Source: Candidatus Bathyarchaeota archaeon
Lineage (GTDB): Archaea; Thermoproteota; Bathyarchaeia; Bathyarchaeales; Bathycorpusculaceae
NCBI GenBank assembly: GCA_963733095.1
Contig: CAVTBV010000005.1
Span: 1-64,000 of the forward strand
DNA: 64,000 nt
Reading direction: 5' to 3'
In this document: positions 1 through 64,000 of the stretch, one piece after another
Layout: every line of letters begins with the position of its first letter
Position numbering within the stretch: position 1 is the stretch's first letter
The notes under the pieces: model-generated
The model's input: the letters and a program-made list of their open reading frames with translations, nothing else
Database searches by the model: none
Told to the model about the DNA's origin: nothing
Program-made: the position numbers and the translations under genes

Positions 1-195
1 TAATTTCTTTGTCAATTTTACAGCATCTAAGTCCAAAAAACGAAAAAAAGAAAAGAGAAGGTTGGATGTTACAGTTTTGGTTCTGTTTAGGTTTTTCCCA
101 GCTCACATGACCATTCAAAGTTATAGTCATAGGCAACTTCTCGAATACAGCGCAGATTTTGAGTATGTCATTAGCAAACGCCCTAAGACTCTCTG

Positions 196-538
196 TTATT
201 CCATACTTGAAATCTCCTTAAACAACGCTTTCACTTCCTTACCTGATCCACTTTCGCTAAATACCGGATTATATTCGACTTCTATGAGGTCTTTCTTCCA
301 AGCTTTGAAACATAACCCAGACATCTTAAATGCCCCCTCAAACTCGGAATTCGGAGACATCAACATATAAACAGACACATTAAACGCTGGTTCATCAGGT
401 TTCCTAAATTCTTCGAATTCTCCGATAGCCTCAGCAATAGCTTCAGATGAGTTTTTGTATGCCGTATAGTTTTACTTTCTCTGCAAGTTCTTTGGAAACT
501 TCTATCTGAACCGTTTCGCTATCAATTTTTTCAGTCAA
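196..538 (-). pseudogene. Hypothetical protein, one frameshift
   Basis: TTG at 538 with AGGTGG RBS (MTEKIDSETVQIEVSKELAEK...) shifts near 450 into the frame of ORF 196..378. Confidence 0.5.
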
Positions 539-559
539 ATTTTTCCACCTGAAAGTGTT

Positions 560-826
560 TTAGTTCTTTCCTTTCAGCCAATCAAGCTGTTTATTCAATG
601 GCATTTTTGCGAAGGTTTCGAGTGCTAAGCAAACAAAGCAGTTTTCCGATACCTTGAATTGCTTGACTACTTGATCGAGGGCTTTTTCTGCGAGAGACGT
701 CTTTGGCAAGGTTTTCATTTCTACAAAAGGCTTCGAGCCTTTCGGGTTGTTTTTGCAGTGTTTACAGTTTGATGATTCATGGAGTTTCTCTATAGCGGTT
801 TTAAAATCATTTTGTTCTTTAGACAT
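560..826 (-). CDS. Small Cys-containing hypothetical protein
   Basis: 88 aa ORF with AGGAG RBS and CKHC motif. Confidence 0.65.
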   Translation of the reverse strand: MSKEQNDFKTAIEKLHESSNCKHCKNNPKGSKPFVEMKTLPKTSLAEKALDQVVKQFKVSENCFVCLALETFAKMPLNKQLDWLKGKN

Positions 827-848
827 TTTATTTTTCTCCTCACACTAT

Positions 849-937
849 TTTATATCGTTTTAGCTATAAATTAGGTATAATTAAATAATATTTAAATATA
901 TCGTTTGGGTAAGAAAATAGTAATAAAGGCGATATAA
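849..937. promoter_or_regulatory. Divergent promoter with TATATCG operator repeats
   Basis: TATATCGTTT at ~852 and ~897, inverted CGATATA at 930-936, between divergent genes. Confidence 0.55.
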
Positions 938-1100
938 TGGTTAAGAGAATCCTAGTAACCTTGGATGATGAACAGTGCCCGATACCTGCAGAACCTAAGA
1001 GGGTTCGGTTACCAAAGACGCTGAAATAATCCGAAATATAGTGATTGCTTACCTCTCTGAAAAGTCCTATTTGAAACAAGCCACAGAGAAAAAGGAATAA
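937..1100 (+). pseudogene. CopG/RHH regulator (antitoxin-like), frameshifted
   Basis: MVKRILVTLDDEQ...LRGFG.TKDAEIIRNIVIAYLSEKSYLK reconstructed across two single-base insertions. Confidence 0.7.
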
Positions 1101-1112
1101 GGTGAAATAGTT

Positions 1113-1226
1113 TTGACATCTAAGAAGCAACTGAAAAAACAGAAAAATGAATTGCCTGGAGAAAAAATCATCTACCCAACTTCCGACGAAATTGTTGAAA
1201 TCAACAAGGCTGTTCTTGGGAAATAA
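1113..1226 (+). pseudogene. Truncated Fic/Doc-like toxin N-terminus
   Basis: IIYPTSDEIVEINKAVL resembles the Doc N-terminal helix; stops after 37 aa with no HPFxxGNxR motif. Confidence 0.45.
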
Positions 1227-1274
1227 GAGGCGTTAGGTCAACTGCCAGAATCAATACGTAAGGAAATTGAAGAA

Positions 1275-1519
1275 ATGGCTAAACGCTTCAAACCAAGAGA
1301 CCCTGCAAGAATCGATAGAATACTTGCGGTAATTGGGGAACTTTGGAAATTAGAGCCAGATACTCGGTTAGGACAGCTTCTTTTGAATTTTGCTTTTCGT
1401 GGTGGAGATCACGAGAAAAGACGAACTACCTCATGTACGAGCAAGAAGACGACCTAACTTTGGCAGCTTTGGAAAAGACCTTGAAGAAAGAAAAGCAATC
1501 ACGTAGAAAGAAGGTATAA
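1275..1519 (+). CDS. YihD/DUF1040-like small phage-type protein, frameshifted
   Basis: RDPARIDRILAVIGELWKLEPDTRLGQLL motif; C-terminal YEQEDD segment continues in another frame to TAA 1519. Confidence 0.6.
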
Positions 1520-1521
1520 AC

Positions 1522-2293
1522 ATGGCTGATAACGAAAAGTCTGAAACAGGTGAACCTAAGGAATCCGAGAAAGCAAATGAAGTTGACACATTAAGCGAAA
1601 AACTTGAAACCTTGAATATGCGTGTGCGTCCAGCGACAAAGGCTGCAGCTAGAAAAACTCTCACCAGACGGCCAAATGACATCTTTCGTAACTGAGTTAA
1701 TTGAAGGTGCGGTAAAACAAGGTGGAGGAAAAATTTCAATTGATAGTTCTTACGAGCGTCTTTTGTCTGAAACTGAAAAGTACCGGCGTGAACTCGATAG
1801 CATCGAAAAAGCATTAGGCGACAAATTTGAACTTGTTCGTGGTGTGGCTCAAAAGACAATGGCTTTGAATCTTCAAACCGTCGACTTAATAGTGAAAGAA
1901 CTGCTGCAACACCAAGTAAACCATCATAAAGACGGTTTCAGTGAACGAGACAAAAACGACTTCATAGATTGGCTGGAAACTTGGAAGAAAAACGAGAACG
2001 CTGAAAAGCAACTGAAAAGAGTCCAATTTGAAAAGTACGGAGTTACTATACCTGAGAACTTGAATCAAGAGCAAGCACTGGCAAAGCCTAAGCGTTTTAT
2101 TAGCAAGAAAGATAGGTGTAGATGTAGTAGCAGCCTGAGCACACACTGTTTGAACATAACCAAAGAGCCTTCCATATCCAGGACGGAATGCACCATGGCA
2201 TTAACCAATTCTGCGATACACCTAAAACGACTACCGAAAGAATTAACAGAGCTGGTAGTGACCACGCCACAAGCAAAGAAGAAAAGGACATGA
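1522..2293 (+). CDS. RHH-domain coiled-coil protein, frameshift near 1645
   Basis: ATG 1522 ...TLNMRVRPATK joins QLEKLSPDGQMTSFVTELIE of ORF 1622..2293. Confidence 0.6.
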
Positions 2294-2454
2294 TAGTCAA
2301 ATACTTGAAAGAATATGGCAGCAACAACCAAAAAGAAATGGTTAATATCTACTTCTATAATCATGGTTTTCCGCCGCCTTTTCCAGAGATCGAGAAAGTC
2401 GAAGACCAAAAACCGATAATACTGTGGAAACCTGAAGGCAGAAAGGACGATTAG
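2290..2454 (+). CDS. Small hypothetical protein
   Basis: ATGA overlap with the upstream stop; MIVKYLKEYGSNNQKE... Confidence 0.5.
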   Translation: MIVKYLKEYGSNNQKEMVNIYFYNHGFPPPFPEIEKVEDQKPIILWKPEGRKDD

Positions 2455-2529
2455 TTCCGTCTTTTTCCATGGACTTTATACATTCAAAGGCTAAAACAGA
2501 CTGTAAATCACTTATCTTTAGACCCCAAA

Positions 2530-2659
2530 TGTAACGCTTCTTTCCATACTTAGTATATATATGCGTTACAAAGCTCTTTTTTGCAATACCCCTACAGAAA
2601 CACTATTCAATTCTTTTAGACATAGAATAATCAAGATTTTCATGGGCGGCTGCGTTACA
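2530..2659. repeat. TGTAACGC/GCGTTACA inverted and direct repeats
   Basis: TGTAACGC 2530-2537, GCGTTACA 2563-2570 and 2652-2659. Confidence 0.6.
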
Positions 2660-2853
2660 CAATCTCCCCTCAACCATCCTTCTATGTTGTACTTAATCTA
2701 TATTAAGTAAAAAGGTCTCTGTGTGGAACAACACAATTCAATTTTTTTTTGAAGTTTTTTTTCCTTATAGAACCATGGTTTGATAGTAAACTAACCATAT
2801 CTGAAAGGCAAAGGTAAACAGAACAAGAAACTTAGAGAAGAATAAGTATAGAG

Positions 2854-3848
2854 TTAAAACTTCTTTGGTGTAACGTAAGGCTCAACACAAGTTCTCCAGG
2901 TTTCTCTCCAACCTTCTTTGCTCTTGCTTGAGTAAACCCGCTTCTGTTCCTCAACAGTCTTGCCCATAAAGAAATCAAGGTAGCGATCAACCGCTCTATT
3001 GTGTTCGCTGTCTCCGGTTGTGCTGTCTCTTGCCAATGTGCTGCCTGAAGCCCTTAAGGAATGTGTACAGCAAGTCTGTGCGTTCCCCTTTCTCAAACTT
3101 CTCTCCAAGAAAAAGCTCAGCCTTCCTTCTGAAGTAAGCGCATGTTTGAACCTTAGAAGTGGGAAACAGTTTAGTGTCAGAAGTGAGTCCATCTTTTAAT
3201 TGAGGGTCTAACCACTTGTTAAGTTCTTTGATTCCCCACTTACCAATAAAGCTCATAAAAGGAATATCTGATTTCACTCTCTCAGTGTCTATGCAAAGTG
3301 GAACTCTGTTGGCTTCATACTCCTTTTGAATATCCCCGTAAGTAAGAGCTAGAGTAGTGGAGCAATCAATGAAAGATTGAAAGATGAGAACACCCATGCT
3401 TCGATACATCTGAGAATCAAACAAGTTAAAGAAACGTACAACATCTTCAACAGTCCAAGCATACTTCTTAAGGTCTGGATTACTAGCAGGTAAATGAGTA
3501 TCGTTTGTTGAGAAAGGCACATGATATTTCTTTGCTAACTGTTGAACACTTGCCACATAGACCCTAACTGTTTTGCGCTTAAACATCTTAACCTTGAGCA
3601 ACCAATCCACATACTTTCGAATAACTGTTGAAGCAACATCTTCCGCTTGTCGCCAACCTAACCCTCTATCTCTTTCGAGTTTATCTAAGAAATCTGGAAT
3701 AGACCCTTGAGGTTTATAGAACTCTTCAAACGTCAAAAGCCCAGCTCGATATACTTCGTGTACCTGGATTCTTTCCCTCTAAGAACTCTTCTATTTTAGG
3801 ATCAAAGGTACCGAGATATTGAGGCTTGTTGATTTGAGTTAATGTCAT
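2854..3848 (-). CDS. Tyrosine recombinase with atypical box I, at least two frameshifts
   Basis: ATG 3848 with GAGG RBS; FQSFIDCSTTLALTYGDI (box I), HSLRA (HxxR), FFMGK...RVY (catalytic Tyr) over ORFs 2996..3736 and 2854..3192. Confidence 0.8.
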
Positions 3849-3869
3849 CTAGTCAACCTCTATGTGCAA

Positions 3870-4325
3870 TCAATGAACCTTGGTTAAGGTCCAACCAAAT
3901 ACTTTCAATTGAACGTTGATTTCGGTAAGGAGTTGATGTGCTTCAAACGACTGGCCTTCTTCAAGTGATAGTTTGTTTTCTTCAGGCTGTAGTTGATCTT
4001 CTGATTCTTCTATTCTTTCGACCTGATACGCTATAGCCTTCTGGGATTCTGTAAGTGAGAGTTCAAGCTTCCGGTGATTAGCGGCTTGGACTAACGTGTA
4101 CGCTAATCGTTGTGGGTCTGAATTGTTGGGAAGCTTGAACTCCTGGGATGGCTGGTTCCATGTCTGCTTTGCTTTGGCGACTATGATAAAATTCGGATGG
4201 TTAGTTTGATTGATAGAATTCTTTAGTGGCACCGTTTTATTATTTGTGTCCTGACGTTTGCTTTTCGCTTCGGCTAATCCAAGACTTACTTTTTTCTTCC
4301 TTGTTTTTTTAGTCAATGTTATCAA
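3870..4325 (-). CDS. Hypothetical protein, paralog of 4322..4816
   Basis: Shared WxQPS..xLP...A.xLVQ..ANxxxLEL.LxES pattern. Confidence 0.75.
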   Translation of the reverse strand: MITLTKKTRKKKVSLGLAEAKSKRQDTNNKTVPLKNSINQTNHPNFIIVAKAKQTWNQPSQEFKLPNNSDPQRLAYTLVQAANHRKLELSLTESQKAIAYQVERIEESEDQLQPEENKLSLEEGQSFEAHQLLTEINVQLKVFGWTLTKVH

Positions 4326-4816
4326 CCTTCTGCAATTAATGAATAACCGAATTGTGCAAGTTCAGATCGCAAATTGGAAACGTACTCAAAAGACGCGTAA
4401 CTTTGATTTGGTAAAATAATATTTTCCGGTGGTTGCTCAGTTATCTCTGGGTTGTTCGGGTCTGGGTCTTCTTGCTTTGAGACCTTGAATCTTAAGATGT
4501 TTTGATTTGATTCGATTAATTCGAGTTCAAGTTCTTTTCTATTTGCAAGAACCTGGACTAACTGGAACGCTGCTTTCTTTGATTCCATAGGAGGCAACCT
4601 GCCAACTAGGCTTGGCTGGGTCCACGAAGCAGCTATTTTCACTAAAAAAGCTGGGCTAAATGCTGTAGAAATGTTAGACTTTTCACGGTCTAGTTCATTG
4701 TTAGGTGCTGGTGCTTTAAAAGTTGGTTTAGGTTTCTTTTGGCTGTAATGAGGGGCACCACTGTTATGATGACTTTGTTGGCCGTAACCATGACCTCCAC
4801 GTGCATTATAACCCAA
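4322..4816 (-). CDS. Hypothetical protein, paralog of 3870..4325
   Basis: GGAGG RBS; stop overlaps next start; shared motif. Confidence 0.75.
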   Translation of the reverse strand: MGYNARGGHGYGQQSHHNSGAPHYSQKKPKPTFKAPAPNNELDREKSNISTAFSPAFLVKIAASWTQPSLVGRLPPMESKKAAFQLVQVLANRKELELELIESNQNILRFKVSKQEDPDPNNPEITEQPPENIILPNQSYASFEYVSNLRSELAQFGYSLIAEG

Positions 4817-4831
4817 TTTCTTGAATCCTCC

Positions 4832-5359
4832 TTAAACTTTTCTTGATATTAGAACTGCCATTGAACCGAAAGCAGAAAAGATAGCTCCGAGCGCAACTAA
4901 CAACGGTTTAGTGGGTAACAGATCAAGTATTTGGTTTGATATTGGCGTTGGTGAAGGCGCAACGTATGTTGATCCAGTAACGATTAAAGTGGCATAACAG
5001 TTAATTGTAGTTGTTCCGTCAACAGTGACTTGACATACAATTGGATAACTACCAGGACTCCCATAAAACAAGAACATTGAAGAACCGGTTACAGGTAAAG
5101 TATTTCCGTCAGCCAACCAATGATACGTTATTTGATGAGCCGAGCCGTCAAACTTTAGAGTGGTAGTAAACAACTGAGATTGATTGACTCCGACTGTTGC
5201 TGAAATTGGAGTAAGATCAACAGCATACGCATTGTTTTCGCTATAGAATAGACTTAGCGGCTTAACATCAGCAACAACTAGCCCAATAAGTGATATGCCT
5301 AAAAATAGTGAAATTAACCCTGATACAAGAAGAATTTGTTTCGTCTTTTTCGTTGTCAA
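4832..5359 (-). CDS. Membrane protein with PKD/Ig-like domain
   Basis: N-terminal TM/signal, ITYHW..DG...PGSYPIVCQVT PKD-like pattern, PSPTP linker, C-terminal TM. Confidence 0.75.
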   Translation of the reverse strand: MTTKKTKQILLVSGLISLFLGISLIGLVVADVKPLSLFYSENNAYAVDLTPISATVGVNQSQLFTTTLKFDGSAHQITYHWLADGNTLPVTGSSMFLFYGSPGSYPIVCQVTVDGTTTINCYATLIVTGSTYVAPSPTPISNQILDLLPTKPLLVALGAIFSAFGSMAVLISRKV

Positions 5360-5389
5360 TTCTTAAACCTCTTTAATTGTTTCTTCATA

Positions 5390-5625
5390 GAAAAAAGGGA
5401 TACTGGAAACAAGGAATGAAAATTGAAAATAACTTCGTTGATTTGGTTGAAGGTTCCCAGTACCCCTAAGAGACGCCGGAGGACAAGCATCTTCATAGCA
5501 TAGGTGAGAGTGCCAGTTCGCAAAAAAACTGACCCCCATACTTTAAAGATCACTTGCACTTCCAGCACTCTCAATAGAAAAAAGAGTAGACAGAAGACGT
5601 TGATTCTTGCTTCTTTTCTACTTTT
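5390..5625 (-). ncRNA. Putative structured RNA/leader with four hairpins
   Basis: Minus-strand stems AGTAGAAAAGAAG/CTTCTGTCTACT, TGAGAGTGCTGG/CTGGCACTCTCA, AGATGCT/GGCGTCT, AGGGGTACTGGGAAC/GTTTCCAGTATCCCT with many G-U pairs; U6 tracts follow stems 1 and 4. Confidence 0.6.
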
Positions 5626-5662
5626 AACTGATATTAGAGAAGTATTATTAGCACACTGCTAC

Positions 5663-6214
5663 TTATCTATAATAGTGCCGAGCAATGTCGTGCTCAGAGT
5701 ATTTTGTAACAAAGGCATCGAACCATTCTACAGCAAATCGCTTGAAAGTAAATGCCATAGCATCGTTGCCTGGTTTCAACAACCCAAGAACTAAATCATG
5801 TTGGTCGTGTAAATGTTTTAAAGCAATAATGAATTTAGCGCATGTTCCAGGATCAGGAAAATGGCCGCCTCTTTTAGACTTTGATTTAGGATAAAATCTG
5901 TAAATATCAGTCTTTATTATGCTAGGTACGCCTGGGAGAAAAGTTTCTTTTAACTTCTGGTTATCTGCCCATATACGCCCAGGAATATCATTACCCAAAA
6001 ACTCACAATATTTTTGAAAGATTTTCAACCGTTCTTCAGGTCTTAATAAACTGGCAATATTAGAGTACATTTCATAATCAGTCATGCTGTTCCTTAAGGC
6101 CACCCCTTGCCAATTCAATCTTTCTTTTCCCTCATTGTTATTTATTTCTTGTTTTTTCTTCAATTCTTGTTCTTTCTTGTTGATGTAGTGGCGATTTATT
6201 TCTTCATCGTTCAT
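5663..6214 (-). CDS. Hypothetical protein
   Basis: 183 aa ORF, leaderless ATG downstream of a TATA-like box. Confidence 0.7.
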   Translation of the reverse strand: MNDEEINRHYINKKEQELKKKQEINNNEGKERLNWQGVALRNSMTDYEMYSNIASLLRPEERLKIFQKYCEFLGNDIPGRIWADNQKLKETFLPGVPSIIKTDIYRFYPKSKSKRGGHFPDPGTCAKFIIALKHLHDQHDLVLGLLKPGNDAMAFTFKRFAVEWFDAFVTKYSEHDIARHYYR

Positions 6215-6303
6215 AGTAGCATAGTGCTACATTCAAGCTTAAATATTTAACGGTTTTTCAATTATCACCTTGAAATAAGGTTTTTTCTGTGTCCTTTTTC
6301 TTT

Positions 6304-6324
6304 TGACAGTTGTTAAGACTGTCA
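6304..6324. promoter_or_regulatory. Palindromic operator TGACAGT-N7-ACTGTCA
   Basis: Perfect 7-bp inverted repeat just upstream of the wHTH gene in a divergent region. Confidence 0.6.
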
Positions 6325-6342
6325 TAGTGAGGTTAGATAAAA

Positions 6343-6594
6343 TTGGAAAAAGGATATGATGAAAAAATCCTCAGTCTACTTGAGAAGACAGACACACCAA
6401 CAGATACAGAAAAAATTCGATTAGAAGTTGGAATAGGAAACTGGAGCACAGCTTTAGCACATTGCTTAGGATTACTAATGGCTAAAAAGATCAGTGGAGT
6501 CAAGACAAGCAAGTCTTGGGTTTTTTGGTCCAAAAACAGATCAGTAGCACTATTTGGCACTCTAGAAAAGAAAGAAGTAGCAGTGGAGGCCTAA
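6343..6594 (+). CDS. Winged-helix regulator
   Basis: TDTEKIRLEVGIGNWSTALAHCLGL HTH and GVKTSKSWVFW wing. Confidence 0.75.
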   Translation: MEKGYDEKILSLLEKTDTPTDTEKIRLEVGIGNWSTALAHCLGLLMAKKISGVKTSKSWVFWSKNRSVALFGTLEKKEVAVEA

Positions 6595-6600
6595 GCAAAA

Positions 6601-6846
6601 TTGCCATGCCTTCCATTCCTTTCAATCATTAGACGTCACAATCTTGGTCCTTTGAACGGTTACCTAGATAAAGAAACGACGCCTAAATTTGAAAAACCAA
6701 AGATCTGTCGCGTTTGCGATTACTTTCAAAAAGAAAATTATTGCAGACTTAACGCCATGTATGGAATTAAAGAAGAATCCAAGGCATGTTTCCGAGCCAT
6801 ACCCATCCAAAATAAGAGAGGATTACATTGGTATCAAAACCTGTAA
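6601..6846 (+). CDS. Small Cys-rich protein
   Basis: CRVCDYF...CRL...C motif. Confidence 0.6.
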   Translation: MPCLPFLSIIRRHNLGPLNGYLDKETTPKFEKPKICRVCDYFQKENYCRLNAMYGIKEESKACFRAIPIQNKRGLHWYQNL

Positions 6847-7001
6847 AACCTGAATTCTGTAGCTCATGCAATTACTATGAACCTGGAAGAACTTCCTGCA
6901 AATTAGGCTTCTACACTAATCCAAGAAATCGTTGTTGCGGAGAAGGAAAACTCATAGAAAAATCGGGTGAAAAACCAAAGTGTCAGACCGTTTCTTTTTG
7001 A
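6828..7001 (+). CDS. Small Cys-rich protein (57 aa, below ORF-track cutoff)
   Basis: TTG with GAGG RBS; FCSSCNYY...CKLG...CC. Confidence 0.55.
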   Translation: MVSKPVKPEFCSSCNYYEPGRTSCKLGFYTNPRNRCCGEGKLIEKSGEKPKCQTVSF

Positions 7002-7203
7002 CCGGAAAAATAGTACCAGCCAATTCAGCCGTTCCTTCAAAGTCTATGTTTTAGTTAATGAAGAGTTTGTCTTTATCGGATTGGTAACTCGGAAGGCTTT
7101 AGAAGCTCTATTACGTTTTCAAATCCCTCAAGCGGACATTTGTAAATTCGATCAAGCAGCAACGCAAGAACCATTAAATTTTAGCTTGGAGCTGAAGCCA
7201 TGA
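6967..7203 (+). CDS. Hypothetical protein
   Basis: ORF in tightly packed operon. Confidence 0.6.
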   Translation: MKNQSVRPFLFDRKNSTSQFSRSFKVYVLVNEEFVFIGLVTRKALEALLRFQIPQADICKFDQAATQEPLNFSLELKP

Positions 7204-7487
7204 CCAAGCACCAAGAACAAGAAATCTGCAAGGCTAACGTAGCAGAATCTTACCCTTACAAGTTTGATTTTCAATGTAAACGAGAAGGTAAATTTAGCAT
7301 TCGAAGTTCAAGGCGTCTTAAAACTAATCGAGAAATAAGTCTTAGAACCATTCCAGGAGACGTTTAACTTTGTGTCCTCCGATGTGTCCTAAAAGTACCC
7401 GATGCGCCGACTTCAAAATATTATGCGACAAATGCGTAAATTTCTCCAAGTTCACCGAAAAAATGAACATGGCGCTGGTGTACTAAG

Positions 7488-7856
7488 TTGGCAGCCAAAA
7501 AAATAGAGTCGCTTGTCAAGCTCAGAGACGCATGTACTATGGTTGCAGAGGCGTTAAATGAATATATCGACACACTCGCACCGAAAGAGACCAGAGAAGA
7601 AAAAACAGTAGTCAACGAAAACACCTTTACAACTCTAATATTTGATGTGCAACAAGGCTCAAAACTCGGAGCTTTTGAAGTCGCCTATAAGCAAACCAAC
7701 GTAACAGAGAAATTCCAACTCGCTTTTGAAGTTCTCTCGAAGTCAAACGCAACAATCCAATCTCGGTATCACTGCAAAGAATACGAGTTTTCATATTGGC
7801 TCTATGGTGAAGGCAAAATTTACCGGCAAAAACTCAAAGAGGCGTCTAAAAATTGA
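7488..7856 (+). CDS. Hypothetical protein
   Basis: 122 aa ORF in packed operon. Confidence 0.75.
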   Translation: MAAKKIESLVKLRDACTMVAEALNEYIDTLAPKETREEKTVVNENTFTTLIFDVQQGSKLGAFEVAYKQTNVTEKFQLAFEVLSKSNATIQSRYHCKEYEFSYWLYGEGKIYRQKLKEASKN

Positions 7857-7962
7857 AGACAGACGTCACATGCAACGGCTGTGCTCTTATCAAATGTGAG
7901 GTCCGAGAAAACGCCGACGGCTGCCCTGACGACGAAAAACAAACACAGGAGACGTTTCAGCA

Positions 7963-8196
7963 TTGACCGAGCACTTTTTTAAATGTCCCGATCCTGATTG
8001 TAACTGCCTTTTCCTGACACAACACGACTTAAACAAGCACATAACCAAGTTTGGAGAAAAACACGGCCAAGCACTCAAAGAAGTACACCAAAATTCTGAC
8101 AATCATTATGCCTCAATGGAATTTTCCGCGGCTGACAAACTCCAGCAAGAACTCGGCAAAATAGTTTTAGAACATTATGGAGCGTCTAAACGTTGA
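7963..8196 (+). CDS. C2H2 zinc-finger protein
   Basis: FKCPDPDCNCLFLTQHDLNKH...H. Confidence 0.75.
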   Translation: MTEHFFKCPDPDCNCLFLTQHDLNKHITKFGEKHGQALKEVHQNSDNHYASMEFSAADKLQQELGKIVLEHYGASKR

Positions 8197-11100
8197 ACGC
8201 AACGCAAGAACAGCAAATCATCCTAGTGCAACGCCTCAAAGAAAAAGAGCTATCAGTTGACCGCTTTTTAAAAGTCGGACCCGACAAAGCAGCCTTTGAA
8301 ATGGAGTTTCAAAAACTACCCTATAGCCCAAGCGACTTAGCAAGCTACGACCCATGCAACTGCAAATACTGCCACGGAACACAACCACATAAAAGATGGG
8401 GAATACTCGGCAAAGACTTCTTAGTTTTAGTTGACACCGACAAAAAAGAAATGTATGATAATTTAAGCAAAGTTCTCCCTGAAACTTTTGAAGTAACAAG
8501 CCCACGTAGAGGTTTACCGCATAAATATTTTTGCGTATGCGGCGAACAAGTCCCAAATAAAACTCTATACTTAGAGGGGGATGTTGACGACAAAGGCAGA
8601 CCTAACGGCGCTGGAGAGATTCGAGCACAAAACGAGTACTTAGTAGCTCCTGGCACAGAAATCACTTACAAAGACTTAACGACAAGTGAAGAAAAAACTG
8701 GAATGTACGTTATCTCCAAAAACGTACCAATCGCACGGATCGAATACGCCGAATTTATGGCCGCTGTGAAAACTTATTTCGGCAAAAATCAATCCCAAAA
8801 TATAACACGTGAAGAAATGGCTAACGGTGTTTCATCTGGAATGCGTCATGCTAAAGGTATAAGGTACGCTTGCCACTTAATCGGAAAAACAAAACTTGAC
8901 GCAGAAACAGCCTTTTTTGAGATGCAAAGATGGAATCAACTAAACAACCCTCCAATGGATGAAAAAGACCTTAAACGCCAAGTAAGAGATGCTTGCAGAT
9001 ACATAGCCAACGAAAACCAAATTCCAATAGAGCAAGTGATTGGATGCGGTGGAATAAAGAACCCAATATTTGTAGAGATAGACCAAGACGATTTAAAGGC
9101 AAAAACAGAACCAATTATACCAGGCGACATAAAAAAAGTCACGTATGCTGAAGCCCAGTCTCTTTTAGCACAAGGTTACGAAGTAACAAAAAGATATGCA
9201 GAAACGGTGGTAGTTGAGAGAAAAGCTTCAGGTTCAGAACAAACAAACGACGATGATAAGCCGATTGAAAGTCAAGCTGATCGACTAATAAAATATTGCC
9301 TTGATGAAATTCCAGAACTGTTTTTCGATCAACATGGCACACAATACGTCAGGGTTAAGTTAGCATTTAATCCTTTAACGCTCTTAGAAAAGGAGCTTGA
9401 TTTAGGCAATAAATCACGACATCACGACATTAACGATAAAAGTAACACCAATAGGGAAACCCCAAAAAATGAAGATGAAGAGAAAATAGAGGGTTCCCCT
9501 AAGAAGGCAGAAACACCGTTAATAGCGAGATGTCGTGATTACAAAAAGAAAATACAAGAGCTAAAAGAGCAACTTAAGGAAGCAAAAACCGACGACGAAC
9601 GCGAAGCAATAATTAACGCTATGCAATCGGAAAAACAAAACTTGCCCAAGCGAAACGTGATAATGCCTATTGAAAGTCAACAGTTCCGGAAATGGTTAGC
9701 TTATCTTATGTATGAAGCCGAAGAGAAAGTACCTGGAGGCGACAGCGTAAGAAATGCGATAAGTGTTCTTGGAGGTAAAATTCAAAAAGAAAGGCCGACA
9801 ATTCACGTTATATAACCGAGTAGCCCCGGCTGAAGCTGGAATATTCTTAGACATGTGTGATGATTCATGGCGAGCCATTAAAGTAACCGTTGAAGGCTGG
9901 GAGATTGTCAACGAAACCCCGTTTCCGCTTTTCAAACGCTATGCACATCAACAGCCACTAGTCGAACCTTTAACGGATAAAAAACAAGGCTCCGCATGGA
10001 AACTTTTGGAATTTATTAATATAAAAAGCAGTGATGCAAACTCAAAATTAGCCTTGCTGTGTTCAGTAATTAGTTATTGGATTCCCCTGATAGCTCACCC
10101 GGCTATAGTTGCAAGCGGCGCTCAAGGTACGTGTAAAAGTTGGTTTTTCAATGTTATCCGACAAGTGATTGACCCATCAAGCATTCCACTATTAACTGTG
10201 CCTAAAGATGATAGAGAAATGGCTCAACATTTAGAGCACAATTGGTTGACTCCTTATGATAATATTTCCAGTTTACCGAGCTGGGCTAGTAATATGTTAT
10301 GTCGCGCCGTAACTGGGGGAGGCATTGCAGTAAGAAAACTATACACCGACGACGAGGACATAATCTTAAACTTTAAAAGGTGTATCATGCTTAATGGAAT
10401 CAACGTAAGTGCTCAGAGCAGTGACCTTTTAGACCGATCCTTCATTTTTGCTTTAGAAACCATAAATAAACGTAAAACAGAAAAACAGTTATCAATCGAA
10501 TTGGAAAAAGCTAAACCTATTATCCTAACAGGGTTTCTTAATGTCTTGTCTAAAGCACTCAAAATTTATCCATCGGTCGAACTTAAAGAAATTCAACGGT
10601 TAAGCGACTTTCACTTTTACGGCTGTGCCATTGCTGAAGCGTTAGATAAATCTCAAGATCAGTTTAGCGAAGCATACAGAGAGAAAGTAAAAGCTCAGAA
10701 TGAAGAAGCATTAAACAACCAAGTGGCTTTAGCGGTTTTGAAATTTGCAGAGTTAACCGTTAAACCTATAGACACTGTGGATTTCGCTGGAACACCATTA
10801 AAATCTTACTGGATAGATCAGCCTTCAGCCTTATTTGCGAAACTAAATTACATTGCCGTTAATATTCTGAGCATTGACATAAAGACTAACAAAGAATGGC
10901 CGCGAAGCCCAGGCGCATTAACAAGAAAAATAAACGTTTTAATACCTAACCTGAAAGCGGTCGGGGTAGAAATTGTTAATTATTCGACGCATCCACGGCA
11001 AATAAGCATAGACGCAAAAAACCTAATAGTAAAAGAGCCTCCTTCCGATCCAGCAACAAACGCTATGGGAAAACGCTATTGCCGTGGCGAATGCGAAAAT

Positions 11101-11226
11101 TTCCGTTCTGCCGATTGCAAAAGACCCGATACGATGTTTGGGGAGAAAATAAAACTTTCTGAAACCGCTGAAATTCCTAAAGAGTGCCCAGGTTACAGTC
11201 AAGTTGGTTCTGGGGAGGCTTCTTAG
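8193..11226 (+). CDS. Primase-polymerase/PriCT fused to P-loop helicase/ATPase, +1 frameshift near 9790
   Basis: LVLVDTD, GLPHKYF, EIRAQNEYLVAPG prim-pol motifs; WNQLNNPPMDEKDL PriCT; GAQGTCKS Walker A, YDN Walker B, DLLDR; one extra A in CAAAAAGAAAGGC joins ORFs 8193..9815 and 9763..11226. Confidence 0.85.
9412..9540. repeat. Nested inverted repeat inside primase gene, candidate element origin
   Basis: AATCACGACATC 9412-9423 / GATGTCGTGATT 9529-9540; ATTAACG/CGTTAAT; TAGGGAAACCC/GGGTTCCCCTA; tandem CACGACAT. Confidence 0.65.
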
Positions 11227-12360
11227 TTGGAACCTCAAGTTCAAATCGCTAACCTTGTTTGCCCTGAATGCGGCAGCGATAAAGCTTTTAAAAATGGCAC
11301 TAGAGAGCTACCAAACGGCGAAATAAAGCAGCGCTATATGTGCCGTCAATGCATGCACAGATATACGTTCCCACCAGCCTTAAAAGTCAAGGATAATGTA
11401 GATAACAACAACCAAATAGGCGCCTTTAAGGTGAAAAACTTGGTTCTCACAACCCAAAATGAAGTTGTGGGTGATAACGCAAAATTATTCGACTTCCTAG
11501 AATGGATGAAACAGCAAGGCTATAAAAAATCAACTATTGATAGAAGGCAATCAGCTTTAACAGGGCTACAAAAACTTAAGGCAAACTTAGAAATGCCCGA
11601 ATCAGTAAAATCCGTTATATCAAAACAGGAACATTGGAAAGACTCGCAAAAACAAGTAGTGGTATTTGCTTATGATCTCTACGCTAAACATTACGGTTTC
11701 ACATGGGATAGACCATATTACGAAGCAATCCGCGAACTGCCATTTATCCCTCAAGAACGAGAAATTGACGATTTAATTGCAGGTGTCAACAAAGAAATAG
11801 GCTTGCTCTTGCTAATTGCAAAAGAAACAGGTGCTAGAGCTGGAGAAATTTACGGTTTACTATGGACTGACATTGACTTTGAATCTAAAACATTAAGCAT
11901 AAGGGCAGAAAAAAACAGCAATCCAAGACGCTTTATATTAAAACCTAAACTTCTTAACATGCTTGAATGCTATCCTAAATCAACTGAAAGTATTTTCAGC
12001 CGCTACAAATCCTTGAATGACCTGAGACGTACTTTTGAAAGACAACGGAAACGGCTTGCTTACAAACTATCAAATCCCAGGATGCACAAAATAAAAATCC
12101 ATACATTAAGACATTGGAAAGGAACCACTGAGTACGATAAAACAAAAGATATTCTCCATGTTATGCAAGTGCTTGGACACAAGAACATCAAGAATACTTT
12201 GCTCTATACGCAGCTTGTTAGTGTTGGTGAAGATAAAGGGTTTATTTGCAAGGTAGCTAAAACCCCGACTGAAGCAGTTGCATTGATTGAAGATGGCTTT
12301 GAATTGCATTGTTGTTATGGCGAAAAAGACGAAGTTAAACTGTTTAGGAAGAAAAAATGA
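11227..12360 (+). CDS. int: Tyrosine integrase with N-terminal zinc ribbon
   Basis: CPECG...CRQC ribbon; TGARAGE, HTLRH, LGH, Y catalytic set intact; adjacent to tRNA. Confidence 0.93.
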   Translation: MEPQVQIANLVCPECGSDKAFKNGTRELPNGEIKQRYMCRQCMHRYTFPPALKVKDNVDNNNQIGAFKVKNLVLTTQNEVVGDNAKLFDFLEWMKQQGYKKSTIDRRQSALTGLQKLKANLEMPESVKSVISKQEHWKDSQKQVVVFAYDLYAKHYGFTWDRPYYEAIRELPFIPQEREIDDLIAGVNKEIGLLLLIAKETGARAGEIYGLLWTDIDFESKTLSIRAEKNSNPRRFILKPKLLNMLECYPKSTESIFSRYKSLNDLRRTFERQRKRLAYKLSNPRMHKIKIHTLRHWKGTTEYDKTKDILHVMQVLGHKNIKNTLLYTQLVSVGEDKGFICKVAKTPTEAVALIEDGFELHCCYGEKDEVKLFRKKK

Positions 12361-12363
12361 TAA

Positions 12364-12405
12364 TGTCGCATGTTTATGACGACACTGTAAAAGTGTCGTA
12401 TGTTT
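12364..12405. repeat. Putative integrase arm-type sites
   Basis: TGTCGCATGTTT 12364-12375 and TGTCGTATGTTT 12394-12405; inverted ACGACACT/AGTGTCGT. Confidence 0.6.
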
Positions 12406-12422
12406 GTCCAAAGTTACCATGG

Positions 12423-12499
12423 TGGTGCCGAGGGCAGGGTTTGAACATGCGACGACTCGGTCTTCAGCCGAGCGCTCTCCCAGGCTGAGCTACCTCGGC
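12423..12499 (-). tRNA. tRNA-Phe(GAA)
   Basis: GCCGAGG...CTCGG CTGAAGA CCGAG...TTCAAAC...CCTCGGC A CCA cloverleaf. Confidence 0.95.
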
Positions 12500-12567
12500 A
12501 CATAACCCGGGACACCACATCACAGATGAAATGAGGTGTTTTAAAGTTTTCTGATGCATTCTTTCTC

Positions 12568-12690
12568 TTAGATGCCCAGTAAAGTATAGTGGTTCATTAG
12601 GAGGTATCCGACTAATGCGCTGCCTATAAAACAAGTAAAAATCAAGACGCCATCGTGTTTGTGTTCTTCAAATCGGTCATTCTCATGCAA
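12568..12690 (-). CDS. Possible 40-aa membrane peptide
   Basis: TTG with AGGAG upstream; GVLIFTCFIGSALVGYLLM hydrophobic stretch. Confidence 0.35.
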   Translation of the reverse strand: MHENDRFEEHKHDGVLIFTCFIGSALVGYLLMNHYTLLGI

Positions 12691-12775
12691 TTTTTTCGTT
12701 CTCCTGACTATAGTTTCTGTGTTTGATAGGTAAAGGTTTTATGAAGGAAACCTATGTATTGACAATCTAAAATGC

Positions 12776-12852
12776 GGGCCGTTAGTCTAGCTGGCTAGGA
12801 CGTCGCCCTCACGCGGCGAAGATCACCGGTTCAAATCCGGTACGGCCCACCA
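12776..12852 (+). tRNA. tRNA-Val(CAC)
   Basis: GGGCCGT...TCGCC CTCACGC GGCGA...ACCGGTTCAAATCCGGT ACGGCCC A CCA. Confidence 0.96.
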
Positions 12853-12954
12853 ATTCTTTTATCTATCAAATCAACCGTCTTCTATTCTCTGTTTTATTGA
12901 CTTAATAATTAACGCTTATTAATCTAGAAAGAGAAATAATATTAGTGACTTTTT

Positions 12955-13245
12955 ATGCATCGAAAAACAACTTTCCTTATTGCAGGAATTTTTCTGGCAG
13001 TGGCGTTAATTGTGCCTCCTGTAGTTTTAGTGCTCCAGGCCGACAACGACTTGGACAACTACATCACTTCCCAGAACCCAACTGGGCACCAAACTGGCGG
13101 CAACATTACCGTGCTTACTCCTGCGGAATTACAGGAAAATCATAACACAGTCTTTATCGTTGTGTTAGTGGTTGAAGTGGTTTTTGTTGCCTTGTTTGTG
13201 GTAACGATGTATTATGGCATTAACCTCCCGCATCCAGAACATTAA
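12955..13245 (+). CDS. Two-TM hypothetical protein
   Basis: Two hydrophobic helices. Confidence 0.75.
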   Translation: MHRKTTFLIAGIFLAVALIVPPVVLVLQADNDLDNYITSQNPTGHQTGGNITVLTPAELQENHNTVFIVVLVVEVVFVALFVVTMYYGINLPHPEH

Positions 13246-13465
13246 CCTTCAAATCAACTGATATTTTCCAGTTAAAACAGCCGTTGTATGAGAGTTCCGA
13301 AAACCCATACACTTCAAAGGTAGATTCAATTATCAAATAACTACTGAGAAGTCAACTAAGAGACCGCTTGGTTTGATGTTGTACTTACACAGTCACAAAT
13401 TTATAAAAGCATTCAACCCTCAAATATTTGTAGCGTAATCGACCTATATTTAGGAGGTGCAATTT

Positions 13466-13666
13466 ATGCCTGAAACATCCGTTAACATAACCGAGAAGCT
13501 ACAACAAATAGGGAAAACAGCTCAAGATTACAAAGACGCAATCGTTAGCCAATTCAAAGACATGGAAGTTGAAGTTAAAGATTGGAACTTCGCGGTTGGA
13601 AAAGCTGAAAATGAATATACTGTTGAAGTAAACCTTAAACTTGGCATTCGCTCAAAAAAAGCTTAA
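13466..13666 (+). CDS. Small hypothetical protein
   Basis: AGGAGGTG RBS. Confidence 0.75.
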   Translation: MPETSVNITEKLQQIGKTAQDYKDAIVSQFKDMEVEVKDWNFAVGKAENEYTVEVNLKLGIRSKKA

Positions 13667-13707
13667 GCCAAAACAGGTCAAACTAAACCCCTTTCTTTAA
13701 GTTTAGC

Positions 13708-14943
13708 CTAAGTGATTGTTTGGTTCCAATAGTAAACTTTCGAGTAATTTCCCTGCAGCGCAAATGCCGGATCATCGTAGACTATGTCTAAGTGCAAACC
13801 GTATTTGTTGAGAAGCGTTTGGGTATTGTTCCAGATTAAAGCTGATTTGTCGTCTGGACCCCAAAAACCCCAAATCTTATCTGTTGGACTTCTTAGGCCT
13901 GAGCCATAATCTTTGGGCAAAACCAACGCCGCTTCAGCATGAGCAGAGTTCGGGCTTGATTTTGTCACAACTTGACTCCAAAAGTTCTCAAGCACCTCGA
14001 AATCCTCCTCAGTCAATACACCATAGGGGTTACTAGTTGAGTTGTAGGGGTAGTCAAAGATGGTGATGTATTTTGCTCCAGCATTGAAGGATGTTACTAG
14101 TTGATTGTAAATGTTTTCGCTCGTGTCCAGATAGGGCGGCTGTGTGTACTTCCAAGTTATGATTGTACCCCACTCTTTGTTCTGCAAGGTTGCTGCACCT
14201 CGCAGGAGCGAGATCTGCTCGTTCACACTGGCATTCCAGCCCAGTTGTGCAAAAAGTTTGTCGTAACCTCCAAGGTAATCAAACCAGTAGAGTGCGTAAT
14301 CTGAAGTGAAGGATGTTATGTTGTATGTTTTGAGGTCGTTGTGTCCTCTGTTTCGCTCCAGAAGCTGATTAAACCATTGTGCTTCCAGGGTATAATTCTG
14401 TGGTGAGGTTCCAGTTAGGTTTGCTTGTTGGAGTTTATTGTAGATTGGAGTTAGGCTAAGAGGATTGATTGTTCCATTTGGACCGAAGATCAGCCTGTTT
14501 TCTGCAAATTGCTTTGTCCAGTTCCAATCCAGAGGTATTCCGCCAGGTTCATCATCGTAGTAGGCGCCAAGAAATTTGTCGCCATAGATTGTTCGGGATG
14601 TATTTAGGAAGGTAATTTGCCAGGGCCAATTGTTTGGGGTCCATGAACCTATGTTTATTATAATGTTTAAGCCAGCGTCCACTGCGTAGTCGCAAATTTC
14701 TCTTGCTGCTGTTTCGTTGGTGCTTATGGGATTTATGCCTGAGTCCAAGATGAAGAGGTTGGTGTAGTTTTTTGTTTTGTCTATGAGGAGTTTGGCTTGG
14801 GCTACGGTGTCGCCGCCGAAGGCTACGCCGACGTAAACGGGGTCTTCTTGGCGGCTGTTTTTAGAGTGAGAAACGAGAAGAACAGCGGAGGCAGAGACCA
14901 GAATTATGATTAGAATCAGTGCGAGGATGCGTGGTTGTTTCAT
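13708..14943 (-). CDS. Membrane-anchored/secreted hypothetical protein, possibly GH-like TIM barrel
   Basis: N-terminal anchor; GAYYDDEPGG motif. Confidence 0.8.
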   Translation of the reverse strand: MKQPRILALILIIILVSASAVLLVSHSKNSRQEDPVYVGVAFGGDTVAQAKLLIDKTKNYTNLFILDSGINPISTNETAAREICDYAVDAGLNIIINIGSWTPNNWPWQITFLNTSRTIYGDKFLGAYYDDEPGGIPLDWNWTKQFAENRLIFGPNGTINPLSLTPIYNKLQQANLTGTSPQNYTLEAQWFNQLLERNRGHNDLKTYNITSFTSDYALYWFDYLGGYDKLFAQLGWNASVNEQISLLRGAATLQNKEWGTIITWKYTQPPYLDTSENIYNQLVTSFNAGAKYITIFDYPYNSTSNPYGVLTEEDFEVLENFWSQVVTKSSPNSAHAEAALVLPKDYGSGLRSPTDKIWGFWGPDDKSALIWNNTQTLLNKYGLHLDIVYDDPAFALQGNYSKVYYWNQTIT

Positions 14944-15125
14944 CCGCTTATTGTCTCCGTTAGGTTAAACGCGCTTTGAGTAACCTTCCTCAATACTATA
15001 CGGCTTGTTTGAATATAAGAGTTGCAATATCTGCTGGTTGCCCATAGGAATCTTTCGTTGTACCAAAACAGATAAAAACGTGGCTTTGCATCCATCACAA
15101 CGAATTAACACAAGAGGATACATCC

Positions 15126-15329
15126 ATGCCATCTGAAATTACTGATGTTGAAAAATTCGTGGCCATGAGTGCCAAAGCAAAACAATGCCAAGTGAAAAGG
15201 CTCAAGGACACTGTAAAATTGAAGCTCAGAATGCCCAGCCAACTCTACACCCTGAAGATTGAGCCGCTGCGAGCAGACGAAATCATAAAGAGGCTCCAGT
15301 GCACAATCAAAGAAGAAGAAAAAGACTAA
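15126..15329 (+). CDS. rpl38e: Ribosomal protein eL38
   Basis: MPSEITDVEKF...VKLKLRMPSQLYTLKI matches the L38e pattern. Confidence 0.85.
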   Translation: MPSEITDVEKFVAMSAKAKQCQVKRLKDTVKLKLRMPSQLYTLKIEPLRADEIIKRLQCTIKEEEKD

Positions 15330-15638
15330 CTCTTTTCTTAGATATTTTTTGTCTATGCCAAAAGGGCAATTCTAAACCCAAATATTCTGTGATATGTCTC
15401 TCATATATTTCAATTCATACAATTAGAAGCCATATTTCACATTCTGACCCTAAGACAATCTGAATATCCTTTGCCAACATGCTGTTGAGTTTTAATCAAT
15501 ATTCCTTATGGATCTGGTTTATTGACACAAGCTTTTAGGCCTTTGTTGGTGCTCATTTTCTGCGTTTAGCAAGTCTGCTTATTTTCGTTTTCGTTACTTA
15601 TCGTGCTTTCCATAGTTCACTAGAAAAAGAGGTCTTAG

Positions 15639-15917
15639 ATGAAAAAGCTTTAACGTAGATAGAATGAAAATCTATGGCGACTTGCTCTTGATTCTTTCCA
15701 GTGAATCGAATGATGAAAAGATTATTCTCACTTGTGTCCAACTTAAAATAAATGTTCCCTTTGACAGACTGAAAACCTATATCAGTGAACTAAAGGAACT
15801 TGGCTTATTCAGGATGAAACATCATTAAAATTAACCGACAAGGGCAAACAATACCTCAGAGAGTACGAGTCAGTTCTTGATTTTATGAATCGCATGGGTC
15901 TAACATACCTTAGGTAA
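15639..15917 (+). pseudogene. Winged-helix regulator pseudogene
   Basis: RMKIYGDLLLIL...NVPFDRLKTYISELKELG / LKLTDKGKQYLREY split by frameshifts and stops. Confidence 0.7.
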
Positions 15918-16399
15918 TTTGATACGAGTTTGCTTTGAAGTAACGAATTTTTACTCACCTATCGTGAGCGCCCCTTAAGCATAAAAAAGCATTTCTAACT
16001 CGAGGTATGGAGGAATGAAGGTGAGAATCGAAAGACCCAAAAACTGAATTATCTTTTGCTTTAACTCTGCTACAAATTATTGTTAAGAAATTGTCCGTCA
16101 CCTTTAAGTCCCACACATAACCGAAACCCAAACAAGAGTTAGTACTAAAAAATCAGTACTTTTTGCAGTTGTTGGATCTCAGCAATTCTCTTTGGCATAA
16201 ACTTGTTATTGGAGAGCGATGCAGATGCAAACAGTGTTTTTTCGATTATTCTAATCGTCGTAGGAGTTGTTGACATCGTGGGTGCCAGCTACGCAGCACG
16301 TTTTCTGTTTTCTTGCATGTCAAAAACCACGTGAGACTTCTTTATCTTTTTATGCTTGTCCACATTAAATAAACTTCAATATAAACGGTGTAAACTCTT

Positions 16400-17662
16400 A
16401 TGGCTGATCCAACCTCCTCTTTCGTACTTCAATTATCGATTTTGCTTGTCGCTGCAATAGCTGGTGGTTTACTGATTAAGAGGTTTGGTTATCCTGTCGC
16501 ATTAGGTGAGCTCTTAGTAGGGATAATCCTTGGACCTTCAGTGTTTAATCTAATTTCTGAACAAGCGACTGTAAACGTATTTGCGGAGTTAGGTGCCATA
16601 ATTCTGCTTTTTTACATCGGTCTAGAAACAGAAATGAGTAATCTGCGAAAGCAACTTCTTCCCTCAATTTCGGTGGGCGTTCTCGGCGCCATAGTGCCGT
16701 TAGTGCTGTGCTACTATACAGCACTTGCATTAGGTATTTCCAACAATGAAGCACTTTTCTTAGGCATAGTCTTCACAGCGACAAGCATCGGAATCACCAT
16801 TCGTTTACTAAAAGACATGGGCAAACTAAACAACCCCGTTGGATTAACGGTTCTAGGCGCCGGCATCGTAGATGATGTAGTGGCAGTAATTCTCCTGTCG
16901 GTTGTTCTAAACATGCTTTCCGGCAACGTAAACACTTTGGACACAGCATTAGTTGTGATAAAAGCCATTGCGTTTTGGATAATCATAGTTTTGTTAGGCT
17001 CAAAGGTTCTAATCCCTATCATCGACCGAATCCGACTTGACAATGAATATTTCATCCTTTTCTTGCTTGCATACGGCTTCTTAGCGGCTTACATCTCTGC
17101 AACAATTGGCTTATCAGCCATAGTTGGAGCATTCGCAGCAGGTTTACCCTTAACAAGGAGACAGGGTAAAGTAAAGATGGTTCTTGAACAAACAAAAAGC
17201 TTGTACATGTTCTTTGTTCCCATATTCTTCATCTCAATAGGCACCCTGATTAATCTCACTGTTTTCGGTGAAGCAGCCTTTCTTGGACTAATAATAACCG
17301 CTGTGGCATTTATCGGAAAGATAACAGGCAGTTTTGTCGCTGCCAGGGCAAATAAATTTTCAGTTCGAGATTCTCTCAAGATAGGTGTTAGCATGACTCC
17401 TCGAGGAGAAATGGGGTTAATCATTGCAAGCCTTGGATTGACAAGTGGATTGATTTCTACCAAAACCTACTCAATAGGCGTGATGGCAGTTATCTTAACA
17501 ACGTTCATAGCGATTCCTATACTGAAGATGATATTAACAAGCAAGAAGGAAGACCCGTTGTTACGTGCCATCAAAAAGAAACCTGACCCAAAAGTCAAAA
17601 TTCAACCTTCACGGCAAGATGAAAAGTCGCAAAATCAAGAAAATGAAAATACAGAAGAATAA
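16400..17662 (+). CDS. Cation/H+ antiporter (CPA2)
   Basis: GIILGPS, LFYIGLE, TATS, DD, PRGE motifs. Confidence 0.92.
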   Translation: MADPTSSFVLQLSILLVAAIAGGLLIKRFGYPVALGELLVGIILGPSVFNLISEQATVNVFAELGAIILLFYIGLETEMSNLRKQLLPSISVGVLGAIVPLVLCYYTALALGISNNEALFLGIVFTATSIGITIRLLKDMGKLNNPVGLTVLGAGIVDDVVAVILLSVVLNMLSGNVNTLDTALVVIKAIAFWIIIVLLGSKVLIPIIDRIRLDNEYFILFLLAYGFLAAYISATIGLSAIVGAFAAGLPLTRRQGKVKMVLEQTKSLYMFFVPIFFISIGTLINLTVFGEAAFLGLIITAVAFIGKITGSFVAARANKFSVRDSLKIGVSMTPRGEMGLIIASLGLTSGLISTKTYSIGVMAVILTTFIAIPILKMILTSKKEDPLLRAIKKKPDPKVKIQPSRQDEKSQNQENENTEE

Positions 17663-17681
17663 AATAACCCTCTAGAACGCT

Positions 17682-17945
17682 TTGATGTACATTTGTTCAA
17701 CAATTATTACGAATACGGTTTTTGTGCAAAGTCTTATAAATGCAGATAGCAGAAGAAAAGTGGGAAACGCCTTGGAGACTTGGGTCTTCGTTGCTATCTT
17801 AGTGTTGTCTGGCTTCGTATTACTAAGCTGCGGCTTAAAAGATGCAGGAATTAGCTTTTCCTTTATATTAGCTGGAGCAATCACTGCAAGTTTTAGCTTA
17901 CTCGCGTTCGTTAAGAAATTCAGGAAATTGTTGGCGCAAATTTAG
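17682..17945 (+). CDS. Small membrane protein
   Basis: Two hydrophobic segments; start uncertain. Confidence 0.5.
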   Translation: MMYICSTIITNTVFVQSLINADSRRKVGNALETWVFVAILVLSGFVLLSCGLKDAGISFSFILAGAITASFSLLAFVKKFRKLLAQI

Positions 17946-18027
17946 AAACACTAAGTAGAAACAACATTAAATTTGCTTAATTAAGATGAAAAATACTTAG
18001 ATTTAGGAAAGGCAAGCTCGCCCTATT

Positions 18028-18741
18028 TTAAATCATTTTGTTTCCAAACTTGTTGTAGTGAGTGAAATCTGCTGTGTCCCGTCGTACTTGAAGGTATTTA
18101 GCTGCTCCAGTTGGATGCCCCAAACGGCAAGTGTAAGCAATCTTTAGTTGTTCAGGAATACCAAGGACCTGCTTTACCTGTTTTTCTACTGGTTGCGCAG
18201 CGAAAGCACTGAGAATCTGCAAACTAATTCCCAAAGACTGAGCCATAAGCCACATGTTCTCCATAACGCAACCAAGACTCATGAATCCCAAAACATCGCC
18301 TTCAGACGCTGGCGCCCTCTTTTTTGGGTCATAAACCACAATCAGAAGGCAAGGGCTACCCCGAATGGACTGGGTAAGTGGCATAGGCTCACTTTTGTGG
18401 GCAACCTCAGCCATTTTCGATGGGTCAACCCAAGCAGGAGGAAACATGGCGCCTAAAATTCCAGTCTTCTTTTTGAGCAATTCTTCTTTAGAGAACGAAA
18501 GCTGCTCATAGTTCTCTCGCAGAAACTCTTCAGAAATCCGCGATTTCACATTTCCAATTATCTCTAAAACCTCTTTATCATCGACAACGACGATTTCGAA
18601 GTTTTGCATATTGTGGGCGGTAGGTGCCCATCGTCCTGCATCCAAAATCTGCTGCAGATGTTCTTTTGATACTTTTTGGTTGGGGTCGAAGGGGACTCTT
18701 GCTGATTGTCTTTCTTGAATTATTCTTTGGACTTCATTCAT
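18028..18741 (-). CDS. Nitroreductase family protein
   Basis: RQSAR, WAPTAHNMQ, ENMWLMAQSLG. Confidence 0.92.
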   Translation of the reverse strand: MNEVQRIIQERQSARVPFDPNQKVSKEHLQQILDAGRWAPTAHNMQNFEIVVVDDKEVLEIIGNVKSRISEEFLRENYEQLSFSKEELLKKKTGILGAMFPPAWVDPSKMAEVAHKSEPMPLTQSIRGSPCLLIVVYDPKKRAPASEGDVLGFMSLGCVMENMWLMAQSLGISLQILSAFAAQPVEKQVKQVLGIPEQLKIAYTCRLGHPTGAAKYLQVRRDTADFTHYNKFGNKMI

Positions 18742-19756
18742 ATTGAGGCGTCTCCAATTTTTAAAACTGCTCTAAAATGGACTTTTGCAGTCATCATACG
18801 TTCAAAAGCGGTGGCGGCTTGCTCGAGGGAAAAAACTTCAACCATGGGAACTACATGTGTCAGGACGCTAAAGTTTAGTGTGTCAGCGGTGTTTCCTCCT
18901 ACCCAGCCACTAACTGACCGAACCGCACGCATCAGTTGCGTTGGAGAAATCTGCATTGGTTCATTAACGAACGTTATGATGATTAGTTGTCCATTGCGAG
19001 CAAGCCCCTCGACTAGGTCTCCTATGGCTTTACTGTTGGGCGCAGTGCAGAATATGGCGCGTGCTCCCCCCAGCTTCATGAGTTCCTGACTTGGATTAGA
19101 GGTTTCTGCATCGATGTAAAACTTGGCTCCAAGTTTACTGGCTAGCTCTTTTTTTCTTTGCCACGAGAAATAACAGCGGTTTTCATTCCAAGCCGCACAG
19201 CAAACTGCAATGCCAAATGTCCCAAACCACCAAAACCCTGAATTGCGATTAAATCTCCGCCCTTTGCGGCGCTGCTTTTCAAAGCACCAAGCGTGGTTGC
19301 CCCTGCACATAAGAGTGGTGCAGCTTCCACGGAAGTAAGTTCTTCAGGAATAACTGTTAAAACATCCATACGAGCAACCATATATTCTGCGTATCCTCCG
19401 TCAGTTGAAATACCTGTCGCCAAGGGACTCTCGCATGCCCCGTAATCACCTTTTAGGCAAGATATGCACTTTTGGCAGTGACCGCCGCGCCAACCAACCC
19501 CCACCCTTTGCCCAACCTTCCAGTAATGCGATTGAGAACCCAACTTCACAATCGTGCCGACCACCTCGTGCCCAGGAGTTCGCGGATAGTGCAAACCAAG
19601 AAACCCCCCGTACTTAACGATCGCGTCACCATGACAAATGCCGCAGGCTTCAACTTTTAGGAGGACTTCGTGGTCTTTTGGCGCAGGAATCTCCTTTTGT
19701 ACTAGAACAAATTCGCCACCAGGATGATTAACTTGGATTGCTTTCATATGCGCCAT
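18738..19756 (-). CDS. Zn-dependent alcohol dehydrogenase, frameshift in A7 run near 19150
   Basis: CGICHGD, GHE, GFGGLG; split over two ORFs at a homopolymer. Confidence 0.9.
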
Positions 19757-19854
19757 AAAACTTTCCTATTCAGCTAATAATCCCTTAATATTTAAACCGT
19801 ATGCACCTGGTATTTTTGAGGTTTTTCAGCCTAATTGCAGGGTCTTTTAAGATT

Positions 19855-19882
19855 TGTGTACAAAAGCATCGCCAAAACATAC
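19855..19882 (-). repeat. Dispersed motif 1, copy A (degenerate)
   Basis: Reverse complement GTATGTTTTGGCGATGCTTTTGTACACA. Confidence 0.75.
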
Positions 19883-19933
19883 AAAATGACTTTTCTTTTT
19901 TTAAAATTTTTATCCGGCCAAATGGCAAAAACC

Positions 19934-19962
19934 TCGAAACTTCCCGAACCTTATATATACAT
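19934..19962 (+). promoter_or_regulatory. Motif 2, copy 1
   Basis: TCGAA ACTTCC CGAACCTTATATA TA CAT. Confidence 0.75.
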
Positions 19963-20602
19963 GCAGCGCTTAAACCAAAAATTGCAGAAAATCCTCTTCA
20001 CGTGTCATAATATTCCAAACTTCAAGTCACAGAATAAAAAAAATAGATGCGCTAAATAAAAGAGTTGAAATTGGCCTTCTTTTAGCCCTTGACCGAAAGC
20101 AGAAAAAACCCCGCGAGGGTCCTGAATTGTTTGGTAAATCCTTGTTTCAGTTTTTTTTGGTATCGATGAAACTAAAACCCTATTAAATTATGCTCCGAAC
20201 AGCTGTAAGCGGCATTTCTAGTTAAGCGGACAAGATTTCTAATTCCTGGTGGCATATTGCAGATTTAGAATTCTTAGAGTTTTTAGAACCTTTTGACCGA
20301 AATCTATTTGATTAGGATTATGAGTTGATTTTTCTTAATCGAAAAATGATCGAACTTTCACTATTAACATTAAAAAGTTAAAATTAATATTGCCACTTCG
20401 ATTAAAGTGATTTAAACATGTAGAAATATCCATGAGATTTATTATTTTTTGAGCTACGAGCAGCGAAGAAGATTCGTTTTTTATTTTTATAAATTTGAGG
20501 AAAGGTTATTTCAGCGGATCATCATATATTTTCAAATAATCTATAATGATGGGGCTGGTTGAAGACTGCTGTGAGGGTGAATCGGTTGGATGAGGATTCT
20601 GC

Positions 20603-20634
20603 AAAACTGTGTTTGGGAGATGCTTCTGTATACG
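20603..20634 (+). repeat. Dispersed motif 1, copy B
   Basis: AAAACTGTGTTTGGGAGATGCTTCTGTATACG. Confidence 0.88.
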
Positions 20635-20725
20635 GTTCACTCACAAGTCAGAAGGGCTGTGCGCAAATGTTAACGTATTTTGGCGTTTCTTGCTATGTCT
20701 ATGTTAAATTTTTTGAGGGATAGTC

Positions 20726-21439
20726 GTGAGTATTGAACGGAATCTGACATTTTCACTCTTAAAATTAACTAAAGAAGGACCTATTTTAATTGAAAGTGTC
20801 AATAAAGACGCCAAGATACCTGCGATTGTCGCGAAGAAGTTGCTAGAGAAATTTCAAAACGAAGACCTCATTTATCTTAAAGACAGAGCCATAGAAGTAA
20901 ACAGTGCCAGCAGGCTCAAACTAGCCGTTAAAGCAGCATCTTTAGGCGGAGACGTGGAATACATAGGCGATTTACTATGTTGGCAAGAGTTCGAAGAAAT
21001 CGCCGCGATAGCACTCAAAAACAACGGCTACAAGGTGCAAAAAAACTTTAGGTTCAAACATGGACCAAAAAGATGGGAAATCGACATCGTCGGCTGCAGA
21101 AAACCCATAGTTATCTGCATCGACTGCAAGCATTGGCAACGGGCAATCTCTTCGTCAGCCCTCAAGAAAATTGTTGACCTGCAAACACAAAGAGCCCAAG
21201 CGTTGGCCGATTCCTTGCCCATCTTCAACACAAAACTTGACTGCGTTAAATGGGAAAAAGCAAAGTTCATACCAGCCGTACTCTCCCTTATCCCCAGCGC
21301 CTACAAGTTCTACCAAAAAGTCCCCATTGTGCCCGTTCTCCAGCTTCAAGACTTCATATATCAACTGCCGGCTTACACAGAAACTCTAAAGTTTTTTCCC
21401 AAAAAATTCAAAACTTTAAGTCATGATTTTGAGGATTGA
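20726..21439 (+). CDS. wHTH plus PD-(D/E)XK nuclease-like protein (Mrr/NERD-like)
   Basis: WQEFEE, EIDIV, IDCKHW. Confidence 0.85.
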   Translation: MSIERNLTFSLLKLTKEGPILIESVNKDAKIPAIVAKKLLEKFQNEDLIYLKDRAIEVNSASRLKLAVKAASLGGDVEYIGDLLCWQEFEEIAAIALKNNGYKVQKNFRFKHGPKRWEIDIVGCRKPIVICIDCKHWQRAISSSALKKIVDLQTQRAQALADSLPIFNTKLDCVKWEKAKFIPAVLSLIPSAYKFYQKVPIVPVLQLQDFIYQLPAYTETLKFFPKKFKTLSHDFED

Positions 21440-23290
21440 TGTTTTAGCAAGCCTAAACGCGGGGTAGAGGCTTACGATGAACATTACAAGCAAGGCTGCA
21501 AGTAGCCAAGCACTTATTTCTACGATAGTAAAGCCTGTAACCAGTGGGTTTTTCATTAAAATTAGCAAAGTTGTGGTTACGCCAAGTGAAATTCCTACTG
21601 CAAAACTGGAAATAAGCACGATTGCGGTTTGAATCGCCGAAATAAATACAATTATTCTTGGTTTAGCTCCGAAGGCGCGTAAAATGGCGAATTCTTGGTG
21701 TTGCTCATCGGCGGATAGCATCATGTAACCGACTAGGCAGATGGCGGCTGAGGCTAAGGTGAAAAGCGGCAGAAGCATGATTGTTTGCCAATTTGAGAAT
21801 AGAAAAACCGTGTTTTGTTCGACCAGCGAGTTTAGGTCAAACACTTCTAAATCATAACCTGATGCTTGGACTACACTCTTTATTTCATTAATAGCTGCAT
21901 TACGATTTGTTGAATTGTTAAGTTTAACCAGCAACAGGTTATTCTCATGCAATCCTGTAGCATTCTGCAATTCCTCGATGGGCGCATAGGCGACATAACC
22001 ATTGTTTAATGGGTCAACACAGACCCCAACTATCTTAAAAGTCACATTTTCAATCCCTATGCCCTCTTGCAACGGATCAGCCAAACTAATTTTATTTGCT
22101 AAATCAGGCACATACATTGTTTCGGCGATTGAATCTCCCACAACCGCTTCAAAAGCAGAACTGTTGCTTAAAAATCGACCATCAATCGACCAAGAACCAA
22201 CAGCAACAGTAGGGTTTACACCAACTATTATTGATTGACCAACGCGATGATCACCCACAAACTGTGTCTGTGAGCTGTCTTGCGCGAAAGCGAAGCCAGC
22301 CACTTCCTTAACATTCAGGTCTATAACCAGCCTTGGATCAACATGTTCAACAGCGTTTAGGGTACTCAGCTGGTGATTAACCGTTTCAGGAACGGCTAAT
22401 TTTGGGTCTGAATAGTTAAAGGGGCTTGTTTGCTCGATTTTTGAAAAATTCGACAATAACAGTTTGTACTGATTAATCATTGAGCTATACCCGATAGCAA
22501 GGGTATCTTTGCCGATTGGTGTTTCGATAGATGATATTGTGGTGTCGCTTGCGATTATTCCGCCAGCCACAGAAACTGTCAACAAAATAAAAACAATCGA
22601 TAACAAAAAGACGATGCGTAGACTTGCTGATTGACGTCGATATAAGCTTCTCAGGGCAATTCGCAAAGTTATCCCTCGTCTAGAGAGCAGCTTAAGTTTG
22701 GTTTCTCCCGTTAAACCGTAGTAGTTCACTGGTGAAAGCGCTTCTATAGCGGACATTTTAGCGGCTTTAAGGATAGGACGTAAACCAAAAAATATGGATA
22801 GAACAAAAAACGTGACAAAAACCAAGATCGCGTACCAAAAATTAGGCAGCACATATTCAGAAAAGACCAATTGTGAGACCACAAAGTCTGCTAAAAAACC
22901 AAAAACTATGCCCAATATACACCCAACGAAGGTAACCGTCAAGAGCTCTGTCATAAAGTATCCTCCGACAAGACTGTTTGGGCATCCAGCAGCTTTTATT
23001 AGCCCAAAATCACGGGTCCTCTGTGACATCATCAAAAAAACAATAAATGAAGTTAAAACTGCACCTATGATAAAAATCAAGATTCCGATGAATAATATAA
23101 ATTGACTAAAGATTGCGGTTAAACCCAGCGTTAACCGTCCTGTGGCTGATGCGAAACCTACGCCTAAGCGACTGCTAAATAGCAAAAGAAACAGCGTAGA
23201 AGCCACACTCAACGTTAAAGTCGCGATTGTTAGGCTTGTTTGCAGTTTCCTTCGAAGCAAATCGTTGATGGGAAAACCGGTACTACTCAT
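21416..23290 (-). CDS. MacB/FtsX-type ABC permease
   Basis: RTRDFGLIKAAG and EFAILRAFGA repeats. Confidence 0.9.
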   Translation of the reverse strand: MSSTGFPINDLLRRKLQTSLTIATLTLSVASTLFLLLFSSRLGVGFASATGRLTLGLTAIFSQFILFIGILIFIIGAVLTSFIVFLMMSQRTRDFGLIKAAGCPNSLVGGYFMTELLTVTFVGCILGIVFGFLADFVVSQLVFSEYVLPNFWYAILVFVTFFVLSIFFGLRPILKAAKMSAIEALSPVNYYGLTGETKLKLLSRRGITLRIALRSLYRRQSASLRIVFLLSIVFILLTVSVAGGIIASDTTISSIETPIGKDTLAIGYSSMINQYKLLLSNFSKIEQTSPFNYSDPKLAVPETVNHQLSTLNAVEHVDPRLVIDLNVKEVAGFAFAQDSSQTQFVGDHRVGQSIIVGVNPTVAVGSWSIDGRFLSNSSAFEAVVGDSIAETMYVPDLANKISLADPLQEGIGIENVTFKIVGVCVDPLNNGYVAYAPIEELQNATGLHENNLLLVKLNNSTNRNAAINEIKSVVQASGYDLEVFDLNSLVEQNTVFLFSNWQTIMLLPLFTLASAAICLVGYMMLSADEQHQEFAILRAFGAKPRIIVFISAIQTAIVLISSFAVGISLGVTTTLLILMKNPLVTGFTIVEISAWLLAALLVMFIVSLYPAFRLAKTSILKIMT

Positions 23291-23975
23291 TATTACCGAC
23301 CAATTTGCCCTCTTCTAAACAGAAAACCTGGTCTGCTAGCTCTCGAATCTGCGCGTCATGGGTTGAAACTATGACGGTTTTGCCTTGGGATTTTAAAAGT
23401 TGGAGCACTTGGATGATTTTTTGGGCATTTTTTACATCCAAATTGCCCGTAGGTTCATCCGCAAGAATCAACTCTGGATTATTCGCCAGAGCCCTTGCAA
23501 AAGCAACGCGTTGTTGTTCTCCACCGCTTAGTTGCGAAGGAAAATGGTTTGCACGATGTGCCAATCCCACCGTTTTTAAAAGTTCCTCAACTCTTTTTTC
23601 TGTTTCATGCGCAGGTTTTTGAGTCCACTCCATTGGGAAAGCCACATTTTCAGCTACAGTTAGAGTAGAAACAAGATTGTAAGCTTGAAAAACAAAGCCC
23701 ACGTTGTTGCAGCGGAAATCTGAGAGGAAATCCTCATCTTGCACGGTCAAATCTTGTTGGGCAACAAATACTTTTCCTTTGGTTAGCCGGTCAATTCCAC
23801 CTATGATATTAAGCAGGGTTGTTTTACCTGAGCCCGAAGGACCACATAGGACTGCAAAGTGTGCTTTTGGAATCTGCAGGTTCACATCTTTTAGAACGGT
23901 AATTTTGCTATATCCAAGGTCGTAGGTCTTTTCTAAGGCTTGAACAGAGACCATTATCCCTTCTTCACTGGTCAT
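23283..23975 (-). CDS. ABC ATPase (LolD/MacB-like)
   Basis: GPSGSGKT, LSGGEQQR, DEPTGNLD. Confidence 0.95.
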   Translation of the reverse strand: MTSEEGIMVSVQALEKTYDLGYSKITVLKDVNLQIPKAHFAVLCGPSGSGKTTLLNIIGGIDRLTKGKVFVAQQDLTVQDEDFLSDFRCNNVGFVFQAYNLVSTLTVAENVAFPMEWTQKPAHETEKRVEELLKTVGLAHRANHFPSQLSGGEQQRVAFARALANNPELILADEPTGNLDVKNAQKIIQVLQLLKSQGKTVIVSTHDAQIRELADQVFCLEEGKLVGNNE

Positions 23976-24056
23976 TAGTTCTCGTTCCTACCCCTATGTG
24001 TTAAGGTTCAGGTTACCTTTAAGGTAATAAGTTTGCGGTACACTTGTTTTACGTGC

Positions 24057-24494
24057 TTATTGCTGGTAGCTGGTGTCGATGTTAAAGTTTCCGCGGTCGC
24101 GTTTTAGGATTCGCACTTTGTCGGGGAGCTTATTTTTTTCCCAGTCAGTCCAGCTGATTTCCTTGAACAGCCACCGTTTACCCAGATGCGCCGCTACCAC
24201 TGCATGTTTGTTTTCGTTTCCTGTAGGGATGAATTGAGTGAGAAACTGGAAGAGTTTGTCGATTTGTGGTTTGGGAAAGTAGGCGTAGTAGCTGGCGTTT
24301 TTTACTTCAAACGCGTAGACGTGTTTGCCTTTTCGCGCCATGAGGTCTGGTAGGGGGTTGAGGCTGGGGTTGCTGACGGGGACACGGACGGCGTTGTAGC
24401 CTTTTTTCTGCAGGAGTTTGACTAGGACGGTTTCGCTGTAGAAGCCTCTTTTGCGCCATCGCCTAAGTTTTATTCTGTCGATCTCTGTAGTCAA
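24057..24494 (-). CDS. hjc: Hjc-family Holliday junction resolvase
   Basis: RG..SE..LV..L..KGY.AVR.P.S, PDLMA, FEVK. Confidence 0.82.
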   Translation of the reverse strand: MTTEIDRIKLRRWRKRGFYSETVLVKLLQKKGYNAVRVPVSNPSLNPLPDLMARKGKHVYAFEVKNASYYAYFPKPQIDKLFQFLTQFIPTGNENKHAVVAAHLGKRWLFKEISWTDWEKNKLPDKVRILKRDRGNFNIDTSYQQ

Positions 24495-24564
24495 CGGTTT
24501 CCCTTCTCTGAAATACCTATTTATTGGGCTCTTGGCATAAAAATTGTTCCTCAGGAGAACCTGG

Positions 24565-24595
24565 AAAGTGTGTTTTGGGGATGCTTCTGTATACG
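24565..24595 (+). repeat. Dispersed motif 1, copy D
   Basis: AAAGTGTGTTTTGGGGATGCTTCTGTATACG. Confidence 0.88.
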
Positions 24596-26084
24596 GGGAG
24601 TTTGGGCTGGTGTAGCTGGTGCGGGATGGTGAAGATGTAAATCTAAAGTATTACTAATACAACTATAGCCACTGATTACGTATTTTTCAACATCCACACA
24701 AGAAAAATAACCACTATTTAGACTACAGTAAGGGCTTGAAATGTCGCTGTTGATGCAAAAGAGCTGACAAAAACAATCCCTTAGACACCCAAAAAACTAG
24801 CTCGAAATCTCAAAACTCCAACTCCGAGGCGTTGCCGTCTACAAGAAAGAAACTTTCAGGCACTATCACCACAAAAAGCACCCAGGCAGAGCAATCACAA
24901 AACAGCACAAGCCACAAACAAAGAATCCGCAAAGAAGAACATGGGGTCCAAAAGTCAACGTCACAAAACGAAAACAAGTTCCAAAAAAAATCAATTCCGT
25001 TTGGCAAAAAATTTTCTAAAAAAATAGGGCCAAATTGCCAAAGTTTGTTAATTTGCCAAAAAAGCAGTGTTTACCCTCGAAGGATAGCCGAAAAAACAGA
25101 CATTTGCTTCGCATGGAGATTTTCGGAGGTACTTATATGAGGCTCTGGTAATGTCCATGCCAGTTGTTTATGGCTAAAGCGAATACGATGTAATTGGGGT
25201 TTTTTTGATGTTTTGGGCTCAAATTGAGGGTTTTGATTATGGTTTCCATAGAAAAAAATCACGGCTTTTTGCATTTATCGCCTTTCGAATCAAAACAATG
25301 GTTTTAATACACATTTGAGCCAAAATGAGCCCATACCCGGGATTTTTTAGAAAAAAAGCCCTAACGAATACCCGAAATTTTTTGAGTTAAAAAACCTGAA
25401 ACAAATTTGTATTTGATTAGAAGAAAATCAATTCCCAAAACATATTTTGAATTTAAACCAGGTCGGCCCTAACAGTTTAAAAAAAAGTGTGCGAAGAGTT
25501 GGATCCGACAAACATTTTTGAGAAAATTGACTCTGATTATGACGCCCAATCGTGTAGGACGCTGGACCGATGAAAGCCATTTGTGTCTGGATCCAGTATA
25601 GTATTGACGTCGCCTCAGGGATACAGAATTTTCAACTTTGGCTGGTTGTGTACTAAAGCATATTTTAGCGCTTGAATCATAAGGTCCCCGTCGACTATAC
25701 CTCAAAAATAAGTTACTTTACTTTTCGTTTTGTCTCATTTTTGACTAAGAAAATCAATCTTTTTTTCTCTCTTTGACAGTTAGCTCCAAAGAAAGTGGTT
25801 TGCTAATTTGTGAAAAAGCAGTAGTCAAAAGCCTTCTAATTATTTAGAGTTGGTAGTATATTCGCCCAGCGTCGATGATCTTACCCAATTGTTTTATCTC
25901 TGTTTGACTGAGACATTTGTTATGTAGTGCCTTTGAACTCGTCCAATTCTCGCATCTTCTCCTCGCTGCTGGGCAAGGGGTCTTTTTATCTTCAAGTCAG
26001 CTTCAACCTCCCGTCTGAATCGGGATCGGCCACTGAAGCCGGATCAACAACCCCACCAGAATCGGCGAGTGGACCATAGAAATA

Positions 26085-26114
26085 GTTGTTGTTGTTGTTG
26101 TTGTTGTTGTTGTT
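26085..26114 (+). repeat. (GTT)10 microsatellite
   Basis: Read directly. Confidence 0.9.
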
Positions 26115-26412
26115 GCAACTGCATTCTGCACACCGGTTGCAACAACTTTCAGATTTAATTTTAATTGTTGAGGTTTACTCTTTATTGCAGTCCGAGTCTT
26201 GCCCATAAACATCGAAACAGTTGAGAACAAGGAGAAGAGGATGGTCAAGGAGAAAATTATGAATACACTATTTAAACGTGTAAACACCAGTTACAATGCT
26301 TCGAAAGTTTCAAAATTGGCTCTAAAGTCAACATTGAACGGTCAACCCTGCAGCTGTAGAGCCAAAAGTCGTGAATAACTAAAGTTGTTGTACCAACATC
26401 TATGCCCAAAGC

Positions 26413-26444
26413 TGTATACAGAAGCATCGCCCAAACACAGTTTT
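26413..26444 (-). repeat. Dispersed motif 1, copy E
   Basis: Reverse complement AAAACTGTGTTTGGGCGATGCTTCTGTATACA. Confidence 0.9.
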
Positions 26445-26500
26445 TGAGCATCTTCGAAAACCTTTTCAACCAAACAACCCATACAACAATGGGGTCTTCA

Positions 26501-26917
26501 ATGTCTGCCTTCAAAGTTGTAAATAAAACCTTCAAGTTCCGCACCCAGGGCGAAATAGACTTTATAGACTTAACCGACAAAATCCAAGAAGAAGTTTCCG
26601 ACTCAAAAATTAAAAATGGTATAGCCCACATTTTTGCTCCACACGCAACAGGCATATTGGTCTTAACTGAAAACGACGGCGCCTTGCTTGAGGACATTAA
26701 AGTTTTTCTGAAAGAACTCGTACCAAAACATCAGGAATACCAGCACCCATCCAATGCTCACGCCCATCTGCGATCCCTGCTTCTACCACCCGACAAGACT
26801 TTGCCAGTTATGGACGGGCACGCGGTGTTTGGGACATGGCAGTCGCTGCTTTTTGTAGAGACTGACGTTTATCCAAGGGAAAGAACGATTATTATCCAGG
26901 TCATGGGCGAGCAATAA
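26501..26917 (+). CDS. YjbQ/UPF0047 family protein
   Basis: DLTD, PHATG, NAHAHLRS, FGTWQS; real start probably ATG 26501. Confidence 0.92.
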   Translation: MSAFKVVNKTFKFRTQGEIDFIDLTDKIQEEVSDSKIKNGIAHIFAPHATGILVLTENDGALLEDIKVFLKELVPKHQEYQHPSNAHAHLRSLLLPPDKTLPVMDGHAVFGTWQSLLFVETDVYPRERTIIIQVMGEQ

Positions 26918-27451
26918 AAAAAGTAAGCTACTCCGGAATTTATCAAAAAAGTTTCAGAAAACTCCATTTTTCGCTTATAGAAAAGAGAAAAAGTAAGCAT
27001 CAACATCCAAAATTAACTATTTTATTATAAATACGCAAATTGATGCCCACCATTTTCACTGTTTATTGTAAAAAGTTAAGGTTCGAAAAAATTTCGCCAG
27101 CTAAAAAATCCCACCAAATTAAACAAGAACCAGAGAGCCAGGCAAACAACGCCAATACAAAAAAACAACTGAACAAGAACTATTATGAGACTGAAAAAAC
27201 ATCAAAACAGTTACGCGCCAAACATTAAAAAGCCAAAATCCAGCATTAATTCCACTGAAATTGCCCGATAACGCTTTCTAAAACCCATTTTTGAGAGCCT
27301 GCAGGCTTTCAATAACGTCATAGGCTAAGTTGCCCGCCTTAAATGTGCTTAAACAAACTCGAAACAACTTTTATTAGGTTTGGTGACGGTAAAAATTAAA
27401 GGTACCACTTTGTTCTGATAGTAGTTGCTTTTTTTCTCGAGCATTATCTGC

Positions 27452-27480
27452 ATGATTATATAAGGTTCGCCATTCTTCGA
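27452..27480 (-). promoter_or_regulatory. Motif 2, copy 2
   Basis: Reverse complement TCGAA GAATGG CGAACCTTATATA AT CAT. Confidence 0.75.
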
Positions 27481-27486
27481 AAAAAT

Positions 27487-28227
27487 TTAGCCTTTTCGTT
27501 CTGTTCGAATCCGCTTAGCAGACCCTTTAGGGCGCATGCGGGCTTTTTTCTTAACCTCAGCTCTTTGCAAAGGTTTCTCTTCTAACGCGTCAGGCTGTGC
27601 TTCTTCGATAGGTAATTCATCCACGGCATCTGGGAAATCTTCGGCTGTAGCTTGCAGGGACCCTTTTTTAAGCATAGTCTCTATAGCGCGGTCAACATCG
27701 CCTGGTTCCACATTAATGCCTAAAGTTGCATCAGCAAGCAACACTGTTTCAAAGCCAAGTTTACGTGCATCAACAACCGTGTTCAACACACAGTAATCGG
27801 TCGCTAAACCACCCACAAAAAGCCGTTTAACCCCCATAGCCCGTAAATCGTGATCAAGGCTTGTACCGTCAAAAGCTGAATAAACTTCTTTTTCTGGGTT
27901 AGTTGCTTTGGAAATGACGACTGTGTGCGGAGGTAGTTTTAGGTTGGGGCTAAACTTTGCGCCGCTTGTTTCTTGCACGCAGTGTGGAGACCATAGACCT
28001 CCCTGTGTCTTAAAGGATACGTGGTTCTTAGGGTGCCAATCTCTGGAGGCTAAAACATGTGCTTTAGAACCCTCAAATCGCTTAATGTAGCTGTTGAGAA
28101 CAGGTATTATTTCGTCGCCGTTTTCGACTGGCAAGGCTCCACCAGGCAGAAAATCTTTTTGTATGTCAGTTATTAAAAGGGCGTCCGAGTTTTTTAAAAT
28201 GTAGTTTTTACTCAAATAAGTCACCAT
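27487..28227 (-). CDS. pncA: Nicotinamidase/pyrazinamidase
   Basis: DIQKDFLPGGAL, RDWH, HCV, GLATDYCV. Confidence 0.93.
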   Translation of the reverse strand: MVTYLSKNYILKNSDALLITDIQKDFLPGGALPVENGDEIIPVLNSYIKRFEGSKAHVLASRDWHPKNHVSFKTQGGLWSPHCVQETSGAKFSPNLKLPPHTVVISKATNPEKEVYSAFDGTSLDHDLRAMGVKRLFVGGLATDYCVLNTVVDARKLGFETVLLADATLGINVEPGDVDRAIETMLKKGSLQATAEDFPDAVDELPIEEAQPDALEEKPLQRAEVKKKARMRPKGSAKRIRTERKG

Positions 28228-28370
28228 CTTTAAAATCCACAGTTCTTTTAGAAGTTATGCTAAAACCTGTACTAAATAAGAGAAAAGGTATGGATAAACT
28301 TTTTTGCTGCATACGCAGATGGGTGGAAAAGTAATTAAGACTTAACATGAATAGGTTGATGGTGAAATTC

Positions 28371-28640
28371 ATGGCAATTTTAGCGTATGTTCTTTTCAAA
28401 GTTGCATCAGGAGCCGAAAGGGATGTAGCTCAAAAACTCATCGAATTCAAAGAAGTCAATCAGGCGGACATTGTTTTCGGCGAATACGATGTGATAGCTG
28501 AGGTAACGGTTCAAAGTCTTGAAAAGCTTGAGGAATTTGTCTCGGAGAGCATCAGAAACGTTCCCGGCGTACTTGTTACGTCTACTATGATTATTTCCCG
28601 CGAGTACAAGGGAAAAAACTCTCGAGCAAAAAACAAGTAA
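28371..28640 (+). CDS. Lrp/AsnC ligand-binding (RAM) domain protein
   Basis: AYVL...VFGEYDVIA...IRNVPGV..TSTMI. Confidence 0.9.
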   Translation: MAILAYVLFKVASGAERDVAQKLIEFKEVNQADIVFGEYDVIAEVTVQSLEKLEEFVSESIRNVPGVLVTSTMIISREYKGKNSRAKNK

Positions 28641-29197
28641 CTTTCTTTCAATAGTTTTTCAAGTTTCAATTTTTGAGAAATTCTGAGCGAGAGCAATCTT
28701 CAGGATTGAAGGGCCACATTTCGTTATTGGTTAACATTTTATACAAAGACGTCTATGGTAATTTGTAATTATATTGTTTATTTTTATTAAGTAGTCTATG
28801 GTTGTTTCAACTTTTTAATGTAAAAAAATAACATTCGACAGCTTTTCGTCTGGCAAAAGAGGATAAGCAGAACAAAATAGTCAAACTTGGTTCCTCAGGA
28901 AGAGATAACTGCAGAGTGAATTAGACAAAAAAAGAGTTGCGTCAGAAGACGTGAGGTTCAACATCACCTAAAAAAACTCTTAATGGTTGTTTTGAGGACA
29001 AAATTTTGTTGTCGTTTCGCGTTTATCGCCTGCTCACTATCTAAAAGAAGTAAGGCAGTCTAATTTTGCGGAACTACCCCGTTTCGAACCCACAAGACAC
29101 AATGTTTTTTTCCTCAAGATCACCCTTTTTAGTGCTGCTAAGCAAAAATTCAAACAAGGTCGGCGAGTTTTCCTATTTACATTTTTTTAGCTTTCAT

Positions 29198-29226
29198 ATG
29201 AATATATAAGGTTCGTTGAACTTCGA
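29198..29226 (-). promoter_or_regulatory. Motif 2, copy 3
   Basis: Reverse complement TCGAA GTTCAA CGAACCTTATATA TT CAT. Confidence 0.75.
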
Positions 29227-29270
29227 ATTTTTTGCGATTTTTTGAATTCAAGATTTCACGGATTGCAGTA

Positions 29271-29302
29271 AAAAGTGTGTTTGGGCGATGCTTCTGTATA
29301 CA
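29271..29302 (+). repeat. Dispersed motif 1, copy C
   Basis: AAAAGTGTGTTTGGGCGATGCTTCTGTATACA, 27 nt identical to copy E. Confidence 0.9.
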
Positions 29303-29354
29303 ACCAAGGATATGCTTATCTTTTAACCATACATAACAGTAATCAGGCGTTAAT

Positions 29355-30896
29355 ATGCAAGCAAGAAACAAAACTTCAAGCATTACAAGCCGCGAAATGC
29401 GGGCTCTAGAAGTCAACGCACAATACTTTGGCATCAGCCTACTTCAACTGATGGAGAACGCTGGACACAGAGTTGCCCAAGAAACTATTTTACGCTTCCA
29501 AAAGAACAAGAAAGCCGTGGTCTTCTGCGGTTTAGGGGGAAATGGCGGCGATGGTTTTGTTGCAGCGAGGCATCTTTTAGCTGAAGACTTTGAAGTAACT
29601 GTAGTCTTGGTTGGCCGAGGCCGCGATATTAGTCATGAAGCTGCGCTTACTAATTGGGGTATCCTTGAGTCGCTTCAGGGTAAGGTTTCCTTGTTTGAAT
29701 TTACCGACAGCTCACTCATACCCAAAGTTAATCCCGGCATAGTCATCGACGCCTTGCTTGGAACAGGAACCAAAGGAAAACTAAAACAACCAATAGCCAA
29801 AGTCGTCGACTACATTAATACGTTGAGCGGTTTCAAAATTGCCGTTGACGTACCCACAGGTATCGACGCAGACACCGGTGAAGTGTTAGGCACCGCCGTA
29901 AAAGCCGACCTCACCATAACCTTCCATAAAACGAAAACGGGCTTAGAGAAAGCAAAGAAATACGTTGGTGAACTCGAAGTGGTTGATATTGGTTTGCCTT
30001 CAGAGCTGGAACGGTTTGCGGGTCCCGGGGATGTTTTGCTTACAGCTAAACCTCGAAATCCCAAAGCGCACAAAGGCGACTCCGGACGGTTACTTGTTAT
30101 TGGAGGCAGTGAGGTTTTCTCGGGTGCCCCAACGCTGGTTTCGTTAGCTGCCCTGCGAACTGGCGTAGACATTGTTTATCTTGGGGCTCCAGCCAAAACT
30201 GCGCAAGCGATTTCATCAATGTCACCTGATTTGATAACAATAAAACTCGAAGGCGACAACCTAAACCTAGCAAACGTAATAACCCTCAAGCCCTACTTAA
30301 GCAAGGTTGATGCAGTTGTCATGGGTCCAGGCCTGGGTCTGAATCCTGAAACCCTCAAGTTTGTCAAAGCATTCATAGATGAGGTTGAAAAAGCCAAGAA
30401 ACCGCTGCTTTTGGATGCTGACGGATTAAAAGCCTTCGCTAAAATCAAACGACCTCTAAAGGCACCGTTGGTCTTGACGCCACATATGGGGGAATATGAG
30501 ATTCTTACGGGTGAAAAGTTGCCTGAAGACCAAGACGAACGTATCTTGGCAATACAGAAAACCTCCAAAAAACTAAACGCCACCTTCCTAGTCAAAGGCA
30601 GAGTTGACGTTATATGCGATGCTCAGCGTGCCAAATTGAATTTTACAGGTAATCCAGGCATGACTGTTGGGGGAACCGGTGATGTTCTCAGCGGAATCGT
30701 CGGCGGTTTGATGACTCAGAACGTTGATGTGTTTGAGGCAGCCGTTGCAGGGGCATTTGTGAATGGTGCGGCAGGCGACTTTGTTGCAAGTGAGATTGGC
30801 TTTCACATGGTGGCTACGGACATCATTGATTGGATTCCGCGTATCTTTGAGAATCCTATGGGACATTTAGAGGTGCGTAACCCAAGTGGAAACTAG
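29355..30896 (+). CDS. nnr: Bifunctional NAD(P)HX epimerase/dehydratase
   Basis: LMENAG, GNGGDG, HKGDSG, TPHMGE, GGTGDVLSG. Confidence 0.95.
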   Translation: MQARNKTSSITSREMRALEVNAQYFGISLLQLMENAGHRVAQETILRFQKNKKAVVFCGLGGNGGDGFVAARHLLAEDFEVTVVLVGRGRDISHEAALTNWGILESLQGKVSLFEFTDSSLIPKVNPGIVIDALLGTGTKGKLKQPIAKVVDYINTLSGFKIAVDVPTGIDADTGEVLGTAVKADLTITFHKTKTGLEKAKKYVGELEVVDIGLPSELERFAGPGDVLLTAKPRNPKAHKGDSGRLLVIGGSEVFSGAPTLVSLAALRTGVDIVYLGAPAKTAQAISSMSPDLITIKLEGDNLNLANVITLKPYLSKVDAVVMGPGLGLNPETLKFVKAFIDEVEKAKKPLLLDADGLKAFAKIKRPLKAPLVLTPHMGEYEILTGEKLPEDQDERILAIQKTSKKLNATFLVKGRVDVICDAQRAKLNFTGNPGMTVGGTGDVLSGIVGGLMTQNVDVFEAAVAGAFVNGAAGDFVASEIGFHMVATDIIDWIPRIFENPMGHLEVRNPSGN

Positions 30897-31464
30897 CTCA
30901 GAACAAACAAAGTCAGATTTACCTGTTAGAATAACCATTTACCATGCCGCTCAAGATGACCCCAAAAAAAACACTGCATTACGGTTAAAACGTCGAGGAC
31001 TTGCCCGCATTGTTACAAGTGCAAGATTTCTTCCTAAGCGAGCGATAGTGCTAAACCCCTTTGGCGAAATCGCATTTTCTCCGGCAGATAGAGAGAGGCT
31101 TGAGCAGTTTGGGTTGGCGGCGCTGGATTGCAGTTGGGAACATGCCCAAAAAGTCATGGGCAAACAAGTTAAGGGAACCAGTCGATGCTTACCCATTCTG
31201 ATTGCAGGTAACCCTGTGAATTATGGGAAACTTACCAAGCTAACAACTGCAGAAGCCATTGCAGCAGCCTTGTATATTGCCGGGTTTAAGGAGGAAGCCG
31301 AGAAGGTTTTGTTGATTTTTCCGTGGGGACATACGTTTTTTGAGGTAAACCAAATGTTACTCGACAATTACGTGACAGCTAAGGATAGCGCGAACATTGT
31401 GGAAATGCAAACGCGGCTTTTAAAAAACCAAAAACGCGAGCCAAGTAAAAATGTGTTTGAATGA
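30886..31464 (+). CDS. tsr3: 16S rRNA aminocarboxypropyltransferase
   Basis: DDPKKNTA, LDCSW, AGNPVNYGK, WGHTF. Confidence 0.95.
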   Translation: METSSEQTKSDLPVRITIYHAAQDDPKKNTALRLKRRGLARIVTSARFLPKRAIVLNPFGEIAFSPADRERLEQFGLAALDCSWEHAQKVMGKQVKGTSRCLPILIAGNPVNYGKLTKLTTAEAIAAALYIAGFKEEAEKVLLIFPWGHTFFEVNQMLLDNYVTAKDSANIVEMQTRLLKNQKREPSKNVFE

Positions 31465-31993
31465 CACTTCTTGTATGTGCGCCTTACGCCATTGTATTTG
31501 AATGCGCCTAGTAGAGCCTAAGTTGAAATAACTAAAAAGATTTTCATGTGTTAGATCTTGGGAAAAAGATATATCGATAGGCTCCTAAGAAAGAGTTTGT
31601 TTTGATTCTATTTTATTACGTGAATTTTTTTATCCTTCTATATTTGGAGTAAGTTGGATCGGAATCGAAGAAGTACTATTTGACCCACTAACATAAACAA
31701 CGCTATCGCTGATTGCCTGTAAATAACATAGGCTGACTTATATCAGCCCGACCGATATTTCCTAACATTGCCTCAATTTGAATGTCATTTTGAGTACCAA
31801 GCATTAGAAATGTTCCAGATAGAATGAGAACAATAGGGAAAGTGTAGAATCGCTACACGTAGATGGCTAGGCGCGTATCAACCTATTTGGATTTATCGCC
31901 GTTTTTTCACGCCATTATTAATAGAAAAACAAAAAGCCTATTGGTAAGGTTACTCTTTCTCCGCAGTATATTTTTACCACGCATATATTCACT

Positions 31994-33112
31994 ATGCTAA
32001 CTAAGAGATGCAATCGCTTGAAAATTATAGAAAAAAATCTGCACCAAGGCTTCGTTAAAGTGGTTCCCGATTCGCCAGATGACCTTTGGCACCTTTACAA
32101 TATCATCTACAAGGGCGATGAGGTTTACGCTTACAGTAGCCGCGCCATAAAAAGCGATACTGAAACCAGCCGCCCCAAAAGTGCGGAGCGGGTTTCTGCG
32201 TTTATGGGGGTGAAGGCAGAGTCGGTTGGGTGGGACAAGTTTTTGGGGAAGCTGCGGGTTCACGGCTTGATTTGTCATGCTCCAGACATCATTCCTACAG
32301 GTGCTCACCATACGCTGAGCATTGCGCTTAATCAGCCTATGACGATTGTGAAGAGGGAATGGCCCAAACATCTCCTCGATCGTCTCACAAAGGCAAGCGA
32401 AACCGAAAAACCCCTCTTAATCCTATCCATCGACGATGAGGGCTTTGCTATAGCTGAAACTAAACAGTATGGTTATGAAACCCGAGTGGACCACCGCATG
32501 AGGCTTCCTGGAAAAGTTGAAGCGGACAAAAGGGTGGAAGCCACAAAAGCCTACTTCAAACTTGCACTCGCTAGCCTAAACAAGCTGTGGGCGCCAAGTC
32601 ACAATCCAATAGTTATTATCGGAGCGGGCTACGTTAAAACTGACTTCGTAAAGTACCTAAACGAAGAATCAAAAGAAATGGCTAAGGCTGTTGTGGATGT
32701 TAAGAGCGTTAACAACGGTGGAACAGCTGGAATCGATGAGGCGTTGAGGTCGGGGGTTTTGTTGAAGGCGGCGCATCAACTGCGGGTTGTTGATGAAACG
32801 GAGACAATGGAGGAGGTTATGAAGCGTTTGGGCAAAGGCGAAGGCACGGTTACTTATGGTTTGACTGCGGTGGAGAACGCGGTGATGATGGGTGCTGTGG
32901 AGAAACTGGTGGTTGCTGATACGACCCTACGCGACGCTGATGAAGGTCAGCGGCTTGAACTCGAAGCTCTTATGCACCAAGTCGAAAAACGCAACGCAAC
33001 CATAACGGTGGTTAGCACGGAGCATGAAGCGGGTGCAAAACTACTTTCGCTTGGCGGGATAGTAGCCTTGCTAAGGTTCCCAATATACCGAGACAAATCT
33101 ACAAGCGACTAA
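31994..33112 (+). CDS. pelA: Pelota (start may be TTG 32018)
   Basis: DDLWHLYNI, HHTL, LGGIVALLRF. Confidence 0.95.
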   Translation: MLTKRCNRLKIIEKNLHQGFVKVVPDSPDDLWHLYNIIYKGDEVYAYSSRAIKSDTETSRPKSAERVSAFMGVKAESVGWDKFLGKLRVHGLICHAPDIIPTGAHHTLSIALNQPMTIVKREWPKHLLDRLTKASETEKPLLILSIDDEGFAIAETKQYGYETRVDHRMRLPGKVEADKRVEATKAYFKLALASLNKLWAPSHNPIVIIGAGYVKTDFVKYLNEESKEMAKAVVDVKSVNNGGTAGIDEALRSGVLLKAAHQLRVVDETETMEEVMKRLGKGEGTVTYGLTAVENAVMMGAVEKLVVADTTLRDADEGQRLELEALMHQVEKRNATITVVSTEHEAGAKLLSLGGIVALLRFPIYRDKSTSD

Positions 33113-33277
33113 AATCAAAATCAAACATAACTTTGATCTTTATAACAAAAAAGATCCAAAAAAATCTAAATTGTTTTTCCAATAGATACAAAAGCTAAAC
33201 TAAACATGGGTTCTAGACCCTTTATAAAGATGATTTATATACCCCTGTTCTATTTAAATACTCAATCGTGAGTTGAC

Positions 33278-33841
33278 ATGAGTAAAAGAAAACCCATCAT
33301 TAACATCCAAAACATCGTTGCCTCAGTCTCACTTAACCAAAAAATTGACTTACAAAAAATTGTGGAGAAATTCCCCCAAACCGAATACAACCCCAGCGTC
33401 TTCCCGGGCCTTGTCTTCAGATTAAAAAAACCCAAAACAGCTACCCTGATATTCGGTACAGGCAAAATGGTTTGCACAGGAGCTAAATCAGAAAAAGAAT
33501 CACGCAGCGCCGTAGAAAAAGTCGTCAAGGAACTGCGAAGCGAAGGCATTCAAATTACAGAAAAACCTGTCGTGATGATCCAAAACATCGTTGCTTCAGC
33601 GGAACTTGGCGGAGAAATCGACTTAGAAAGCCTCGTTTACAAGCTTAGCAAAGTCATGTATGAACCTGAACAGTTCCCAGGCGCAGTCTACCGCATGGAT
33701 GAACCCAAGGTAGTGTTCTTAATCTTCAGTGCAGGCAAACTCGTTTGCGTCGGAGCCAAAAAAGAAGAACAAGTCTTCGAAGCAGTCGACAAAATCCAAG
33801 CACTACTCGAAGAAAAAGAACTCATCTACTACCCATCATAG
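33278..33841 (+). CDS. tbp: TATA-binding protein
   Basis: Two NIVAS...FPG repeats. Confidence 0.98.
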   Translation: MSKRKPIINIQNIVASVSLNQKIDLQKIVEKFPQTEYNPSVFPGLVFRLKKPKTATLIFGTGKMVCTGAKSEKESRSAVEKVVKELRSEGIQITEKPVVMIQNIVASAELGGEIDLESLVYKLSKVMYEPEQFPGAVYRMDEPKVVFLIFSAGKLVCVGAKKEEQVFEAVDKIQALLEEKELIYYPS

Positions 33842-34010
33842 ACTCCTTTCTTTTTCAACTATCAAGCAGATTAAATCTCTGCCTTGATTTTTTCGCAACA
33901 TTTTGAACATTCGAATCGCTTTTTTGGGGTGTTCCTCTGATGGAACAAAGTGTTCCGTAAGGAGAGCTAAATCTCGGTTTAGGCAAGAATATAATTGAGT
34001 AGTTGCCTTA

Positions 34011-34927
34011 ATGCACCCTAAAAACAAAATCATTCCATTAATGATTCTGACAATAACGTTGACCCTACTGTTTCCGCTATCAACCGTGCAAAGTTACAAC
34101 CAGACTTCTCAAACCATTCTGGAAAATCAGGCACTTCAGTATTTAACAGAAGTATACAATTTAGATTTTAACCACTACAACATAACGTTGCACGACAGCT
34201 ACATGCTTTCATCTGGTCCAAACGACTCAGCCGTTTATGAATCCGTCAATTACTTTCTCAACTCCTCAGACAGCACTTAACAGCTGTATTCGTGTTCAAA
34301 GATGCGTACCTCTACCAATTTGCGTTGCGAAGCATAAACGGCTCAGTGGTTGAGGCTAAACCGTACTCCAACCTTACAGTTGCAGCAACCGATTTTATGA
34401 CAAACTATCAGAAGGTAACTTCGGTTGATTTAACGCCGCTAATAATTCTGCTTAACATGCTAAGCAAAAATGAAACCACCAAAGCAACAATGGGTAACCT
34501 AACATTAACTGAAAGCAGCGCCACCTTAATCCCAGGTCACCTTACCACATCATTCACTTGGAGAAACCTCCCTGACCAAGCATGCGTTGACTTACTCTTC
34601 GATAATGGTGTATTCTATTCTTTGACAGATTTGCCACCATTCACTGCTCAAGACAGCGCAGAAGCCATGCACACGCTACCACAAACATCAACTCCAACCT
34701 CTTCTCCAGCGACTTCACCATCCCCCACACCAACCTCTGATTCACTGTCTTATTTGGGAACAGGAAACCAAAATCCCCAAACAAGCAGAAGCTTGTCGTT
34801 AGAGAACAGTTATGTAGTTGTCATCGTTGGGCTTTTGGTGGTTATTGCTATTTGTGTCTGCGTGATTTTGTACACACAGCATAAACCCAAAGTATTAAGG
34901 CAAGTTAAGTTTTCATTCTTCGCCTAA
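34011..34927 (+). CDS. Secreted C-terminally anchored protein, frameshift near 34278
   Basis: Signal peptide, S/T/P linker and TM anchor across two ORFs. Confidence 0.7.
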
Positions 34928-35609
34928 CTGCAGGATTCTGTTCTGAGAGTTTTTTGAGAGCTAACTCGAAGGTTTCATCTGCAACCAATTCCTTTTTAAC
35001 GAAAACTCCAGTTCTGCCCACTGCGTCACGCTTGAGCAGAGCATGCACCCTATCCAACACGGTTTCGGCTGATATACCCAACATTTTAGCCGCAAACTCT
35101 TCCCTGTCTACGATGCTGCTCTCCACATGGCCCTTCAATGTTGGTTCGATAATCATTAGCCGTTTATCCACGCCTGCAACCCGAAGAGCCACTTTAAGCT
35201 GAGCAAGGTTGACCTCTCCTCCAAACCGGTAAAATTCCCTCTCAACACGTCGCATCTCCATAAGTGGAAACGAAACCGTTGTTGTCTCGTCGATTTCGAT
35301 GTGTGCCTTCATCGCGTAAGATGGGGTAGCTTGAACAATAAACCGAGTGTCTATAGGAATTTTACCTTTTTCAAGAGCGGTTTCTACCAAAAAACTATTC
35401 TGTACTTCAGGAATAAACACGTCGACATCGCTGCCCTGTTTGACGTCTCCCCTAGCTATGCTGCCATGCGTAATCGACCTTAAATGAAACGTTTCCAGCG
35501 CAGCCATAACCCAAACCGCCCTCTCTCTCAGTTCCTTTAGCCGTTCCCAGCGTGCACTGGAATAGGTTACTTCTCTGTATTCTTCAGGCTTAGTGGGTTT
35601 AACTGCCAT
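34905..35609 (-). CDS. Archaeal nucleotidyltransferase-domain protein
   Basis: HGSIARGDV..SDVD; RD.VGRTGVF. Confidence 0.88.
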   Translation of the reverse strand: MAVKPTKPEEYREVTYSSARWERLKELRERAVWVMAALETFHLRSITHGSIARGDVKQGSDVDVFIPEVQNSFLVETALEKGKIPIDTRFIVQATPSYAMKAHIEIDETTTVSFPLMEMRRVEREFYRFGGEVNLAQLKVALRVAGVDKRLMIIEPTLKGHVESSIVDREEFAAKMLGISAETVLDRVHALLKRDAVGRTGVFVKKELVADETFELALKKLSEQNPAVRRRMKT

Positions 35610-35687
35610 ATTTATCGCTAAAACATGGATTTAGTGTGGCATCGTTTATTTAGTTTAACATCAATCAAAGAAATATCCGTGAAATTA

Positions 35688-36626
35688 ATGCCTGTTCCCA
35701 ACTGTAGCCGTTGCAAAACCAATGACGCCTTCTTCTACAGGCAATACTCAGGCGAGCGACTGTGCAAAAAATGCTTCACCCAAGCCATAGAAGCAAAGGT
35801 ACGCACAACCATCACCCGCTACCACATGTTAAACTTTGACGACCACTTAGCCGTGGCGGTTTCAGGCGGCAAAGATAGCCTTGCCATACTTCACATCCTT
35901 GCAAAGCTAAAGCATAATAGACCAAAAACCACCCTAACCGCAGTGACAGTGGATGAAGGCATCAAGGGCTACCGTGACGAAGCTTTAGAAATCGCCGCCA
36001 AAAGCTGTAAAAAACTCGAAATTCCCCATCACATCGTTTCGTTCAAACAGCTTTATGGCTTTACGTTGGATGAGTTGATTTTGAAGGCACGTGAAAAGGG
36101 GCAAGCAGAGTTGACTGCATGCGCTTACTGTGGTGTCTTGAGGCGAAAAGCTATCAACGAAGGAGCCCGACAAGTTAAAGCCACCAAAATCGCCACGGGA
36201 CACACCCTCGATGACGAGGTTCAGACGGTTCTAATGAATATTTTCCACGGCGACATCGCAAGATTAGCAAAGGAAAAACCAGTCACAAGCGAACTACATC
36301 CGCTTTTTGTGCAGAAGATTAAGCCTTTTTGCGAAATTCCAGAGAAAGAAAGTGCTCTATACGCCTACGTCAAAAAAATAGCTTTCCAAGATACACCATG
36401 CCCATATGCAGGAGAAGCCCTACGTAACGATCTTCGCGGAATGCTTAATCGCATGGAGGAAAAACATGCTGGAACAAAATTCACTGTTTTCAAAGCCCTT
36501 GAACGCCTACGACCTGCACTTGAAGAAACAGCCAAAAAAGAAGATTTTAAAACCTGCGCCGAATGCGGTGAGCCGTCTGCATTGGATTTGTGCAAGGCAT
36601 GTGAGCTTTTGAGGCATGTTCGATAG
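35688..36626 (+). CDS. tRNA 2-thiolation protein (Ncs6/TtuA, TIGR00269-like)
   Basis: SGGKDS PP-loop, CAYCGVLRR, GHTLDD, terminal Zn fingers. Confidence 0.92.
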   Translation: MPVPNCSRCKTNDAFFYRQYSGERLCKKCFTQAIEAKVRTTITRYHMLNFDDHLAVAVSGGKDSLAILHILAKLKHNRPKTTLTAVTVDEGIKGYRDEALEIAAKSCKKLEIPHHIVSFKQLYGFTLDELILKAREKGQAELTACAYCGVLRRKAINEGARQVKATKIATGHTLDDEVQTVLMNIFHGDIARLAKEKPVTSELHPLFVQKIKPFCEIPEKESALYAYVKKIAFQDTPCPYAGEALRNDLRGMLNRMEEKHAGTKFTVFKALERLRPALEETAKKEDFKTCAECGEPSALDLCKACELLRHVR

Positions 36627-36627
36627 T

Positions 36628-36828
36628 TTATTTGGTGAAGCCTTTTTCGCTTTTTAGTTTGCGAAGAATCTCTGAAGCTTCAAACGCGGTGCTTGCCGCA
36701 GCTACCTTTTGAGCCTTCAGAAGGTTAACGTGTGTACCGCAGTAGGGGCAGATTTTTGTTTTTTGGGCTTTGGCAGTCAACATTAAGCCTCCGCATTTGG
36801 TGCATTTTACGATGAGTGTGGCGCCCAT
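36628..36828 (-). CDS. Zinc-ribbon protein (DUF1922-like)
   Basis: CTKCG...KTKICPYCG. Confidence 0.8.
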   Translation of the reverse strand: MGATLIVKCTKCGGLMLTAKAQKTKICPYCGTHVNLLKAQKVAAASTAFEASEILRKLKSEKGFTK

Positions 36829-36899
36829 TTTGGGGTTGCCTCCGAAAGGCTTTTCATCATACAGGTTCTTTAATAGTTTGGTAGGGAACAGAGAGAGCT

Positions 36900-37262
36900 A
36901 TGAGTGTTGATGAAGAGCAGTTTAAGGCTAGGTCCCGTCTGACTAATTTGGCGGTGGCGTTCTTCAAGAAGGAAGGCTATAAGGTTAACAGCGAAAACGT
37001 CAAGTTGGAAGGCCACAGCGGCGTGTCACGACATTTTGATTTGATTGTACAGAAGGGACGCTTTGAGCAGGGTGTTTGGGTTCGCGACTGGAACCGAACC
37101 ATCGGCGTAAACGTTATCATCAACTTAGACACGTCCTCGGAAGACGTAGATCTGTCGAGTCCCATCATAATTGGCGAAAAATTCAGCGACCACGCCAAAT
37201 CCTACAGCAACCGACGAAAGATAACGTTGCTGACGAAACAGAAGATCGGCAGCTTCCGGTAA
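36900..37262 (+). CDS. Restriction-endonuclease-fold protein, probably inactive
   Basis: LEGHSGVSRHFDL; no ExK motif. Confidence 0.7.
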   Translation: MSVDEEQFKARSRLTNLAVAFFKKEGYKVNSENVKLEGHSGVSRHFDLIVQKGRFEQGVWVRDWNRTIGVNVIINLDTSSEDVDLSSPIIIGEKFSDHAKSYSNRRKITLLTKQKIGSFR

Positions 37263-37847
37263 CTAAGCTTTTAAGTACTGGTCTGTTAAGCCTTCGCTTT
37301 CAAGTAAACCAAGCCAATCAACAATGCCCGTATAGGATTTTTTGTGTTTATTCAAAACATCAAGGATTTCCTCGATGTTTTCCTCGACGGTTTTTCCCGT
37401 CACATCCAACTCGCAAACCTTGTGCTCTTGAGTCTGAATGGCTTCAACTAAGCATGAGTCAAGGATTTCCGCGGAGAGGTTTTCGTAGAGTTTTGCATCT
37501 GAGAAGCCACAGTTTTGCATTAATTCTTTGAGTTCTTTGGGGTTCCTGCGCAGAACAAAGACGTTGGTTACGAGTTCGGGCGGGGTGACCGCAGCGGCGT
37601 AGTGCCCGTCTACGATGATGTTGGTGTTGGTTGAGGCTTCTATTGTTTCTTTGAGTTTTTGCCGCATTGCTTCTTCGTCGATTATTGTCGTTTTTCGTTC
37701 CTCATCTTCGCCTAAAATAAGGTTGTAGTTTTTAGCTAAATCAGTAAGGTTAATGTAGTCTGAATGGAGTTTTGCGGCAAGTTGTTTTGCCGTGGTTGTT
37801 TTTCCCGTGCAGGGTGTACCTGTTATGAGTATCACGCGTTTGTTCAT
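37263..37847 (-). CDS. Adenylate kinase (AK6/Fap7 type)
   Basis: ITGTPCTGKTT, VDGH, ENLSAEI. Confidence 0.9.
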   Translation of the reverse strand: MNKRVILITGTPCTGKTTTAKQLAAKLHSDYINLTDLAKNYNLILGEDEERKTTIIDEEAMRQKLKETIEASTNTNIIVDGHYAAAVTPPELVTNVFVLRRNPKELKELMQNCGFSDAKLYENLSAEILDSCLVEAIQTQEHKVCELDVTGKTVEENIEEILDVLNKHKKSYTGIVDWLGLLESEGLTDQYLKA

Positions 37848-38006
37848 GAAGGGTATTGTTGTGGGGGGGTAGTTATTGGTTTTGTCTTCCTTCTGTCGTT
37901 TCTGCAATGAGTTTTTTAATAAGATCCAAATAGCAAGCAATGATATTTTTGGTAAAACTTAAATCCTTAGCACACCAAAGTTAGTTAGCGATTTTTAGGT
38001 GATTTA

Positions 38007-38351
38007 ATGTCTCAACAATTTGAACAGTATATATGTAAATTTATCCAGGAACAATCAAACACTTTAAAAAGTTACCTCTTAGCTGCCTTAGATAGCAAAG
38101 ACCAATGCCTCTACTACTTAGAAAGCAGACTAGGTACTATACTTCCTTCTTTGGATATAAGAAACTGTGAATTATTAACTGAAGCAAAACTATTCCGCGA
38201 AGAAGTCAAAAATACTATGGATGGACGCAACAGGTATAAACTGTTTTACTTAACTGATTTGGGAAAAGAATTGGCACAAAGCGCCAAAGACTCAAGCATA
38301 TCTGATGAAATGCCTGAGACACCTCCCGTTGCGCCTAAAAAGCCAGAATAG
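38007..38351 (+). CDS. Hypothetical protein, wHTH-like
   Basis: YLTDLGKELA wing motif. Confidence 0.7.
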   Translation: MSQQFEQYICKFIQEQSNTLKSYLLAALDSKDQCLYYLESRLGTILPSLDIRNCELLTEAKLFREEVKNTMDGRNRYKLFYLTDLGKELAQSAKDSSISDEMPETPPVAPKKPE

Positions 38352-38418
38352 ACAATTTAACCCTGTAAAATCAAAAAAATCTCTTTTTAAAAAAAAGAAA
38401 AAGTAGAAATTTAAGTGT

Positions 38419-38922
38419 TTATGCTGGTGGTGGTGGAGGTGGTGGCGGAGGAGCAGCTACAGATGCGAACGGTTGTTTTGTTTGAACAACAATGGTTCCG
38501 GCGTAGCGGTCGGAGAATTTTTGTCGTTTGTCTCCAGGGGTTGCAATTCCGATTAGCCAATCAAGGAATAGTAGCAGTGGGTAGATTTTGCTGATGTTGC
38601 GTATGAATGTTTTTCCTATTGGTGCTTTGCCGCCGTTTACCATTTGTACTTGCAAGCCCATAATTCGTTTGCCGATTGTTGCACCCCATGATGCATCAAG
38701 TATTGTGTAATAGAGTACTGCGAGTATTCCCCATATTAACCAGAAGAATACAAAGCCAAGGGCTCCAAAGAAATAACCGAAGCCGCCTGAAAATAGCGTT
38801 GCAATTGCCAGAATGAAGCCGATTATTGCTGCAGCGATGCTAAGTATGATACCGTCAATAATTAAGGCGATAAGGCGTATAATCCAATGTCCCCAGTCTA
38901 TTTGCTCAGAATTGGTTGTCAT
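38419..38922 (-). CDS. RDD family membrane protein
   Basis: RLIALIID, GATIGKRIMGL, QKFSDRYAGT. Confidence 0.92.
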   Translation of the reverse strand: MTTNSEQIDWGHWIIRLIALIIDGIILSIAAAIIGFILAIATLFSGGFGYFFGALGFVFFWLIWGILAVLYYTILDASWGATIGKRIMGLQVQMVNGGKAPIGKTFIRNISKIYPLLLFLDWLIGIATPGDKRQKFSDRYAGTIVVQTKQPFASVAAPPPPPPPPPA

Positions 38923-39002
38923 TTTTTTATAAAACTCCTGTTAATTCTGTTAGAGCGTTTGTTATTAATATCTTTCTATCGCTCGTTTAACTAGAAGAAG
39001 AT

Positions 39003-39653
39003 TTAGGGCTTGAAACCAATCAAAAGCGCTATTTCAAGCCATTTCCAAACGCAATCGACATCCACAAACCCAATATGTCTTAACCATCGAAGCTGGGTTT
39101 CGACGTCTAAGAGCTTGTTTGACGGGTCCTCTGTTTGTGGTGTAAGTCCTGTGGCTGACAAAAATTTTAAGTGCAGGTTTTCTGTTGGGGAGGAAACGTG
39201 TTCAAGGTTGCAGAATACGCCTTTGGGGTTTAACAGGTCAAATATTTCTGTGTAGAGTTGTTTTTTTCTTGAGTGGGTTAAGTGGTGAATAGCTAAACTG
39301 GAAACTACCGCATCAAAACGCCCCAGTTGCGCTGAGGGTAGCGGCAGACTTAAATCGTGTTTAACAATGGTGACCTGTTTGTCGTTTGCAAATCGTTTTT
39401 TGGCTTGCTCAATCATTGGGTCAGAAAAATCCAACGCCATTCCTTCCGCCGAGGTATTATTCAATCTGACCAGCGTCAGCAACCTGCCGTCGCCTGTTCC
39501 TAAATCCAGAACCCTTTGGGTATTTGGTGGAATCTGTTCTAACAACGCTTTTTCGCCTTCACTGCGATGCAGCAGCTTATCTGCTCTACCCAAATATGCT
39601 AATGCGTGTTCGACGGTTTGCCATTCGCTTTTCAGATTGTCTTGTTGGGGCAT
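39003..39653 (-). CDS. Class I SAM methyltransferase
   Basis: VLDLGTGDG, SSLAIHHL. Confidence 0.92.
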   Translation of the reverse strand: MPQQDNLKSEWQTVEHALAYLGRADKLLHRSEGEKALLEQIPPNTQRVLDLGTGDGRLLTLVRLNNTSAEGMALDFSDPMIEQAKKRFANDKQVTIVKHDLSLPLPSAQLGRFDAVVSSLAIHHLTHSRKKQLYTEIFDLLNPKGVFCNLEHVSSPTENLHLKFLSATGLTPQTEDPSNKLLDVETQLRWLRHIGFVDVDCVWKWLEIALLIGFKP

Positions 39654-39799
39654 TTTGATACATACCGTTAGGATGTGGTAGGGGATTTATAATTAAAGTT
39701 TGCGACTTTTTTGTACTAGACTTTTTGTAACCCAGAAAAATAAAACTTATATCCTTTAGGTATGCTTAATGGACAGGTAAAGTGAGGGAATTCTGTTCA

Positions 39800-40147
39800 A
39801 TGGAGTTTTGTCCAACTTGCGGTTGCCGCCTTGAACCCAAACGGACGGGTGTCGGCAACTCGTTCGTACTGTCTTGTCAGAAATGCGGATACACAAAGCA
39901 ACCCATCGATAAAAAAGCTGAATCAAAAACAGGTGCAGTATTGCAGCCTAAACCAAAACCATTTATGACTATTATTTCGGAAGAAGACCAAAAAATTAAC
40001 ACCATGCAAACCATAAAGATGAAGTGTGAGAAATGTGAAAATAACGAAGTCTTCGTTTGGCAAGTGCAGACACGAGGCGGCGATGAAGCATCAACCCAGT
40101 TTATGCGATGCACAAAATGCGGACACACGTTCAGAGAATACACTTAA
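39800..40147 (+). CDS. tfs: Transcription factor S
   Basis: FCPTCG and QTRGGDE...CTKCG. Confidence 0.95.
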   Translation: MEFCPTCGCRLEPKRTGVGNSFVLSCQKCGYTKQPIDKKAESKTGAVLQPKPKPFMTIISEEDQKINTMQTIKMKCEKCENNEVFVWQVQTRGGDEASTQFMRCTKCGHTFREYT

Positions 40148-40205
40148 TTTTGGAAAGTTATTAAAGCATGTAATCGCTTTAATGTTACACTCGGAGTAAA
40201 ACCCG

Positions 40206-40298
40206 ATGCCGAAAAAAGAAAAACCATTAACTAAAAAAGAACGCGACGAGAAACGAAAAGCGAAAAAAGAAAAGAAGAGCAAAACGCAGACTAGTTGA
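40206..40298 (+). CDS. Possible 30-aa Lys-rich peptide
   Basis: MPKKEKPLTKKERDEKRKAKKEKKSKTQTS with GGAG upstream. Confidence 0.35.
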   Translation: MPKKEKPLTKKERDEKRKAKKEKKSKTQTS

Positions 40299-40776
40299 GT
40301 TAGTCTGAAAATGTTTTGCTTTCCCTTTACGCTTATTTTTTTATTTTTTGAATAAACCATCGGAACTTTCGCAGCACCCATTTCTTTGGGGCATTATTTA
40401 CTTTATCAACCATAGAAAGTAAGCTATTGAAAACGGGTGTCTGATAAATGGGGTTAGTGGTTCTACGTCTTCGGGCTTCCGCTAATTCTTTATTGTCGAT
40501 GCGTATGCTCTTATGTGCCTATGATGAAATACACGTCAGTCGGAGCAGGGATTGGTAGTCCTGAGCCATGATGTCAGTTATACGAATTCGGAGGCACACA
40601 CGTTTCGTTTTTAAGCATAAACTCGTTAACCTATTGAAATTACGGCGCCTGTGATGACAATTGCACGAAAGTATGGAGTACAGGTTACTCTGTTTCTCCG
40701 AGATGACTTGCAGAAAAATTGGTTCTGAGGCGCTGATTTTTAAAATATAGGAAAAAAGTTGTGGGGTGGTGGTCTT

Positions 40777-41099
40777 TTACCAGCCTGCCATGCAGGGGCC
40801 ATATTCGTAGCCGTACCCATAGTAGCCGCTTTGGTAGGGTTAAGAGGGTGGACAGGGTGCTGAAACTGAACTGTTGGTTGCTGCTGGCGGAGCGACGTAC
40901 CGGTAGTTGTAGGGTTGGCTGGTTCTTAAGCCAAAGCAAGTGCCTAACCAGCCCTAGAAAACGTTGTTAAGTGCTGCTGTGTTGGGGGTTTTGCCAGTGT
41001 AGGGTTGGTTCGCTGCTATTTGGGCAGACAATAGACAACTGCAACCAGGGTTAAGACTGCAACTGCAACCAAGGTCATCATGATTTTTATTGTGTTCAT
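40777..41099 (-). pseudogene. Small secreted Gly/Tyr-rich protein pseudogene
   Basis: MNTIKIMMTLVAVAV... frameshift, then F*GWLGTCFG...YYGYGYEYGPC with in-frame stops. Confidence 0.6.
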
Positions 41100-41476
41100 T
41101 TTGTTTATCATCATATCACAATATGTTCATAGAGGCTTATTGTAGTTGGCTGAAACAAAATGAAACAAGTCAAACAAGAGAATTATCTCTTCTTCATGAA
41201 CTTTAGAGTTAAAGAACAATTGGCCTAACGCCATATGAATCGTCAAGCGCTTGTAAGAAAACTGCAACATTAACAGACTTAAAATTTGAAGATTCAAATC
41301 TCATGTTTAATTTTTGATAATTCTTTATGTTCTCCATCAATTTATCTCAAAAGCAAAATCATGTTTAATAACCACATTCTTCTTTACTTAGAATGTGCAG
41401 ACAGCAACATCATTTTTATGTGCCCTAAAAGGTTTCATGATTACGTGCCGAATCTGGGTATGTAAATTGAGGATAA

Positions 41477-42457
41477 ATGAGTATAATGCAAGTTAATATA
41501 ATAAAAGAAGGTTCTAAACCGAATCAGCGTTTAGCCGATAAGTGTCCAGAATGTTCAAGTAAAAATCTCGTTCACGATTATGACTCAGGAGAAACCATAT
41601 GTGGAGACTGCGGTCTCGTTTTATATGAACAAATGCTTGACAAAGGACCCGAATGGCGCGCTTTTACCCTCCAAGAGAAAGCCTCAAGAAGCCGGGTAGG
41701 AATGCCAACATCATATTCCATTCATGATAAAGGATTATCCACAACTATCAGCCAAATTGACCGAGATGCGTATGGAAGAAAACTACCATTATCCACTAGG
41801 TTGCAGATGTGGCGTCTTAGGAAATGGCAAATCAGAAGCCGAGTTCACTCATCCTTTGACCGCAACCTTGCTCAAGCCATGGCTGAACTTGAGCGTTTAT
41901 CAAGCAAAATAAACGTTTCACCGTCAATAAAAGAGCAAGCAGCCGTCGCCTACAGAAAGGCACTCGACAAAGGACTAGTCCGAGGCAGATCAATCAATTC
42001 TATCGTTGCAGCCTCACTATATGCGGCTTGCCGCAAAAGCGGATCACCCAAAACCCTTCGCGAAATCGCCGAAGCAAGTCTAGTGAACAAAAAAGATGTT
42101 TCAAGGTGCTACAGACTTATGCTGCAAGAACTGGATTTTCACATGCCAATAACAGATCCTTTGACATATGTTTCAAAAATAGCGGAAAAAAATGGGGTTT
42201 CAGGTAAAACGCAGGGAACGGCGATTGCAATACTTAGGGATGCCAGACAAAAACGATTTTCAGCGGGAAAGGATCCAGGCGGGATGGCTGCAGCTGCTCT
42301 CTACATAGCATGTCAACAGAATAGCGAAAAGATAACACAAAAAGACATTGCAGAAGCCGCTGGAGTCACAGAGGTTACGGTGAGAAACAGATACAAGGCA
42401 CTGAAGAAACAGCTAAAAATCGAGTTACCGGATCAAAAAATTCATCTAATTTCGTAA
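41477..42457 (+). CDS. tfb: Transcription initiation factor IIB
   Basis: CPEC...CGDCG ribbon, GPEWRAF, GVTEVTVRNRY. Confidence 0.97.
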   Translation: MSIMQVNIIKEGSKPNQRLADKCPECSSKNLVHDYDSGETICGDCGLVLYEQMLDKGPEWRAFTLQEKASRSRVGMPTSYSIHDKGLSTTISQIDRDAYGRKLPLSTRLQMWRLRKWQIRSRVHSSFDRNLAQAMAELERLSSKINVSPSIKEQAAVAYRKALDKGLVRGRSINSIVAASLYAACRKSGSPKTLREIAEASLVNKKDVSRCYRLMLQELDFHMPITDPLTYVSKIAEKNGVSGKTQGTAIAILRDARQKRFSAGKDPGGMAAAALYIACQQNSEKITQKDIAEAAGVTEVTVRNRYKALKKQLKIELPDQKIHLIS

Positions 42458-42481
42458 TTCTTATCTAATTTCGTAATTCTT
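42444..42481 (+). repeat. 19-bp tandem duplication
   Basis: ATCTAATTTCGTAATTCTT twice, across the tfb stop. Confidence 0.9.
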
Positions 42482-42587
42482 GTTTCAATTCTTAATAAAT
42501 AAAAACTCTTTTGACCTTTGAATAAACTTAGGGAACAAGCTCTAAAAGGAGAACCTACTATTTCTTTAGTTATGAGGTGATTTTGGA

Positions 42588-42719
42588 ATGAGTAAGAAAG
42601 GCGAAACACGCGAACAAGATAGGGGAAAACCTCAACCTCGGAAGAAGAAGGAAAGGGAAGAAACTCGCAAGAAGAAAAAAATGGACAGAGCTGGAAGACA
42701 ACAATCAAGGCAAGCCTAG
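42588..42719 (+). CDS. 43-aa basic peptide
   Basis: GAGGTGA RBS and upstream TATA-like box. Confidence 0.45.
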   Translation: MSKKGETREQDRGKPQPRKKKEREETRKKKKMDRAGRQQSRQA

Positions 42720-42982
42720 ATGGATTAATTTCAGCGCAGACTCATTATTTACATTGTTATTTCTTTCTCTGAATCTTCTGTTCCACGGCACAAGTATGTA
42801 TTCCTTGCATTGCAATCCAACTTAAGCGATCTCAGTCACCTAAGGAACACATTCAAAGAGATAGCCTGAATCTCCTTTACTTTCACAAGAGACTCCACTG
42901 CTTGCCCATGTTCTTTGGAGGCACTATTTAAAAACCCAAAACCGCCTTTTGCTATCCTTCGACAATAGGGAGAATTGAGAAT

Positions 42983-43705
42983 TTGAGTCAAAACATTGCA
43001 GTAAAGACGACGCTGTCTCAACCGGTTTTTCCATTAAATTTGAGGAACGTCAAAGAGGTTTTCCCTGGGTTCGCCTTGGGTGATTTTGCCGTTCTACAAG
43101 GAGCTTCGATTTCATCTTTAACATCGATGTTATGCGTAAAGGCTCAACTTCCAACTCAACTGGGCGGTTTGCAATGCAGCATTGTCTTCATCGATGGTGG
43201 AAATACCTTTAGGCTCTATCAGATAGCTCGGTTAGCACAACTTCATCAGCTCAACCCAAAAAAGGTCCTCGACAACATTTACATCTCAAGAGCTTTCACA
43301 GCCTACCAAGAAGCTTCACTTATTACACAACACTTAAAGGAAGCAATTCAAAAGTACGACGCTAAACTCGTGATAATTTCAGATATTGCAGGCTTCTTCT
43401 TGGATAAGGACATTCCAGAGGATGAAGCCCAAAGAATATTTGGACAAGTAGCGACTTTTTTGTCAAATTTTGCCCGAGAAACCCAGACGATAATCATTGC
43501 AACCTACCCCCAACATGCAGATACATCAAGAAACAACCTGCTCCACACCCAAACAATCAGAAAAGCAAATGTCGTGCTTTCGCTAAGAAGAACAAGTTAT
43601 GCGAGGCAATTTATCTTAGAAAAACATCCTTACCTCCCATCGAACATTGCTGAGTTGCCCTTGGAGGATTTGACGTTGGCTGATTATGTGGAGGATAATG
43701 CGTAA
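42983..43705 (+). CDS. Inactive RadA/RecA-like protein associated with PolB2
   Basis: VFIDGGN, ISRAFTAYQ; no GKT Walker A. Confidence 0.85.
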   Translation: MSQNIAVKTTLSQPVFPLNLRNVKEVFPGFALGDFAVLQGASISSLTSMLCVKAQLPTQLGGLQCSIVFIDGGNTFRLYQIARLAQLHQLNPKKVLDNIYISRAFTAYQEASLITQHLKEAIQKYDAKLVIISDIAGFFLDKDIPEDEAQRIFGQVATFLSNFARETQTIIIATYPQHADTSRNNLLHTQTIRKANVVLSLRRTSYARQFILEKHPYLPSNIAELPLEDLTLADYVEDNA

Positions 43706-43965
43706 TGGGCAAGACCGTGGAATCCTACCGCATGGCGCTAGAAGATGAGATTAGCCGGTGGAATAGCTTTGGAAAAGCCCTACGAATTGATGATAAGGAA
43801 GCTTTCGAGGCTTTGATGGATTCTTGCCGAAGCTATGCTTCAGCAGGAAGCAACGCCACTAACCCCATACTCTTTGAACCTATGGTTATGTCGATTCTAT
43901 TAGCCCAGCAGAAGAAGATTGGTCGTTTAGAGAAGGCTTTGGATGCAATCAAACATCAGCCCTAA
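43705..43965 (+). CDS. Small PolB2-associated protein
   Basis: MGKTVESYR...W..F.KALR..DKEAF motif typical of genes preceding PolB2. Confidence 0.85.
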   Translation: MGKTVESYRMALEDEISRWNSFGKALRIDDKEAFEALMDSCRSYASAGSNATNPILFEPMVMSILLAQQKKIGRLEKALDAIKHQP

Positions 43966-46258
43966 AATCCGCGGTTGGATATTCGACGTATACCCAACGA
44001 GCGTCGGAGAAATGGCGGTCTGGGTCATAAGCGAACATGGCCAAAGAATCAGGTTAACTGATAAGTTTCAGCCCAAAATCTATGTTTCTGGCCAAAAAGA
44101 AAACGTGGAAAGGCTGGTTGGGCGTATCTACTCGAACCCAGAAATTGCCCATTGGAACTTTGTTTACAAGTATGCGAATCCAACTGATTTTGAGAAATCC
44201 AGAGTTTTAGAGATTACTCTAAAGGATTGCAGAAAAGTCTCCTCTCTAACAAGGCAAATCCTAAGGATAGGCGATTTCTCACGCTACGAAGTTCATAACT
44301 GCGATTTGCACGGTGACAGAAGCTATTTTTTTACTCATGACTTATTTCCCCTTGCCTTCTTGGAGGTTGAAGCCCTAAAATCAGGCTTAGAGTACACTTT
44401 GATGGATTCGGTTGAAAGCATCAACTACTCCCTTCCGCCGCTGAGAATACTGCAGCTCAAAGTAGAAATCGCCAAACAAACCAAGATTGCAAACCTCCAA
44501 GACCCCATAGCATGCATAAGCCTAGAACAGGATGCAAAACAGTTAACTATCGACGTGGGCGATGAAGCAGATAAAATTTTGCAGTTGGGCAAAACAGTAA
44601 AGGAACTTGACCCAGATATAATAGTCACAACAGGAGGGGACTCATACCTTTTCTCTTATCTACTCCAGCGAGCGACTGAAAACAACTTGCAAGACAAGTT
44701 TATCTTAAGCAGAGACGAAGTTCCGCTTGCCTCAAAAAACCAACAGGGAAAAACCTTCTTTTCCTATGGACGTACATTCTATAAAGCGCCAACTACTCGA
44801 CTTTATGGGCGAGTTCACGTTGATGCAGGAAACACCTTCATTCTAAACGAAAGCAGTTTCCAAGGACTATTCGAAATAGCGAGAATCTGCAGAACACCTT
44901 TGCATACTTCTTCACGTTCATCAATCGGGTCAAGCATGTCTTCTCTACAGTTCTATCAAGCGTTCAAACAAGAGATTCTGATTCCCCGAAACAAGAGCAT
45001 CCCTGAAGCCTTCAAATCAGCCTATGAACTCCTCGTAGCCGACCGAGGCGGATTTGTCTACGAACCAAAAGTAGGCATACACGACAACACAGGAGAGGTA
45101 GATTTCTCCTCGATGTATCCCAGTTTGATGGTTAACAACAATATTTCAGCAGAAACGATCCTCTGCAAATGCTGCCCAAATTCTCATTTGCGTATTCCAG
45201 AGTTGAACTATAATATTTGTGAAAAACGAGTTGGTGTTGTTCCTCAAGCCTTGGAGCTGGTTGTTTCCAAACGACTGCAATACAAGCGATTAAAAGAATT
45301 AGTCCAGAATCCTAAACTCAAAGAGACTTACGATAATAGGCAGATTGCTCTGAAATGGATTCTAGTCACCTGCTTTGGATATTTGGGTTATAGAAACGCA
45401 AAATTTGGAACGGTAGACGGACACATCGGAGTCTGCGCGTTTGGACGAGATGCGTTTCTTAGAGCTGCTCGCATCTCGGAGAGCCGGGGCTTTGAGGTTC
45501 TTCATGGCATTGTGGATTCGCTTTGGCTAAAAAAGGAAGGTGCAACTTTAGAAGAATATGGCAGCCTCTGCAAACAGGTAAGCAAGGACATTGGGATTCC
45601 GCTCAATTTTGAGGGCCGATACAAATGGATTGTATTCTTGCCCTCAAAGCTGCATCCGAACATCGAAGTTCTAAACCGCTACTTTGGAATTATGGAAAGC
45701 GGAAAACTAAAAGTCAGAGGCTTAGAGGTTCGTAAACACGACACACCCCGATTCGTTTATGACGCTCAAATGGAAATGATAAACGTGTTTTCCACGGTGA
45801 ATAATTCGAAAGAGTTTATGCAAAAAATTCCTGAAGCGCTCAATGTTGTAAAATCTTATAGACAAAGACTAATCGATGGCGAAATCCCCATTGCGGACTT
45901 GATTATTTCTAAGCATCTATCGAAAAATCCCAAACACTACAAACAAATTGTGAGCCAAGTTATAGCTGCTAAACAGCTAATCAAGGAAGGCTCCGAAGTC
46001 CATGCTGGAAACAGCGTTAAGTTTGTTTTCACCCATTCAGGAGATAGGCGACATGAGCGCAGGGTTAAAGCAGCGCAACTAATAGAGGAAGGAACAAAGC
46101 CAGACATCAAAAAATACCTATTTTTGCTCTACTCCTCAGCTGAAAACTTACTCAGCTTTGCGGGTTACACAACCCAAACTGTCTGTGAAACAGTTTCAGG
46201 ACAAAGCCAAAAAAATCTCTCAAGATATTTTCAAGAACCCGGTGACCCTCGTGGTTAA
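43943..46258 (+). CDS. polB2: Family B DNA polymerase, PolB2 clade
   Basis: DFSSMYPS, KWILVTCFGYLGY, HGIVDS replacing YGDTDS, degenerate exonuclease motifs. Confidence 0.93.
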   Translation: MQSNISPKIRGWIFDVYPTSVGEMAVWVISEHGQRIRLTDKFQPKIYVSGQKENVERLVGRIYSNPEIAHWNFVYKYANPTDFEKSRVLEITLKDCRKVSSLTRQILRIGDFSRYEVHNCDLHGDRSYFFTHDLFPLAFLEVEALKSGLEYTLMDSVESINYSLPPLRILQLKVEIAKQTKIANLQDPIACISLEQDAKQLTIDVGDEADKILQLGKTVKELDPDIIVTTGGDSYLFSYLLQRATENNLQDKFILSRDEVPLASKNQQGKTFFSYGRTFYKAPTTRLYGRVHVDAGNTFILNESSFQGLFEIARICRTPLHTSSRSSIGSSMSSLQFYQAFKQEILIPRNKSIPEAFKSAYELLVADRGGFVYEPKVGIHDNTGEVDFSSMYPSLMVNNNISAETILCKCCPNSHLRIPELNYNICEKRVGVVPQALELVVSKRLQYKRLKELVQNPKLKETYDNRQIALKWILVTCFGYLGYRNAKFGTVDGHIGVCAFGRDAFLRAARISESRGFEVLHGIVDSLWLKKEGATLEEYGSLCKQVSKDIGIPLNFEGRYKWIVFLPSKLHPNIEVLNRYFGIMESGKLKVRGLEVRKHDTPRFVYDAQMEMINVFSTVNNSKEFMQKIPEALNVVKSYRQRLIDGEIPIADLIISKHLSKNPKHYKQIVSQVIAAKQLIKEGSEVHAGNSVKFVFTHSGDRRHERRVKAAQLIEEGTKPDIKKYLFLLYSSAENLLSFAGYTTQTVCETVSGQSQKNLSRYFQEPGDPRG

Positions 46259-46451
46259 GTTGCGCTTTAGTAAAATAATAAAACGCTGCAAGAACGGAAA
46301 ACGAATCTATCAGTACGAACAGGTCTCATTGAATTTTCCTAAAGAACTTCACGGAATGTTGCAGTGCCTTCGGAATCGACAACTCCAAATTAAAGCATAC
46401 CGAGTAGACGAAATTATCTTCATTCAGTTGATTGAAAAAGAAGAACATTAA
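46158..46451 (+). CDS. Small hypothetical protein (start probably near 46251)
   Basis: VKLRFSKIIKR...YQYEQVSLNFPKELH overlapping the polB2 stop. Confidence 0.6.
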   Translation: MRVTQPKLSVKQFQDKAKKISQDIFKNPVTLVVKLRFSKIIKRCKNGKRIYQYEQVSLNFPKELHGMLQCLRNRQLQIKAYRVDEIIFIQLIEKEEH

Positions 46452-46542
46452 AAATATATGCTATTTGGTTTGGCGCCCACCGCAATCAAAAAATCTCCCG
46501 ACTATCTGAGTATTTTACTCAGAAATGTACCCTTCAAAAAAA

Positions 46543-46686
46543 TTCTAGCCTAGAAATCGGCTTCCCTGAACGCGAGTAAAACCGACCGTTAAACTTTCGA
46601 GGAATGTTGATATTGCATCAAAAATAGCAATTTGGCTATATAAAGACAGTTTCTAAAATATTACGCAAGGTTTTTCTAGGCTAGAA
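46543..46686. repeat. Inverted pair of palindromic TTCTAGCCTAGAAA sites
   Basis: 46543-46556 and 46673-46686. Confidence 0.8.
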
Positions 46687-46773
46687 AAATTTTGCCTCGA
46701 ACAAAACTCAGAGAATCTTCACAAACAACGTAATAGGTAACATCCCAACCTGATTATTTTAAGGTGAAACAGT

Positions 46774-47031
46774 TTGGCAAAAATAATCTACAAGAGAAAT
46801 GGAATCGACCCGGCTAAAATATCAGGTCCGTATTCTCTTCTTGCAGTGATGCTTTTGGTGGCTGAAATTCTTTTTGCAATTTGGTTTTACAAATCTCAAA
46901 GTTCCATGGAAAGAACCATTGCAGGTTCAATAATAGCACTTGTTTTCATCTCTCTAATGATTTTAATTTTTAGAATGAACAGAACGTCCGACCAAAGAAT
47001 ACTAATGGATTTCAACAGCAAACCTGCTTAG
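46774..47031 (+). CDS. Two-TM hypothetical protein
   Basis: AGGTGA RBS, hydrophobic helices. Confidence 0.7.
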   Translation: MAKIIYKRNGIDPAKISGPYSLLAVMLLVAEILFAIWFYKSQSSMERTIAGSIIALVFISLMILIFRMNRTSDQRILMDFNSKPA

Positions 47032-47439
47032 TTTCTATGGATATGTAAAAAAACTGTCTACGATTCAATTAGAGGATATGAGAAACAATATCTCAGTATT
47101 TCCAAGCTTATTAGGCTTGTAGGATTGCCAAGTTTAGGATGAATATACCCAAACCTCTTCCGGTTGCGTTATAGTGTGGAAGAGTTGGGGTGATTTTTGA
47201 GTTTACCTGTTGTACAATTTCTTTTTAGCGCAACATCGGGTCGAAATAGTTATTTTAATGACATTTTTTACGTATTAACTGTCTTTGTGTACAACAATTA
47301 GGCACTTTGAGTCGTTTTAATATGCTTGCATTATGTGCAAGGGTTTATCTGGCTGTTTATTCACTATGAAGACAGTAGAAACGTGTCTTAAAAGACGCGG
47401 AAAGATTTTTGTGTTATAATTAGAGGAGAGGAGAACAAA

Positions 47440-47817
47440 TTGACAAATAATTTTCAAAACGAAGTCCAAACAAAACTCGCTAGAGGACTCTTGGAGATGA
47501 TTATTCTTCAATATTTAAACAATGAACCCATGCATGGATACCAGCTAATGACTAAAATCCGAAAAGGGTTCGGTGTTTACTTTGGACCAAGCAGCATCTA
47601 TCCAGCACTGCGAATATTGGAGAAAAAAGTCTGCGTAAAGAGCGCATGGACCATGGACTCAGAAAGACCACGGAAAGTGTACAGTCTTACAAATGAAGGA
47701 AAACGTTATCTAAGCCTTGCCCAAAGCTCACTCAATTTTATATGCAAAAACATAGTGACCGATAACAAAATCCAAATTCAAGCAGCCCCGATACTGTCTG
47801 CCAGACTAAAATATTAG
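47440..47817 (+). CDS. PadR family regulator
   Basis: PMHGYQL, SIYPAL..LE, RKVYSLT.EG. Confidence 0.92.
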   Translation: MTNNFQNEVQTKLARGLLEMIILQYLNNEPMHGYQLMTKIRKGFGVYFGPSSIYPALRILEKKVCVKSAWTMDSERPRKVYSLTNEGKRYLSLAQSSLNFICKNIVTDNKIQIQAAPILSARLKY

Positions 47818-47936
47818 ATAAGGAACTAGACTCTTATTTGTAAATCACCTGTAAGAAACTTGCAATATTTTTAAGGGCAAACTTGATCAACAAGGCGATC
47901 GCGGCAAGATGTGCCCGTGGTGGAGAGCGGCAGGTT

Positions 47937-48617
47937 TTAATGTTCAGAAACAAGAAACTCTTTAACCAACTTCGAAGCCTCACCCTTAAGAATTTCGCCG
48001 TGCCCCGGCAACATAATCTCGAAGTCTAATTTTGAGATTTTCTCGATGGACTCCCGCTCTTTGCCGGCGTCCCAAGTGAACTGTTTGGGCGCTCTCGTAA
48101 CCTTGCTGCAATCAAACCTCAACGTGTCCCCCACAAACAAAACCTTTCTTTTTGAATCAAGCAAGACGACGCTTCCAGGCGTATGACCAGGAACCTCAAA
48201 AACGGTTAAGCCCCCGATTTTGTCACCTTCCCTAAGAACAACTTCAACGTCGACTGGCGCGGGTTTGATGAACGAGGAAACTGCTCTAAAGAGCAGGTTT
48301 TTGGGTTTAGGGTAAGGTTTTTTCCCCGAAATGAAATCTGCATCCTCCACTTGAGCAGCTACTTTAGCGTTAGTTGCGTCTACTAGATCTTTAGCGCTAC
48401 CCGCATGATCCATATGGTAATGGGTTAAAATAATGGTGGAGACCTCGAAGGGTTGATGACCAATCTTTTGAATATAATCAACGATTTTCTTGGCGTTTCC
48501 CGAGGTTCCCGTGTCAACAACCACCAAATCCTTTTCGTTGATAACTAAGTAAACGTTGCTGTGTGCTATGTTACTGCTGGCGGCATCAATTTTGTCGATT
48601 CCTTCAACTATCTCCAT
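47937..48617 (-). CDS. MBL-fold hydrolase
   Basis: THYHMDHAG, GHTPG, PGHG. Confidence 0.93.
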   Translation of the reverse strand: MEIVEGIDKIDAASSNIAHSNVYLVINEKDLVVVDTGTSGNAKKIVDYIQKIGHQPFEVSTIILTHYHMDHAGSAKDLVDATNAKVAAQVEDADFISGKKPYPKPKNLLFRAVSSFIKPAPVDVEVVLREGDKIGGLTVFEVPGHTPGSVVLLDSKRKVLFVGDTLRFDCSKVTRAPKQFTWDAGKERESIEKISKLDFEIMLPGHGEILKGEASKLVKEFLVSEH

Positions 48618-48729
48618 AAAACAACCACACAACTATCCTAAACAGGAAGAGAAATGATGTATAAAAAGAATTAGAAACAATTTGTTTTATAGGCGAAGAT
48701 AAATCTAAGTTCAACATTAGTGTCAAACG

Positions 48730-49527
48730 ATGACATTAGCCGCACATAACACAAGGTTCAGGTTGCTACGAAAGAAAGCTCCGCAAATAATCGGCGCTTC
48801 AATAATTATCATCCTTGCCATCTACGTTTCTTTTGAGTTTTTAGAAGATGTACTCATCGAAGGTACACCCCTAACCAGCGGCCCCTTAGTTAGCGCCATA
48901 ATGTCCTTCACAAGCAACGTAAGATACACTGTCTCATCATGGGGGTACCTGGGAATTTTCGGTTTAATGATTCTTGAATCCAGCTCTTTGCCGGTTCCCA
49001 GCGAAGTGGTGCTTCCATTTTCTGGTTACCTGGTTTCGACAGGGCAACTTGACTTTTGGGCTACCGTTGCAGTTGCAACCCTTGCCGCCATTGTCGGTTC
49101 AATTGTAGACTACTACATAGGCTTGAAAGGTATTGAAGTGCTCACAAAACGCAGAGTTCTGGGAAGAGTGTTGTTTTCGATGGATCAATTGAAGTTTGCG
49201 GGACAGTGGTTCGACAAGTACGGGGGATTAGCGATTTTTCTGGCTCGTTTGGTTCCTGGAATTAGAACGTTAATCTCTTTTCCAGCCGGAGCTGCAAATA
49301 TGCCATTACCAAAGTTCTTGGCTTTTACCACGGCGGGTTGCATCTTATGGAACAGCCTTTTAATCTACGTGGGCTTCTACTTGGGAGGCAACTGGACCGA
49401 AGTCGCCAGCATCTCACATTACGTACTCATCGCGGTTGTTGCAGGATTTGCAGTTATGGTTGCAGTTTACTTGGTTGTGCGGAGAAGAAAAATAAAAATA
49501 CGAAAAACAGAAACTAAGTCAGCGTGA
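48730..49527 (+). CDS. DedA family membrane protein
   Basis: PVPSEVVLPFSG, RLVPGIRTLISFPAG. Confidence 0.93.
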   Translation: MTLAAHNTRFRLLRKKAPQIIGASIIIILAIYVSFEFLEDVLIEGTPLTSGPLVSAIMSFTSNVRYTVSSWGYLGIFGLMILESSSLPVPSEVVLPFSGYLVSTGQLDFWATVAVATLAAIVGSIVDYYIGLKGIEVLTKRRVLGRVLFSMDQLKFAGQWFDKYGGLAIFLARLVPGIRTLISFPAGAANMPLPKFLAFTTAGCILWNSLLIYVGFYLGGNWTEVASISHYVLIAVVAGFAVMVAVYLVVRRRKIKIRKTETKSA

Positions 49528-50539
49528 TTATCTTCGGCTTAACTTCCCCTTCAATCCCGAGGGCTTTGGCTTCTTTCACTTGCATCATGCAATCCACATC
49601 AGAAGCATCATTCAGCACCTTGTAATCAACCATCGATAGGAAAGCAGCATCGATAGATACTGGCGACTTAGAAGCAAATATACCCACATCTTGGAACACT
49701 ATTTTGCCCGGGTTAGGTAAACAATCGCAACCCTCAGCTATGTCCTTTGCAAAGCTCATGTAGGAGACTTTTTTGGGTTCGAACGTGGATAAGACACCAA
49801 AAGCGGCAGATGCCAGTGCTTTGCCAAGGTTTTCTTTATCAACAAAACTGATAGCCTCCAACGGGCAGGCTCCTATACAAATTGGGCAACGCATACACAG
49901 CGGCGAGTTATTATGGGCTTTTCCCTCGATGATTTCAGGAATGTCAGCGGGGCAGGCTTCTTTGCATTTTCCACAGCCCACACATTTTGATGTATCGATT
50001 TTTAATCCAACGGTTCTGTGTTGACGAATCTTTCCATCTCTTGGTGTGCAACCCATGCCCAAATTCTTTATGGCGCCGCCGAATCCGCTGAGCTCATGTC
50101 CCTTGCAGTGTGAGACGACAATCATGGCATCAGCTTCAGCGATGGCTCCTGAAACTTCAATTTCTTTTAGGATTCCCTTGGTTTTTATAAGCCTAAAGTT
50201 TTCGCTCTTCAGTCCATCTGCAACGATGAACGGCGCCATGTTGAACCCGTTCATCAGTGCCGTATGCATGTGGTCGTAGGCGTTGTTTCGTTGCGCGTGG
50301 TAGGCTGTGTTGGAGTCTGTGAGGAATGGTTTGCCGCCTGCATCTATAACTCTACGAACGATGTTATGGATAAAGCATGGTTGCACATAGTAGGGGTTCC
50401 CTAATTCGCCCACATGCAACTTAACTGCTACCAAGTCACCTTTCTGTATACAATCGAAGGTTCCTGCTTCATCGTAGAGGCGATTTGTCTCTTCAAGCAA
50501 GTTACGGCTGGTATCCCATGGAACTAAATGAACAGTCAT
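49514..50539 (-). CDS. DUF362 Fe-S protein with ferredoxin domain
   Basis: VKLHVGE, GGAIKNLGMGC, CxxCxxCxxxCP twice. Confidence 0.9.
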   Translation of the reverse strand: MTVHLVPWDTSRNLLEETNRLYDEAGTFDCIQKGDLVAVKLHVGELGNPYYVQPCFIHNIVRRVIDAGGKPFLTDSNTAYHAQRNNAYDHMHTALMNGFNMAPFIVADGLKSENFRLIKTKGILKEIEVSGAIAEADAMIVVSHCKGHELSGFGGAIKNLGMGCTPRDGKIRQHRTVGLKIDTSKCVGCGKCKEACPADIPEIIEGKAHNNSPLCMRCPICIGACPLEAISFVDKENLGKALASAAFGVLSTFEPKKVSYMSFAKDIAEGCDCLPNPGKIVFQDVGIFASKSPVSIDAAFLSMVDYKVLNDASDVDCMMQVKEAKALGIEGEVKPKIITLT

Positions 50540-50674
50540 AGTAATTCCTCACATGTTAATGTAGCATAGTTTAGGCGGTATAAGCTTTAGCATTCCATAA
50601 TATTGGTCGGAACATTTTTACTAAAGCAAAAGTAACTCAATAAAAACGGATTCAGAGTTTTCAGGTAGTCAATC

Positions 50675-51586
50675 ATGGGTAAACTCGAATGCAAAGAGTT
50701 AACAAAGATCTACCACGACCACCGAAAAGCACTCGACAATGTTAGTTTTTCAGTGGAAACCACGGGCATTTTCGGGTTAATCGGCAGAAACGGCGCAGGT
50801 AAAACAACACTTATCAGGATTCTCGCCACTGAACTCGAACCAACCTCTGGAACCGCAAGTATCAACAACCTCGACATACTTACAGGCACTAACAAGCTAA
50901 GGGAAAAAATCGCAATTGTTCCCCAAGAAGCCCGAACCATAAGGTGGATGACACCAAAACAAACAGTGAGTTCGTACCTTCTCTGGCGTGGCTACCCCTA
51001 TAAACACGCAAACCAGCTTGCAATGGAATCGCTTAAAACACTCCAAATCGACCAATACGCGAACGTTTTGAACACACGTCTATCTGGAGGAACAAAACGA
51101 AAAGTCCTCATCGCCACCGTAACAGCCTCAGATGCCGACATCATTTTTCTCGATGAACCCACAACGGGCTTGGACCCAATCTCAAGAAAAGAACTTTGGG
51201 AAATCCTCAAAGAACTTGGAAAAGACCGTTTCATCTTCCTTACAACCCATTACCTTGAAGAAGCAGAGCAACTTGCAGACCAAATTGGAATCTTAAAAGA
51301 AGGAAAACTTGTCTCCATCGGATCTCTCTCAGACCTAAGAAAAAGCTCAAGGTTCCAGTACAGCATAAAGCTGCCGCCGAAAACGCAGGTTCCAGAGTTA
51401 AAAGACGGAGAAGCAACAGTTGGAAGCGACGGATATGCTCAGATAATGACGAATGAAGATGAAGCATTTAGCTTAGCACGTCTGTTTTCTGAGCAGGGAA
51501 CAAAATTCTCGATTACGCCAGTTACCTTAGACGACATTTTCTTCCATCTTGTTGGAGAAAAGGCGGAGGATCAACATGAAGCGTAG
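50675..51586 (+). CDS. ABC ATPase (DrrA-like)
   Basis: GRNGAGKT, LSGG, DEPTTGLD. Confidence 0.95.
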   Translation: MGKLECKELTKIYHDHRKALDNVSFSVETTGIFGLIGRNGAGKTTLIRILATELEPTSGTASINNLDILTGTNKLREKIAIVPQEARTIRWMTPKQTVSSYLLWRGYPYKHANQLAMESLKTLQIDQYANVLNTRLSGGTKRKVLIATVTASDADIIFLDEPTTGLDPISRKELWEILKELGKDRFIFLTTHYLEEAEQLADQIGILKEGKLVSIGSLSDLRKSSRFQYSIKLPPKTQVPELKDGEATVGSDGYAQIMTNEDEAFSLARLFSEQGTKFSITPVTLDDIFFHLVGEKAEDQHEA

Positions 51587-52319
51587 TAAGCTGAGCCAAA
51601 TCCTCGCAGGAGTACTCGTTAACGCTATCTACGAAATGAAAAATTACCCTGTAGTTCTAATTAGTTCGGTGATTGCGCCGCTTTCTCTGTTGTTTGTAAT
51701 AACGTTTGTTAGCAGTGGTGCACTTTTGGGTGCGGCAATCGAAGGCGGATTAATTATGGTTTTCTTTTCAAGCGGCATAGCTCTCCAATCTGACCTCGCT
51801 CACCTAAAGAATGACTTTAAACTTCAAGATATGATTGTGAGTTCGCCCACTAGCGCACGTATGTACATGAACGGAATGGCTCTTGCAGAAATCGTGTACT
51901 CTCTTCCTGCAATAGTTATTCTTGTTGTGCTCGCCGGAATTTTTCTTCACCCAAATCTTCTGCAAATCACAATTTTATCTTTGGTTCTCTTGTTAATGTT
52001 CGCAGTTTCGGTAGCTTTAGGGTTTATGTTGTCTACTCTTTCAAGTGATGTTGTGCAGAGCTACGCTTTTTCAAGGTTACTCTCACTATTGTTTGCTACG
52101 TTGCCACCAGTATATTATCCTATAAGCTATGTGCCATCGCCCTTCAATTATTTAGCTTACCTCTCGCCGACAACTTATGCGGCAGAAATTATGCATTCAG
52201 CAACAGGCTACTTAAACCTCTCAACAAACATGCTGATCCTTGATTGGGGAGTCCTGTTGGCAGTATGCGCCGTAATTATGTTTATCGCCGTAAAGAAAAA
52301 CCGGTGGAGAGAAAATTAA
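51576..52319 (+). CDS. ABC-2 permease
   Basis: About six TM helices, PVYYP, SPTTY. Confidence 0.9.
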   Translation: MKRSKLSQILAGVLVNAIYEMKNYPVVLISSVIAPLSLLFVITFVSSGALLGAAIEGGLIMVFFSSGIALQSDLAHLKNDFKLQDMIVSSPTSARMYMNGMALAEIVYSLPAIVILVVLAGIFLHPNLLQITILSLVLLLMFAVSVALGFMLSTLSSDVVQSYAFSRLLSLLFATLPPVYYPISYVPSPFNYLAYLSPTTYAAEIMHSATGYLNLSTNMLILDWGVLLAVCAVIMFIAVKKNRWREN

Positions 52320-52368
52320 CCGGCAACTAAAAAACGTTGCAAAAGCCGTGTTAGAATAAAAAGCAAGG

Positions 52369-52608
52369 CTATGCTTTGCTTGCTTTTTTAAAGACTTGTG
52401 CAATTAAATGGTCTGTTATGAGTTCAGCGTCTGCTTTAGAAGCTTTGACATCTTTAGCTTTCTTCTGATGTTTCTCAGCATGAGCTTCAATAGCTTCACT
52501 CATAACTTTAACGTCGGGAACCAACAGAATCTCAAACCCACAGGAACACCTAATCGTGGTCAAACCTGCCTTGCTACCGACAACTTTCTTAGACTCATTA
52601 ATAGACAT
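52369..52608 (-). CDS. Small metal-binding hypothetical protein
   Basis: IRCSCG...H...H. Confidence 0.8.
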   Translation of the reverse strand: MSINESKKVVGSKAGLTTIRCSCGFEILLVPDVKVMSEAIEAHAEKHQKKAKDVKASKADAELITDHLIAQVFKKASKA

Positions 52609-52748
52609 AGTCTCAACCTTTCCGTTTCAAACCATAATGCAAGGTTAGCTTTAAAGGCTTATTTCTAAATTCAACTATTTCATGTTCGGAAGGGGATTAA
52701 AAAATAATGGAACAAGAGAAAACAACAACTAATTTCAAGATGGCAAAC

Positions 52749-53000
52749 CTAATACTTTTTTCCTAAACTAAGCTTCTTCTGAATTTCACCTGCATCCACT
52801 TGACTGTCAGCAAGAATATTAATCCATAACTCAAACTCAACTTTTGAAATTTCCTTTTGGATAACTCCCTGTTGGTCGCCCGAAAAAAATCTTGCTGGTT
52901 CATAGGCAAACAGTTTCACGTAGAATATTCTGTCGGCGATGACTATCTTGGAAGAACAGTTGACTTGTTCGCCAGCAGGGTAATCGATTTCATAGCCCAT
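52749..53000 (-). CDS. Hypothetical protein
   Basis: 83 aa ORF. Confidence 0.75.
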   Translation of the reverse strand: MGYEIDYPAGEQVNCSSKIVIADRIFYVKLFAYEPARFFSGDQQGVIQKEISKVEFELWINILADSQVDAGEIQKKLSLGKKY

Positions 53001-53075
53001 TAAAGTGTAACCTTCTATGAATGCGTTGATTAATGTTTACTTAAATTTTCTGATTGAAAACAAGAATTATCAAAA

Positions 53076-54791
53076 CTAAAGGGCAATCACTTCTTCGGTT
53101 GTATCCGCTGTTTCTTTGCCGCTGCTTGATTTTCTGCGCTTATAAAACAAAAATCCTGAAGCTAAAACAATCGTTACTATAGCGGCGACTGCGGCAACCG
53201 TAATTATCGGAAAAGGAGAAACGTTGAAGTAAATTGTTGTTTGGGCTGAATTGCCAACTTCGTCGGTTGTGTAAATTGTTAAACGGTGCGAGCCATTAGA
53301 CAACGCTGGCAGAGTGACGTTTCCATTAATTTTTACGTTCTCTTGCCCATCTAAGCTGTAAGCTAGATATGTGACTGCTTCGTTAATTGTAAACGTTAAT
53401 TGAACATTGGTGGTATCGTAGGTTTTGTTTTGAGGAATCATTACTTCAATTTTTGGGGGAAGTGTATCTACAGAGAAATATGCTTTGTTTGAAGAACCCA
53501 TATTGCCGAGGCTGTCATTCGCGTAGATTGTTACGCTGTGGGACCCCTGTGAAAGACCGGAAAGCTCTGTTTCTCCCTTTATGGTCACGTTTGCTTTGTT
53601 ATCTAAACTATAACCCATCCATTGAGTACCCCTATTAACCGTAAACCCCAACGTTACATTAGAATAAGTCCTGTTTTCAGGGGACGTAATCTCGACTTTT
53701 GGCGCTACGGTCCCATACCCAACTGGCGTAAACCGTTCATTTACACCAAGCCAATTTTGCCCGTCAAAACCGCCGATTGCATAAAGCACATCGTTCACAA
53801 CCGCTACTCCCAAGTAGGCACGTGGGGTGGGCATGGGGTCAACAATGCTCCAAGAATTATTCACAGGATTGTACATTTGAGTTTTAGCAGTGAATTCGCC
53901 ATCGGAGTAGCCGCCTATGCAATAGATTCTTTGGGGCGCCATTACGCCTTCAGTTGCGCCTGCTGCCCCGTAACTGTCTACGGCGGGTAATTTTGCAGTA
54001 GAGCTCCAGCTGTCATTTTGAGGGTCATATACCTGGTCTGCCGCGCTGATGAGAGTTTTTTCCAGTGACAATGACTCAAGTGACCCGCCCATAACGTAGA
54101 TTTTGCCATTGACTACGGCTGAAGCGTAACCCTGAACTGGAGTGGGAATCACGGTTTTTGTGCTCCAAGTGTCGTTGGTTGGGTCGTAAACTTCGTTTAT
54201 GTTAGTTTCGTTGAAGAAGGGAGCTGTGTTTGAATATCTTTTTCCTCCGATTAGATAGATTTTATCGTTAACTACGCTTGCACTCAAATCCGCTCTAGGC
54301 GTAGGCATGGATGCTTTTGTTTCCCACATGTTAGTTGCTGGATCATAGACTTCGTTGTTTCCAACATACCCGTTACCAACCGTTCCGCCTATAACGTAAA
54401 TTTTGTTCTGGTAAACGGCTATGGCAGAACCGCTTCGGGACGTAGGCATCGGCATCACACTTGTCCATTCGTTTGTCAAAGGATTAAACTCTTCATTTGT
54501 GCCAACGGGAAAGTTGTTTCCGTTTAAGCCGCCGATGGCGTAGATCTTTCCATCCACCACCGCTAACCCAAATCCTCCGCGCGGGGTAGGCATAGGCGCC
54601 AGACTGGTCCAAGAAGACCCTATGTCAGCTGCCTTTGTCGTTGGCAAATTAACGTTGAGTGCTGGAAGAAGGGTTAATGTGATAAGCAAAACTACTATGG
54701 CTTTTAAATGCTTATTTATCAACTTACCCCCAATGGCCTTACTCAATAGGTAAAATAACACTTTATACTTATATGTTGAAGGGTTAAACAT
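53076..54791 (-). CDS. Kelch-repeat surface protein with Ig-like domains and TM anchor
   Basis: Six IYxIGG...YDP...W repeats; ITSPEN/YSLD repeats; start probably later. Confidence 0.92.
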   Translation of the reverse strand: MFNPSTYKYKVLFYLLSKAIGGKLINKHLKAIVVLLITLTLLPALNVNLPTTKAADIGSSWTSLAPMPTPRGGFGLAVVDGKIYAIGGLNGNNFPVGTNEEFNPLTNEWTSVMPMPTSRSGSAIAVYQNKIYVIGGTVGNGYVGNNEVYDPATNMWETKASMPTPRADLSASVVNDKIYLIGGKRYSNTAPFFNETNINEVYDPTNDTWSTKTVIPTPVQGYASAVVNGKIYVMGGSLESLSLEKTLISAADQVYDPQNDSWSSTAKLPAVDSYGAAGATEGVMAPQRIYCIGGYSDGEFTAKTQMYNPVNNSWSIVDPMPTPRAYLGVAVVNDVLYAIGGFDGQNWLGVNERFTPVGYGTVAPKVEITSPENRTYSNVTLGFTVNRGTQWMGYSLDNKANVTIKGETELSGLSQGSHSVTIYANDSLGNMGSSNKAYFSVDTLPPKIEVMIPQNKTYDTTNVQLTFTINEAVTYLAYSLDGQENVKINGNVTLPALSNGSHRLTIYTTDEVGNSAQTTIYFNVSPFPIITVAAVAAIVTIVLASGFLFYKRRKSSSGKETADTTEEVIAL

Positions 54792-54889
54792 CGAAAAAAT
54801 GACAAAATCAGCTAAAGGAACATGGTGGACGGTTTTGTTATTGAGGCTGAGGAAAAGCTTAATGGCTCTAAAAACATATTTTTCTGCGA

Positions 54890-55348
54890 GTGAGTTCTTT
54901 GATTCGTAATGTTCTGGTTGCTGTGGATGGGTCAGAAAATTCAGATAGGGCGCTTGATTTTGCTCTTGAGTTGGCAGAAAAATTCGGTGCGGCTGTCAGG
55001 GTTTTGAATGTTAGTGAGTCGCCGGCAATGGGTGCCGTTCCTTTGGAGCCAACGACGGTTTCTGGGGACAGTATGGTTATTTTTGCTAATGATTTGCGGA
55101 AGTTTCATGAAGAAATTCTAAACAAAGCGGTCGCCCACGCAAAAACGGTTAAACCGGATGTGGCGGTTTCCTGGAAATTGAGGGATGGAGATCCGTCGTT
55201 GGAGATTGTTGCTGAGGCGAAGGGGGAGGGGTTTGATGTTGTTGTGGTTGGGCATCAGGGACAAGGAAGGGTTAAGGAGCTTTTTTTGGGGAATATTAGT
55301 GAGAAGGTGGCTCATTTGGCGCCTTGCCCCGTAGTAATTGTAAGATAA
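54890..55348 (+). CDS. Universal stress protein
   Basis: VAVDGSENS, LGNISEKV, PCPV. Confidence 0.93.
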   Translation: MSSLIRNVLVAVDGSENSDRALDFALELAEKFGAAVRVLNVSESPAMGAVPLEPTTVSGDSMVIFANDLRKFHEEILNKAVAHAKTVKPDVAVSWKLRDGDPSLEIVAEAKGEGFDVVVVGHQGQGRVKELFLGNISEKVAHLAPCPVVIVR

Positions 55349-55410
55349 TTCTGATTTTTCAGAAAAGATTAAATATTCTTACAAATATTAATTCCTCAGT
55401 GAAACACATA

Positions 55411-55677
55411 ATGTCAAAAGAACACCACAACAAAGAATGCTGCAAAATCGACGCAGTCGTCACAGTAGACGCAAAAGGACAAATCGTCCTCCCAAAAGAC
55501 CTCAGAGAAAAAGCCAAAATAAAACCCAACGACAAACTCGCAATCATCGGATTCCAACGTGAAAACGAAGTATGCTGCATCGTCATGCTAAAAGTTGACG
55601 CCCTATAATGCACAGTAAAGAACCTTCTAGGACCAGTTTTTAAGAATGTATTCCAACCAGAGGTAGAAAAACAATGA
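55411..55677 (+). CDS. AbrB-fold HgcC-like protein with in-frame TAA at 55606
   Basis: CCKIDAVVTVDAKGQIVLPKDLR...VCCI; frame continues past the stop to TGA overlapping arsM ATG. Confidence 0.75.
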
Positions 55678-56459
55678 AAGAAGAAAAAGTTCACAAAACC
55701 GTAAGAGAAAGATATGGAAAAATTGCCAAAACAAAAACAGAATCGTGCGGTTGCTGTGGTGGCAAATCAAACAGCGAAGAAATCGGCTACAGTAAAGCGG
55801 AACTCGCTTCCGTTCCAAAGGGTGCAGACCTAAACCTCGGCTGCGGAAACCCAGTAGCTCTCGCACCCCTGAAAGAAGGCGAAACCGTGATCGATTTGGG
55901 TTCAGGCGGAGGCTTAGACTGCTTTTTAGCTGCCAAAAAAGTGGGTCCGAAGGGCAAAGTAATAGGCATAGACATGACTGCGGAGATGCTGGAGAGGGCA
56001 CGTACGAACAGCAAAAAAAGTGGCTACAAGAACGTGGAGTTCCGTCTTGGAGAAATCGAAAACATGCCTGTTGCAGACAACACTGCAGACATAATCATCA
56101 GCAACTGCGTCATAAACCTCTCACCCGACAAACAACGTGTTTTCCAAGAAGCCTACCGAGTGCTAAAGCCCAAAGGAAGATTGATGATTTCCGACATGGT
56201 TCTCCTCAAAGAGTTGCCTGAAAAAGTGAAAGATAATGTTTTAGCTTATGTTGGCTGCGTTGCAGGTGCAGATATGAAAGAGGATTATCTGGGCAAGATC
56301 AAGAAGGCAGGATTTAAACAAATGAAGGTGGTTGCAGAAAATCATTTGCCTGAACTCTTCCAAGAGGAGCCTGATTTTAAAGCGTTTATTGAAGAGCAAA
56401 AGATGACCAATAAGGAAATTGCTGAGATTTCCGATTCAGTTGTCAGCATAAGGGCCTAA
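55674..56459 (+). CDS. arsM: Arsenite methyltransferase
   Basis: CGCC, LGCGNP, DLGSGGG, SNCVINL, GCVAGA. Confidence 0.92.
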   Translation: MKEEKVHKTVRERYGKIAKTKTESCGCCGGKSNSEEIGYSKAELASVPKGADLNLGCGNPVALAPLKEGETVIDLGSGGGLDCFLAAKKVGPKGKVIGIDMTAEMLERARTNSKKSGYKNVEFRLGEIENMPVADNTADIIISNCVINLSPDKQRVFQEAYRVLKPKGRLMISDMVLLKELPEKVKDNVLAYVGCVAGADMKEDYLGKIKKAGFKQMKVVAENHLPELFQEEPDFKAFIEEQKMTNKEIAEISDSVVSIRA

Positions 56460-56555
56460 CCCCTTTTTTACTTTAACGTAAACCATAATTTTCTTAGCAC
56501 CAAATAGCGCTTTAGTTATATTCTAGTTTTTAATCATGTTTTCTTGGTTGATTTT

Positions 56556-57467
56556 ATGATAACTGTTATTGGAGCTGGAAAAGTAGGCAGCGCTGCAGCT
56601 TTTGATATTTTGCGCTACAGCATAGGTGACGTTGTTTTAATAGATACTAACGAGAAAGCGGCAAAGGGCGAAGCGTTGGACATGATGCAGGCGGCACCCG
56701 CCATTGAGTTTGACGGCAAAATTCGGGGCACAAGCGACTACAGGGAAATGATGGGGTCGGAACTGGTAATAGTAACTGCCGGTTTGGGTAGACGTCCCGA
56801 CATGACACGCTTTGACCTTATGAACACCAACGCCAAAATCATAAAATCCATAGTCAAAGAAATCGTAAAGTACGCACCCAAATGCAAAATCATGATGGTA
56901 ACCAACCCCGTGGACATAATGACCTACATAGCGGCAAAAGAAACAGGGTTTCCACGTTGCTGCATGTTTGGCATGGGCAACATTTTGGATGCCATGCGTT
57001 TTAGAACATACATCGCAAACGAACTTGACGTTTCAAGGGAAGACACTCGGGCACTCGTGATTGGTGAGCACGGCGACTCGATGGTGCCTCTGATTGAATA
57101 TGCTTCAGTTGCTGGCATACCCGTAAAAAACTTGCTTACTGATGAGCAGATTGACAAGATAACGCGTTTAACTGTATCTTCAGGTGCTGACGTTATTCAA
57201 CTGAAAGGCAGCACTGTGTATGCTCCGGGAATGGTGATTGCAATTATGGCGGATGCTATTTTGACAGGAAGAAACAGGGTTATGAGCGTTTCGACCGTTC
57301 TTGAAGGCGAATATGGTACCTCCGGATTATCAATCGGGGTCCCTGTGGTCCTTGGAAAGCAAGGAGTTGAAAAAATAGTTGAATTAGAATTATCAGAGAA
57401 AACAAAAGAGCGCTTTAATAAATCAGTGGCTATTGTGAAAGAAGCAATAGCGGCTCTGAAAGATTAA
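56556..57467 (+). CDS. mdh: Malate dehydrogenase (LDH-like)
   Basis: GAGKVG, RRPDMTR, NPVD, GEHGD. Confidence 0.9.
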   Translation: MITVIGAGKVGSAAAFDILRYSIGDVVLIDTNEKAAKGEALDMMQAAPAIEFDGKIRGTSDYREMMGSELVIVTAGLGRRPDMTRFDLMNTNAKIIKSIVKEIVKYAPKCKIMMVTNPVDIMTYIAAKETGFPRCCMFGMGNILDAMRFRTYIANELDVSREDTRALVIGEHGDSMVPLIEYASVAGIPVKNLLTDEQIDKITRLTVSSGADVIQLKGSTVYAPGMVIAIMADAILTGRNRVMSVSTVLEGEYGTSGLSIGVPVVLGKQGVEKIVELELSEKTKERFNKSVAIVKEAIAALKD

Positions 57468-57490
57468 TTTTTTTAAAAAAAGAAGAAAGG

Positions 57491-57685
57491 TTAAACTGTT
57501 GTTTTGATTTTGGCGCAGTAGAAATTCCCATTCTGCCTTACGAACGCGGGGCATTTGCCGTCGTAGCAATTCTTTAGCCACTGGCAGGGTGCCCGAACAT
57601 CGTATATTCGAGGCATGTATCCATGTGCATTTATGCTTTCTTTTGGGGTTTCTCGTTTAGAAATTTGTTTTAAAACTGCTTCCAT
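57491..57685 (-). CDS. Small Cys-containing hypothetical protein
   Basis: AGGTG RBS; four Cys. Confidence 0.65.
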   Translation of the reverse strand: MEAVLKQISKRETPKESINAHGYMPRIYDVRAPCQWLKNCYDGKCPAFVRQNGNFYCAKIKTTV

Positions 57686-57878
57686 TTTTCAAAAACACCT
57701 TCAAGTTTTCGCTACTTGGATTGAAATATATTGCTCTGGTCAGGTTATTAAAAATGTGTTGCAGTCGTTGTACTACAACAAAAGCATATAAGCTCTAACA
57801 AGGCGCAAGAAAAACTCTGCCTTAAGCATACAAAGTGTTATTTAGCAGTTGGCGGCTTCTTGTTTTTGGGTACGCACT

Positions 57879-58799
57879 TTGGAGTTCAAGGGAAGAGACA
57901 TAATATCAATCGAGGATTTCTCGCAACAAGAAATTAACCATATCCTTGACGTTAGCAAAACCATGGAGCCGCTTGCTAAGACAGGCTCAGACATGTTGAA
58001 GGGTAAAATCCTCGCGACCTTGTTCTTTGAACCGAGCACGCGTACTAGGTTGAGTTTTGAAGCAGCTATGCTGAAGCTGGGTGGCTCCAACATAGGCTTT
58101 GCTGAACCAGAAATAACCTCTGTTCGTAAGGGAGAAACCCTCGCTGATACCATTCGTACGGTGGAAAATTACGTTGATGTTATTGCTCTTAGGCACAATT
58201 TGGAGGGCTCGGCAAAATTGGCGGCGGAACTATCGAAGGTTCCCATAATCAACGGCGGTACAGGTGCTCAAGAGCATCCGACGCAAGCCTTCACCGACCT
58301 CTACACGATGCGCAAGGAGAAGGGCAAGATTGACGGGTTAAAAGTGGCGTTAGTAGGCGATTTACGGTATGGACGAACAGTACACTCGCTTGCCTACGCG
58401 CTCGCGCTCTACAATGTAGAGTTGTTCCTTGTCTCACCGGAAACCCTGCGGATAAGAAAAGATGTACTGCAAACAATCAAAAACAAAATTCCAGTAACAG
58501 AAAACGCAAACCTCGAAACCATAATCCCCCAAATCGACGTCCTCTACATCACCCGTATCCAAAAAGAACGCTTCCCAGACGCATCAGAATACGCCAAAGT
58601 CAAAGGTGCCTACAAAATCGATTTAAAAACCCTCAAAGGCGCCAAGAAAGACATGATAATTCTGCATCCGCTGCCTCGCGTGGACGAAATTGCGGCGGAA
58701 GTGGATGTGACGCCGCAGGCACGGTATTTCCAACAGGTCTGGAATGGCATCGTTGTACGGATGGCCTTGCTCTCCTTAGTGCTTGGTGCGGTTAAATAA
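57879..58799 (+). CDS. pyrB: Aspartate carbamoyltransferase
   Basis: FEPSTRT, HPTQ, HPLPR. Confidence 0.97.
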   Translation: MEFKGRDIISIEDFSQQEINHILDVSKTMEPLAKTGSDMLKGKILATLFFEPSTRTRLSFEAAMLKLGGSNIGFAEPEITSVRKGETLADTIRTVENYVDVIALRHNLEGSAKLAAELSKVPIINGGTGAQEHPTQAFTDLYTMRKEKGKIDGLKVALVGDLRYGRTVHSLAYALALYNVELFLVSPETLRIRKDVLQTIKNKIPVTENANLETIIPQIDVLYITRIQKERFPDASEYAKVKGAYKIDLKTLKGAKKDMIILHPLPRVDEIAAEVDVTPQARYFQQVWNGIVVRMALLSLVLGAVK

Positions 58800-61016
58800 T
58801 CAAGTTGATGTGAACCGGTCGAAGGTTGTTAGTGTGCTCATGGAGCCGCAGCTAGGGCATTTGTGGAGGGTTCCAAACCAGTTTTGGCGGCAATTGTCGC
58901 AGAAGCTTATGAGGCGGTTGTAGGTGAAGAATTCTATAGATTGGTTCTCCATTAGGCGTAGTGTTAGGTTCATGAGGGTTTCGGGTTTGTATTCGGCACT
59001 TTCCAATTCGATTATGCCAAGGTTTCCGCCAGCGTTCAACCCCTTCCACCTCAAAGCGGTCTCAAGCATCTCAGTTTGAATGCTGAGGAGTCCCGCATCT
59101 TTAACTCGGAACCGTCTAGCAGTTGAATAGAACGGTTTATCCCTAGTTCCCGAAAACTTTACTTTAGCAACACCGTACCTTTCAATGTCCAGTTGCGCAA
59201 GCCGTTCGGAAGCTTCAGCACTGCCGAGGATGATTGGGTATAGGCGTTTGCCGTATCTTCTGCCAATTTTCTGTTTAAAAGCCAAAAGGTTCTCGATTGT
59301 TTCTTCAGCCATTTTTCGGCTTTCCTCTGAGTTGATGCTTTTTTCGGTGAAGGCTTCTATGGCTTCGCGGAACCCCGCCAAGTTGATAATACGCGAGCAG
59401 TTTTCAAGCCGAAAGTATGTGTCACGATCAGCCTTTTGAAGCAGAAATGGCAGAGAATTCTTTCCAAACTGCTTGAGCGCACTGTTCTTTATACCTAACG
59501 CTCGGGCTGCGAGTTCTAAGCGTTCGCGCATTAAATCGATAAACTTGTTTTTGTCCTTCTCACATTCCAATACAATTCTGGGCAAGTTGAGGGTTACGCA
59601 TCCCAAAGAACCCGTACGCAACGTATCGGTTTCCCAGTCGCCTGTTAAATCCACTGAGAATTTTACTCCTGAAGACGAAAAAGCAGCATTTTCATTTTCT
59701 TTTTTTGTCATGTTGGCGAAGTATGTTATTCCACTTTTCGATGCCAACTGGTGGGCTTTAAGCAGAACAGCCTTTGCGTTCTCTTCTGCTAAGGCTTCAC
59801 TGTTGATTTTAATAACCAATTTTGGACTAAGCAGCGGTTTGCATGTGCTTTCTTCAGCAAAAACATCTATGATAAGTGAAGCTATTAGCTGGCTTTCCTG
59901 GGTATAGTCGCCGTAAATGCCCTTTGTTTTGCCTTTTGGTCCGATGGCGTCTTTTTCTGCGGTTAACTTCGGAATAGAAAGGTCAAGCCCCAATGTGGCT
60001 TCAGCGTGCTGGTTGAGGTTTTGTATGAATAACCGTAGGTTTTCTTTAATTTTTGCAACTTCGTTGCCTCTGACGTAGGGTGCGAGGAAGACGTTGAAGT
60101 AGTTATAGGTTTGTGTGCGGTTGGTTTCTTTGCTGGCGTGCAAGAGTACGTTGAAGGCGGTGGATAGGGCAGATTTGAGGTCGCTGGGTGCTTCCATCGC
60201 AGTTTGGAGTGGATTGTCGAGTTTTACGCCGTGTTGAAAGAAGTATCGTAGATCGTGGATGACTTCGTTGGGTTTCAGGATCCATGTGCCTAAGCTGTCA
60301 ATGTGGATCGCACCTGATAGGTGGGCGTCGGCTATGTCTCGTGGGAAAATGTTAAGCAAAGTGTATTCACCAAGGACTACTTGGCCTGCCTTGCTAATCG
60401 TGGCTTCGCAGTCTTGCGACGAGTCCTTGGTTTCGACAAGAGCGGCTACCTCATGGATTGGCATACCTACGCGTGTGAGTTTATTACGGTAATCTTCATA
60501 ACCCTTCTCCACAAGAATGCCGTTTACAACTTCCCTGATTAAAGAAGCCGTAAGATACTTTGGTTTAGATTTGACAAGACGCTTCTCAGCTTCTTTAGCT
60601 GCCTTCTGCGCCAGCTCAGCCGGCACCTTTGCCTCTCTGATTAGCGAGTTGGCAATTTTGTTAACATCAAATTCCTCCACCGTCAAATGCGAGGTGCGAA
60701 CCAGCATACCCCGCGGCTTAACCGCCTTCTTTTCAACGCGGTCAGCTACGTCAAGAACCATCTTGCCAAGATCGGTAAGAAAATATTTTTTTGCTTCAAC
60801 GTCCGCCTCAACCAAATCCGCCTTCAAGAGGAATTTTAGGTGGTAAGCGAATCTGCCTGCATCTCGGCTGGGATTCATTTTAAGTTGGTTCATCAGTTCA
60901 CTGTAGGAGAGGGCGCTTTTGTCGAAGAGTAAATTGAGAATTTGCAGCCTAAGCGGTGACGAAACGGCTTTTAAAACTTTGACGCCGCGTGCACGAAGCG
61001 GAGGCTGATTAACCAT
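58800..61016 (-). CDS. ArsR-type wHTH + ATP-cone + degenerate class III RNR fusion
   Basis: N-terminal wHTH, ATP cone, AHLSGAIHI, TLNLPR, Zn ribbon; catalytic Cys and glycyl-radical motif absent. Confidence 0.88.
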   Translation of the reverse strand: MVNQPPLRARGVKVLKAVSSPLRLQILNLLFDKSALSYSELMNQLKMNPSRDAGRFAYHLKFLLKADLVEADVEAKKYFLTDLGKMVLDVADRVEKKAVKPRGMLVRTSHLTVEEFDVNKIANSLIREAKVPAELAQKAAKEAEKRLVKSKPKYLTASLIREVVNGILVEKGYEDYRNKLTRVGMPIHEVAALVETKDSSQDCEATISKAGQVVLGEYTLLNIFPRDIADAHLSGAIHIDSLGTWILKPNEVIHDLRYFFQHGVKLDNPLQTAMEAPSDLKSALSTAFNVLLHASKETNRTQTYNYFNVFLAPYVRGNEVAKIKENLRLFIQNLNQHAEATLGLDLSIPKLTAEKDAIGPKGKTKGIYGDYTQESQLIASLIIDVFAEESTCKPLLSPKLVIKINSEALAEENAKAVLLKAHQLASKSGITYFANMTKKENENAAFSSSGVKFSVDLTGDWETDTLRTGSLGCVTLNLPRIVLECEKDKNKFIDLMRERLELAARALGIKNSALKQFGKNSLPFLLQKADRDTYFRLENCSRIINLAGFREAIEAFTEKSINSEESRKMAEETIENLLAFKQKIGRRYGKRLYPIILGSAEASERLAQLDIERYGVAKVKFSGTRDKPFYSTARRFRVKDAGLLSIQTEMLETALRWKGLNAGGNLGIIELESAEYKPETLMNLTLRLMENQSIEFFTYNRLISFCDNCRQNWFGTLHKCPSCGSMSTLTTFDRFTST

Positions 61017-61114
61017 ACACTTTTCTCTCCCGAAACCCCAAACTTGATGGTGCTCTACATATTATTCGAGATATCGTTTAAACTTAACTAAAAAAGTTCC
61101 CTACTATGTCTTGC

Positions 61115-62167
61115 CTAACTTTTATCCGTGGGTTGCTGTTGACTAATACAGTGGATAGTGCCAAAACCATAAACCAGGTCAGCACAACGTATTCCGACCA
61201 CTTTCCGCGTTGGGAACTGTTCCTGCAGAATAGCAAGCGCTTTCACATCGTTTTCGTGGTCAAAAATCGGAACTAGAACCTTTTCGTTGCCGATGTAAAA
61301 GTTTGTGTAGCTTGCGGGAAGGCGGTATCCTTCGTCGCTGACTACTTTGGGCATGGGCAGCTTTACGATTTTTAGTTTTTTGCCATCTTGGTCCGTTGAT
61401 TGATTGAGGATTTCATAGTTTTCTTTTAAAACTTGGTAGTCGTCGTCGTTTTCGTCTTCTTGGTAGGCGCAGACAACGGTTGTAGGGTTGACGAATCGGG
61501 CTAAATCGTCGATGTGGCCGTCAGTGTCGTCGCCTAGAATTCCACATTTAAGCCAGATAAAATGTTTTACTCCAAGGTAATCGGAGAGGTATTTTTCGAT
61601 TTGTTTCTGGTCTAGGTTTGGGTTTCGGTTCTTGTTGAGAAGGCACTGCGCAGTCGTGAGCAAGGTTCCTTTGCCGTTAACGTCAATTGAGCCGCCCTCA
61701 AGCACGATGCCGGGCTTGAAACACCGCAGACCCATCGTTTGGTTGATGAAATCTGGAACCTGTTTGTCCTTTAGGAGGGTCTCATATTTTTCGCCCCAAG
61801 AGTTAAAGTTCCAATGCAACATAGCCAAATCATGGTTTGGGCTCTTGACAAATATAGGACCATAATCCCTAAACCAAACATCAGCGTAACCGAAAATGAA
61901 AAATGTAACTTTGGACGGGTCGATGTTTGCTTCTTTGAACATTTGGGTTGCTTTTTGTTTTGTCTGTTCATCTTTCACAAAGAGGTTAACGCGTTCGCCT
62001 TCATGGATTTCCTTGACAATCTGTACGTAGGTCTCTTCTACCTTTTCAACGCGGTCGGGGAAAGTCGTTGGATCGTAAGGCCATGCTAGCCAGATGGCGT
62101 CGTGTTTTTGCCATTCCGCAGGCATAATGTAGCCTTGTTCACGACAGGTTTTAGCCTGACTACTCAC
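61115..62167 (-). CDS. aguA: Agmatine deiminase
   Basis: MPAEW, WFRDYGP, LEGGS, DTDGHID, GTIHCISQQ; start probably GTG 62167. Confidence 0.95.
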   Translation of the reverse strand: MSSQAKTCREQGYIMPAEWQKHDAIWLAWPYDPTTFPDRVEKVEETYVQIVKEIHEGERVNLFVKDEQTKQKATQMFKEANIDPSKVTFFIFGYADVWFRDYGPIFVKSPNHDLAMLHWNFNSWGEKYETLLKDKQVPDFINQTMGLRCFKPGIVLEGGSIDVNGKGTLLTTAQCLLNKNRNPNLDQKQIEKYLSDYLGVKHFIWLKCGILGDDTDGHIDDLARFVNPTTVVCAYQEDENDDDYQVLKENYEILNQSTDQDGKKLKIVKLPMPKVVSDEGYRLPASYTNFYIGNEKVLVPIFDHENDVKALAILQEQFPTRKVVGIRCADLVYGFGTIHCISQQQPTDKS

Positions 62168-63107
62168 TGCTTGCGCCTCCGTTTTTAGCTTCTGTGATGA
62201 GCTTGTATGTGTTGGGGCAACGGTTCCTAAGAAAACCCCATCCATCCTTAATTCGCTTATTCTTGCTTAAGTCAACTTGCACGATTACAACTTCTTCTTT
62301 TGTGGTGCTTGCTTCCGCGAGAACTTTACCAAATGAGTCACATACAAATGAGCCGCCCCAAAACTCCAATTCACCTTCCACACCCACGCGATTAACTGCG
62401 GCAACGTGAACTCCATTAGCTATAGCGTGGGCACGTTGAACTGTTTTCCAAGCGTCATACCAATCACCATCTTCAGAAGTGTAACCGCATACATAACCAA
62501 TCGCTGTAGGATAGAAGATGATTTCTGCGCCCTTTAACGCGTTAATTCGGGCAGGTTCAGGGAACCATTGGTCATAGCAAATAAGCACACCGATGCACCC
62601 AAAGGTAGTCTCAAAAACTCTGTAGTCGGAGTTTCCCTCTGCGAAATAGTCTTTTTCGTAGAAGTAGGGGTCTTGGGGTATGTGGGCTTTACGGTAAGTG
62701 CCAATGATTTGGCCGCTTGGGTTGATTACGGCGGCTGAGTTGTAGAATTTGCCGTTTTGAGCTTTTTCAAATAGGGGCGCGATGATGACCACTTTGTGTT
62801 TCTTTGCCAGTTTTGAAAACAGGTTTGTGGATTCTCCAGGAATCGACTCCGCTAAATAACGAACGTCTTGGTTCTCTCTTTGTGGAAAATAGGTTGTCCG
62901 GTATAGTTCTTGGAGACATACTATTTGGGCACCTTTCTGTGCGGCTTCCTCAATTTTTTCCGCGATTTTTTTCATGTTTTCAGTTACATTTTCTGCGACT
63001 GATGTTTGGATAAGCCCAATCGTGACTGTTTTTTCAGTTGCCTTCTTTGTTGCAGATGTCTGGTCGGGTTTGTCGGCGGGTATCTGGTTATCCATCCTTG
63101 TTTTCAA
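62160..63107 (-). CDS. aguB: Nitrilase-family amidase, likely N-carbamoylputrescine amidase
   Basis: LQEL, YRKAHIP, ICYDQWFPE triad; adjacent to aguA. Confidence 0.9.
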   Translation of the reverse strand: MKTRMDNQIPADKPDQTSATKKATEKTVTIGLIQTSVAENVTENMKKIAEKIEEAAQKGAQIVCLQELYRTTYFPQRENQDVRYLAESIPGESTNLFSKLAKKHKVVIIAPLFEKAQNGKFYNSAAVINPSGQIIGTYRKAHIPQDPYFYEKDYFAEGNSDYRVFETTFGCIGVLICYDQWFPEPARINALKGAEIIFYPTAIGYVCGYTSEDGDWYDAWKTVQRAHAIANGVHVAAVNRVGVEGELEFWGGSFVCDSFGKVLAEASTTKEEVVIVQVDLSKNKRIKDGWGFLRNRCPNTYKLITEAKNGGASSE

Positions 63108-63434
63108 ATGATTTGTGTGCTGTTCGTATTAACTTTTTTGAAATCTAAAAGAAAAACCAACCTGAAACTATGGCTCCTCTTCGATTCTTCCCCTCAAATA
63201 CAGAGAGCAAACCCTATCGGATAAAATCAATTCTTTCATTTACTCTGCTGATTCTTGTCTGTTTGACTCAATAAGTTTATATCGCATGTAGGGTCGTTTT
63301 GACGGCAAAATAAGCAAACTCGATAGCATCAGCATGCCAGCGGTTCGAACAAAATCGAACCCTACTCGCCAAGCTTCCAAATAATATCAGCTATCAAACT
63401 TGCCTAAGAAACGAGAAAGGACTCTGAAACATCA

Positions 63435-64000
63435 TTGCATATAGGCAAAGCAACTTTATCCTCCAATGAAATTGGGTACCTTAGAAAATGGGTTCCCATC
63501 GCTATCTTAATAGGAGTAATCAGCGGAGTAGGTGCCCTATTATTCGATGCCGCAATCAACTTCTTCAGCAGTATACTTCTGGGCAATGTAGTCGGTTACC
63601 AACCGCCCACTCCGATAGGCGAAGGTGCGCTGTTGCCTTCACTTTCGTTTAACCCATACCTGCTCGTGCTCATAACAACTTTAGGCGGACTTCTCAGCGG
63701 AATCATAGTCTTTGGTTTAGCACCTGAGGCCGAAGGCCACGGAACAGACTCAGCCATAGAAGCGTTCCACCATAAAAAAGGGGCAATTCGTTCAAGAATT
63801 CCCATAGTTAAACTTTTGGCATCCGCTATAACCATCGGTTCAGGAGGAAGCGCAGGCAGAGAAGGCCCCACCGCGCAAATGGCGGCTGGTTTTGGTTCAC
63901 TTTTGGGCAAAGTTATGCATTTAAGTAATCGTGACCGACGAATCGCACTCGCAGTCGGCATCGGGGCAGGTATAGGTTCAATTTTCAAAGCACCTTTCGG
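63435..64000 (+). CDS. ClC chloride channel, runs off window end
   Basis: APEAEGHGTD, GGSAGREGP, GAGIGSIFKAP in a + frame. Confidence 0.92.
   Translation, partial: MHIGKATLSSNEIGYLRKWVPIAILIGVISGVGALLFDAAINFFSSILLGNVVGYQPPTPIGEGALLPSLSFNPYLLVLITTLGGLLSGIIVFGLAPEAEGHGTDSAIEAFHHKKGAIRSRIPIVKLLASAITIGSGGSAGREGPTAQMAAGFGSLLGKVMHLSNRDRRIALAVGIGAGIGSIFKAPF

Follow-up and report, generated by a model that had tools for sequence, protein, structure and literature searches.

A covarying leader RNA with a putative leader ORF heads the operon of a small integrated element in a soil archaeon

INTRODUCTION

The window analyzed here is a 64,000-nt stretch of a Candidatus Bathyarchaeota genome. Close to its beginning, between the minus-strand genes 6214..5663 and 5359..4832, lies an intergenic structured stretch, and the question it raises is what a folded RNA does in front of the genes that follow. 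The RNA heads the operon of a small integrated mobile element in a soil archaeon; the element carries an integrase (11227–12360) and a prim-pol (8193–9815). No convincing direct repeats bounding the integrated element were found, and a search for McrA gave no match. A preliminary description had proposed four consecutive hairpins at 5390–5625, forming either an attenuator- or riboswitch-like leader or a stand-alone noncoding partner of the proteins encoded nearby. The functional unit exceeds these coordinates and extends at least over 5577–5356 of the minus strand. The analysis below leads us to a leader that is probably translated and whose translation may control the downstream genes.

RESULTS

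The gene-sense strand folds beyond expectation

Folding energies of the 5360–5662 region were compared with those of dinucleotide shuffles. The minus strand folds with −92.5 kcal/mol (z −5.03) and none of 100 shuffles was as good, whereas the plus strand reaches −69.6 kcal/mol (z −2.01), with 6 of 100 shuffles as good. The folding excess is thus on the gene-sense strand, and the asymmetry is repeated in a paralogous leader on contig C13 (−92.6 versus −58.0 kcal/mol). It had been argued earlier that imperfections that read as G-U pairs on the minus strand and as A-C mismatches on the plus strand point to selection on an RNA. This argument holds, since the window’s helices contain 57 Watson-Crick pairs, 17 G-U pairs, and no mismatches on the minus strand.

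The four-stem model needed revision. Stems 1 (5622–5585) and 4 (5466–5397) are as originally described, but stems 2 and 3 merge into one structure, hairpin X. At equilibrium, the probability of stems 2 and 3 is ~0, while that of the long hairpin X, in which the 5′ arm pairs with the strand formerly given to stem 3, is ~1 in both the window and the paralog. The U6 tracts reported after stems 1 and 4 are both present. The resulting elements, in the order of transcription, are:

5585..5622, minus strand: stem 1, a hairpin followed by the first U6 tract (5583–5578) and CUAUUG
5466..5577, minus strand: hairpin X, conserved core, described by covariance models R1 and R2 with five full-length members
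5397..5466, minus strand: hairpin Y (stem 4), a 14-bp stem with a 42-nt loop, followed by the second U6 tract (5396–5391) and CUAUG
5417..5427, minus strand: Y-loop motif UUCAAUUUUCA on the 3′ side of the Y loop, with related forms in the loop tails of other Y hairpins

When the whole window was searched against Rfam 15, two tRNAs were the sole matches at the gathering threshold. With permissive filters, the 5300–5720 region gave eight matches, all far under threshold (best, 21.9 bits versus 51); the best of them were snoRNA and miRNA models with E values of 0.75 to 9. The stretch therefore matches no known Rfam family, and the RNA defines a family absent from this database.

A candidate promoter precedes the leader

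Two elements are located at the upstream end of the region:

5667..5674, minus strand: TATA-like box TATTATAG, read from the sequence, which extends over the final codons of the upstream 183-aa gene
5649..5661, minus strand: small palindrome TAGCA-N3-TGCTA near the predicted transcript start

The TATA-like box, which the preliminary description had placed in this vicinity, is found at 5674–5667 and is retained in the paralog, where it reads TTTTATAA. The block from the box to ~5640 is near-identical between the two loci, and some relatives have a similar box 20 to 24 nt upstream of X. We consider the box a candidate promoter of the leader transcript. The arms of the palindrome are identical in the window and the paralog, the 3-nt spacer differs, and RNAfold pairs both versions; the palindrome is either a 5′ hairpin or an operator.

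The upstream 183-aa protein had no confirmed loci in genome, viral, or metagenome contigs, matches in 2 of 201 family genomes (the second with an E value of 9.9e-4 and internal stops), and three clusters among 5.8 billion proteins. An Atlas search pointed to an integrase N-terminal-like domain with a score of 0.87 to 0.88, which is a lead only.

Homologous leaders are few

Five homologs were collected: the window, the paralog on C13, and three loci in two other genomes of the genus. The covariance-model scores of these full-length members (R1 and R2) are 132, 130, 94, 89, and 29 bits. At E ≤ 1, model R2 had matches in 5 of 120 genomes of the genus, and loci were accepted in 3 of 120: G000 (two loci), G275 (one), and G013 (two). 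Model matches in G310 (22 bits, with a long ORF overlapping the match on the opposite strand), in G273 and G008 (17 bits each), and on the antisense strand of the window itself (17.6 bits) were dropped. In a sample of the family, matches were found in 2 of 151 genomes, representing 1 of 70 genera. A BLASTN search of 61 genomes with the leader returned G000 only, plus three matches of 27 to 33 nt that are at chance level.

Searches with short patterns gave a similar picture. The exact pattern of a conserved 22-mer had no matches in genome or viral contigs; two genomic near-matches were both copies of one unrelated repeated stretch. A 17-mer had no matches in viral contigs, and a 16-mer had 22, whose BLASTN alignments to the leaders did not exceed 30 nt and which were taken as chance.

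Related contigs were present in three of four soil and peat sequencing runs, with those of run X7 covering the upstream gene only. One soil contig differs at 27 positions in total, of which at least 22 fall within 4847–5359, so that no more than 5 are in 5360–5573; in this contig, the leader is no less well preserved than the gene. Divergence of the soil contigs sets in exactly where X begins on its 5′ side (5573 and 5584). Stem 1 is absent from them and from the three homologs in other genomes and therefore lies outside the conserved core; the paralog has a different 6-bp hairpin with a U6 tract at its place. Overall, the reach of the leader is narrow so far, which limits its general importance.

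The 5′ arm of hairpin X has two candidate partners

Hairpin X is the minimum-energy fold in all five homologs. Its 5′ arm pairs with a 3′ strand, the B arm, to form the long hairpin and can alternatively pair with an internal A arm, CUGGCACUCUC. The B structure comprises 37 pairs; 92.8% of alignment cells are paired, 16 pairs are changed on both sides, and none of 500 shuffles reaches these values (n = 5 sequences from three genomes). Since the alignment used (A11) was fitted to the B structure, it favors B; slid controls were 40 to 50% paired. The collection of homologs thus bears out the covariation that had been proposed as a check of the structure. For the A helix, 98.2% of cells are paired over 11 pairs, 2 pairs are changed on both sides, and 39 of 500 shuffles reach this level (n = 5 sequences).

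Individual loci illustrate joint change of the three strands. A G-to-A change in the 5′ arm of one G013 locus (G013a) and a C-to-U change in that of the other (G013b) are each matched in both the A and the B arm. The G013a 5′ arm pairs with its own A arm at −16.7 kcal/mol, compared to −9.0 to −11.8 kcal/mol with the others, and with its own B arm at −14.5 kcal/mol, compared to −5.9 to −9.8 kcal/mol. Because the A and B arms resemble each other, such joint changes may in part stem from duplication or gene conversion. As for the original stem 2, its outer 11 bp are conserved as the alternative helix, but its two inner helices are lost in G275 (alignment read by eye), and in the paralog a C-A mismatch appears in one of them.

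The X consensus is a single interrupted hairpin with no branch points. It shares with riboswitches and other cis-regulatory families of Rfam the 5′ leader position, conserved structure, and alternative pairing, but, being one long hairpin, it is without a multihelix junction or an evident ligand pocket, and there is no match to an Rfam aptamer. The riboswitch half of the original proposal is thus not borne out.

A leader ORF starts inside hairpin X and ends at the next start codon

An open frame spans most of the structured region:

5568..5572, minus strand: SD-like GAGAG of the leader ORF, inside the X 5′ arm and paired in both the A and the B structures
5356..5559, minus strand: leader ORF of 67 codons, with a GTG start at 5559–5557 and a TGA stop at 5358–5356 that overlaps the TTG of the next gene

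All five X-containing leaders have a GAG(A/G)G motif, a 7- to 8-nt spacer, and a start codon (GTG, GTG, ATG, GTG, and TTG) within the X 5′ arm, from which a frame of 65 to 99 codons runs across X, Y, and the U-tract. Counted from the first base of the downstream start to that of the stop, the offsets are +1, +1, +1, −4, and −6 nt, so that stop and start either overlap (TTGA and ATGA) or are 1 to 3 nt apart at each of the five loci. No in-frame stop occurred in 72, 88, 32, 68, and 24 of 5000 composition-preserving shuffles of the respective loci, and the other two frames of the leaders contain one to six stops. Indels of −1, +1, +4, and −1 nt between the window and the paralog together restore the frame. 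In simpler leaders of this operon family (G258, G305, G303, G276, and L037), hairpin and U-tract modules occur with no spanning ORF, as judged on five translations and, for the G303 leader, by eye.

The 3′ end of the 16S rRNA reads ...GGATCACCTCCT. In four of the five loci, the SD-like motif matches it over GAG only, and the leader SD is therefore weak. The predicted unpaired probability from the SD to the start is 0.02 to 0.23, which is not clearly below controls with shuffled downstream sequence (14, 5, 1, 14, and 1 of 60 were as low).

The preliminary description had set its RNA reading against the possibility that an ORF at 5356..5574 is a conserved protein. The frame, its position, start, and stop are kept in 5 of 5 loci, but the peptide is not: the identity of leader peptides among the homologs is 19 to 39% versus 45 to 66% for nucleotides. 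Since the ORF is conserved and peptide identity is below nucleotide identity, the RNA appears to be a translated leader rather than a plain noncoding RNA.

The ORF may instead be a normal gene for a small protein that comes first in the operon and evolves fast, with a functional peptide and an mRNA structure that is incidental or additional. The SD-like motif, start codon, and open frame at all five loci fit such a gene, as do weak BLASTP matches of the window peptide to those of G013a (31% over 61 residues; E value, 2e-4) and G275 (E value, 0.002), both in a database of five sequences, and the finding that within the first 13 codons five of six window-paralog substitutions are at third positions. 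We nevertheless regard this explanation as rather unlikely. The peptide identity is far under that of the nucleotides, some conserved nucleotides are read in different frames by the window and the paralog after the indels, and each of the 16 double-changed pairs of X alters codons. The Y-loop motif also falls in different frames of the leader ORFs at different loci, which makes it a nucleotide-level motif. No relatives of the leader peptide were found among 5.8 billion predicted proteins (39 to 126 residues searched), and it has no Pfam match.

Alternatively, the leader could be untranslated, or be an independent small RNA whose 3′ end is the second U6 tract, and the open frame could be incidental. 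The strong structure and its covariation agree with this, the U-tracts after stem 1 and Y could yield discrete RNAs of ~60 and ~250 nt, and the conserved single-stranded Y-loop motif and ACUCUCA could bind a factor. However, chance would give an open frame in 0.5 to 1.8% of cases at each locus, and all five loci have one, with an aligned start and an end on the next start codon. The frame-restoring indels are likewise unaccounted for, and the second U6 tract is 31 nt from the start of the next gene, which leaves no space for a separate promoter. An untranslated leader therefore seems to us improbable, more so than a protein gene.

Hairpin Y and the oligo-U tracts recur in related leaders

Hairpins homologous to Y were found in 8 of 15 related leaders. 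Their arms vary between the eight loci yet stay complementary, with 93 Watson-Crick pairs, 11 G-U pairs, and no A-C mismatches. Cognate arms pair at −22.6 kcal/mol compared to −8.3 kcal/mol for non-cognate ones, and none of 20,000 permutations reaches the cognate total. Y is followed by U6 at three loci, by U5 in G275, and by U4 in G013b. The Y loops are 36 to 49 nt long across loci; that of stem 1 is 26 nt. The Y-loop motif was also considered as a genome-wide signal, and this was rejected: there were 11 matches versus ~3 expected, and the other 10 were in unrelated contexts.

A hairpin followed by T5-7 CT(A/T)T occurs in one to three copies in nearly all related leaders. This recurrence could mean that the region simply stacks terminators, which would shield the structural operon and the upstream regulatory gene from each other and do no switching; passages of one report describe oligo(dT) tracts as terminating archaeal transcription (PMC13681488). 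Several observations make such a stack doubtful, slightly more so than an untranslated leader. A canonical intrinsic terminator has a short G+C-rich stem and a loop of 3 to 8 nt, while the loops here are 26 and 42 nt, although U6 is present; the Y loop, with its conserved motif, is unlike that of a simple terminator. A consensus terminator scan of 2500–7000 found three sites, none of them on the minus strand within 5360–5662. Hairpin X is without a U-tract of its own in the five X-type leaders, yet it is their best conserved part. Only 36 to 41 nt separate X from the upstream stop in G013a and G013b; this spacer contains no hairpin with a U-tract, and X and Y are still kept. A terminator stack also leaves the ORF unexplained.

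A DNA-level element (an operator palindrome, replication origin, or recombination site of the integrated element) would suit the location in a mobile element with an integrase and a prim-pol, the inverted repeats, and the repeated 12-nt motif TTTTTTCT(A/T)TTG, but it is very improbable given the strand asymmetry of folding energy, the G-U pairs of the Y and window helices with no A-C or other mismatches, and the stem 2 arms, which match as a DNA palindrome at 9 of 11 positions in the window and 8 of 11 in the paralog and pair as RNA at 11 of 11 in both. Unlike integron attC sites and similar folded DNA, only the gene-sense strand pairs fully, and the two hairpins follow each other in tandem with no cassette between them.

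The leader precedes a constant operon

The genes that follow the leader are:

5357..5374, minus strand: RBS of the PKD-like membrane-protein gene, with AAAGAGG (5374–5368) and a TTG start (5359–5357)
4832..5359, minus strand: first structural gene, encoding a 175-aa protein that has hydrophobic segments at both termini and is PKD/Ig-like in between
4322..4816, minus strand: second gene, encoding a 164-aa “MGYNARGGHGYG...” (GYGNQ) protein

The leader is always directly upstream of the same operon, in which a PKD-like membrane protein and/or a GYGNQ protein comes first. The GYGNQ family is the protein constantly found downstream; at the G275 locus and the two G013 loci, a gene of this family follows immediately after the X-Y leader. 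The AlphaFold2 model of the GYGNQ protein has a mean pLDDT of 50.4, too poor for a fold search. The 175-aa membrane protein has no Pfam match, and an Atlas feature search gave PKD families at 0.87, again as a lead only. Alignment searches with it found no loci in viral contigs and one, L037, in the metagenome.

The supposed connection to the tyrosine recombinase that ends the window’s operon was not borne out, as no recombinase is present among the ORFs in 1.3 to 1.4 kb past the three homologous leaders in other genomes. Nor did we find a role for the RNA as a stand-alone partner of the proteins it had been linked with; the homologous leaders elsewhere precede GYGNQ genes.

The TTG start and a GAGG or GGGG motif are retained in the paralog and relatives. 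Sequestration of the membrane-protein RBS by the leader was considered and rejected, since in six of seven leaders shuffling the upstream sequence does not make this site more accessible. Pairing of the transcript 5′ end with this RBS stayed a weak candidate: cognate duplexes have only a slight advantage over swapped ones (shuffle fractions, 0.066 and 0.017), and further segments of the leader pair with it equally well. Given an SD of its own and an RBS that is no more sequestered than in shuffled controls, the downstream gene does not obviously require coupling to leader translation.

DISCUSSION

The attenuator half of the original proposal agrees with the gene-sense structure, its covariation, the constant position in front of the operon, and the hairpin and U-tract modules. 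The frame opens within X, the main hairpin, and closes where the next gene begins, and the leader therefore looks like a gate operated by ribosomes. On balance, we favor the view, based on sequence comparison, that this is a translated leader whose RBS is locked in X and which couples downstream expression to its own translation.

How such a gate might work can be outlined as follows. Transcription would begin at the TATA-like box (5674–5667 in the window), and the earliest-made RNA would contain GAGAG and the GTG start, that is, the RBS of the 67-codon leader ORF. The A arm, ~60 nt downstream, would capture this RBS first and the B arm, ~100 nt downstream, last, giving the long hairpin X. The leader would then be translated only by ribosomes that load early or when X is opened. 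A translating ribosome would cross X, Y, and the U6 tract and terminate on the start codon of the first structural gene, where it would be handed to the weak TTG start by termination-reinitiation and/or unfolding. On a ribosome-covered transcript, there should be less stopping at sites with a hairpin and oligo-U and less FttA-type termination on untranslated U-rich RNA. When the leader is not translated, the operon would stay off.

Passages of published work describe archaeal termination as relying on oligo(dT) tracts and on FttA, with FttA preferring U-rich RNA (PMC13681488), and part of another report attributes archaeal polarity, as a likely cause, to FttA (PMC12548453). The full device would be a ribosome-gated attenuator in Archaea: the RBS is closed stepwise by A and then B, and ribosome loading within the first ~60 to 100 nt melts Y, prevents oligo-U/FttA termination, and reinitiates on the structural gene. 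We put this complete scheme forward tentatively, as a possibility to which we give clearly less credence than to the gating of a translated leader.

Several known systems are related to parts of this arrangement. Bacterial leader-peptide attenuators include trpL, hisL, pheL, and bmrB-type leaders. As in these systems, a leader ORF, here a putatively translated one, with an RBS and a start codon lies upstream of the operon, a hairpin with a U-tract stands just before the structural genes, and the peptide sequence seems unimportant; portions of two reports describe such bacterial transcription attenuators (PMC4191407 and PMC2965389). In contrast to their 14 to 30 codons, the ORF here has 65 to 99, extends across the hairpin that resembles a terminator, and closes at the start codon of the next gene. 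One RNA strand may likewise alternate between two partners, but both of these predicted helices would sequester the leader’s own RBS, and neither would act as an antiterminator for Y. In the archaeal host, oligo-U termination needs no hairpin.

In translational coupling by termination-reinitiation, too, stop and start overlap or are separated by a very short gap, which is reportedly a requirement according to a study by Huber et al. from 2023. The leaders share this geometry (overlap or a 1- to 3-nt gap in five of five), the same-strand arrangement, and a downstream SD. The upstream partner here, however, is an open frame over a structured leader, not a conserved protein gene, and the coupling is predicted.

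The fold-back inhibition of IS10 is a case of RBS gating by long-range pairing. Such RNA-phage and IS systems resemble the proposed leader in that a long helix, formed with a distant strand, closes an RBS, which becomes accessible only transiently, in the course of synthesis or when a ribosome passes, and IS elements and the leader share a mobile-element setting; the leader differs from them by two covarying, putatively successive anti-RBS strands, by its archaeal host, and by the lack of any sequence relation. For phage MS2, gating of this kind between coat and lysis genes is mentioned in part of one report (PMC12548453).

Cis-acting RNA control is poorly charted in archaea. Our literature search found no report of a leader-ORF attenuation device in an archaeon. 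For ribosome-mediated attenuation, a textbook mechanism of bacteria, we know of no established archaeal example. If the proposed mechanism is true, this leader would be the first documented device of its kind in an archaeon, and the element would read the translational capacity of its host, or transcription-translation coupling, before expressing its structural operon. An RNA of ~220 nt that is supported by covariation and combines a leader ORF, two putatively competing anti-RBS strands, a hairpin with oligo-U, and a stop-start overlap is a test object that can be mutated. It bears on the interplay of transcription-translation coupling with oligo-U or FttA termination in archaea and on how archaeal integrated elements silence their structural genes.

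Genomic setting of the leader

The leader occupies the intergenic stretch 5360-5662 on the minus strand, ahead of an operon for a PKD-like membrane protein and GYGNQ proteins. The window is contig C5 of an archaeal genome, 2.84 Mb in size and 95% complete, in which the archaeal SSU model wins the clan competition with 1484 bits; soil and peat metagenome runs contain related DNA. The surrounding features are as follows.

6214..5663, minus strand: upstream gene, 183 aa, no Pfam or PHROG family
5359..4832, minus strand: downstream membrane-protein gene, 175 aa, hydrophobic ends, TTG start
4816..4322 and 4325..3870, minus strand: two paralogous proteins, 3′ of the membrane-protein gene
3736..2996, minus strand: ORF of 246 aa beyond the two paralogs, no Pfam or PHROG match
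8193-9815, plus strand: prim-pol/PriCT_1 protein
11227-12360, plus strand: tyrosine integrase (Pfam Phage_integrase, 2.3e-16) with an N-terminal zinc-ribbon-like stretch
12423-12499, minus strand: tRNA-Phe, adjoining the integrase

Since the operon shares this region with the prim-pol gene and an integrase beside tRNA-Phe, the locus looks like part of a small integrated element of ~10 kb; no convincing direct repeats were found flanking it. A 112-aa ORF, 3192..2854 (minus strand), overlaps ORF 3736..2996 in another frame and contains HSLRASGSTLA and, later, RVY, which we take to resemble the C-terminal boxes of tyrosine recombinases. Because such boxes sit in the overlapping second frame, the two ORFs (2854-3736) may be a frameshifted recombinase; the 112-aa piece, too, had no match in Pfam. 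A small protein (83 and 94 aa) is near-identical in both element copies (6343-6594, plus strand, in the window; 617-901, minus strand, at locus L002). Its gene is divergent from the 183-aa/168-aa gene, it has no Pfam or PHROG match, and it may be the element's regulator.

The leader RNA forms a long conserved hairpin

The preliminary description had proposed a four-hairpin RNA read from the minus strand. When both strands of 5360-5662 were folded, the excess over shuffles was present, with −92.5 kcal/mol on the minus strand (z −5.03, 0 of 100 shuffles as good) versus −69.6 kcal/mol on the plus strand (z −2.01, 6 of 100). The window helices on the minus strand comprise 57 Watson-Crick and 17 G-U pairs with no mismatch, which bears out the strand argument for selection on RNA. 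U6 tracts do follow stem 1 (5583-5578) and stem 4 (5396-5391), and the TATA-like box is TATTATAG at 5674-5667. No Rfam family matched the region, permissive thresholds included. Stems 2 and 3 did not survive as separate hairpins: their equilibrium probability is ~0, and the 5′ arm pairs with the stem-3 strand instead. Of stem 2, the outer 11 bp are kept as an alternative pairing (the A arm, below), and its two inner helices are not conserved. The outcome is one long interrupted hairpin, X (5577-5466), with a probability of ~1 in the window and in a paralogous leader. Readings of this leader as a riboswitch in the aptamer sense, a DNA palindrome, or a canonical terminator were rejected.

The paralogous leader lies on contig C13 of the same genome, is 79% identical over 205 nt, and has the same gene order; the upstream proteins are 73% and the membrane proteins 52% identical, and within the RNA core, blocks of 17 and 22 nt are identical. 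RNAalifold of the two copies gave 33 pairs, all of them intact; 5 differ on one side only and 1 differs on both. We turned this alignment into a covariance model (R1) and searched 120 genomes of the genus, which yielded two further full-length copies, in genomes G275 (46.6 bits, E 1.2e-8) and G013 (contig 2; 38.6 bits, E 1.7e-6). A second model built from these four sequences (R2) added another on G013 contig 1 (28.9 bits, E 4e-4). Among 151 genomes sampled across 70 genera of the family, matches were confined to this genus. Weak model hits in G310, G273, and G008 and an antisense self-hit were inspected and discarded.

In the five-sequence alignment, structure B, in which the 5′ arm of X pairs with its distal B arm, has 37 pairs with 92.8% of cells paired and 16 pairs changed on both sides, in an alignment that was fitted to B and so favors it. 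None of 500 shuffles reached any of five measures, and sliding the structure by 1 to 3 columns left 40 to 50% pairing. Independently of the alignment, B is the minimum-energy fold of each of the five sequences taken singly.

Soil contigs match the membrane-protein gene and the leader as far as 5573 or 5584 and diverge beyond; the conserved unit therefore begins at the 5′ edge of X and continues to the gene, and stem 1 and the 183-aa gene are outside it. One soil contig of 1116 nt has 27 differences, at least 22 of them in coding sequence (4847-5359), so that at most 5 lie in 5360-5573. Near-identical copies of at least 620 bp on C13 (486741, plus strand) and C16 (38510, minus strand) each contain a three-mismatch match to the leader's 22-mer; because the sequence around them shows no relation to the leader, this match is probably a coincidence within a repeated gene.

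The 5′ arm has a probable alternative partner

The 5′ arm of X can also pair with the internal A arm (structure A). This helix has 98.2% of cells paired, against 36 to 47% in slid controls, and 2 of its pairs changed on both sides. Because the arms vary little, shuffling is a weak control here (39 of 500 shuffles did as well). Two events are informative. In G013a, one of the two G013 copies, a G-to-A change in the 5′ arm has matching changes at three places: the A arm, the B arm, and the inner strand to which the A arm pairs in structure B. In the other, G013b, a C-to-U change is matched in the A and B arms. The G013a 5′ arm pairs with its own A arm at −16.7 kcal/mol versus −9.0 to −11.8 with those of the others, and with its own B arm at −14.5 versus −5.9 to −9.8 kcal/mol. 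Structure B leaves the A arm's 3′ half (ACUCUC) unpaired, yet these bases are almost invariant. From these two events in five sequences, A and B look like mutually exclusive helices under selection.

Hairpin Y and a wider leader family

Among 120 genus and 332 family genomes, full-length relatives of the membrane protein were confined to G258 (three loci) and G305; one more came from a metagenome contig. Members of the second gene's family (M[GS]YN..G.GYGNQ) were found in 8 of 120 genus genomes. These proteins (4322-4816 and 3870-4325, minus strand, in the window) have a basic, Gly/Arg-rich N terminus and belong to no known family, and an AlphaFold2 model was poor (pLDDT 50). G303, G276, and G258 each carry at least two family matches close by on one contig.

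We read the DNA 5′ of these operons at 16 loci and scanned 15 leaders automatically. Nearly all 16 loci have one to three hairpin modules, each ending in T5-7 CT(A/T)T; GAGG and a start codon come next. A large hairpin of the stem-4 type, with 11 to 16 contiguous pairs, a 35- to 49-nt loop, and a U-tract tail, is present in 8 of the 15 scanned leaders; in the window, this is Y (5466-5397, minus strand). Near the 3′ side of its loop, most of the eight have related forms of a motif that reads UUCAAUUUUCA in the window (5427-5417, minus strand). In the window and seven other loci, it is single-stranded and lies 2 to 6 nt before the 3′ arm. Coding does not explain the motif, because reading frames differ between loci. 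The Y arms vary by locus: cognate arms average −22.6 versus −8.3 kcal/mol for non-cognate ones, and none of 20,000 permutations reached the cognate total. Since only cognate arms pair and the stems comprise 93 Watson-Crick and 11 G-U pairs with no A-C, Y is also a sense-strand RNA structure.

In G275, G013a, and G013b, the X-Y leader lies immediately 5′ of the GYGNQ-protein gene, without the PKD membrane gene. The RNA belongs with the operon. A partnership with the encoded proteins, suggested at the outset, is not supported, whether with any single one of them or with the recombinase, which was absent from the ORFs read up to 1.3 to 1.4 kb past these three leaders.

A ~12-nt motif, TTTTTTCT(A/T)TTG, occurs two to three times per leader (5572-5583 and 5386-5396 in the window, minus strand; also at L012, L013, L029, L037, L074, L077, L079, and L080); TTTTTTCTAT has 48 occurrences genome-wide. 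One occurrence comes before the G-rich 5′ arm of a hairpin and another before the GAGG at the real start; given this shared position, the hairpin 5′ arms look like copies of the ribosome-binding region. By eye, a TATA-like box (CTTAAAAG once, TTTTATCG twice) lies ~20 to 24 nt 5′ of X at L068 (G013 contig 2), L089 (G013 contig 1), and in one soil contig, where the transcript may start right at the leader's Shine-Dalgarno (SD) sequence. In the window and paralog, it lies ~95 nt 5′ of X, with stem 1 and U6 between.

An open frame spans the leader

In both the window and the paralog, 100 codons without a stop cross the entire leader (6 and 3 of 2000 shuffles were as long), and the indels between the two copies (−1, +1, +4, and −1 nt) restore the frame. 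In all five homologs, the 5′ arm of X contains GAG(A/G)G, a 7- to 8-nt spacer, and then a start codon (GTG, GTG, ATG, GTG, and TTG), whose position coincides in the alignment. The resulting ORFs of 67, 65, 92, 66, and 99 codons span X, Y, and the U-tract and stop at +1, +1, +1, −4, and −6 nt from the first base of the next start codon, in TTGA or ATGA overlaps or with 1- to 3-nt gaps. Coupling through termination-reinitiation reportedly requires overlaps or very short gaps (Huber et al. 2023, as cited in PMC12548453). Composition-preserving shuffles were stop-free in 72, 88, 32, 68, and 24 of 5000 cases, and the other two frames hold one to six stops. The ordinary ribosome-binding site (RBS) of structural genes in these elements consists of a T-tract, CTATTGAGG, 7 to 9 nt, and a start codon; the leader ORF has the same layout, and the 16S rRNA 3′ end is ...CACCTCCT.

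Leader peptides are 19 to 39% identical versus 45 to 66% for nucleotides, the conserved nucleotides are read in differing frames between loci, and no peptide relatives were found among 5.8 billion predicted proteins. ORF 5356..5574, which the preliminary description had set against its RNA should it encode a conserved protein, is kept as an open frame but not as a protein. By these comparisons, what is conserved is a predicted open frame whose start and end are both fixed, rather than a protein.

A proposed ribosome-gated leader

Both structures pair the leader SD, and B also pairs part of the start codon; the putative leader-ORF RBS is within covariation-supported helices. Structures and frame are what we observed, and the steps that follow are inferred from them. 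Once made, the RBS would stay open for a short time only: the A arm, made ~60 nt later, would shut it first, and the B arm, ~100 nt later, would lock it. A ribosome loaded in time would translate X, Y, and the U6 tract and terminate on the next start codon, where it could feed the weak TTG start of the structural gene. It would also keep the nascent RNA covered, shielding it from oligo-U stopping or factor-dependent termination. Termination by archaeal polymerases occurs at oligo(dT) tracts and via FttA, which prefers U-rich RNA (PMC13681488), and FttA is the likely cause of archaeal polarity (PMC12548453).

Several points stand against this mechanism. The SD-like motif is weak in four of five loci; predicted leader-RBS accessibility (0.02 to 0.23) is not clearly below that of shuffled downstream sequence; the structural gene has its own SD without unusual sequestration; and the simpler leaders of the operon family have no spanning frame. 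A ribosome-gated translated leader is nevertheless the most likely reading of the predicted structures and frame.

In its proposed working, the leader is closest to a bacterial leader-peptide attenuator with translational coupling, and RNA phages and IS elements offer parallels to the RBS gating. No leader-ORF attenuator in an archaeon turned up in the literature searched, and we know of no such device in archaea. The mechanism is a proposal; the RNA family, narrowly distributed, is real and, with no Rfam family, new.

Follow-up and report, generated by a model that had tools for sequence, protein, structure and literature searches.

Oriented sequence boxes at a conserved locus opposite cdc6-1 in a family of Bathyarchaeia

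Boxes, genes and non-coding elements of the locus

Analysis of a 64,000-nucleotide stretch of DNA from a Candidatus Bathyarchaeota archaeon, hereafter the window, revealed five copies of an asymmetric box lying between genes together with several conserved non-coding elements. The features, in order of position, are the following.

19856..19881, minus strand: box copy 1, which with 3 mismatches is the most diverged (PWM score 32.1), left half of a divergent pair, about 100 bp upstream of a split ADH gene (start 19756) whose orientation it shares
19925..20400, plus strand: non-coding element E1, which separates copies 1 and 2
20603..20633, plus strand: box copy 2, right half of the divergent pair, 92 bp upstream of the wHTH-nuclease gene
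20726..21439, plus strand: wHTH-nuclease gene (Mrr/NERD/YraN-like), 237 aa, with an N-terminal winged helix and a PD-(D/E)xK nuclease core
24057..24494, minus strand: hjc, 75 bp from the unit and copy 3
24564..24594, plus strand: box copy 3, the well-preserved end of the unit
24564..24880, no strand assigned: the unit, composed of a box, about 250 bp with conserved blocks and a strongly degenerate inverted box
25104..25160, plus strand: conserved inverted-repeat/TATA-like block, CATGGAG..TTATATGAGG..CCATG
26414..26445, minus strand: box copy 4, converging with copy 3 over 1.8 kb
27010..27485, minus strand: non-coding element E2, between yjbQ and an isochorismatase-family gene
28760..29235, minus strand: non-coding element E3, whose promoter-like module is 64 bp from copy 5 and faces away from it
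29270..29302, plus strand: box copy 5, in the orientation of nnr (29355), which starts 54 bp downstream

Searching with TGTGTTTKGGNGATGCTTCTGTATAC at up to three mismatches gave five matches in the window, 19856-19881(-), 20608-20633(+), 24569-24594(+), 26414-26439(-) and 29276-29301(+), and none in 100 dinucleotide-preserving shuffled controls, so that the five-copy motif described in a sequence-only reading of this DNA is real. All copies other than the one at 19.9 kb matched with no mismatch. The last 27 nt of copies 4 and 5 are identical within unrelated flanks, as had been reported, and a longer alignment of the two covers 33 nt at 97%. The distances from gene starts, measured at about 50 to about 100 bp for copies 1-5, likewise agreed with the earlier description; copy 4 lies about 50 bp from the likely start of yjbQ (26489), in the opposite orientation. 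The order of orientations along the window is - + + (-) - +. The spacers, described as gene-free, are mostly so, but conserved non-coding elements occur in them, as does at least one small ORF (26003-26287(-)). Confinement of the box to this cluster held for the window and, at up to three mismatches, for the whole 2.84-Mb genome, in which all five matches fell on contig C5; it did not hold when a PWM built from the sites of relatives was used, since three diverged copies were then found on contig C1 at 19560(-), 53855(-) and 204469(+). The same scan gave one further weak copy. The genome carries eight strong copies, every one of them intergenic. The box is 25-31 bases long, and its information amounts to about 40 bits across 25 asymmetric informative positions.

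Elements E1, E2 and E3 are paralogues of one another. E1 has a BRE/TATA-like CGAACCTTATATA at its start and TCGAAC..TTACATTAAAAAGTTAAAA at its end, and this architecture is kept in 13 related Bathyarchaeia loci from several lineages. Conserved blocks of the unit are GGTGA..GTAWTAC..CAC and TTTAGACTACAG, and alignment with relatives, the sole basis of the assignment, places a probable degenerate right-hand box at about 24853-24877(-). The CATGGAG..CCATG block is found about 350 bp upstream of lonB in relatives, lonB being absent from the window, and copy 4 is the counterpart of the relatives' box that faces the 3' end of lonB, with a degenerate half-unit behind it. No Holliday-junction resolvase gene other than the adjacent hjc was found in the genome. 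Alignment of 23 sequences of the wHTH-nuclease protein showed that E118, D120, D133 and K135 are invariant, and the protein is a candidate for the factor that binds the boxes.

Conservation of the box and of the convergent-pair unit

The 17-nt core of the box was found at up to one mismatch in 90 of 101 genomes of the family and in 56 of the 59 genomes of high quality, while the box at up to three mismatches was found in 48 of 101 and its reversed control gave no match. The box is conserved in one Bathyarchaeia family. A strict convergent-pair pattern was detected in 18 of 98 genomes of family f1 and in the single genome of the sister family f6 (1/1); it was absent from about 200 sampled genomes of other families. 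Closed genomes carry 3 copies (G008) or 4-13 copies (G101-G104).

The oldest form is a single unit of about 300 bp, in which two inward-facing boxes surround conserved non-coding DNA. The two boxes are spaced 230-258 bp apart, the blocks between them are conserved, and in many genomes this pair is the sole form of the box. The unit occupies one syntenic site, between GNAT-yjbQ and lonB-hjc, across more than 13 genera, with one unit per genome, and the unit of the window is homologous to that of at least 13 other family genomes. Its interior is 35-43% GC and lacks a long A/T-only tract. The unit is also present in genomes G025, G050, G053 and G026, in which the wHTH-nuclease gene was not found.

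Since the unit is non-coding, short (about 300 bp) and bounded by terminal inverted repeats of 25-31 bp, in the manner of MITEs and IS ends, it may be asked whether it is a recombination locus, functionally similar to dif, or a domesticated MITE-like element, its repeats serving as binding sites of a recombinase or of a transposase-derived protein and the solo boxes being relics. The adjacent hjc would suit such a locus, as would the presence of a single unit in each genome at a point roughly opposite the origin, where dif also lies. The dif region of Thermococcales (XerA/dif with the Smc-ScpAB/TrmBL2 boundary) is likewise a single locus of the termination region, with inverted repeats flanking a conserved core in a large intergenic region, and in T. 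kodakarensis a chromosome-domain boundary is formed by the DNA around dif rather than by dif (PMC2958812, PMC11840125). The boxes differ from dif in being longer, asymmetric and dispersed with polarity. No 11-6-11 inverted repeat is conserved in the spacers of the window, in which six weak matches (9/11) were found, none of them in the blocks conserved in relatives. No XerA was found in the genome (95% complete), in which the best of 20 tyrosine-recombinase-like matches to NF040815 reached 102.5 bits, below the NCBIfam cut-off of 220. None of the genes linked to the unit encodes a recombinase. In contigs of four DNA runs, which are fragmentary, no box coincided with a joint of an inversion or deletion, and no target-site duplication was visible by eye at the ends of the unit. 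A single syntenic unit per genome across so many genera is not the behaviour of a MITE. The polarity of the solo boxes, described below, would be left unexplained, and we regard a recombination locus or domesticated element as improbable.

Conserved sequence following the box, in the unit as well as in the half-unit on the lonB side, also raises the question of whether the box acts as RNA, either by forming the 5' end or leader of sRNAs and mRNAs or by being targeted by an antisense RNA made from the unit, the far end of which is the reverse complement of the box. Some GGUGA/UCACC changes look compensatory by eye. Against this, RNAalifold on the whole unit returned pairing of the terminal repeats only, and on 23 aligned 5' modules it returned 0 pairs; the GGTGA and TCAC boxes vary independently, a symmetry test gave no pairing pattern, and mismatches between the arms, as judged by eye, are not compatible with G-U pairs. 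Searches against Rfam gave no match beyond tRNAs and one chance match. A role as RNA is extremely unlikely.

Position and orientation relative to cdc6-1

The sequence-only reading had compared the cluster with archaeal origins, while pointing out that the motif does not resemble the canonical ORB and that the window holds no cdc6/orc1 gene. Both of these observations stand. No orc1/cdc6 gene was found in the window, the two genes of the genome (Cdc6_C matches) being on other contigs, and GTGTTTKGNNGATGCTTYTGTATAC is unlike the ORB boxes when compared by eye. The comparison with an origin was not supported: cdc6-1, on contig C1, has next to it a canonical oriC made up of three ORB boxes and an AT-rich tract, as it also has in G101, and the cluster is placed opposite that origin. 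The ORB-like trio (TCCAGTAGAA..GGGGTG) at 63.5-64.0 kb of C1 is the sole trio and is found at the same place in G101. The cluster is not that origin. Its unit has inverted boxes, and the interior lacks the long A/T-only tract of the C1 oriC.

With cdc6-1/oriC, probably the only or main origin, taken as the main origin, the cluster was 0.45-0.51 genome lengths away in 8 of 9 assessable genomes. In the complete chromosomes G101-G104 the distances were 0.51, 0.50, 0.48 and 0.50, and elsewhere they were about 0.49 (G008), 0.45 (G083), 0.51 (G105) and 0.47 (G106). The exception is G013, a single contig of 0.9 Mb that is 75% complete, in which the unit lies about 102 kb (0.11) from cdc6-1. The position of cdc6-2 relative to the origin (0.24-0.34) is also fairly conserved. 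Because origin distance is kept for other loci too, and because symmetric inversions preserve polarity automatically, these related genomes are not independent draws. Skews (GC, AT, GC3 and 3-6-mer) and gene orientation in 59 sampled 20-kb stretches of G101 gave no replichore signal, and the skews of the genome carrying the window were uninformative for a replication map.

Copies outside the core clusters were found on the minus strand to the left of cdc6-1 and on the plus strand to its right, and 29 of 30 such copies, representing roughly 13 distinct loci, had the origin-to-terminus polarity (G000 3/3, G101 2/2, G103 3/3, G104 7/7, G105 7/7, G106 3/3, G107 2/2, G108 1/1, G109 1/1 and G083 0/1). 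Copies near the cluster are directed at it and copies near oriC1 are directed away from oriC1. Larger genomes carry extra boxes along both chromosome arms and, since these point from origin to terminus on both, the arrows converge on the unit. Inside the core clusters 17 of 27 copies fit convergence (G101 4/6, G103 3/4, G104 4/6, G105 3/5 and G106 3/6) and 10 of 27 are opposite. The general bias of gene orientation is weak, at 51% on one side of the C1 oriC and 60% on the other, and at +0.12 versus -0.06 in G101.

Many Thermoproteota replicate from more than one origin, and S phase would be shorter with two of them on opposite sides of the chromosome. The cluster could accordingly be a second, non-canonical origin opposite oriC1, at which the boxes take the role of ORBs for cdc6-2 or another initiator. 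As at archaeal oriC with ORB or mini-ORB and Orc1/Cdc6, oriented asymmetric boxes stand inverted around non-coding DNA and are conserved in the lineage; the AT-rich spacers are long and hold conserved promoter-like modules, and the genome has two orc1/cdc6 genes. The resemblance fails in the sequence of the box, which is unlike the ORBs beside cdc6-1, in the lack of an adjacent initiator gene, cdc6-2 being 0.18-0.27 genome lengths away (G101-G104), in the location opposite the origin, and in the GC content of the interior, which is unlike that of oriC1. The directions of the copies, moreover, fit one direction of fork movement per arm and not two equivalent origins. The chance that the cluster is a second origin is slim.

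Regulon or chromosome-level system

A local transcription regulon had been put forward as the alternative to a replication, segregation or chromosome-organising system. The boxes would then be ordinary operators or upstream activating sites controlling a few operons whose synteny is incidental (nnr-tsr3, lysE-macro, the wHTH-nuclease gene, lonB-hjc, GNAT-yjbQ, hypA and others), and the factor could be, for example, the neighbouring wHTH-nuclease protein or a protein of the Lrp/AsnC type. All copies are intergenic and, by our reading, most point the same way as one or both of the genes beside them. In 70 of 77 wHTH-nuclease genes a box lies 48-112 bp upstream (median 91), an arrangement that resembles autoregulation, and across genera nnr, lysE and the nuclease gene have a box 33-133 bp upstream. 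Several neighbours are related to NAD(P), namely nnr, the isochorismatase/nicotinamidase-like gene, macro, prs, ADH, GDH and FMN reductase.

Other copies are placed without regard to promoters. Some lie 3-45 bp past the stop codons of tsr3, S19, PhoU_div, HemN-like, ABC-3 and PurQ genes, some between convergent genes (L215, L220 and the 3' side of lonB), and some antiparallel to both neighbours (the C1 copy at 19560 and L219); in genomes that have the unit only, both boxes face away from the flanking genes. Neighbours such as S19, PhoU_div, RIO kinase, aquaporin, ABC-3 permease and a transposase make no coherent regulon. Box and nnr core promoter are separated by anything between about 5 and about 60 nt, a fixed distance being found only for the wHTH-nuclease gene, and the neighbours as a whole show neither the functional kinship nor the constrained promoter distance expected of a regulon. 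An asymmetric site of about 40 bits is unusual for an operator. Since operators would also fail to explain why the cluster lies where it does relative to cdc6-1 (8 of 9 genomes) and why 29 of 30 copies follow the polarity, the regulon alternative is weakened, as it is by the unrelated genes, and is kept alive by the co-orientation and by the 70 of 77 nuclease genes. We consider it doubtful.

The broad inference of a replication or organising system fits better than a regulon, because of the conservation, the position relative to cdc6-1, the polarity and the unrelated neighbours; the analogy with an origin was not supported. The data suggest that a chromosome-level system, rather than a local regulon or an origin, is the best explanation of the boxes. 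We tentatively favour, at a little under an even chance, the reading that they are oriented protein-binding sites of a system that follows the replication axis and has the terminus as its point of convergence, perhaps acting as a polar barrier. A putative sequence-specific DNA-binding factor would occupy the oriented boxes, and the mechanism considered most likely is that the resulting complex would act as a barrier or insulator whose effect depends on direction. Replication forks would be able to travel from origin to terminus and would be hindered in reverse, as perhaps would RNA polymerase or SMC complexes, and the unit would define or protect the termination site. Both the binding of a protein and any barrier activity are predicted from the arrangement of the sequences.

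Oriented sites that stop one process in one direction are known for the eukaryotic terminator and barrier proteins Reb1/TTF-I, Fob1 and mTERF and for boundaries of the CTCF type, and convergent pairs of such sites mark a special locus. These, like the boxes, lie just past genes and just upstream of promoters, the likeness being one of layout only.

A narrower form of the same reading, which we rate as rather unlikely, is that the family has an independently arisen archaeal analogue of Tus-Ter or RTP-Ter, that is, a direction-dependent, sequence-defined system of replication termination. A lineage-specific protein would bind the 25-31-bp boxes, forks would pass from origin to terminus and be stopped in reverse, and the convergent pair in the unit of about 300 bp beside hjc would fix the point at which forks meet. 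The Ter sites of E. coli (Tus-Ter) and B. subtilis (RTP-Ter) are likewise asymmetric and about 23-30 bp long; a chromosome has from a handful to about a dozen of them, concentrated opposite the origin and opposed on the two arms, with an innermost convergent pair; the boxes resemble such sites in being asymmetric, about 20-30 bp long, few per genome and in the region opposite the origin (8/9). In the tus and rtp systems, as generally described, a Ter box lies in the promoter of the neighbouring winged-helix or terminator-protein gene. The bathyarchaeal system differs in having no recognised homology of sequence or protein and in belonging to an archaeon with a CMG/MCM helicase, and the boxes differ from Ter sites in that copies also occur near the origin, 10 of 27 core copies point outward and the interior of the unit is conserved. 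Under a simple fork-trap model the outward-facing core copies would stop incoming forks.

Taken at the broader level, the boxes and their unit suggest that this family of Bathyarchaeia may possess an archaeal system, not described before, for marking or controlling the place at which replication ends.

The box and its cluster

A sequence-only reading had described five copies of an asymmetric motif of ~30 bp (the box, an oriented element of 25-31 bp), and a pattern scan with TGTGTTTKGGNGATGCTTCTGTATAC at <=3 mismatches returned five matches in the window and none in 100 shuffles of it. It was also borne out that two copies (copies 4 and 5, numbered from left to right) are identical over 27 nt within unrelated flanks, and that the distance from each window copy to a gene start is 50-100 bp. 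The box had further been described as confined to the cluster. At <=3 mismatches the whole 2.84-Mb, 16-contig genome indeed contained those five copies only; a weight matrix trained on 81 sites of relatives added three diverged boxes of contig C1 (19560(-), 53855(-) and 204469(+)) and a further, weak site, so that the box is strongly clustered in this genome, yet not strictly limited to the cluster.

Features of the window (starts only where a single position is given)
1-12860: run of open reading frames without Pfam matches, ending in the integrase gene
11227-12360: tyrosine integrase gene, adjoining the two tRNA genes
12423-12499 (-): tRNA-Phe
12776-12852 (+): tRNA-Val
18738-19756 (-): zinc-type ADH in two overlapping ORFs (ADH_N in 19142-19756, ADH_zinc_N in 18738-19310)
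19856 (-): box copy 1
19945: CGAACCTTATATA at the head of E1
20608 (+): box copy 2
24569 (+): box copy 3
24595-26413: spacer 2
25104-25160: conserved lonB-upstream block
26003-26287 (-): small ORF with a (GTT)n / poly-Thr run, especially about 26091-26201
26414 (-): box copy 4
27469: CGAACCTTATATA at the head of E2
29215: CGAACCTTATATA at the head of E3
29276 (+): box copy 5
33278: TBP
39782: TFS
41477: TFB
42983: RadB-like
43943: PolB
58800-61016 (-): anaerobic ribonucleotide reductase NRDD, with N-terminal ArsR-type HTH/DUF7347 and ATP-cone

The segment 1-12860 resembles an element that has inserted at a tRNA gene. The genes of the cluster are the split ADH, the gene of a winged-helix protein of 237 aa with a PD-(D/E)xK nuclease core (wHTH-nuclease), FtsX, ABC transporter genes, hjc (the sole Hjc found in this genome), yjbQ, an isochorismatase-family gene, a stand-alone AsnC ligand domain and nnr-tsr3. 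The most degenerate box copy (copy 1) has the split ADH, a probable frameshift or pseudogene, immediately downstream.

Spacer 2 consists of a unit, that is, a non-coding segment of ~300 bp between two inward-facing boxes, here with its right-hand box nearly erased, followed by the lonB-upstream block, the poly-Thr ORF and a degenerate half-unit adjoining copy 4. lonB itself was not found in this genome (95% complete); the only tblastn match was a Lon-like sequence of 25% identity on contig C12, and a lonB remnant in spacer 2 was accordingly rejected. Stretches of ~50-65 nt around the poly-Thr run recur at 11 further places on 8 contigs with 83-95% identity, and a 204-nt stretch matches C10:73226-73413 at 78%; a family of paralogous genes may have this repeated part as its common 5' portion. 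The remaining spacers are filled by three paralogous non-coding elements of ~470 bp each (E1-E3), headed by the promoter-like CGAACCTTATATA, of which the 2.84-Mb genome has exactly three occurrences, all inside the cluster. A blastn search for E1-E3 as dispersed repeats gave matches in this cluster only, and the E1 architecture between the divergent pair of copies 1 and 2 is kept in 13 related loci from several Bathyarchaeia lineages.

Conservation of the box and the unit

Conservation in relatives, on which the sequence-only reading had made its proposal depend, was evident. The box at <=3 mismatches was present in 48 of 101 family genomes (reversed control, 0), and its 17-nt core at <=1 mismatch in 90 of the 101 and in 56 of the 59 high-quality ones, in a search whose control gives 0-3 matches per genome. 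Many genomes contain exactly one forward and one reverse box with 230-258 bp between them. The interior of the unit carries the conserved blocks TTCACCAAG, a short hairpin, CTGTAGGCTAAA, GTAWTAC and TCACCAGCA..TCCAGA. The strict convergent-pair pattern was found in 18 of 98 genomes of the own family and in the single genome of its sister family, and in none of ~200 genomes sampled from other Bathyarchaeia families. Genomes with only the unit show the gene order yjbQ<-GNAT<- / unit / ~500 bp / ->lonB->hjc, the sister family shows HIT-> / unit / ->hjc, and in several genera a paralogous half-unit follows the box facing the lonB 3' end. As an oriented DNA element the box is real, specific to its lineage and strongly conserved, and even if the boxes were operators of a regulon it would rank among the most information-rich conserved non-coding elements of its family. 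It also brings to light a group of conserved promoter-like non-coding modules in its region. Identity of its 5' half was 0.632 within genomes vs 0.606 between them (permutation p ~0.014), an effect too weak for concerted evolution to be retained. At two loci of relatives (L205, G104 C1 about 2189 kb; L214, G105 C1 about 1881 kb) a box follows directly on the S19 gene and opens a gap of ~190-530 bp in a normally contiguous ribosomal-protein operon.

Several classes of element were considered and rejected. Rfam searches of the window and six related loci, at gathering and permissive thresholds, returned only tRNAs and one chance match, RNAalifold found no structure in the interior of the unit or in the 5' modules, and a test for palindromic sequence around GTAWTAC was negative, which speaks against an RNA gene. 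A MITE was dismissed, since the unit is single in each genome and syntenic. A dif site was likewise set aside: a scan of the window's spacers for dif-like 11-(5-8)-11 inverted repeats yielded no conserved candidate, 11-6-11 included, and none of 20 tyrosine-recombinase-like matches in the own genome (95% complete) reached the NCBIfam cut-off for XerA.

The obvious candidate for a box binder is the wHTH-nuclease protein. Among the 77 related loci whose upstream sequence was long enough, a box stands 48-112 bp before its gene (median 91) in 70, a divergent partner box in 65 and both in 60. The protein had no PDB sequence match, and its Foldseek matches were weak (best E 2.3e-3; Can2/Card1 nuclease, MarR/IclR, FokI). 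The gene was detected in 75 of the 101 family genomes, and the unit persists in four genomes where it was not found, so that the protein was rejected as an obligatory binder. At this gene the constant placing of the box, at about -91, does resemble autoregulation. What speaks against operators of a regulon is that boxes also lie 3-45 bp after the stop codons of tsr3, S19, PhoU_div, HemN-like, ABC-3 and PurQ, some stand between convergent genes, others, in divergent promoter regions, point away from both genes, the spacing between box and nnr core promoter ranges from ~5 to ~60 nt, and the genes neighbouring boxes are unrelated.

Position and polarity relative to the origin

The cluster is not the origin. 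The sequence-only reading had drawn an analogy with archaeal origins, and this was given up, as a textbook ORB/AT-rich oriC stands upstream of cdc6-1 (C1:63315-64123), with three inverted ORB-like boxes (TCCAGTAGAA..GGGGTG) and an ~80-bp A/T-rich tract between them; the same trio adjoins cdc6-1 in the related genome G101. Both orc1/cdc6 genes of the own genome are on contigs other than that of the window. PolD DP2 and RFC genes lie <=50 kb from the C1 oriC.

Analysis of closed and near-closed relatives revealed that the cluster is roughly opposite cdc6-1 (0.45-0.51 genome lengths) in 8 of 9 genomes. The exception is G013 (75% complete, one 0.9-Mb contig), whose rather degenerate unit lies only ~102 kb (0.11) from cdc6-1. 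The second paralogue, cdc6-2, is at 0.24-0.34 from the origin; since origin distance is fairly conserved for other loci too, the related genomes are non-independent draws.

Distance from cluster to cdc6-1 (genome lengths) and box copies outside core clusters that fit the polarity rule; distances of near-closed genomes rest on rounded genome sizes
G000 (own genome): fit 3/3
G101 (closed): 0.51; fit 2/2
G102 (closed): 0.50; no outlying copies at the threshold used
G103 (closed): 0.48; fit 3/3
G104 (closed): 0.50; fit 7/7
G008 (near-closed): ~0.49; no outlying copies at the threshold used
G083 (near-closed): 0.45; fit 0/1
G105 (near-closed): 0.51; fit 7/7
G106 (near-closed): 0.47; fit 3/3
G107: fit 2/2 (one weak site)
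G108: fit 1/1
G109: fit 1/1

When copies of the core clusters (<= about 12 kb from the unit) were set aside and the rest classed by side of cdc6-1, boxes left of cdc6-1 were on the - strand and boxes right of it on the + strand in 29 of 30 cases, the 30 copies representing ~13 distinct loci by gene context. The box arrows converge on the unit. G104 and G105 have the PhoU_div locus on different arms, and its box is flipped to match. Genes in general show little orientation bias (51% and 60% on the two sides of the own oriC; +0.12 vs -0.06 in G101, p=0.11), and the boxes at own C1:19560 and at locus L219 of a relative are antiparallel to both neighbour genes yet conform to the polarity. Of the 27 copies in the core clusters, only 17 follow the converging pattern, which counts against a simple trap; the copy on the left side of the nuclease-gene spacer and those at nnr or lysE face outward, oriented as their genes are.

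GC skew, suggested earlier as a guide to origin or terminus, provided no replication map. Skews of the window and of the own contigs showed no such signal, nor did GC, AT and GC3 skew and gene orientation in G101 (59 alternate 20-kb stretches, Mann-Whitney U p 0.11-0.72), and a 3-6-mer skew scan of G101 over 30 partitions was flat. No recombination joints at boxes were found in the contigs of four DNA runs, which are fragmentary and decide neither way. Among the sequencing runs listed as containing the 9.7-kb stretch of the cluster, none was of RNA.

Relation to known systems

The genome-scale layout of the boxes points to a function tied to the replication axis and terminus. The boldest reading would make them a polar barrier, with a mechanism and a binder that are inferred. 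No archaeal system is known that ends replication, or bars it in one direction, at defined sequences. Nearest in layout are bacterial Ter sites with Tus or RTP, and the Thermococcales dif region also resembles the arrangement. There, dif reportedly lies inside a 1.9-kb intergenic region with inverted repeats on both sides, and the DNA around it forms an Smc-dependent boundary (PMC2958812, PMC11840125). In Sulfolobus, termination is reported to occur through stochastic fork collision (PMC3020120); this was the only relevant report in the accessible literature on archaeal fork traps, in which the box was not described, and the accessible part of a review of bacterial fork traps describes no archaeal trap (PMC10331603).

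Should the boxes prove to be polar sites that converge on the terminus, they would reveal a Ter-like or insulator-like solution evolved by an archaeon whose CMG helicase is of eukaryotic type, and would open a way to study how CMG replisomes get stopped or guided. In a widespread lineage that is uncultured and lacks usable genomic skew, the boxes would then also be a simple sequence marker of terminus and replichore polarity.

Follow-up and report, generated by a model that had tools for sequence, protein, structure and literature searches.

The protein encoded at 58800..61016 on the minus strand of the window, that is, of the whole 64,000-nucleotide stretch of archaeal DNA analysed, is a class III ribonucleotide reductase (RNR) homologue which, judged by its sequence, is incapable of glycyl-radical chemistry and which carries a winged helix at its N-terminus. 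We propose that this protein, here called wHTH-NrdD, is probably a transcription regulator that senses nucleotides and governs dNTP supply, much as NrdR does in bacteria. The gene, its domains and its immediate surroundings are as follows:

58800..61016, minus strand: wHTH-NrdD gene, complete ORF (738 aa and stop codon; wHTH and ATP-cone, followed by a catalytically inactive NrdD-like barrel and a Zn ribbon)
60753..60977, minus strand: ArsR-type winged helix-turn-helix, residues 14-88 (Pfam HTH_5 30.2 bits against a cut-off of 22 bits; DUF7347 32.7 bits)
60489..60704, minus strand: ATP-cone, residues 105-176 (Pfam 29.5 bits, barely above the cut-off of 25.8 bits; a genome profile scan places the match there)
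60405..60488, minus strand: linker between ATP-cone and barrel, residues 177-204 (invariant R182, G184 and P186)
58917..60404, minus strand: NrdD-like ten-stranded alpha/beta barrel of the RNR/glycyl-radical-enzyme type without active-site residues, residues 205-700 (Pfam NRDD, AlphaFold2/Foldseek, column comparison)
60264..60266, minus strand: codon of E251, at the place of the conserved top-face cysteine on the first barrel strand, T4 Cys79 (alignments)
59661..59681, minus strand: remnant of the finger loop, F446-S-S-S-G-V-K452 (in active NrdDs M-(G/C)-C-R, which includes the thiyl-radical cysteine)
58848..58901, minus strand: Zn ribbon C706-x2-C709 ... C720-x2-C723 (alignment)
58800..58847, minus strand: 15-residue tail and stop codon, glycyl-radical domain missing (alignment, motif scan)
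61048..61090, minus strand: putative promoter region of the wHTH-NrdD gene (genus alignment, 12 of 12 orthologues)
57849..58799, plus strand: pyrB, for the catalytic chain of aspartate carbamoyltransferase; it converges on the gene and abuts it (context only)

The preliminary description of this DNA had claimed an intact frame of 738 amino acids that encodes a wHTH, an ATP-cone and a full NrdD-like barrel with Zn ribbon. This is borne out on all points by Pfam, AlphaFold2/Foldseek and alignment, and the ORF is free of internal stops. The N-terminal 75 residues have a weak match in the PDB (HlyU, 4K2E, E 0.009), and residues 7-80 are modelled as helix-helix-helix-strand-strand in an AlphaFold2 model of the protein with a pLDDT of 87.8 and a pTM of 0.79. 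The top Foldseek matches of this model are all class III RNRs (9d3x, 8p2s, 4coj and 1h79; E 6e-26 to 1e-19), with TM-scores of 0.6-0.74 that are target-normalised and refer to core-only chains. At the sequence level, Pfam NRDD matches residues 205-734 with about 218.5-219.7 bits, the NCBIfam NrdD profile TIGR02487 gives 237.6 bits and thus stays under its cut-off of 326.35, and the NCBIfam metalloregulator profile NF033788 gives 32.1 bits, under a cut-off of 55.

When the catalytic columns are compared with those of the active NrdD of the same genome, of T4 NrdD and of ten active relatives, the top-face Cys is found to be replaced by E251 within P249-N250-E251. The finger-loop columns M-(G/C)-C-R, which hold Cys in all ten active relatives, are occupied by S447-S448-S449-G450 inside 'FSSSG', and the protein ends in TFDRFTST, 15 residues past the second CxxC of the Zn ribbon, with RxxGY absent. 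The earlier reading of PNE, FSSSG and FDRFTST as standing in place of NrdD motifs is thus upheld by the alignment with active NrdDs. A frameshift restoring RxxGY, which the preliminary description had considered as a counter-argument, is excluded, since no stop-free RxxG[YF] was found in any of the three minus-strand frames between 58200 and 59000 (the sole pattern match contains a stop) and since all 12 genus orthologues have the same kind of C-terminal ending. Nor do orthologues retain the Cys and Gly motifs, the other counter-argument raised there: among 69 diverse wHTH-NrdD representatives, defined by an aligned winged-helix region that was Pfam-checked in 5, the complete catalytic triad is present in none, the top-face Cys in none (as against 10/10 active relatives), Cys in either finger-loop column in two and G-Y at the glycyl site columns in one. 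Beyond the triad, conservation of at least 90% in the ten active relatives is seen in 91 columns of barrel and tail, of which 17 are kept and 34 lost in the wHTH-NrdD family. Among the lost columns are the PAE loop and the larger part of the HIHD substrate-phosphate motif, both mapped on P. copri NrdD following the available text of PMC11226230. Of the residues that active NrdDs conserve near their specificity-site region, too, most have disappeared. Barrel residues in common with active NrdDs that are still conserved in the family are H232 (90%), G235 (100%), N477 (100%), R480 (90%), E551 (90%), R605 (93%), D610 (94%) and Y630 (94%), and the four Zn-ribbon Cys are kept in 87-88% of the 69 representatives.

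A comparison of dN/dS across orthologues, put forward in the preliminary description as a check, indicates that the gene is kept under strong purifying selection and is not decaying. The median dN/dS is 0.050 for 42 usable of the 66 pairs formed by the 12 genus orthologues, with dS close to saturation (median 1.2-1.6) and the other 24 pairs dropped, and within the genus it is about 0.05 in every domain (wHTH 0.030, barrel 0.061). In the wider family the ATP-cone is the best-conserved domain: 28 of 87 positions in ATP-cone plus linker are at least 90% conserved, compared with 10 of 79 in the wHTH and 9 of 496 in the barrel. Within the wHTH, the recognition helix around G54-K/R55-F56-A57-Y58-H59-L60 is near-invariant, G54 and F56 each being found in 60, Y58 in 61 and H59 in all of 62 diverse family rows. 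The ATP-cone itself begins with V106-R107-T108-S109 instead of the canonical V-x-K-R, the K-R pair being replaced by T108 in 83% and by S109 in 97% of the family; V-R-T-S is also present in related active NrdDs. Given the non-canonical pair and the marginal Pfam score, ATP/dATP binding is not assured.

As to the origin of the family, a FastTree of the barrels places the active NrdDs on one side of a branch with an SH-like support of 100, together with 11 further inactive forms, none of which scored with a winged-helix region, and the winged-helix family on the opposite side. This placement is compatible with a single origin of the winged-helix family, and the source of the proposed regulator would be a duplicated class III RNR.

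The preliminary description had also advised a check of the genome for a separate intact RNR, and one, with which this genome makes its dNTPs, is found in an nrdR-nrdD-nrdG operon on contig C13, separate from the wHTH-NrdD gene. The operon is headed by a true NrdR of 149 aa with Zn ribbon and ATP-cone, which is the only match of TIGR00244 in this genome (C13:102290-102712). Its active NrdD scores 650.4 bits on Pfam NRDD and is 28% identical to wHTH-NrdD. An NrdG-like gene (Radical_SAM) adjoins the active nrdD, and there is none beside the wHTH-NrdD gene. NrdR-box-like inverted repeats are present at the operon, which may be of bacterial origin; the homologues of its active NrdD among the 120 matches listed are all relatives, at 93-96% identity. 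Outside the genus, NrdR is above the cut-off in only 2 of 16 genomes, and according to the available text of PMC9110341 NrdR is rare in archaea. Having its own NrdR and NrdR-box-like repeats, the nrdR-nrdD-nrdG operon is not obviously in need of a second RNR regulator.

In this genome, the wHTH-NrdD gene adjoins no RNR gene. In the other families of the order, an active nrdD (RITGY or RVTGY) lies directly downstream on the same strand in 8 of 16 genomes, and a class II, B12-dependent nrdJ adjoins the gene downstream on the same strand at 17 of 22 loci, from Nitrososphaeria and others, for which 1 kb or more of downstream sequence is available, and at 18 of 20 loci of a Nitrososphaeria-like family, counts which include related genomes, thus are non-independent, and which as gene order are circumstantial. 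Most of 43 genomes of the Nitrososphaeria-like family f18 give one family-profile match at E<=1e-30, and an active NrdD was not found in a profile search of these 43 genomes at the same threshold. A convergent pyrB then follows in both arrangements, that with nrdD in Bathyarchaeia and that with nrdJ in Nitrososphaeria, and pyrB lies beyond the RNR gene in most other lineages too. Within the genus, pyrB-like sequence is adjacent at 12 of 12 loci (in pieces in L015), and at 28 soil-metagenome loci an RNR is beside the gene in none and pyrB in 17. The convergence on pyrB that had been pointed out earlier is therefore real and widely conserved. In the window, the last base of pyrB abuts the stop codon of the wHTH-NrdD ORF, and as the 3' ends of the two genes meet, promoter sharing is excluded. 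The ancestral order seems to have been regulator, RNR and convergent pyrB; this genus would have lost the RNR in between, which left the wHTH-NrdD gene abutting pyrB. Because its relatives directly precede working reductase genes, the protein would probably act as a switch of DNA-precursor supply.

The gene appears to have a promoter of its own. In the alignment of the 12 genus orthologues, this upstream region is conserved in all of them irrespective of the gene that lies upstream, and it contains the BRE/TATA-like TAGTTAAGTTTAAAC and, downstream of this, a second conserved block that covers the point where transcription is expected to start. With the mismatches allowed, each of the blocks is single-copy in the 2.84-Mb genome, and hence a regulon is not derivable from them; two weaker look-alikes on C13 were rejected, as they lie inside a coding region. 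A search for inverted-repeat dyads upstream of the gene in 16 lineage groups (exact half-sites of 4-5 nt, spacers of 0-14) gave as its best result a dyad common to 2 groups, which equals the reversed-sequence control, and the 6- to 8-mers common to RNR-upstream regions of 12 lineage groups were only A/T-rich promoter words, again at the level of the control. An NrdR-box-like operator was not found at the promoter of the wHTH-NrdD gene. The palindrome GCTTGCGCAAGC lies upstream of nrdR; TTGCGCAA was rejected as a regulon signal, its 48 occurrences in the genome being mostly coding and without a regulon pattern. Candidate elements are seen in other lineages only: in the Nitrososphaeria-like family, these are a stretch of about 40 nt upstream of nrdJ and phased GATC arrays, both of which are absent at the wHTH-NrdD gene of the window.

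How would such a regulator work? For a role in dNTP supply the argument is one of comparative context, namely the gene order beside active RNRs of two classes, the recognition helix and the conservation of the ATP-cone. We suggest that the N-terminal winged helix would bind DNA, that the ATP-cone, inherited from the parent NrdD, would report the adenine (deoxy)nucleotide state, and that the dead barrel with its Zn ribbon would serve as a dimerisation and signal-relay scaffold rather than offer a second site for a ligand. Ancestrally, the target would be the reductase gene just downstream, nrdD in Bathyarchaeia and nrdJ in Nitrososphaeria, and the protein would be the functional counterpart of bacterial NrdR. 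In this genus, which no longer has an nrdD in that slot and whose working nrdD lies elsewhere, the regulator would have to act in trans, either on the nrdR-nrdD-nrdG operon or on other nucleotide-metabolism genes. A broader form of this proposal, for and against which we see the balance as even, is that the family is a widespread archaeal master regulator of dNTPs made from a killed RNR, spanning Bathyarchaeia, Nitrososphaeria with their aerobic ammonia oxidisers and, judging from source labels, Asgard archaea. Its wHTH would then read the promoter of whichever reductase is in use, its ATP-cone would sense dATP/ATP and its dead dimer would transmit the signal, so as to fill the place of NrdR in bacteria. 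The preliminary description had left the choice between an enzyme repurposed as a transcription factor and one repurposed as a regulatory RNR subunit. The repurposing as such is favoured by the lost catalysis, the selection and the RNR-linked gene order, and the subunit is disfavoured, as the family is kept where the sole adjacent reductase is NrdJ and an active NrdD was not found.

But might the winged helix serve other genes, or something other than DNA? Its regulon could lie mainly outside the reductases, in pyrimidine and nucleotide synthesis (pyrB/pyrI) or among replication and cell-cycle genes. The convergent pyrB is the most widely kept neighbour (12/12 genus loci and 17/28 of the RNR-less soil loci), the genus has kept the gene although the adjacent nrdD is gone and an operon controlled by NrdR has taken its place, and Snf7 (CdvB-like) genes are found just upstream in 2 Nitrososphaeraceae loci. 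We nevertheless regard such a regulon as unlikely, since pyrB faces the gene with its 3' end only and shares no promoter with it, and since the same-strand position directly upstream of two RNR classes is the more specific association. A non-catalytic partner that tunes the active reductase, as a heterodimer with NrdD, or replication proteins, and that uses its winged helix for protein contacts or tethering, would agree with the retention of the NrdD fold, the Zn ribbon and the linker between ATP-cone and barrel, which in real NrdDs relays allosteric signals (PMC11226230, available text). Then again, family f18 is without a detected active NrdD and has the class II NrdJ as the neighbour, the active NrdD of this genome is just 28% identical, the near-invariant recognition helix is typical of a DNA reader, and the specificity-site-region residues of active NrdDs are mostly lost, all of which makes a protein partner quite improbable.

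In trigger enzymes such as PutA, BirA and NadR, an enzyme scaffold with a DNA-binding domain couples the metabolite state to transcription, and these proteins keep catalysis, whereas the catalytic apparatus is gone in every member of the wHTH-NrdD family examined. That the barrel carries out some non-radical chemistry on a nucleotide-like substrate, with an autoregulatory HTH as in trigger enzymes, could be argued from the handful of conserved residues it has in common with active NrdDs (H232 to Y630). We give this little credence, as conservation of at least 90% extends to just 9 of the 496 barrel positions, neither the substrate-phosphate motif nor the PAE loop has been retained, a new conserved cluster of Cys, His or acids is not seen, and the retained residues also occur in the active enzymes and may be structural. 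Finally, the public labels, which read anaerobic ribonucleoside-triphosphate reductase, and a second, stop-bearing copy of the gene in one genus genome (G004) might suggest that the gene is a pseudogene in decay, or a genuine nrdD disrupted by an assembly or frameshift error. There is next to no chance of this and the conservation data already refute it: the frame is intact with the same end in 12 of 12 genus orthologues, dN/dS is 0.05, nearly all of the more than 120 homologues with 75-93% identity have a length of 734-747 aa, and a downstream glycyl motif exists in no frame.

The proposed regulator of dNTP supply resembles the bacterial RNR-specific repressor NrdR (TIGR00244; PMC9110341, PMC12176259), usually a single-purpose regulator and its suggested functional counterpart, in that a DNA-binding module is followed by an ATP-cone and in that the NrdR gene is linked to RNR genes. 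Homology between the two is limited to the ATP-cone, however. NrdR has a cone that binds ATP/dATP and acts on pairs of palindromic boxes that cover the start site in RNR promoters; for wHTH-NrdD, the searches described above detected no shared operator. NrdR has a Zn-ribbon DNA-binding domain (PF22811), a length of about 150 aa and the canonical basic pair in its cone, whereas wHTH-NrdD has an ArsR-type winged helix (HTH_5/DUF7347), 738 aa that include a whole dead reductase barrel, and a cone that starts with V-R-T-S. The evolutionary parent is NrdD (T4 1H78, T. maritima 4COI, P. copri 8P23, S. thermophilus 9D3X), with which the protein shares the barrel fold, the Zn ribbon, the N-terminal ATP-cone, the linker motif and strands such as (V/I)xLNLPRI. 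It differs from NrdD in the lack of the top-face Cys, the thiyl Cys, the glycyl-radical domain and the HIHD/PAE motifs, in scoring below the TIGR02487 cut-off, in the extra N-terminal winged helix and in having no neighbouring NrdG. With the ArsR/SmtB regulators (HTH_5; HlyU 4K2E) it has in common an HTH_5-type winged helix above the cut-off, but it stays below the metalloregulator cut-off and its proposed sensor is the ATP-cone and not a metal site. No description of an HTH-fused inactive NrdD was found in the open-access literature searched, and there is no mention of one in the available text of the Burnim 2022 preprint, Lundin 2015 and 2010, RNRdb 2009, the NrdR paper of 2022 and the P. 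copri NrdD paper of 2024.

The wHTH-NrdD gene is present in 40 of 41 related genomes, and a full-length match that includes the winged-helix region was obtained in 135 of 301 sampled genomes of the phylum; the source labels of family members also include Promethearchaeota. To our knowledge, the transcriptional control of RNRs in most archaea is not known, and if our proposal is correct, the family would provide a directly testable candidate for an archaeal dNTP regulator and a clear example of how an essential radical enzyme can be reused as a sensor scaffold. Labelled as an active anaerobic reductase, as its homologues are named in public sources, it would be mis-scored in metabolic reconstructions; aerobic ammonia oxidisers, for instance, would be credited with an anaerobic route to dNTPs. 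Among the carriers of the gene are many complete genomes from the Nitrososphaeria-like family, with sizes of about 1.6 Mb.

The protein under study (P0001) is encoded by an intact open frame, as the preliminary description had stated, and it joins a DNA-binding region to a class III ribonucleotide reductase (NrdD) body:

58800..61016, minus strand: dead-NrdD gene, open frame of 738 aa
Residues 14-88: ArsR-type winged helix (HTH_5, DUF7347; Pfam)
Residues 105-176: ATP-cone (Pfam, 29.5 bits versus a cut-off of 25.8)
Residues 205-734: NRDD family (Pfam, 218.5 bits)

With the curated NCBIfam NrdD model the protein reaches 237.6 bits, below the cut-off of 326.35. An AlphaFold2 model generated with 73 family sequences as input (mean pLDDT 87.8, pTM 0.79) is of low confidence only at the N-terminus and at a hinge formed by residues 99-102. 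Every one of the best matches to this model by structure is a class III reductase, from S. thermophilus, P. copri, T. maritima or phage T4 (E 6e-26 to 1e-19); pyruvate formate-lyase-like enzymes and class I reductases match far more weakly.

The three departures from a functional active site that had been noticed earlier are borne out by comparison with the genome's own active NrdD (P0002), T4 NrdD and ten active relatives. E251 of a P-N-E motif replaces the first-strand cysteine, S-S-S-G stands in place of the finger-loop M-(G/C)-C-R, and RxxGY is missing, the chain ending 15 residues past the Zn ribbon (C706, C709, C720 and C723). A frameshift that would restore RxxGY can be dismissed, as no frame of the DNA downstream, which is pyrB antisense, holds a stop-free glycyl motif. 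The loss extends past these three sites: among 91 barrel and tail columns in which the ten active relatives show at least 90% conservation, 17 are kept in the family of winged-helix-bearing homologues (at least 80% of members) and 34 are lost (less than 20%). These losses were mapped onto P. copri NrdD by profile alignment and with the part of its published description available to us (PMC11226230). Among them are the second half of the H-I-H-D motif, described there as a substrate phosphate contact, and the P-A-E loop, whose glutamate is described as bridging substrate and glycyl loop. Conserved residues ahead of loop 2, near the specificity site, appear to be lost as well; this is the weakest part of the mapping, because residue numbers in the PDB entry differ by four from those of the paper and the paper's Glu290 has no clean match.

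The same state is found throughout a large family. In a word-indexed search with the protein, 7999 candidates were scored and 1494 of them had E<=0.001. The best 120 of these are 75-93% identical, nearly all 734-747 aa long and identical in Pfam architecture, with source labels from Bathyarchaeia and annotations as either 'anaerobic ribonucleoside-triphosphate reductase' or 'ArsR family transcriptional regulator'. An exhaustive search of 50%-identity representatives gave 1649 matches, 318 of them at E<=1e-30; from the best 150, 95 representatives of 560-1000 aa were aligned with P0001 and P0002, the other 55 being fragments or very long proteins (>1000 aa). In the 69 representatives with an aligned winged-helix region the first-strand cysteine is found in none, a finger-loop cysteine in two, G-Y at the glycyl site in one and the complete triad in none, so that the refuting case of orthologues retaining these motifs does not arise. 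A degenerate glycyl-domain remnant of 21-60 residues persists in 36 of 60 family members, and the domain is deleted in 24, which is the state of the window protein. Pfam confirmed the winged helix in all five family representatives checked and in none of seven other representatives, which carry a second ATP-cone or none. In two family members (L115 and L118, from the Nitrososphaeria-like group f18) the chains end before the Zn ribbon, at 655 and 659 aa, and the ribbon is therefore dispensable in some lineages.

In a FastTree of the barrels the winged-helix family lies on one side of a branch with SH-like support of 100, and 12 active sequences together with 11 inactive forms not scored as winged-helix-bearing lie on the other. 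This is compatible with a single origin of the family but does not prove it, because the tree has no root and the active sequences entered it through their similarity to the query. The 11 triad-less forms (P0192, P0194, P0199, P0223, P0229, P0243, P0249, P0251, P0254, P0263 and P0270) nest among active NrdDs and may represent dead reductases that arose independently; the two checked by Pfam, P0192 and P0251, have two ATP-cones.

Loss of catalysis has not been followed by decay. All twelve genus orthologues have an open frame and an identical end, and their median whole-gene dN/dS is 0.050 (42 of 66 pairs usable, dS being near saturation), with values of 0.030 for the winged helix, 0.054 for the cone, 0.061 for the barrel and 0.065 for ribbon and tail. 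Across the family no part is better conserved than the ATP-cone with its linker, where 28 of 87 positions reach at least 90% conservation, against 10 of 79 in the winged helix and 9 of 496 in the barrel; among 62 diverse rows the recognition helix G54-(K/R)55-F56-A57-Y58-H59-L60 hardly varies. The cone starts with V-R-T-S as opposed to V-x-K-R in canonical cones; since related active archaeal NrdDs share these residues (T in 7 and S in 6 of 10), this start is inherited rather than decayed.

Of 41 genomes of the order, 40 carry the dead-NrdD gene, the one lacking it being 65% complete, and a full-length match occurs in 135 of 301 genomes of the phylum; Promethearchaeota is among the source labels of family members. 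The commonest layout is the putative regulator gene followed by a reductase gene of either class and a convergent pyrB. Of the 16 genomes of the order that fall outside the genus, 8 have a second NrdD-like match immediately downstream in the same orientation. At these eight loci, picked because the adjacency showed in the match table, the neighbour is always an active nrdD ending in RITGY or RVTGY; a small ORF, glutaredoxin-like by eye, intervenes in four, and a convergent pyrB, often with pyrI, lies beyond nrdD in five. A scan with the Nitrososphaerales member P0200 gave 34 loci, including Nitrososphaerales, Nitrosopumilales, Nitrososphaeraceae and Nitrososphaera sp. AFS. A class II reductase gene follows directly on the same strand in 17 of the 22 with at least 1 kb downstream, the remaining 12 ending within 600 bp and standing outside this count. 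By Pfam the class II genes have Ribonuc_red_lgN/lgC, mostly with TSCPD (one with an intein, one with an ATP-cone), and pyrB once more converges beyond them. About ten Nitrososphaeraceae contigs (among L042-L057) end 340-560 bp downstream of the dead-NrdD gene, as if hard-to-assemble sequence followed it there, and in two MAG loci of this group (L046, L049) the dead-NrdD gene has a gene of the Snf7 family (CdvB-like, cell division) as its immediate upstream neighbour.

In a Nitrososphaeria-like family (f18) with many complete genomes of about 1.6 Mb, whose proteins are 49-55% identical to those of the named Nitrososphaeria loci, the gene is present in 43 of 43 genomes and nrdJ lies directly downstream in 18 of 20 fetched loci (L101-L120). 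In most of these genomes the family profile matched only once, and no active NrdD was found in them. A metagenome scan added 28 loci at about 33% identity; none has an adjoining reductase gene, and in 17 pyrB converges on the gene, either directly or across an intervening membrane-protein gene.

In the genus of the window the dead-NrdD gene abuts pyrB, on which the preliminary description had seen it converge, in 12 of 12 loci (one in pieces), because the reductase gene left the slot between them. The piecewise pyrB-like sequence is at L015 of genome G004, which also holds a second dead-NrdD copy with several stop codons beside the intact one (G004:C4:3071-5286), a local duplication in decay. 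The upstream neighbourhood is not conserved, with different DNA in 5 of the 12 loci; in the window it comprises genes for agmatine deiminase (PAD_porph) and a carbon-nitrogen hydrolase on the same strand (61115-63107, minus), which look like a putrescine-synthesis pair.

A separate intact reductase, for which the preliminary description had suggested a check, is encoded elsewhere in this genome, in a row of three genes:

L001 698-1147 (contig C13): nrdR, 149 aa, Zn ribbon and ATP-cone
L001 1144-3270 (C13): active nrdD, 708 aa, MCCR finger loop, RVVGY
L001 3287-3964 (C13): NrdG-like radical-SAM gene

No class I or II reductase barrel was found in the genome, which is 95% complete. Of 41 related genomes, 26 have an NrdR match above the cut-off, namely 24 of 25 in the genus (this one counted) and 2 of 16 outside; in both of the latter an active nrdD adjoins nrdR on a contig other than that of the dead-NrdD gene, at least one of these contigs being short. 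This distribution and contig placement suggest that a bacterial-style nrdR-nrdD-nrdG operon replaced the native neighbouring nrdD.

What, then, would the protein do? The preliminary description had proposed an enzyme repurposed either as a (d)NTP-sensing transcription factor or as a regulatory reductase subunit. Comparative evidence gives good support to the reading of the protein as a regulatory pseudo-reductase, repurposed from an enzyme. As to mechanism, the gene lies upstream of reductase genes whose products use two unrelated radical chemistries, a position that speaks for control of the reductase gene rather than partnership with its enzyme. A nucleotide-sensing transcription regulator fits the conserved DNA-reading helix, the conserved cone and linker, and a ligand-stripped barrel that is still under selection: the winged helix would read DNA, the ATP-cone would sense nucleotide and the dead barrel would serve as dimer or relay scaffold. 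We propose nucleotide-sensing transcription control of dNTP supply. In the genus of the window the regulator would have to act in trans, with the NrdR-controlled operon, pyrimidine genes or others as candidate targets. New at this locus are the coexistence of the putative regulator with a bacterial-type NrdR-controlled nrdD operon and the persistence of strong selection on the gene after loss of its proposed neighbouring target. The portions of the full-text literature and of RNR/NrdR papers covered contain no description of an HTH-fused inactive NrdD; an earlier mention, for example in arCOG annotations, is possible.

Promoter alignment, dyad and word searches yielded no operator for the protein, dyads or words shared across lineages not exceeding those in reversed-sequence controls. 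Within the genus the promoter region of the dead-NrdD gene itself is conserved irrespective of the upstream gene, and it is unique within this genome. Other lineages offer candidate elements, which serve as leads only. Bathyarchaeial nrdD promoters share, by eye, a TACA-N-(A/T)-rich TATA block and a second block of TACA(AG)...(CT)TGTA-type palindromes of variable spacing. The f18 nrdJ promoter has a conserved element of about 40 nt with the palindrome ATGAA-N-TTCAT and CGGTGT, upstream of the TATA box; exact ATGAANTTCATAG occurs at nrdJ in five of five f18 genomes searched and at one additional site in four of them, inside coding sequence in three. GATC is 2.3-2.8 times denser upstream of nrdJ and the dead-NrdD gene in f18 than in flanking coding sequence, with copies frequently in a 10-11 nt phase; phased triplets of GATC occur rarely across the genome and, in two of five genomes, are clustered upstream of the dead-NrdD gene. 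The palindromes, the 40-nt element and the GATC arrays are all absent at the window's dead-NrdD gene.

In 12 genus genomes (L089-L100; G000:C13:101790-102310 in the genome of the window) the nrdR promoter has a TATA box followed by conserved inverted repeats TAGTGT ... ACACTA, in fuller form TAGTGT(GT)AG ... about 13 nt ... ACACTA, which resemble NrdR boxes. Some 235 nt ahead of nrdR there is a further conserved palindrome, around TTGCGCAA, at a distance of 58 nt from a divergent cupin-like gene. The genome encodes a further ATP-cone protein that is neither reductase nor NrdR, a 280-aa ORF on contig C9 (L005:1492-2334, plus strand) with an ATP-cone (35.5 bits) and an AF1548-like C-terminal domain.
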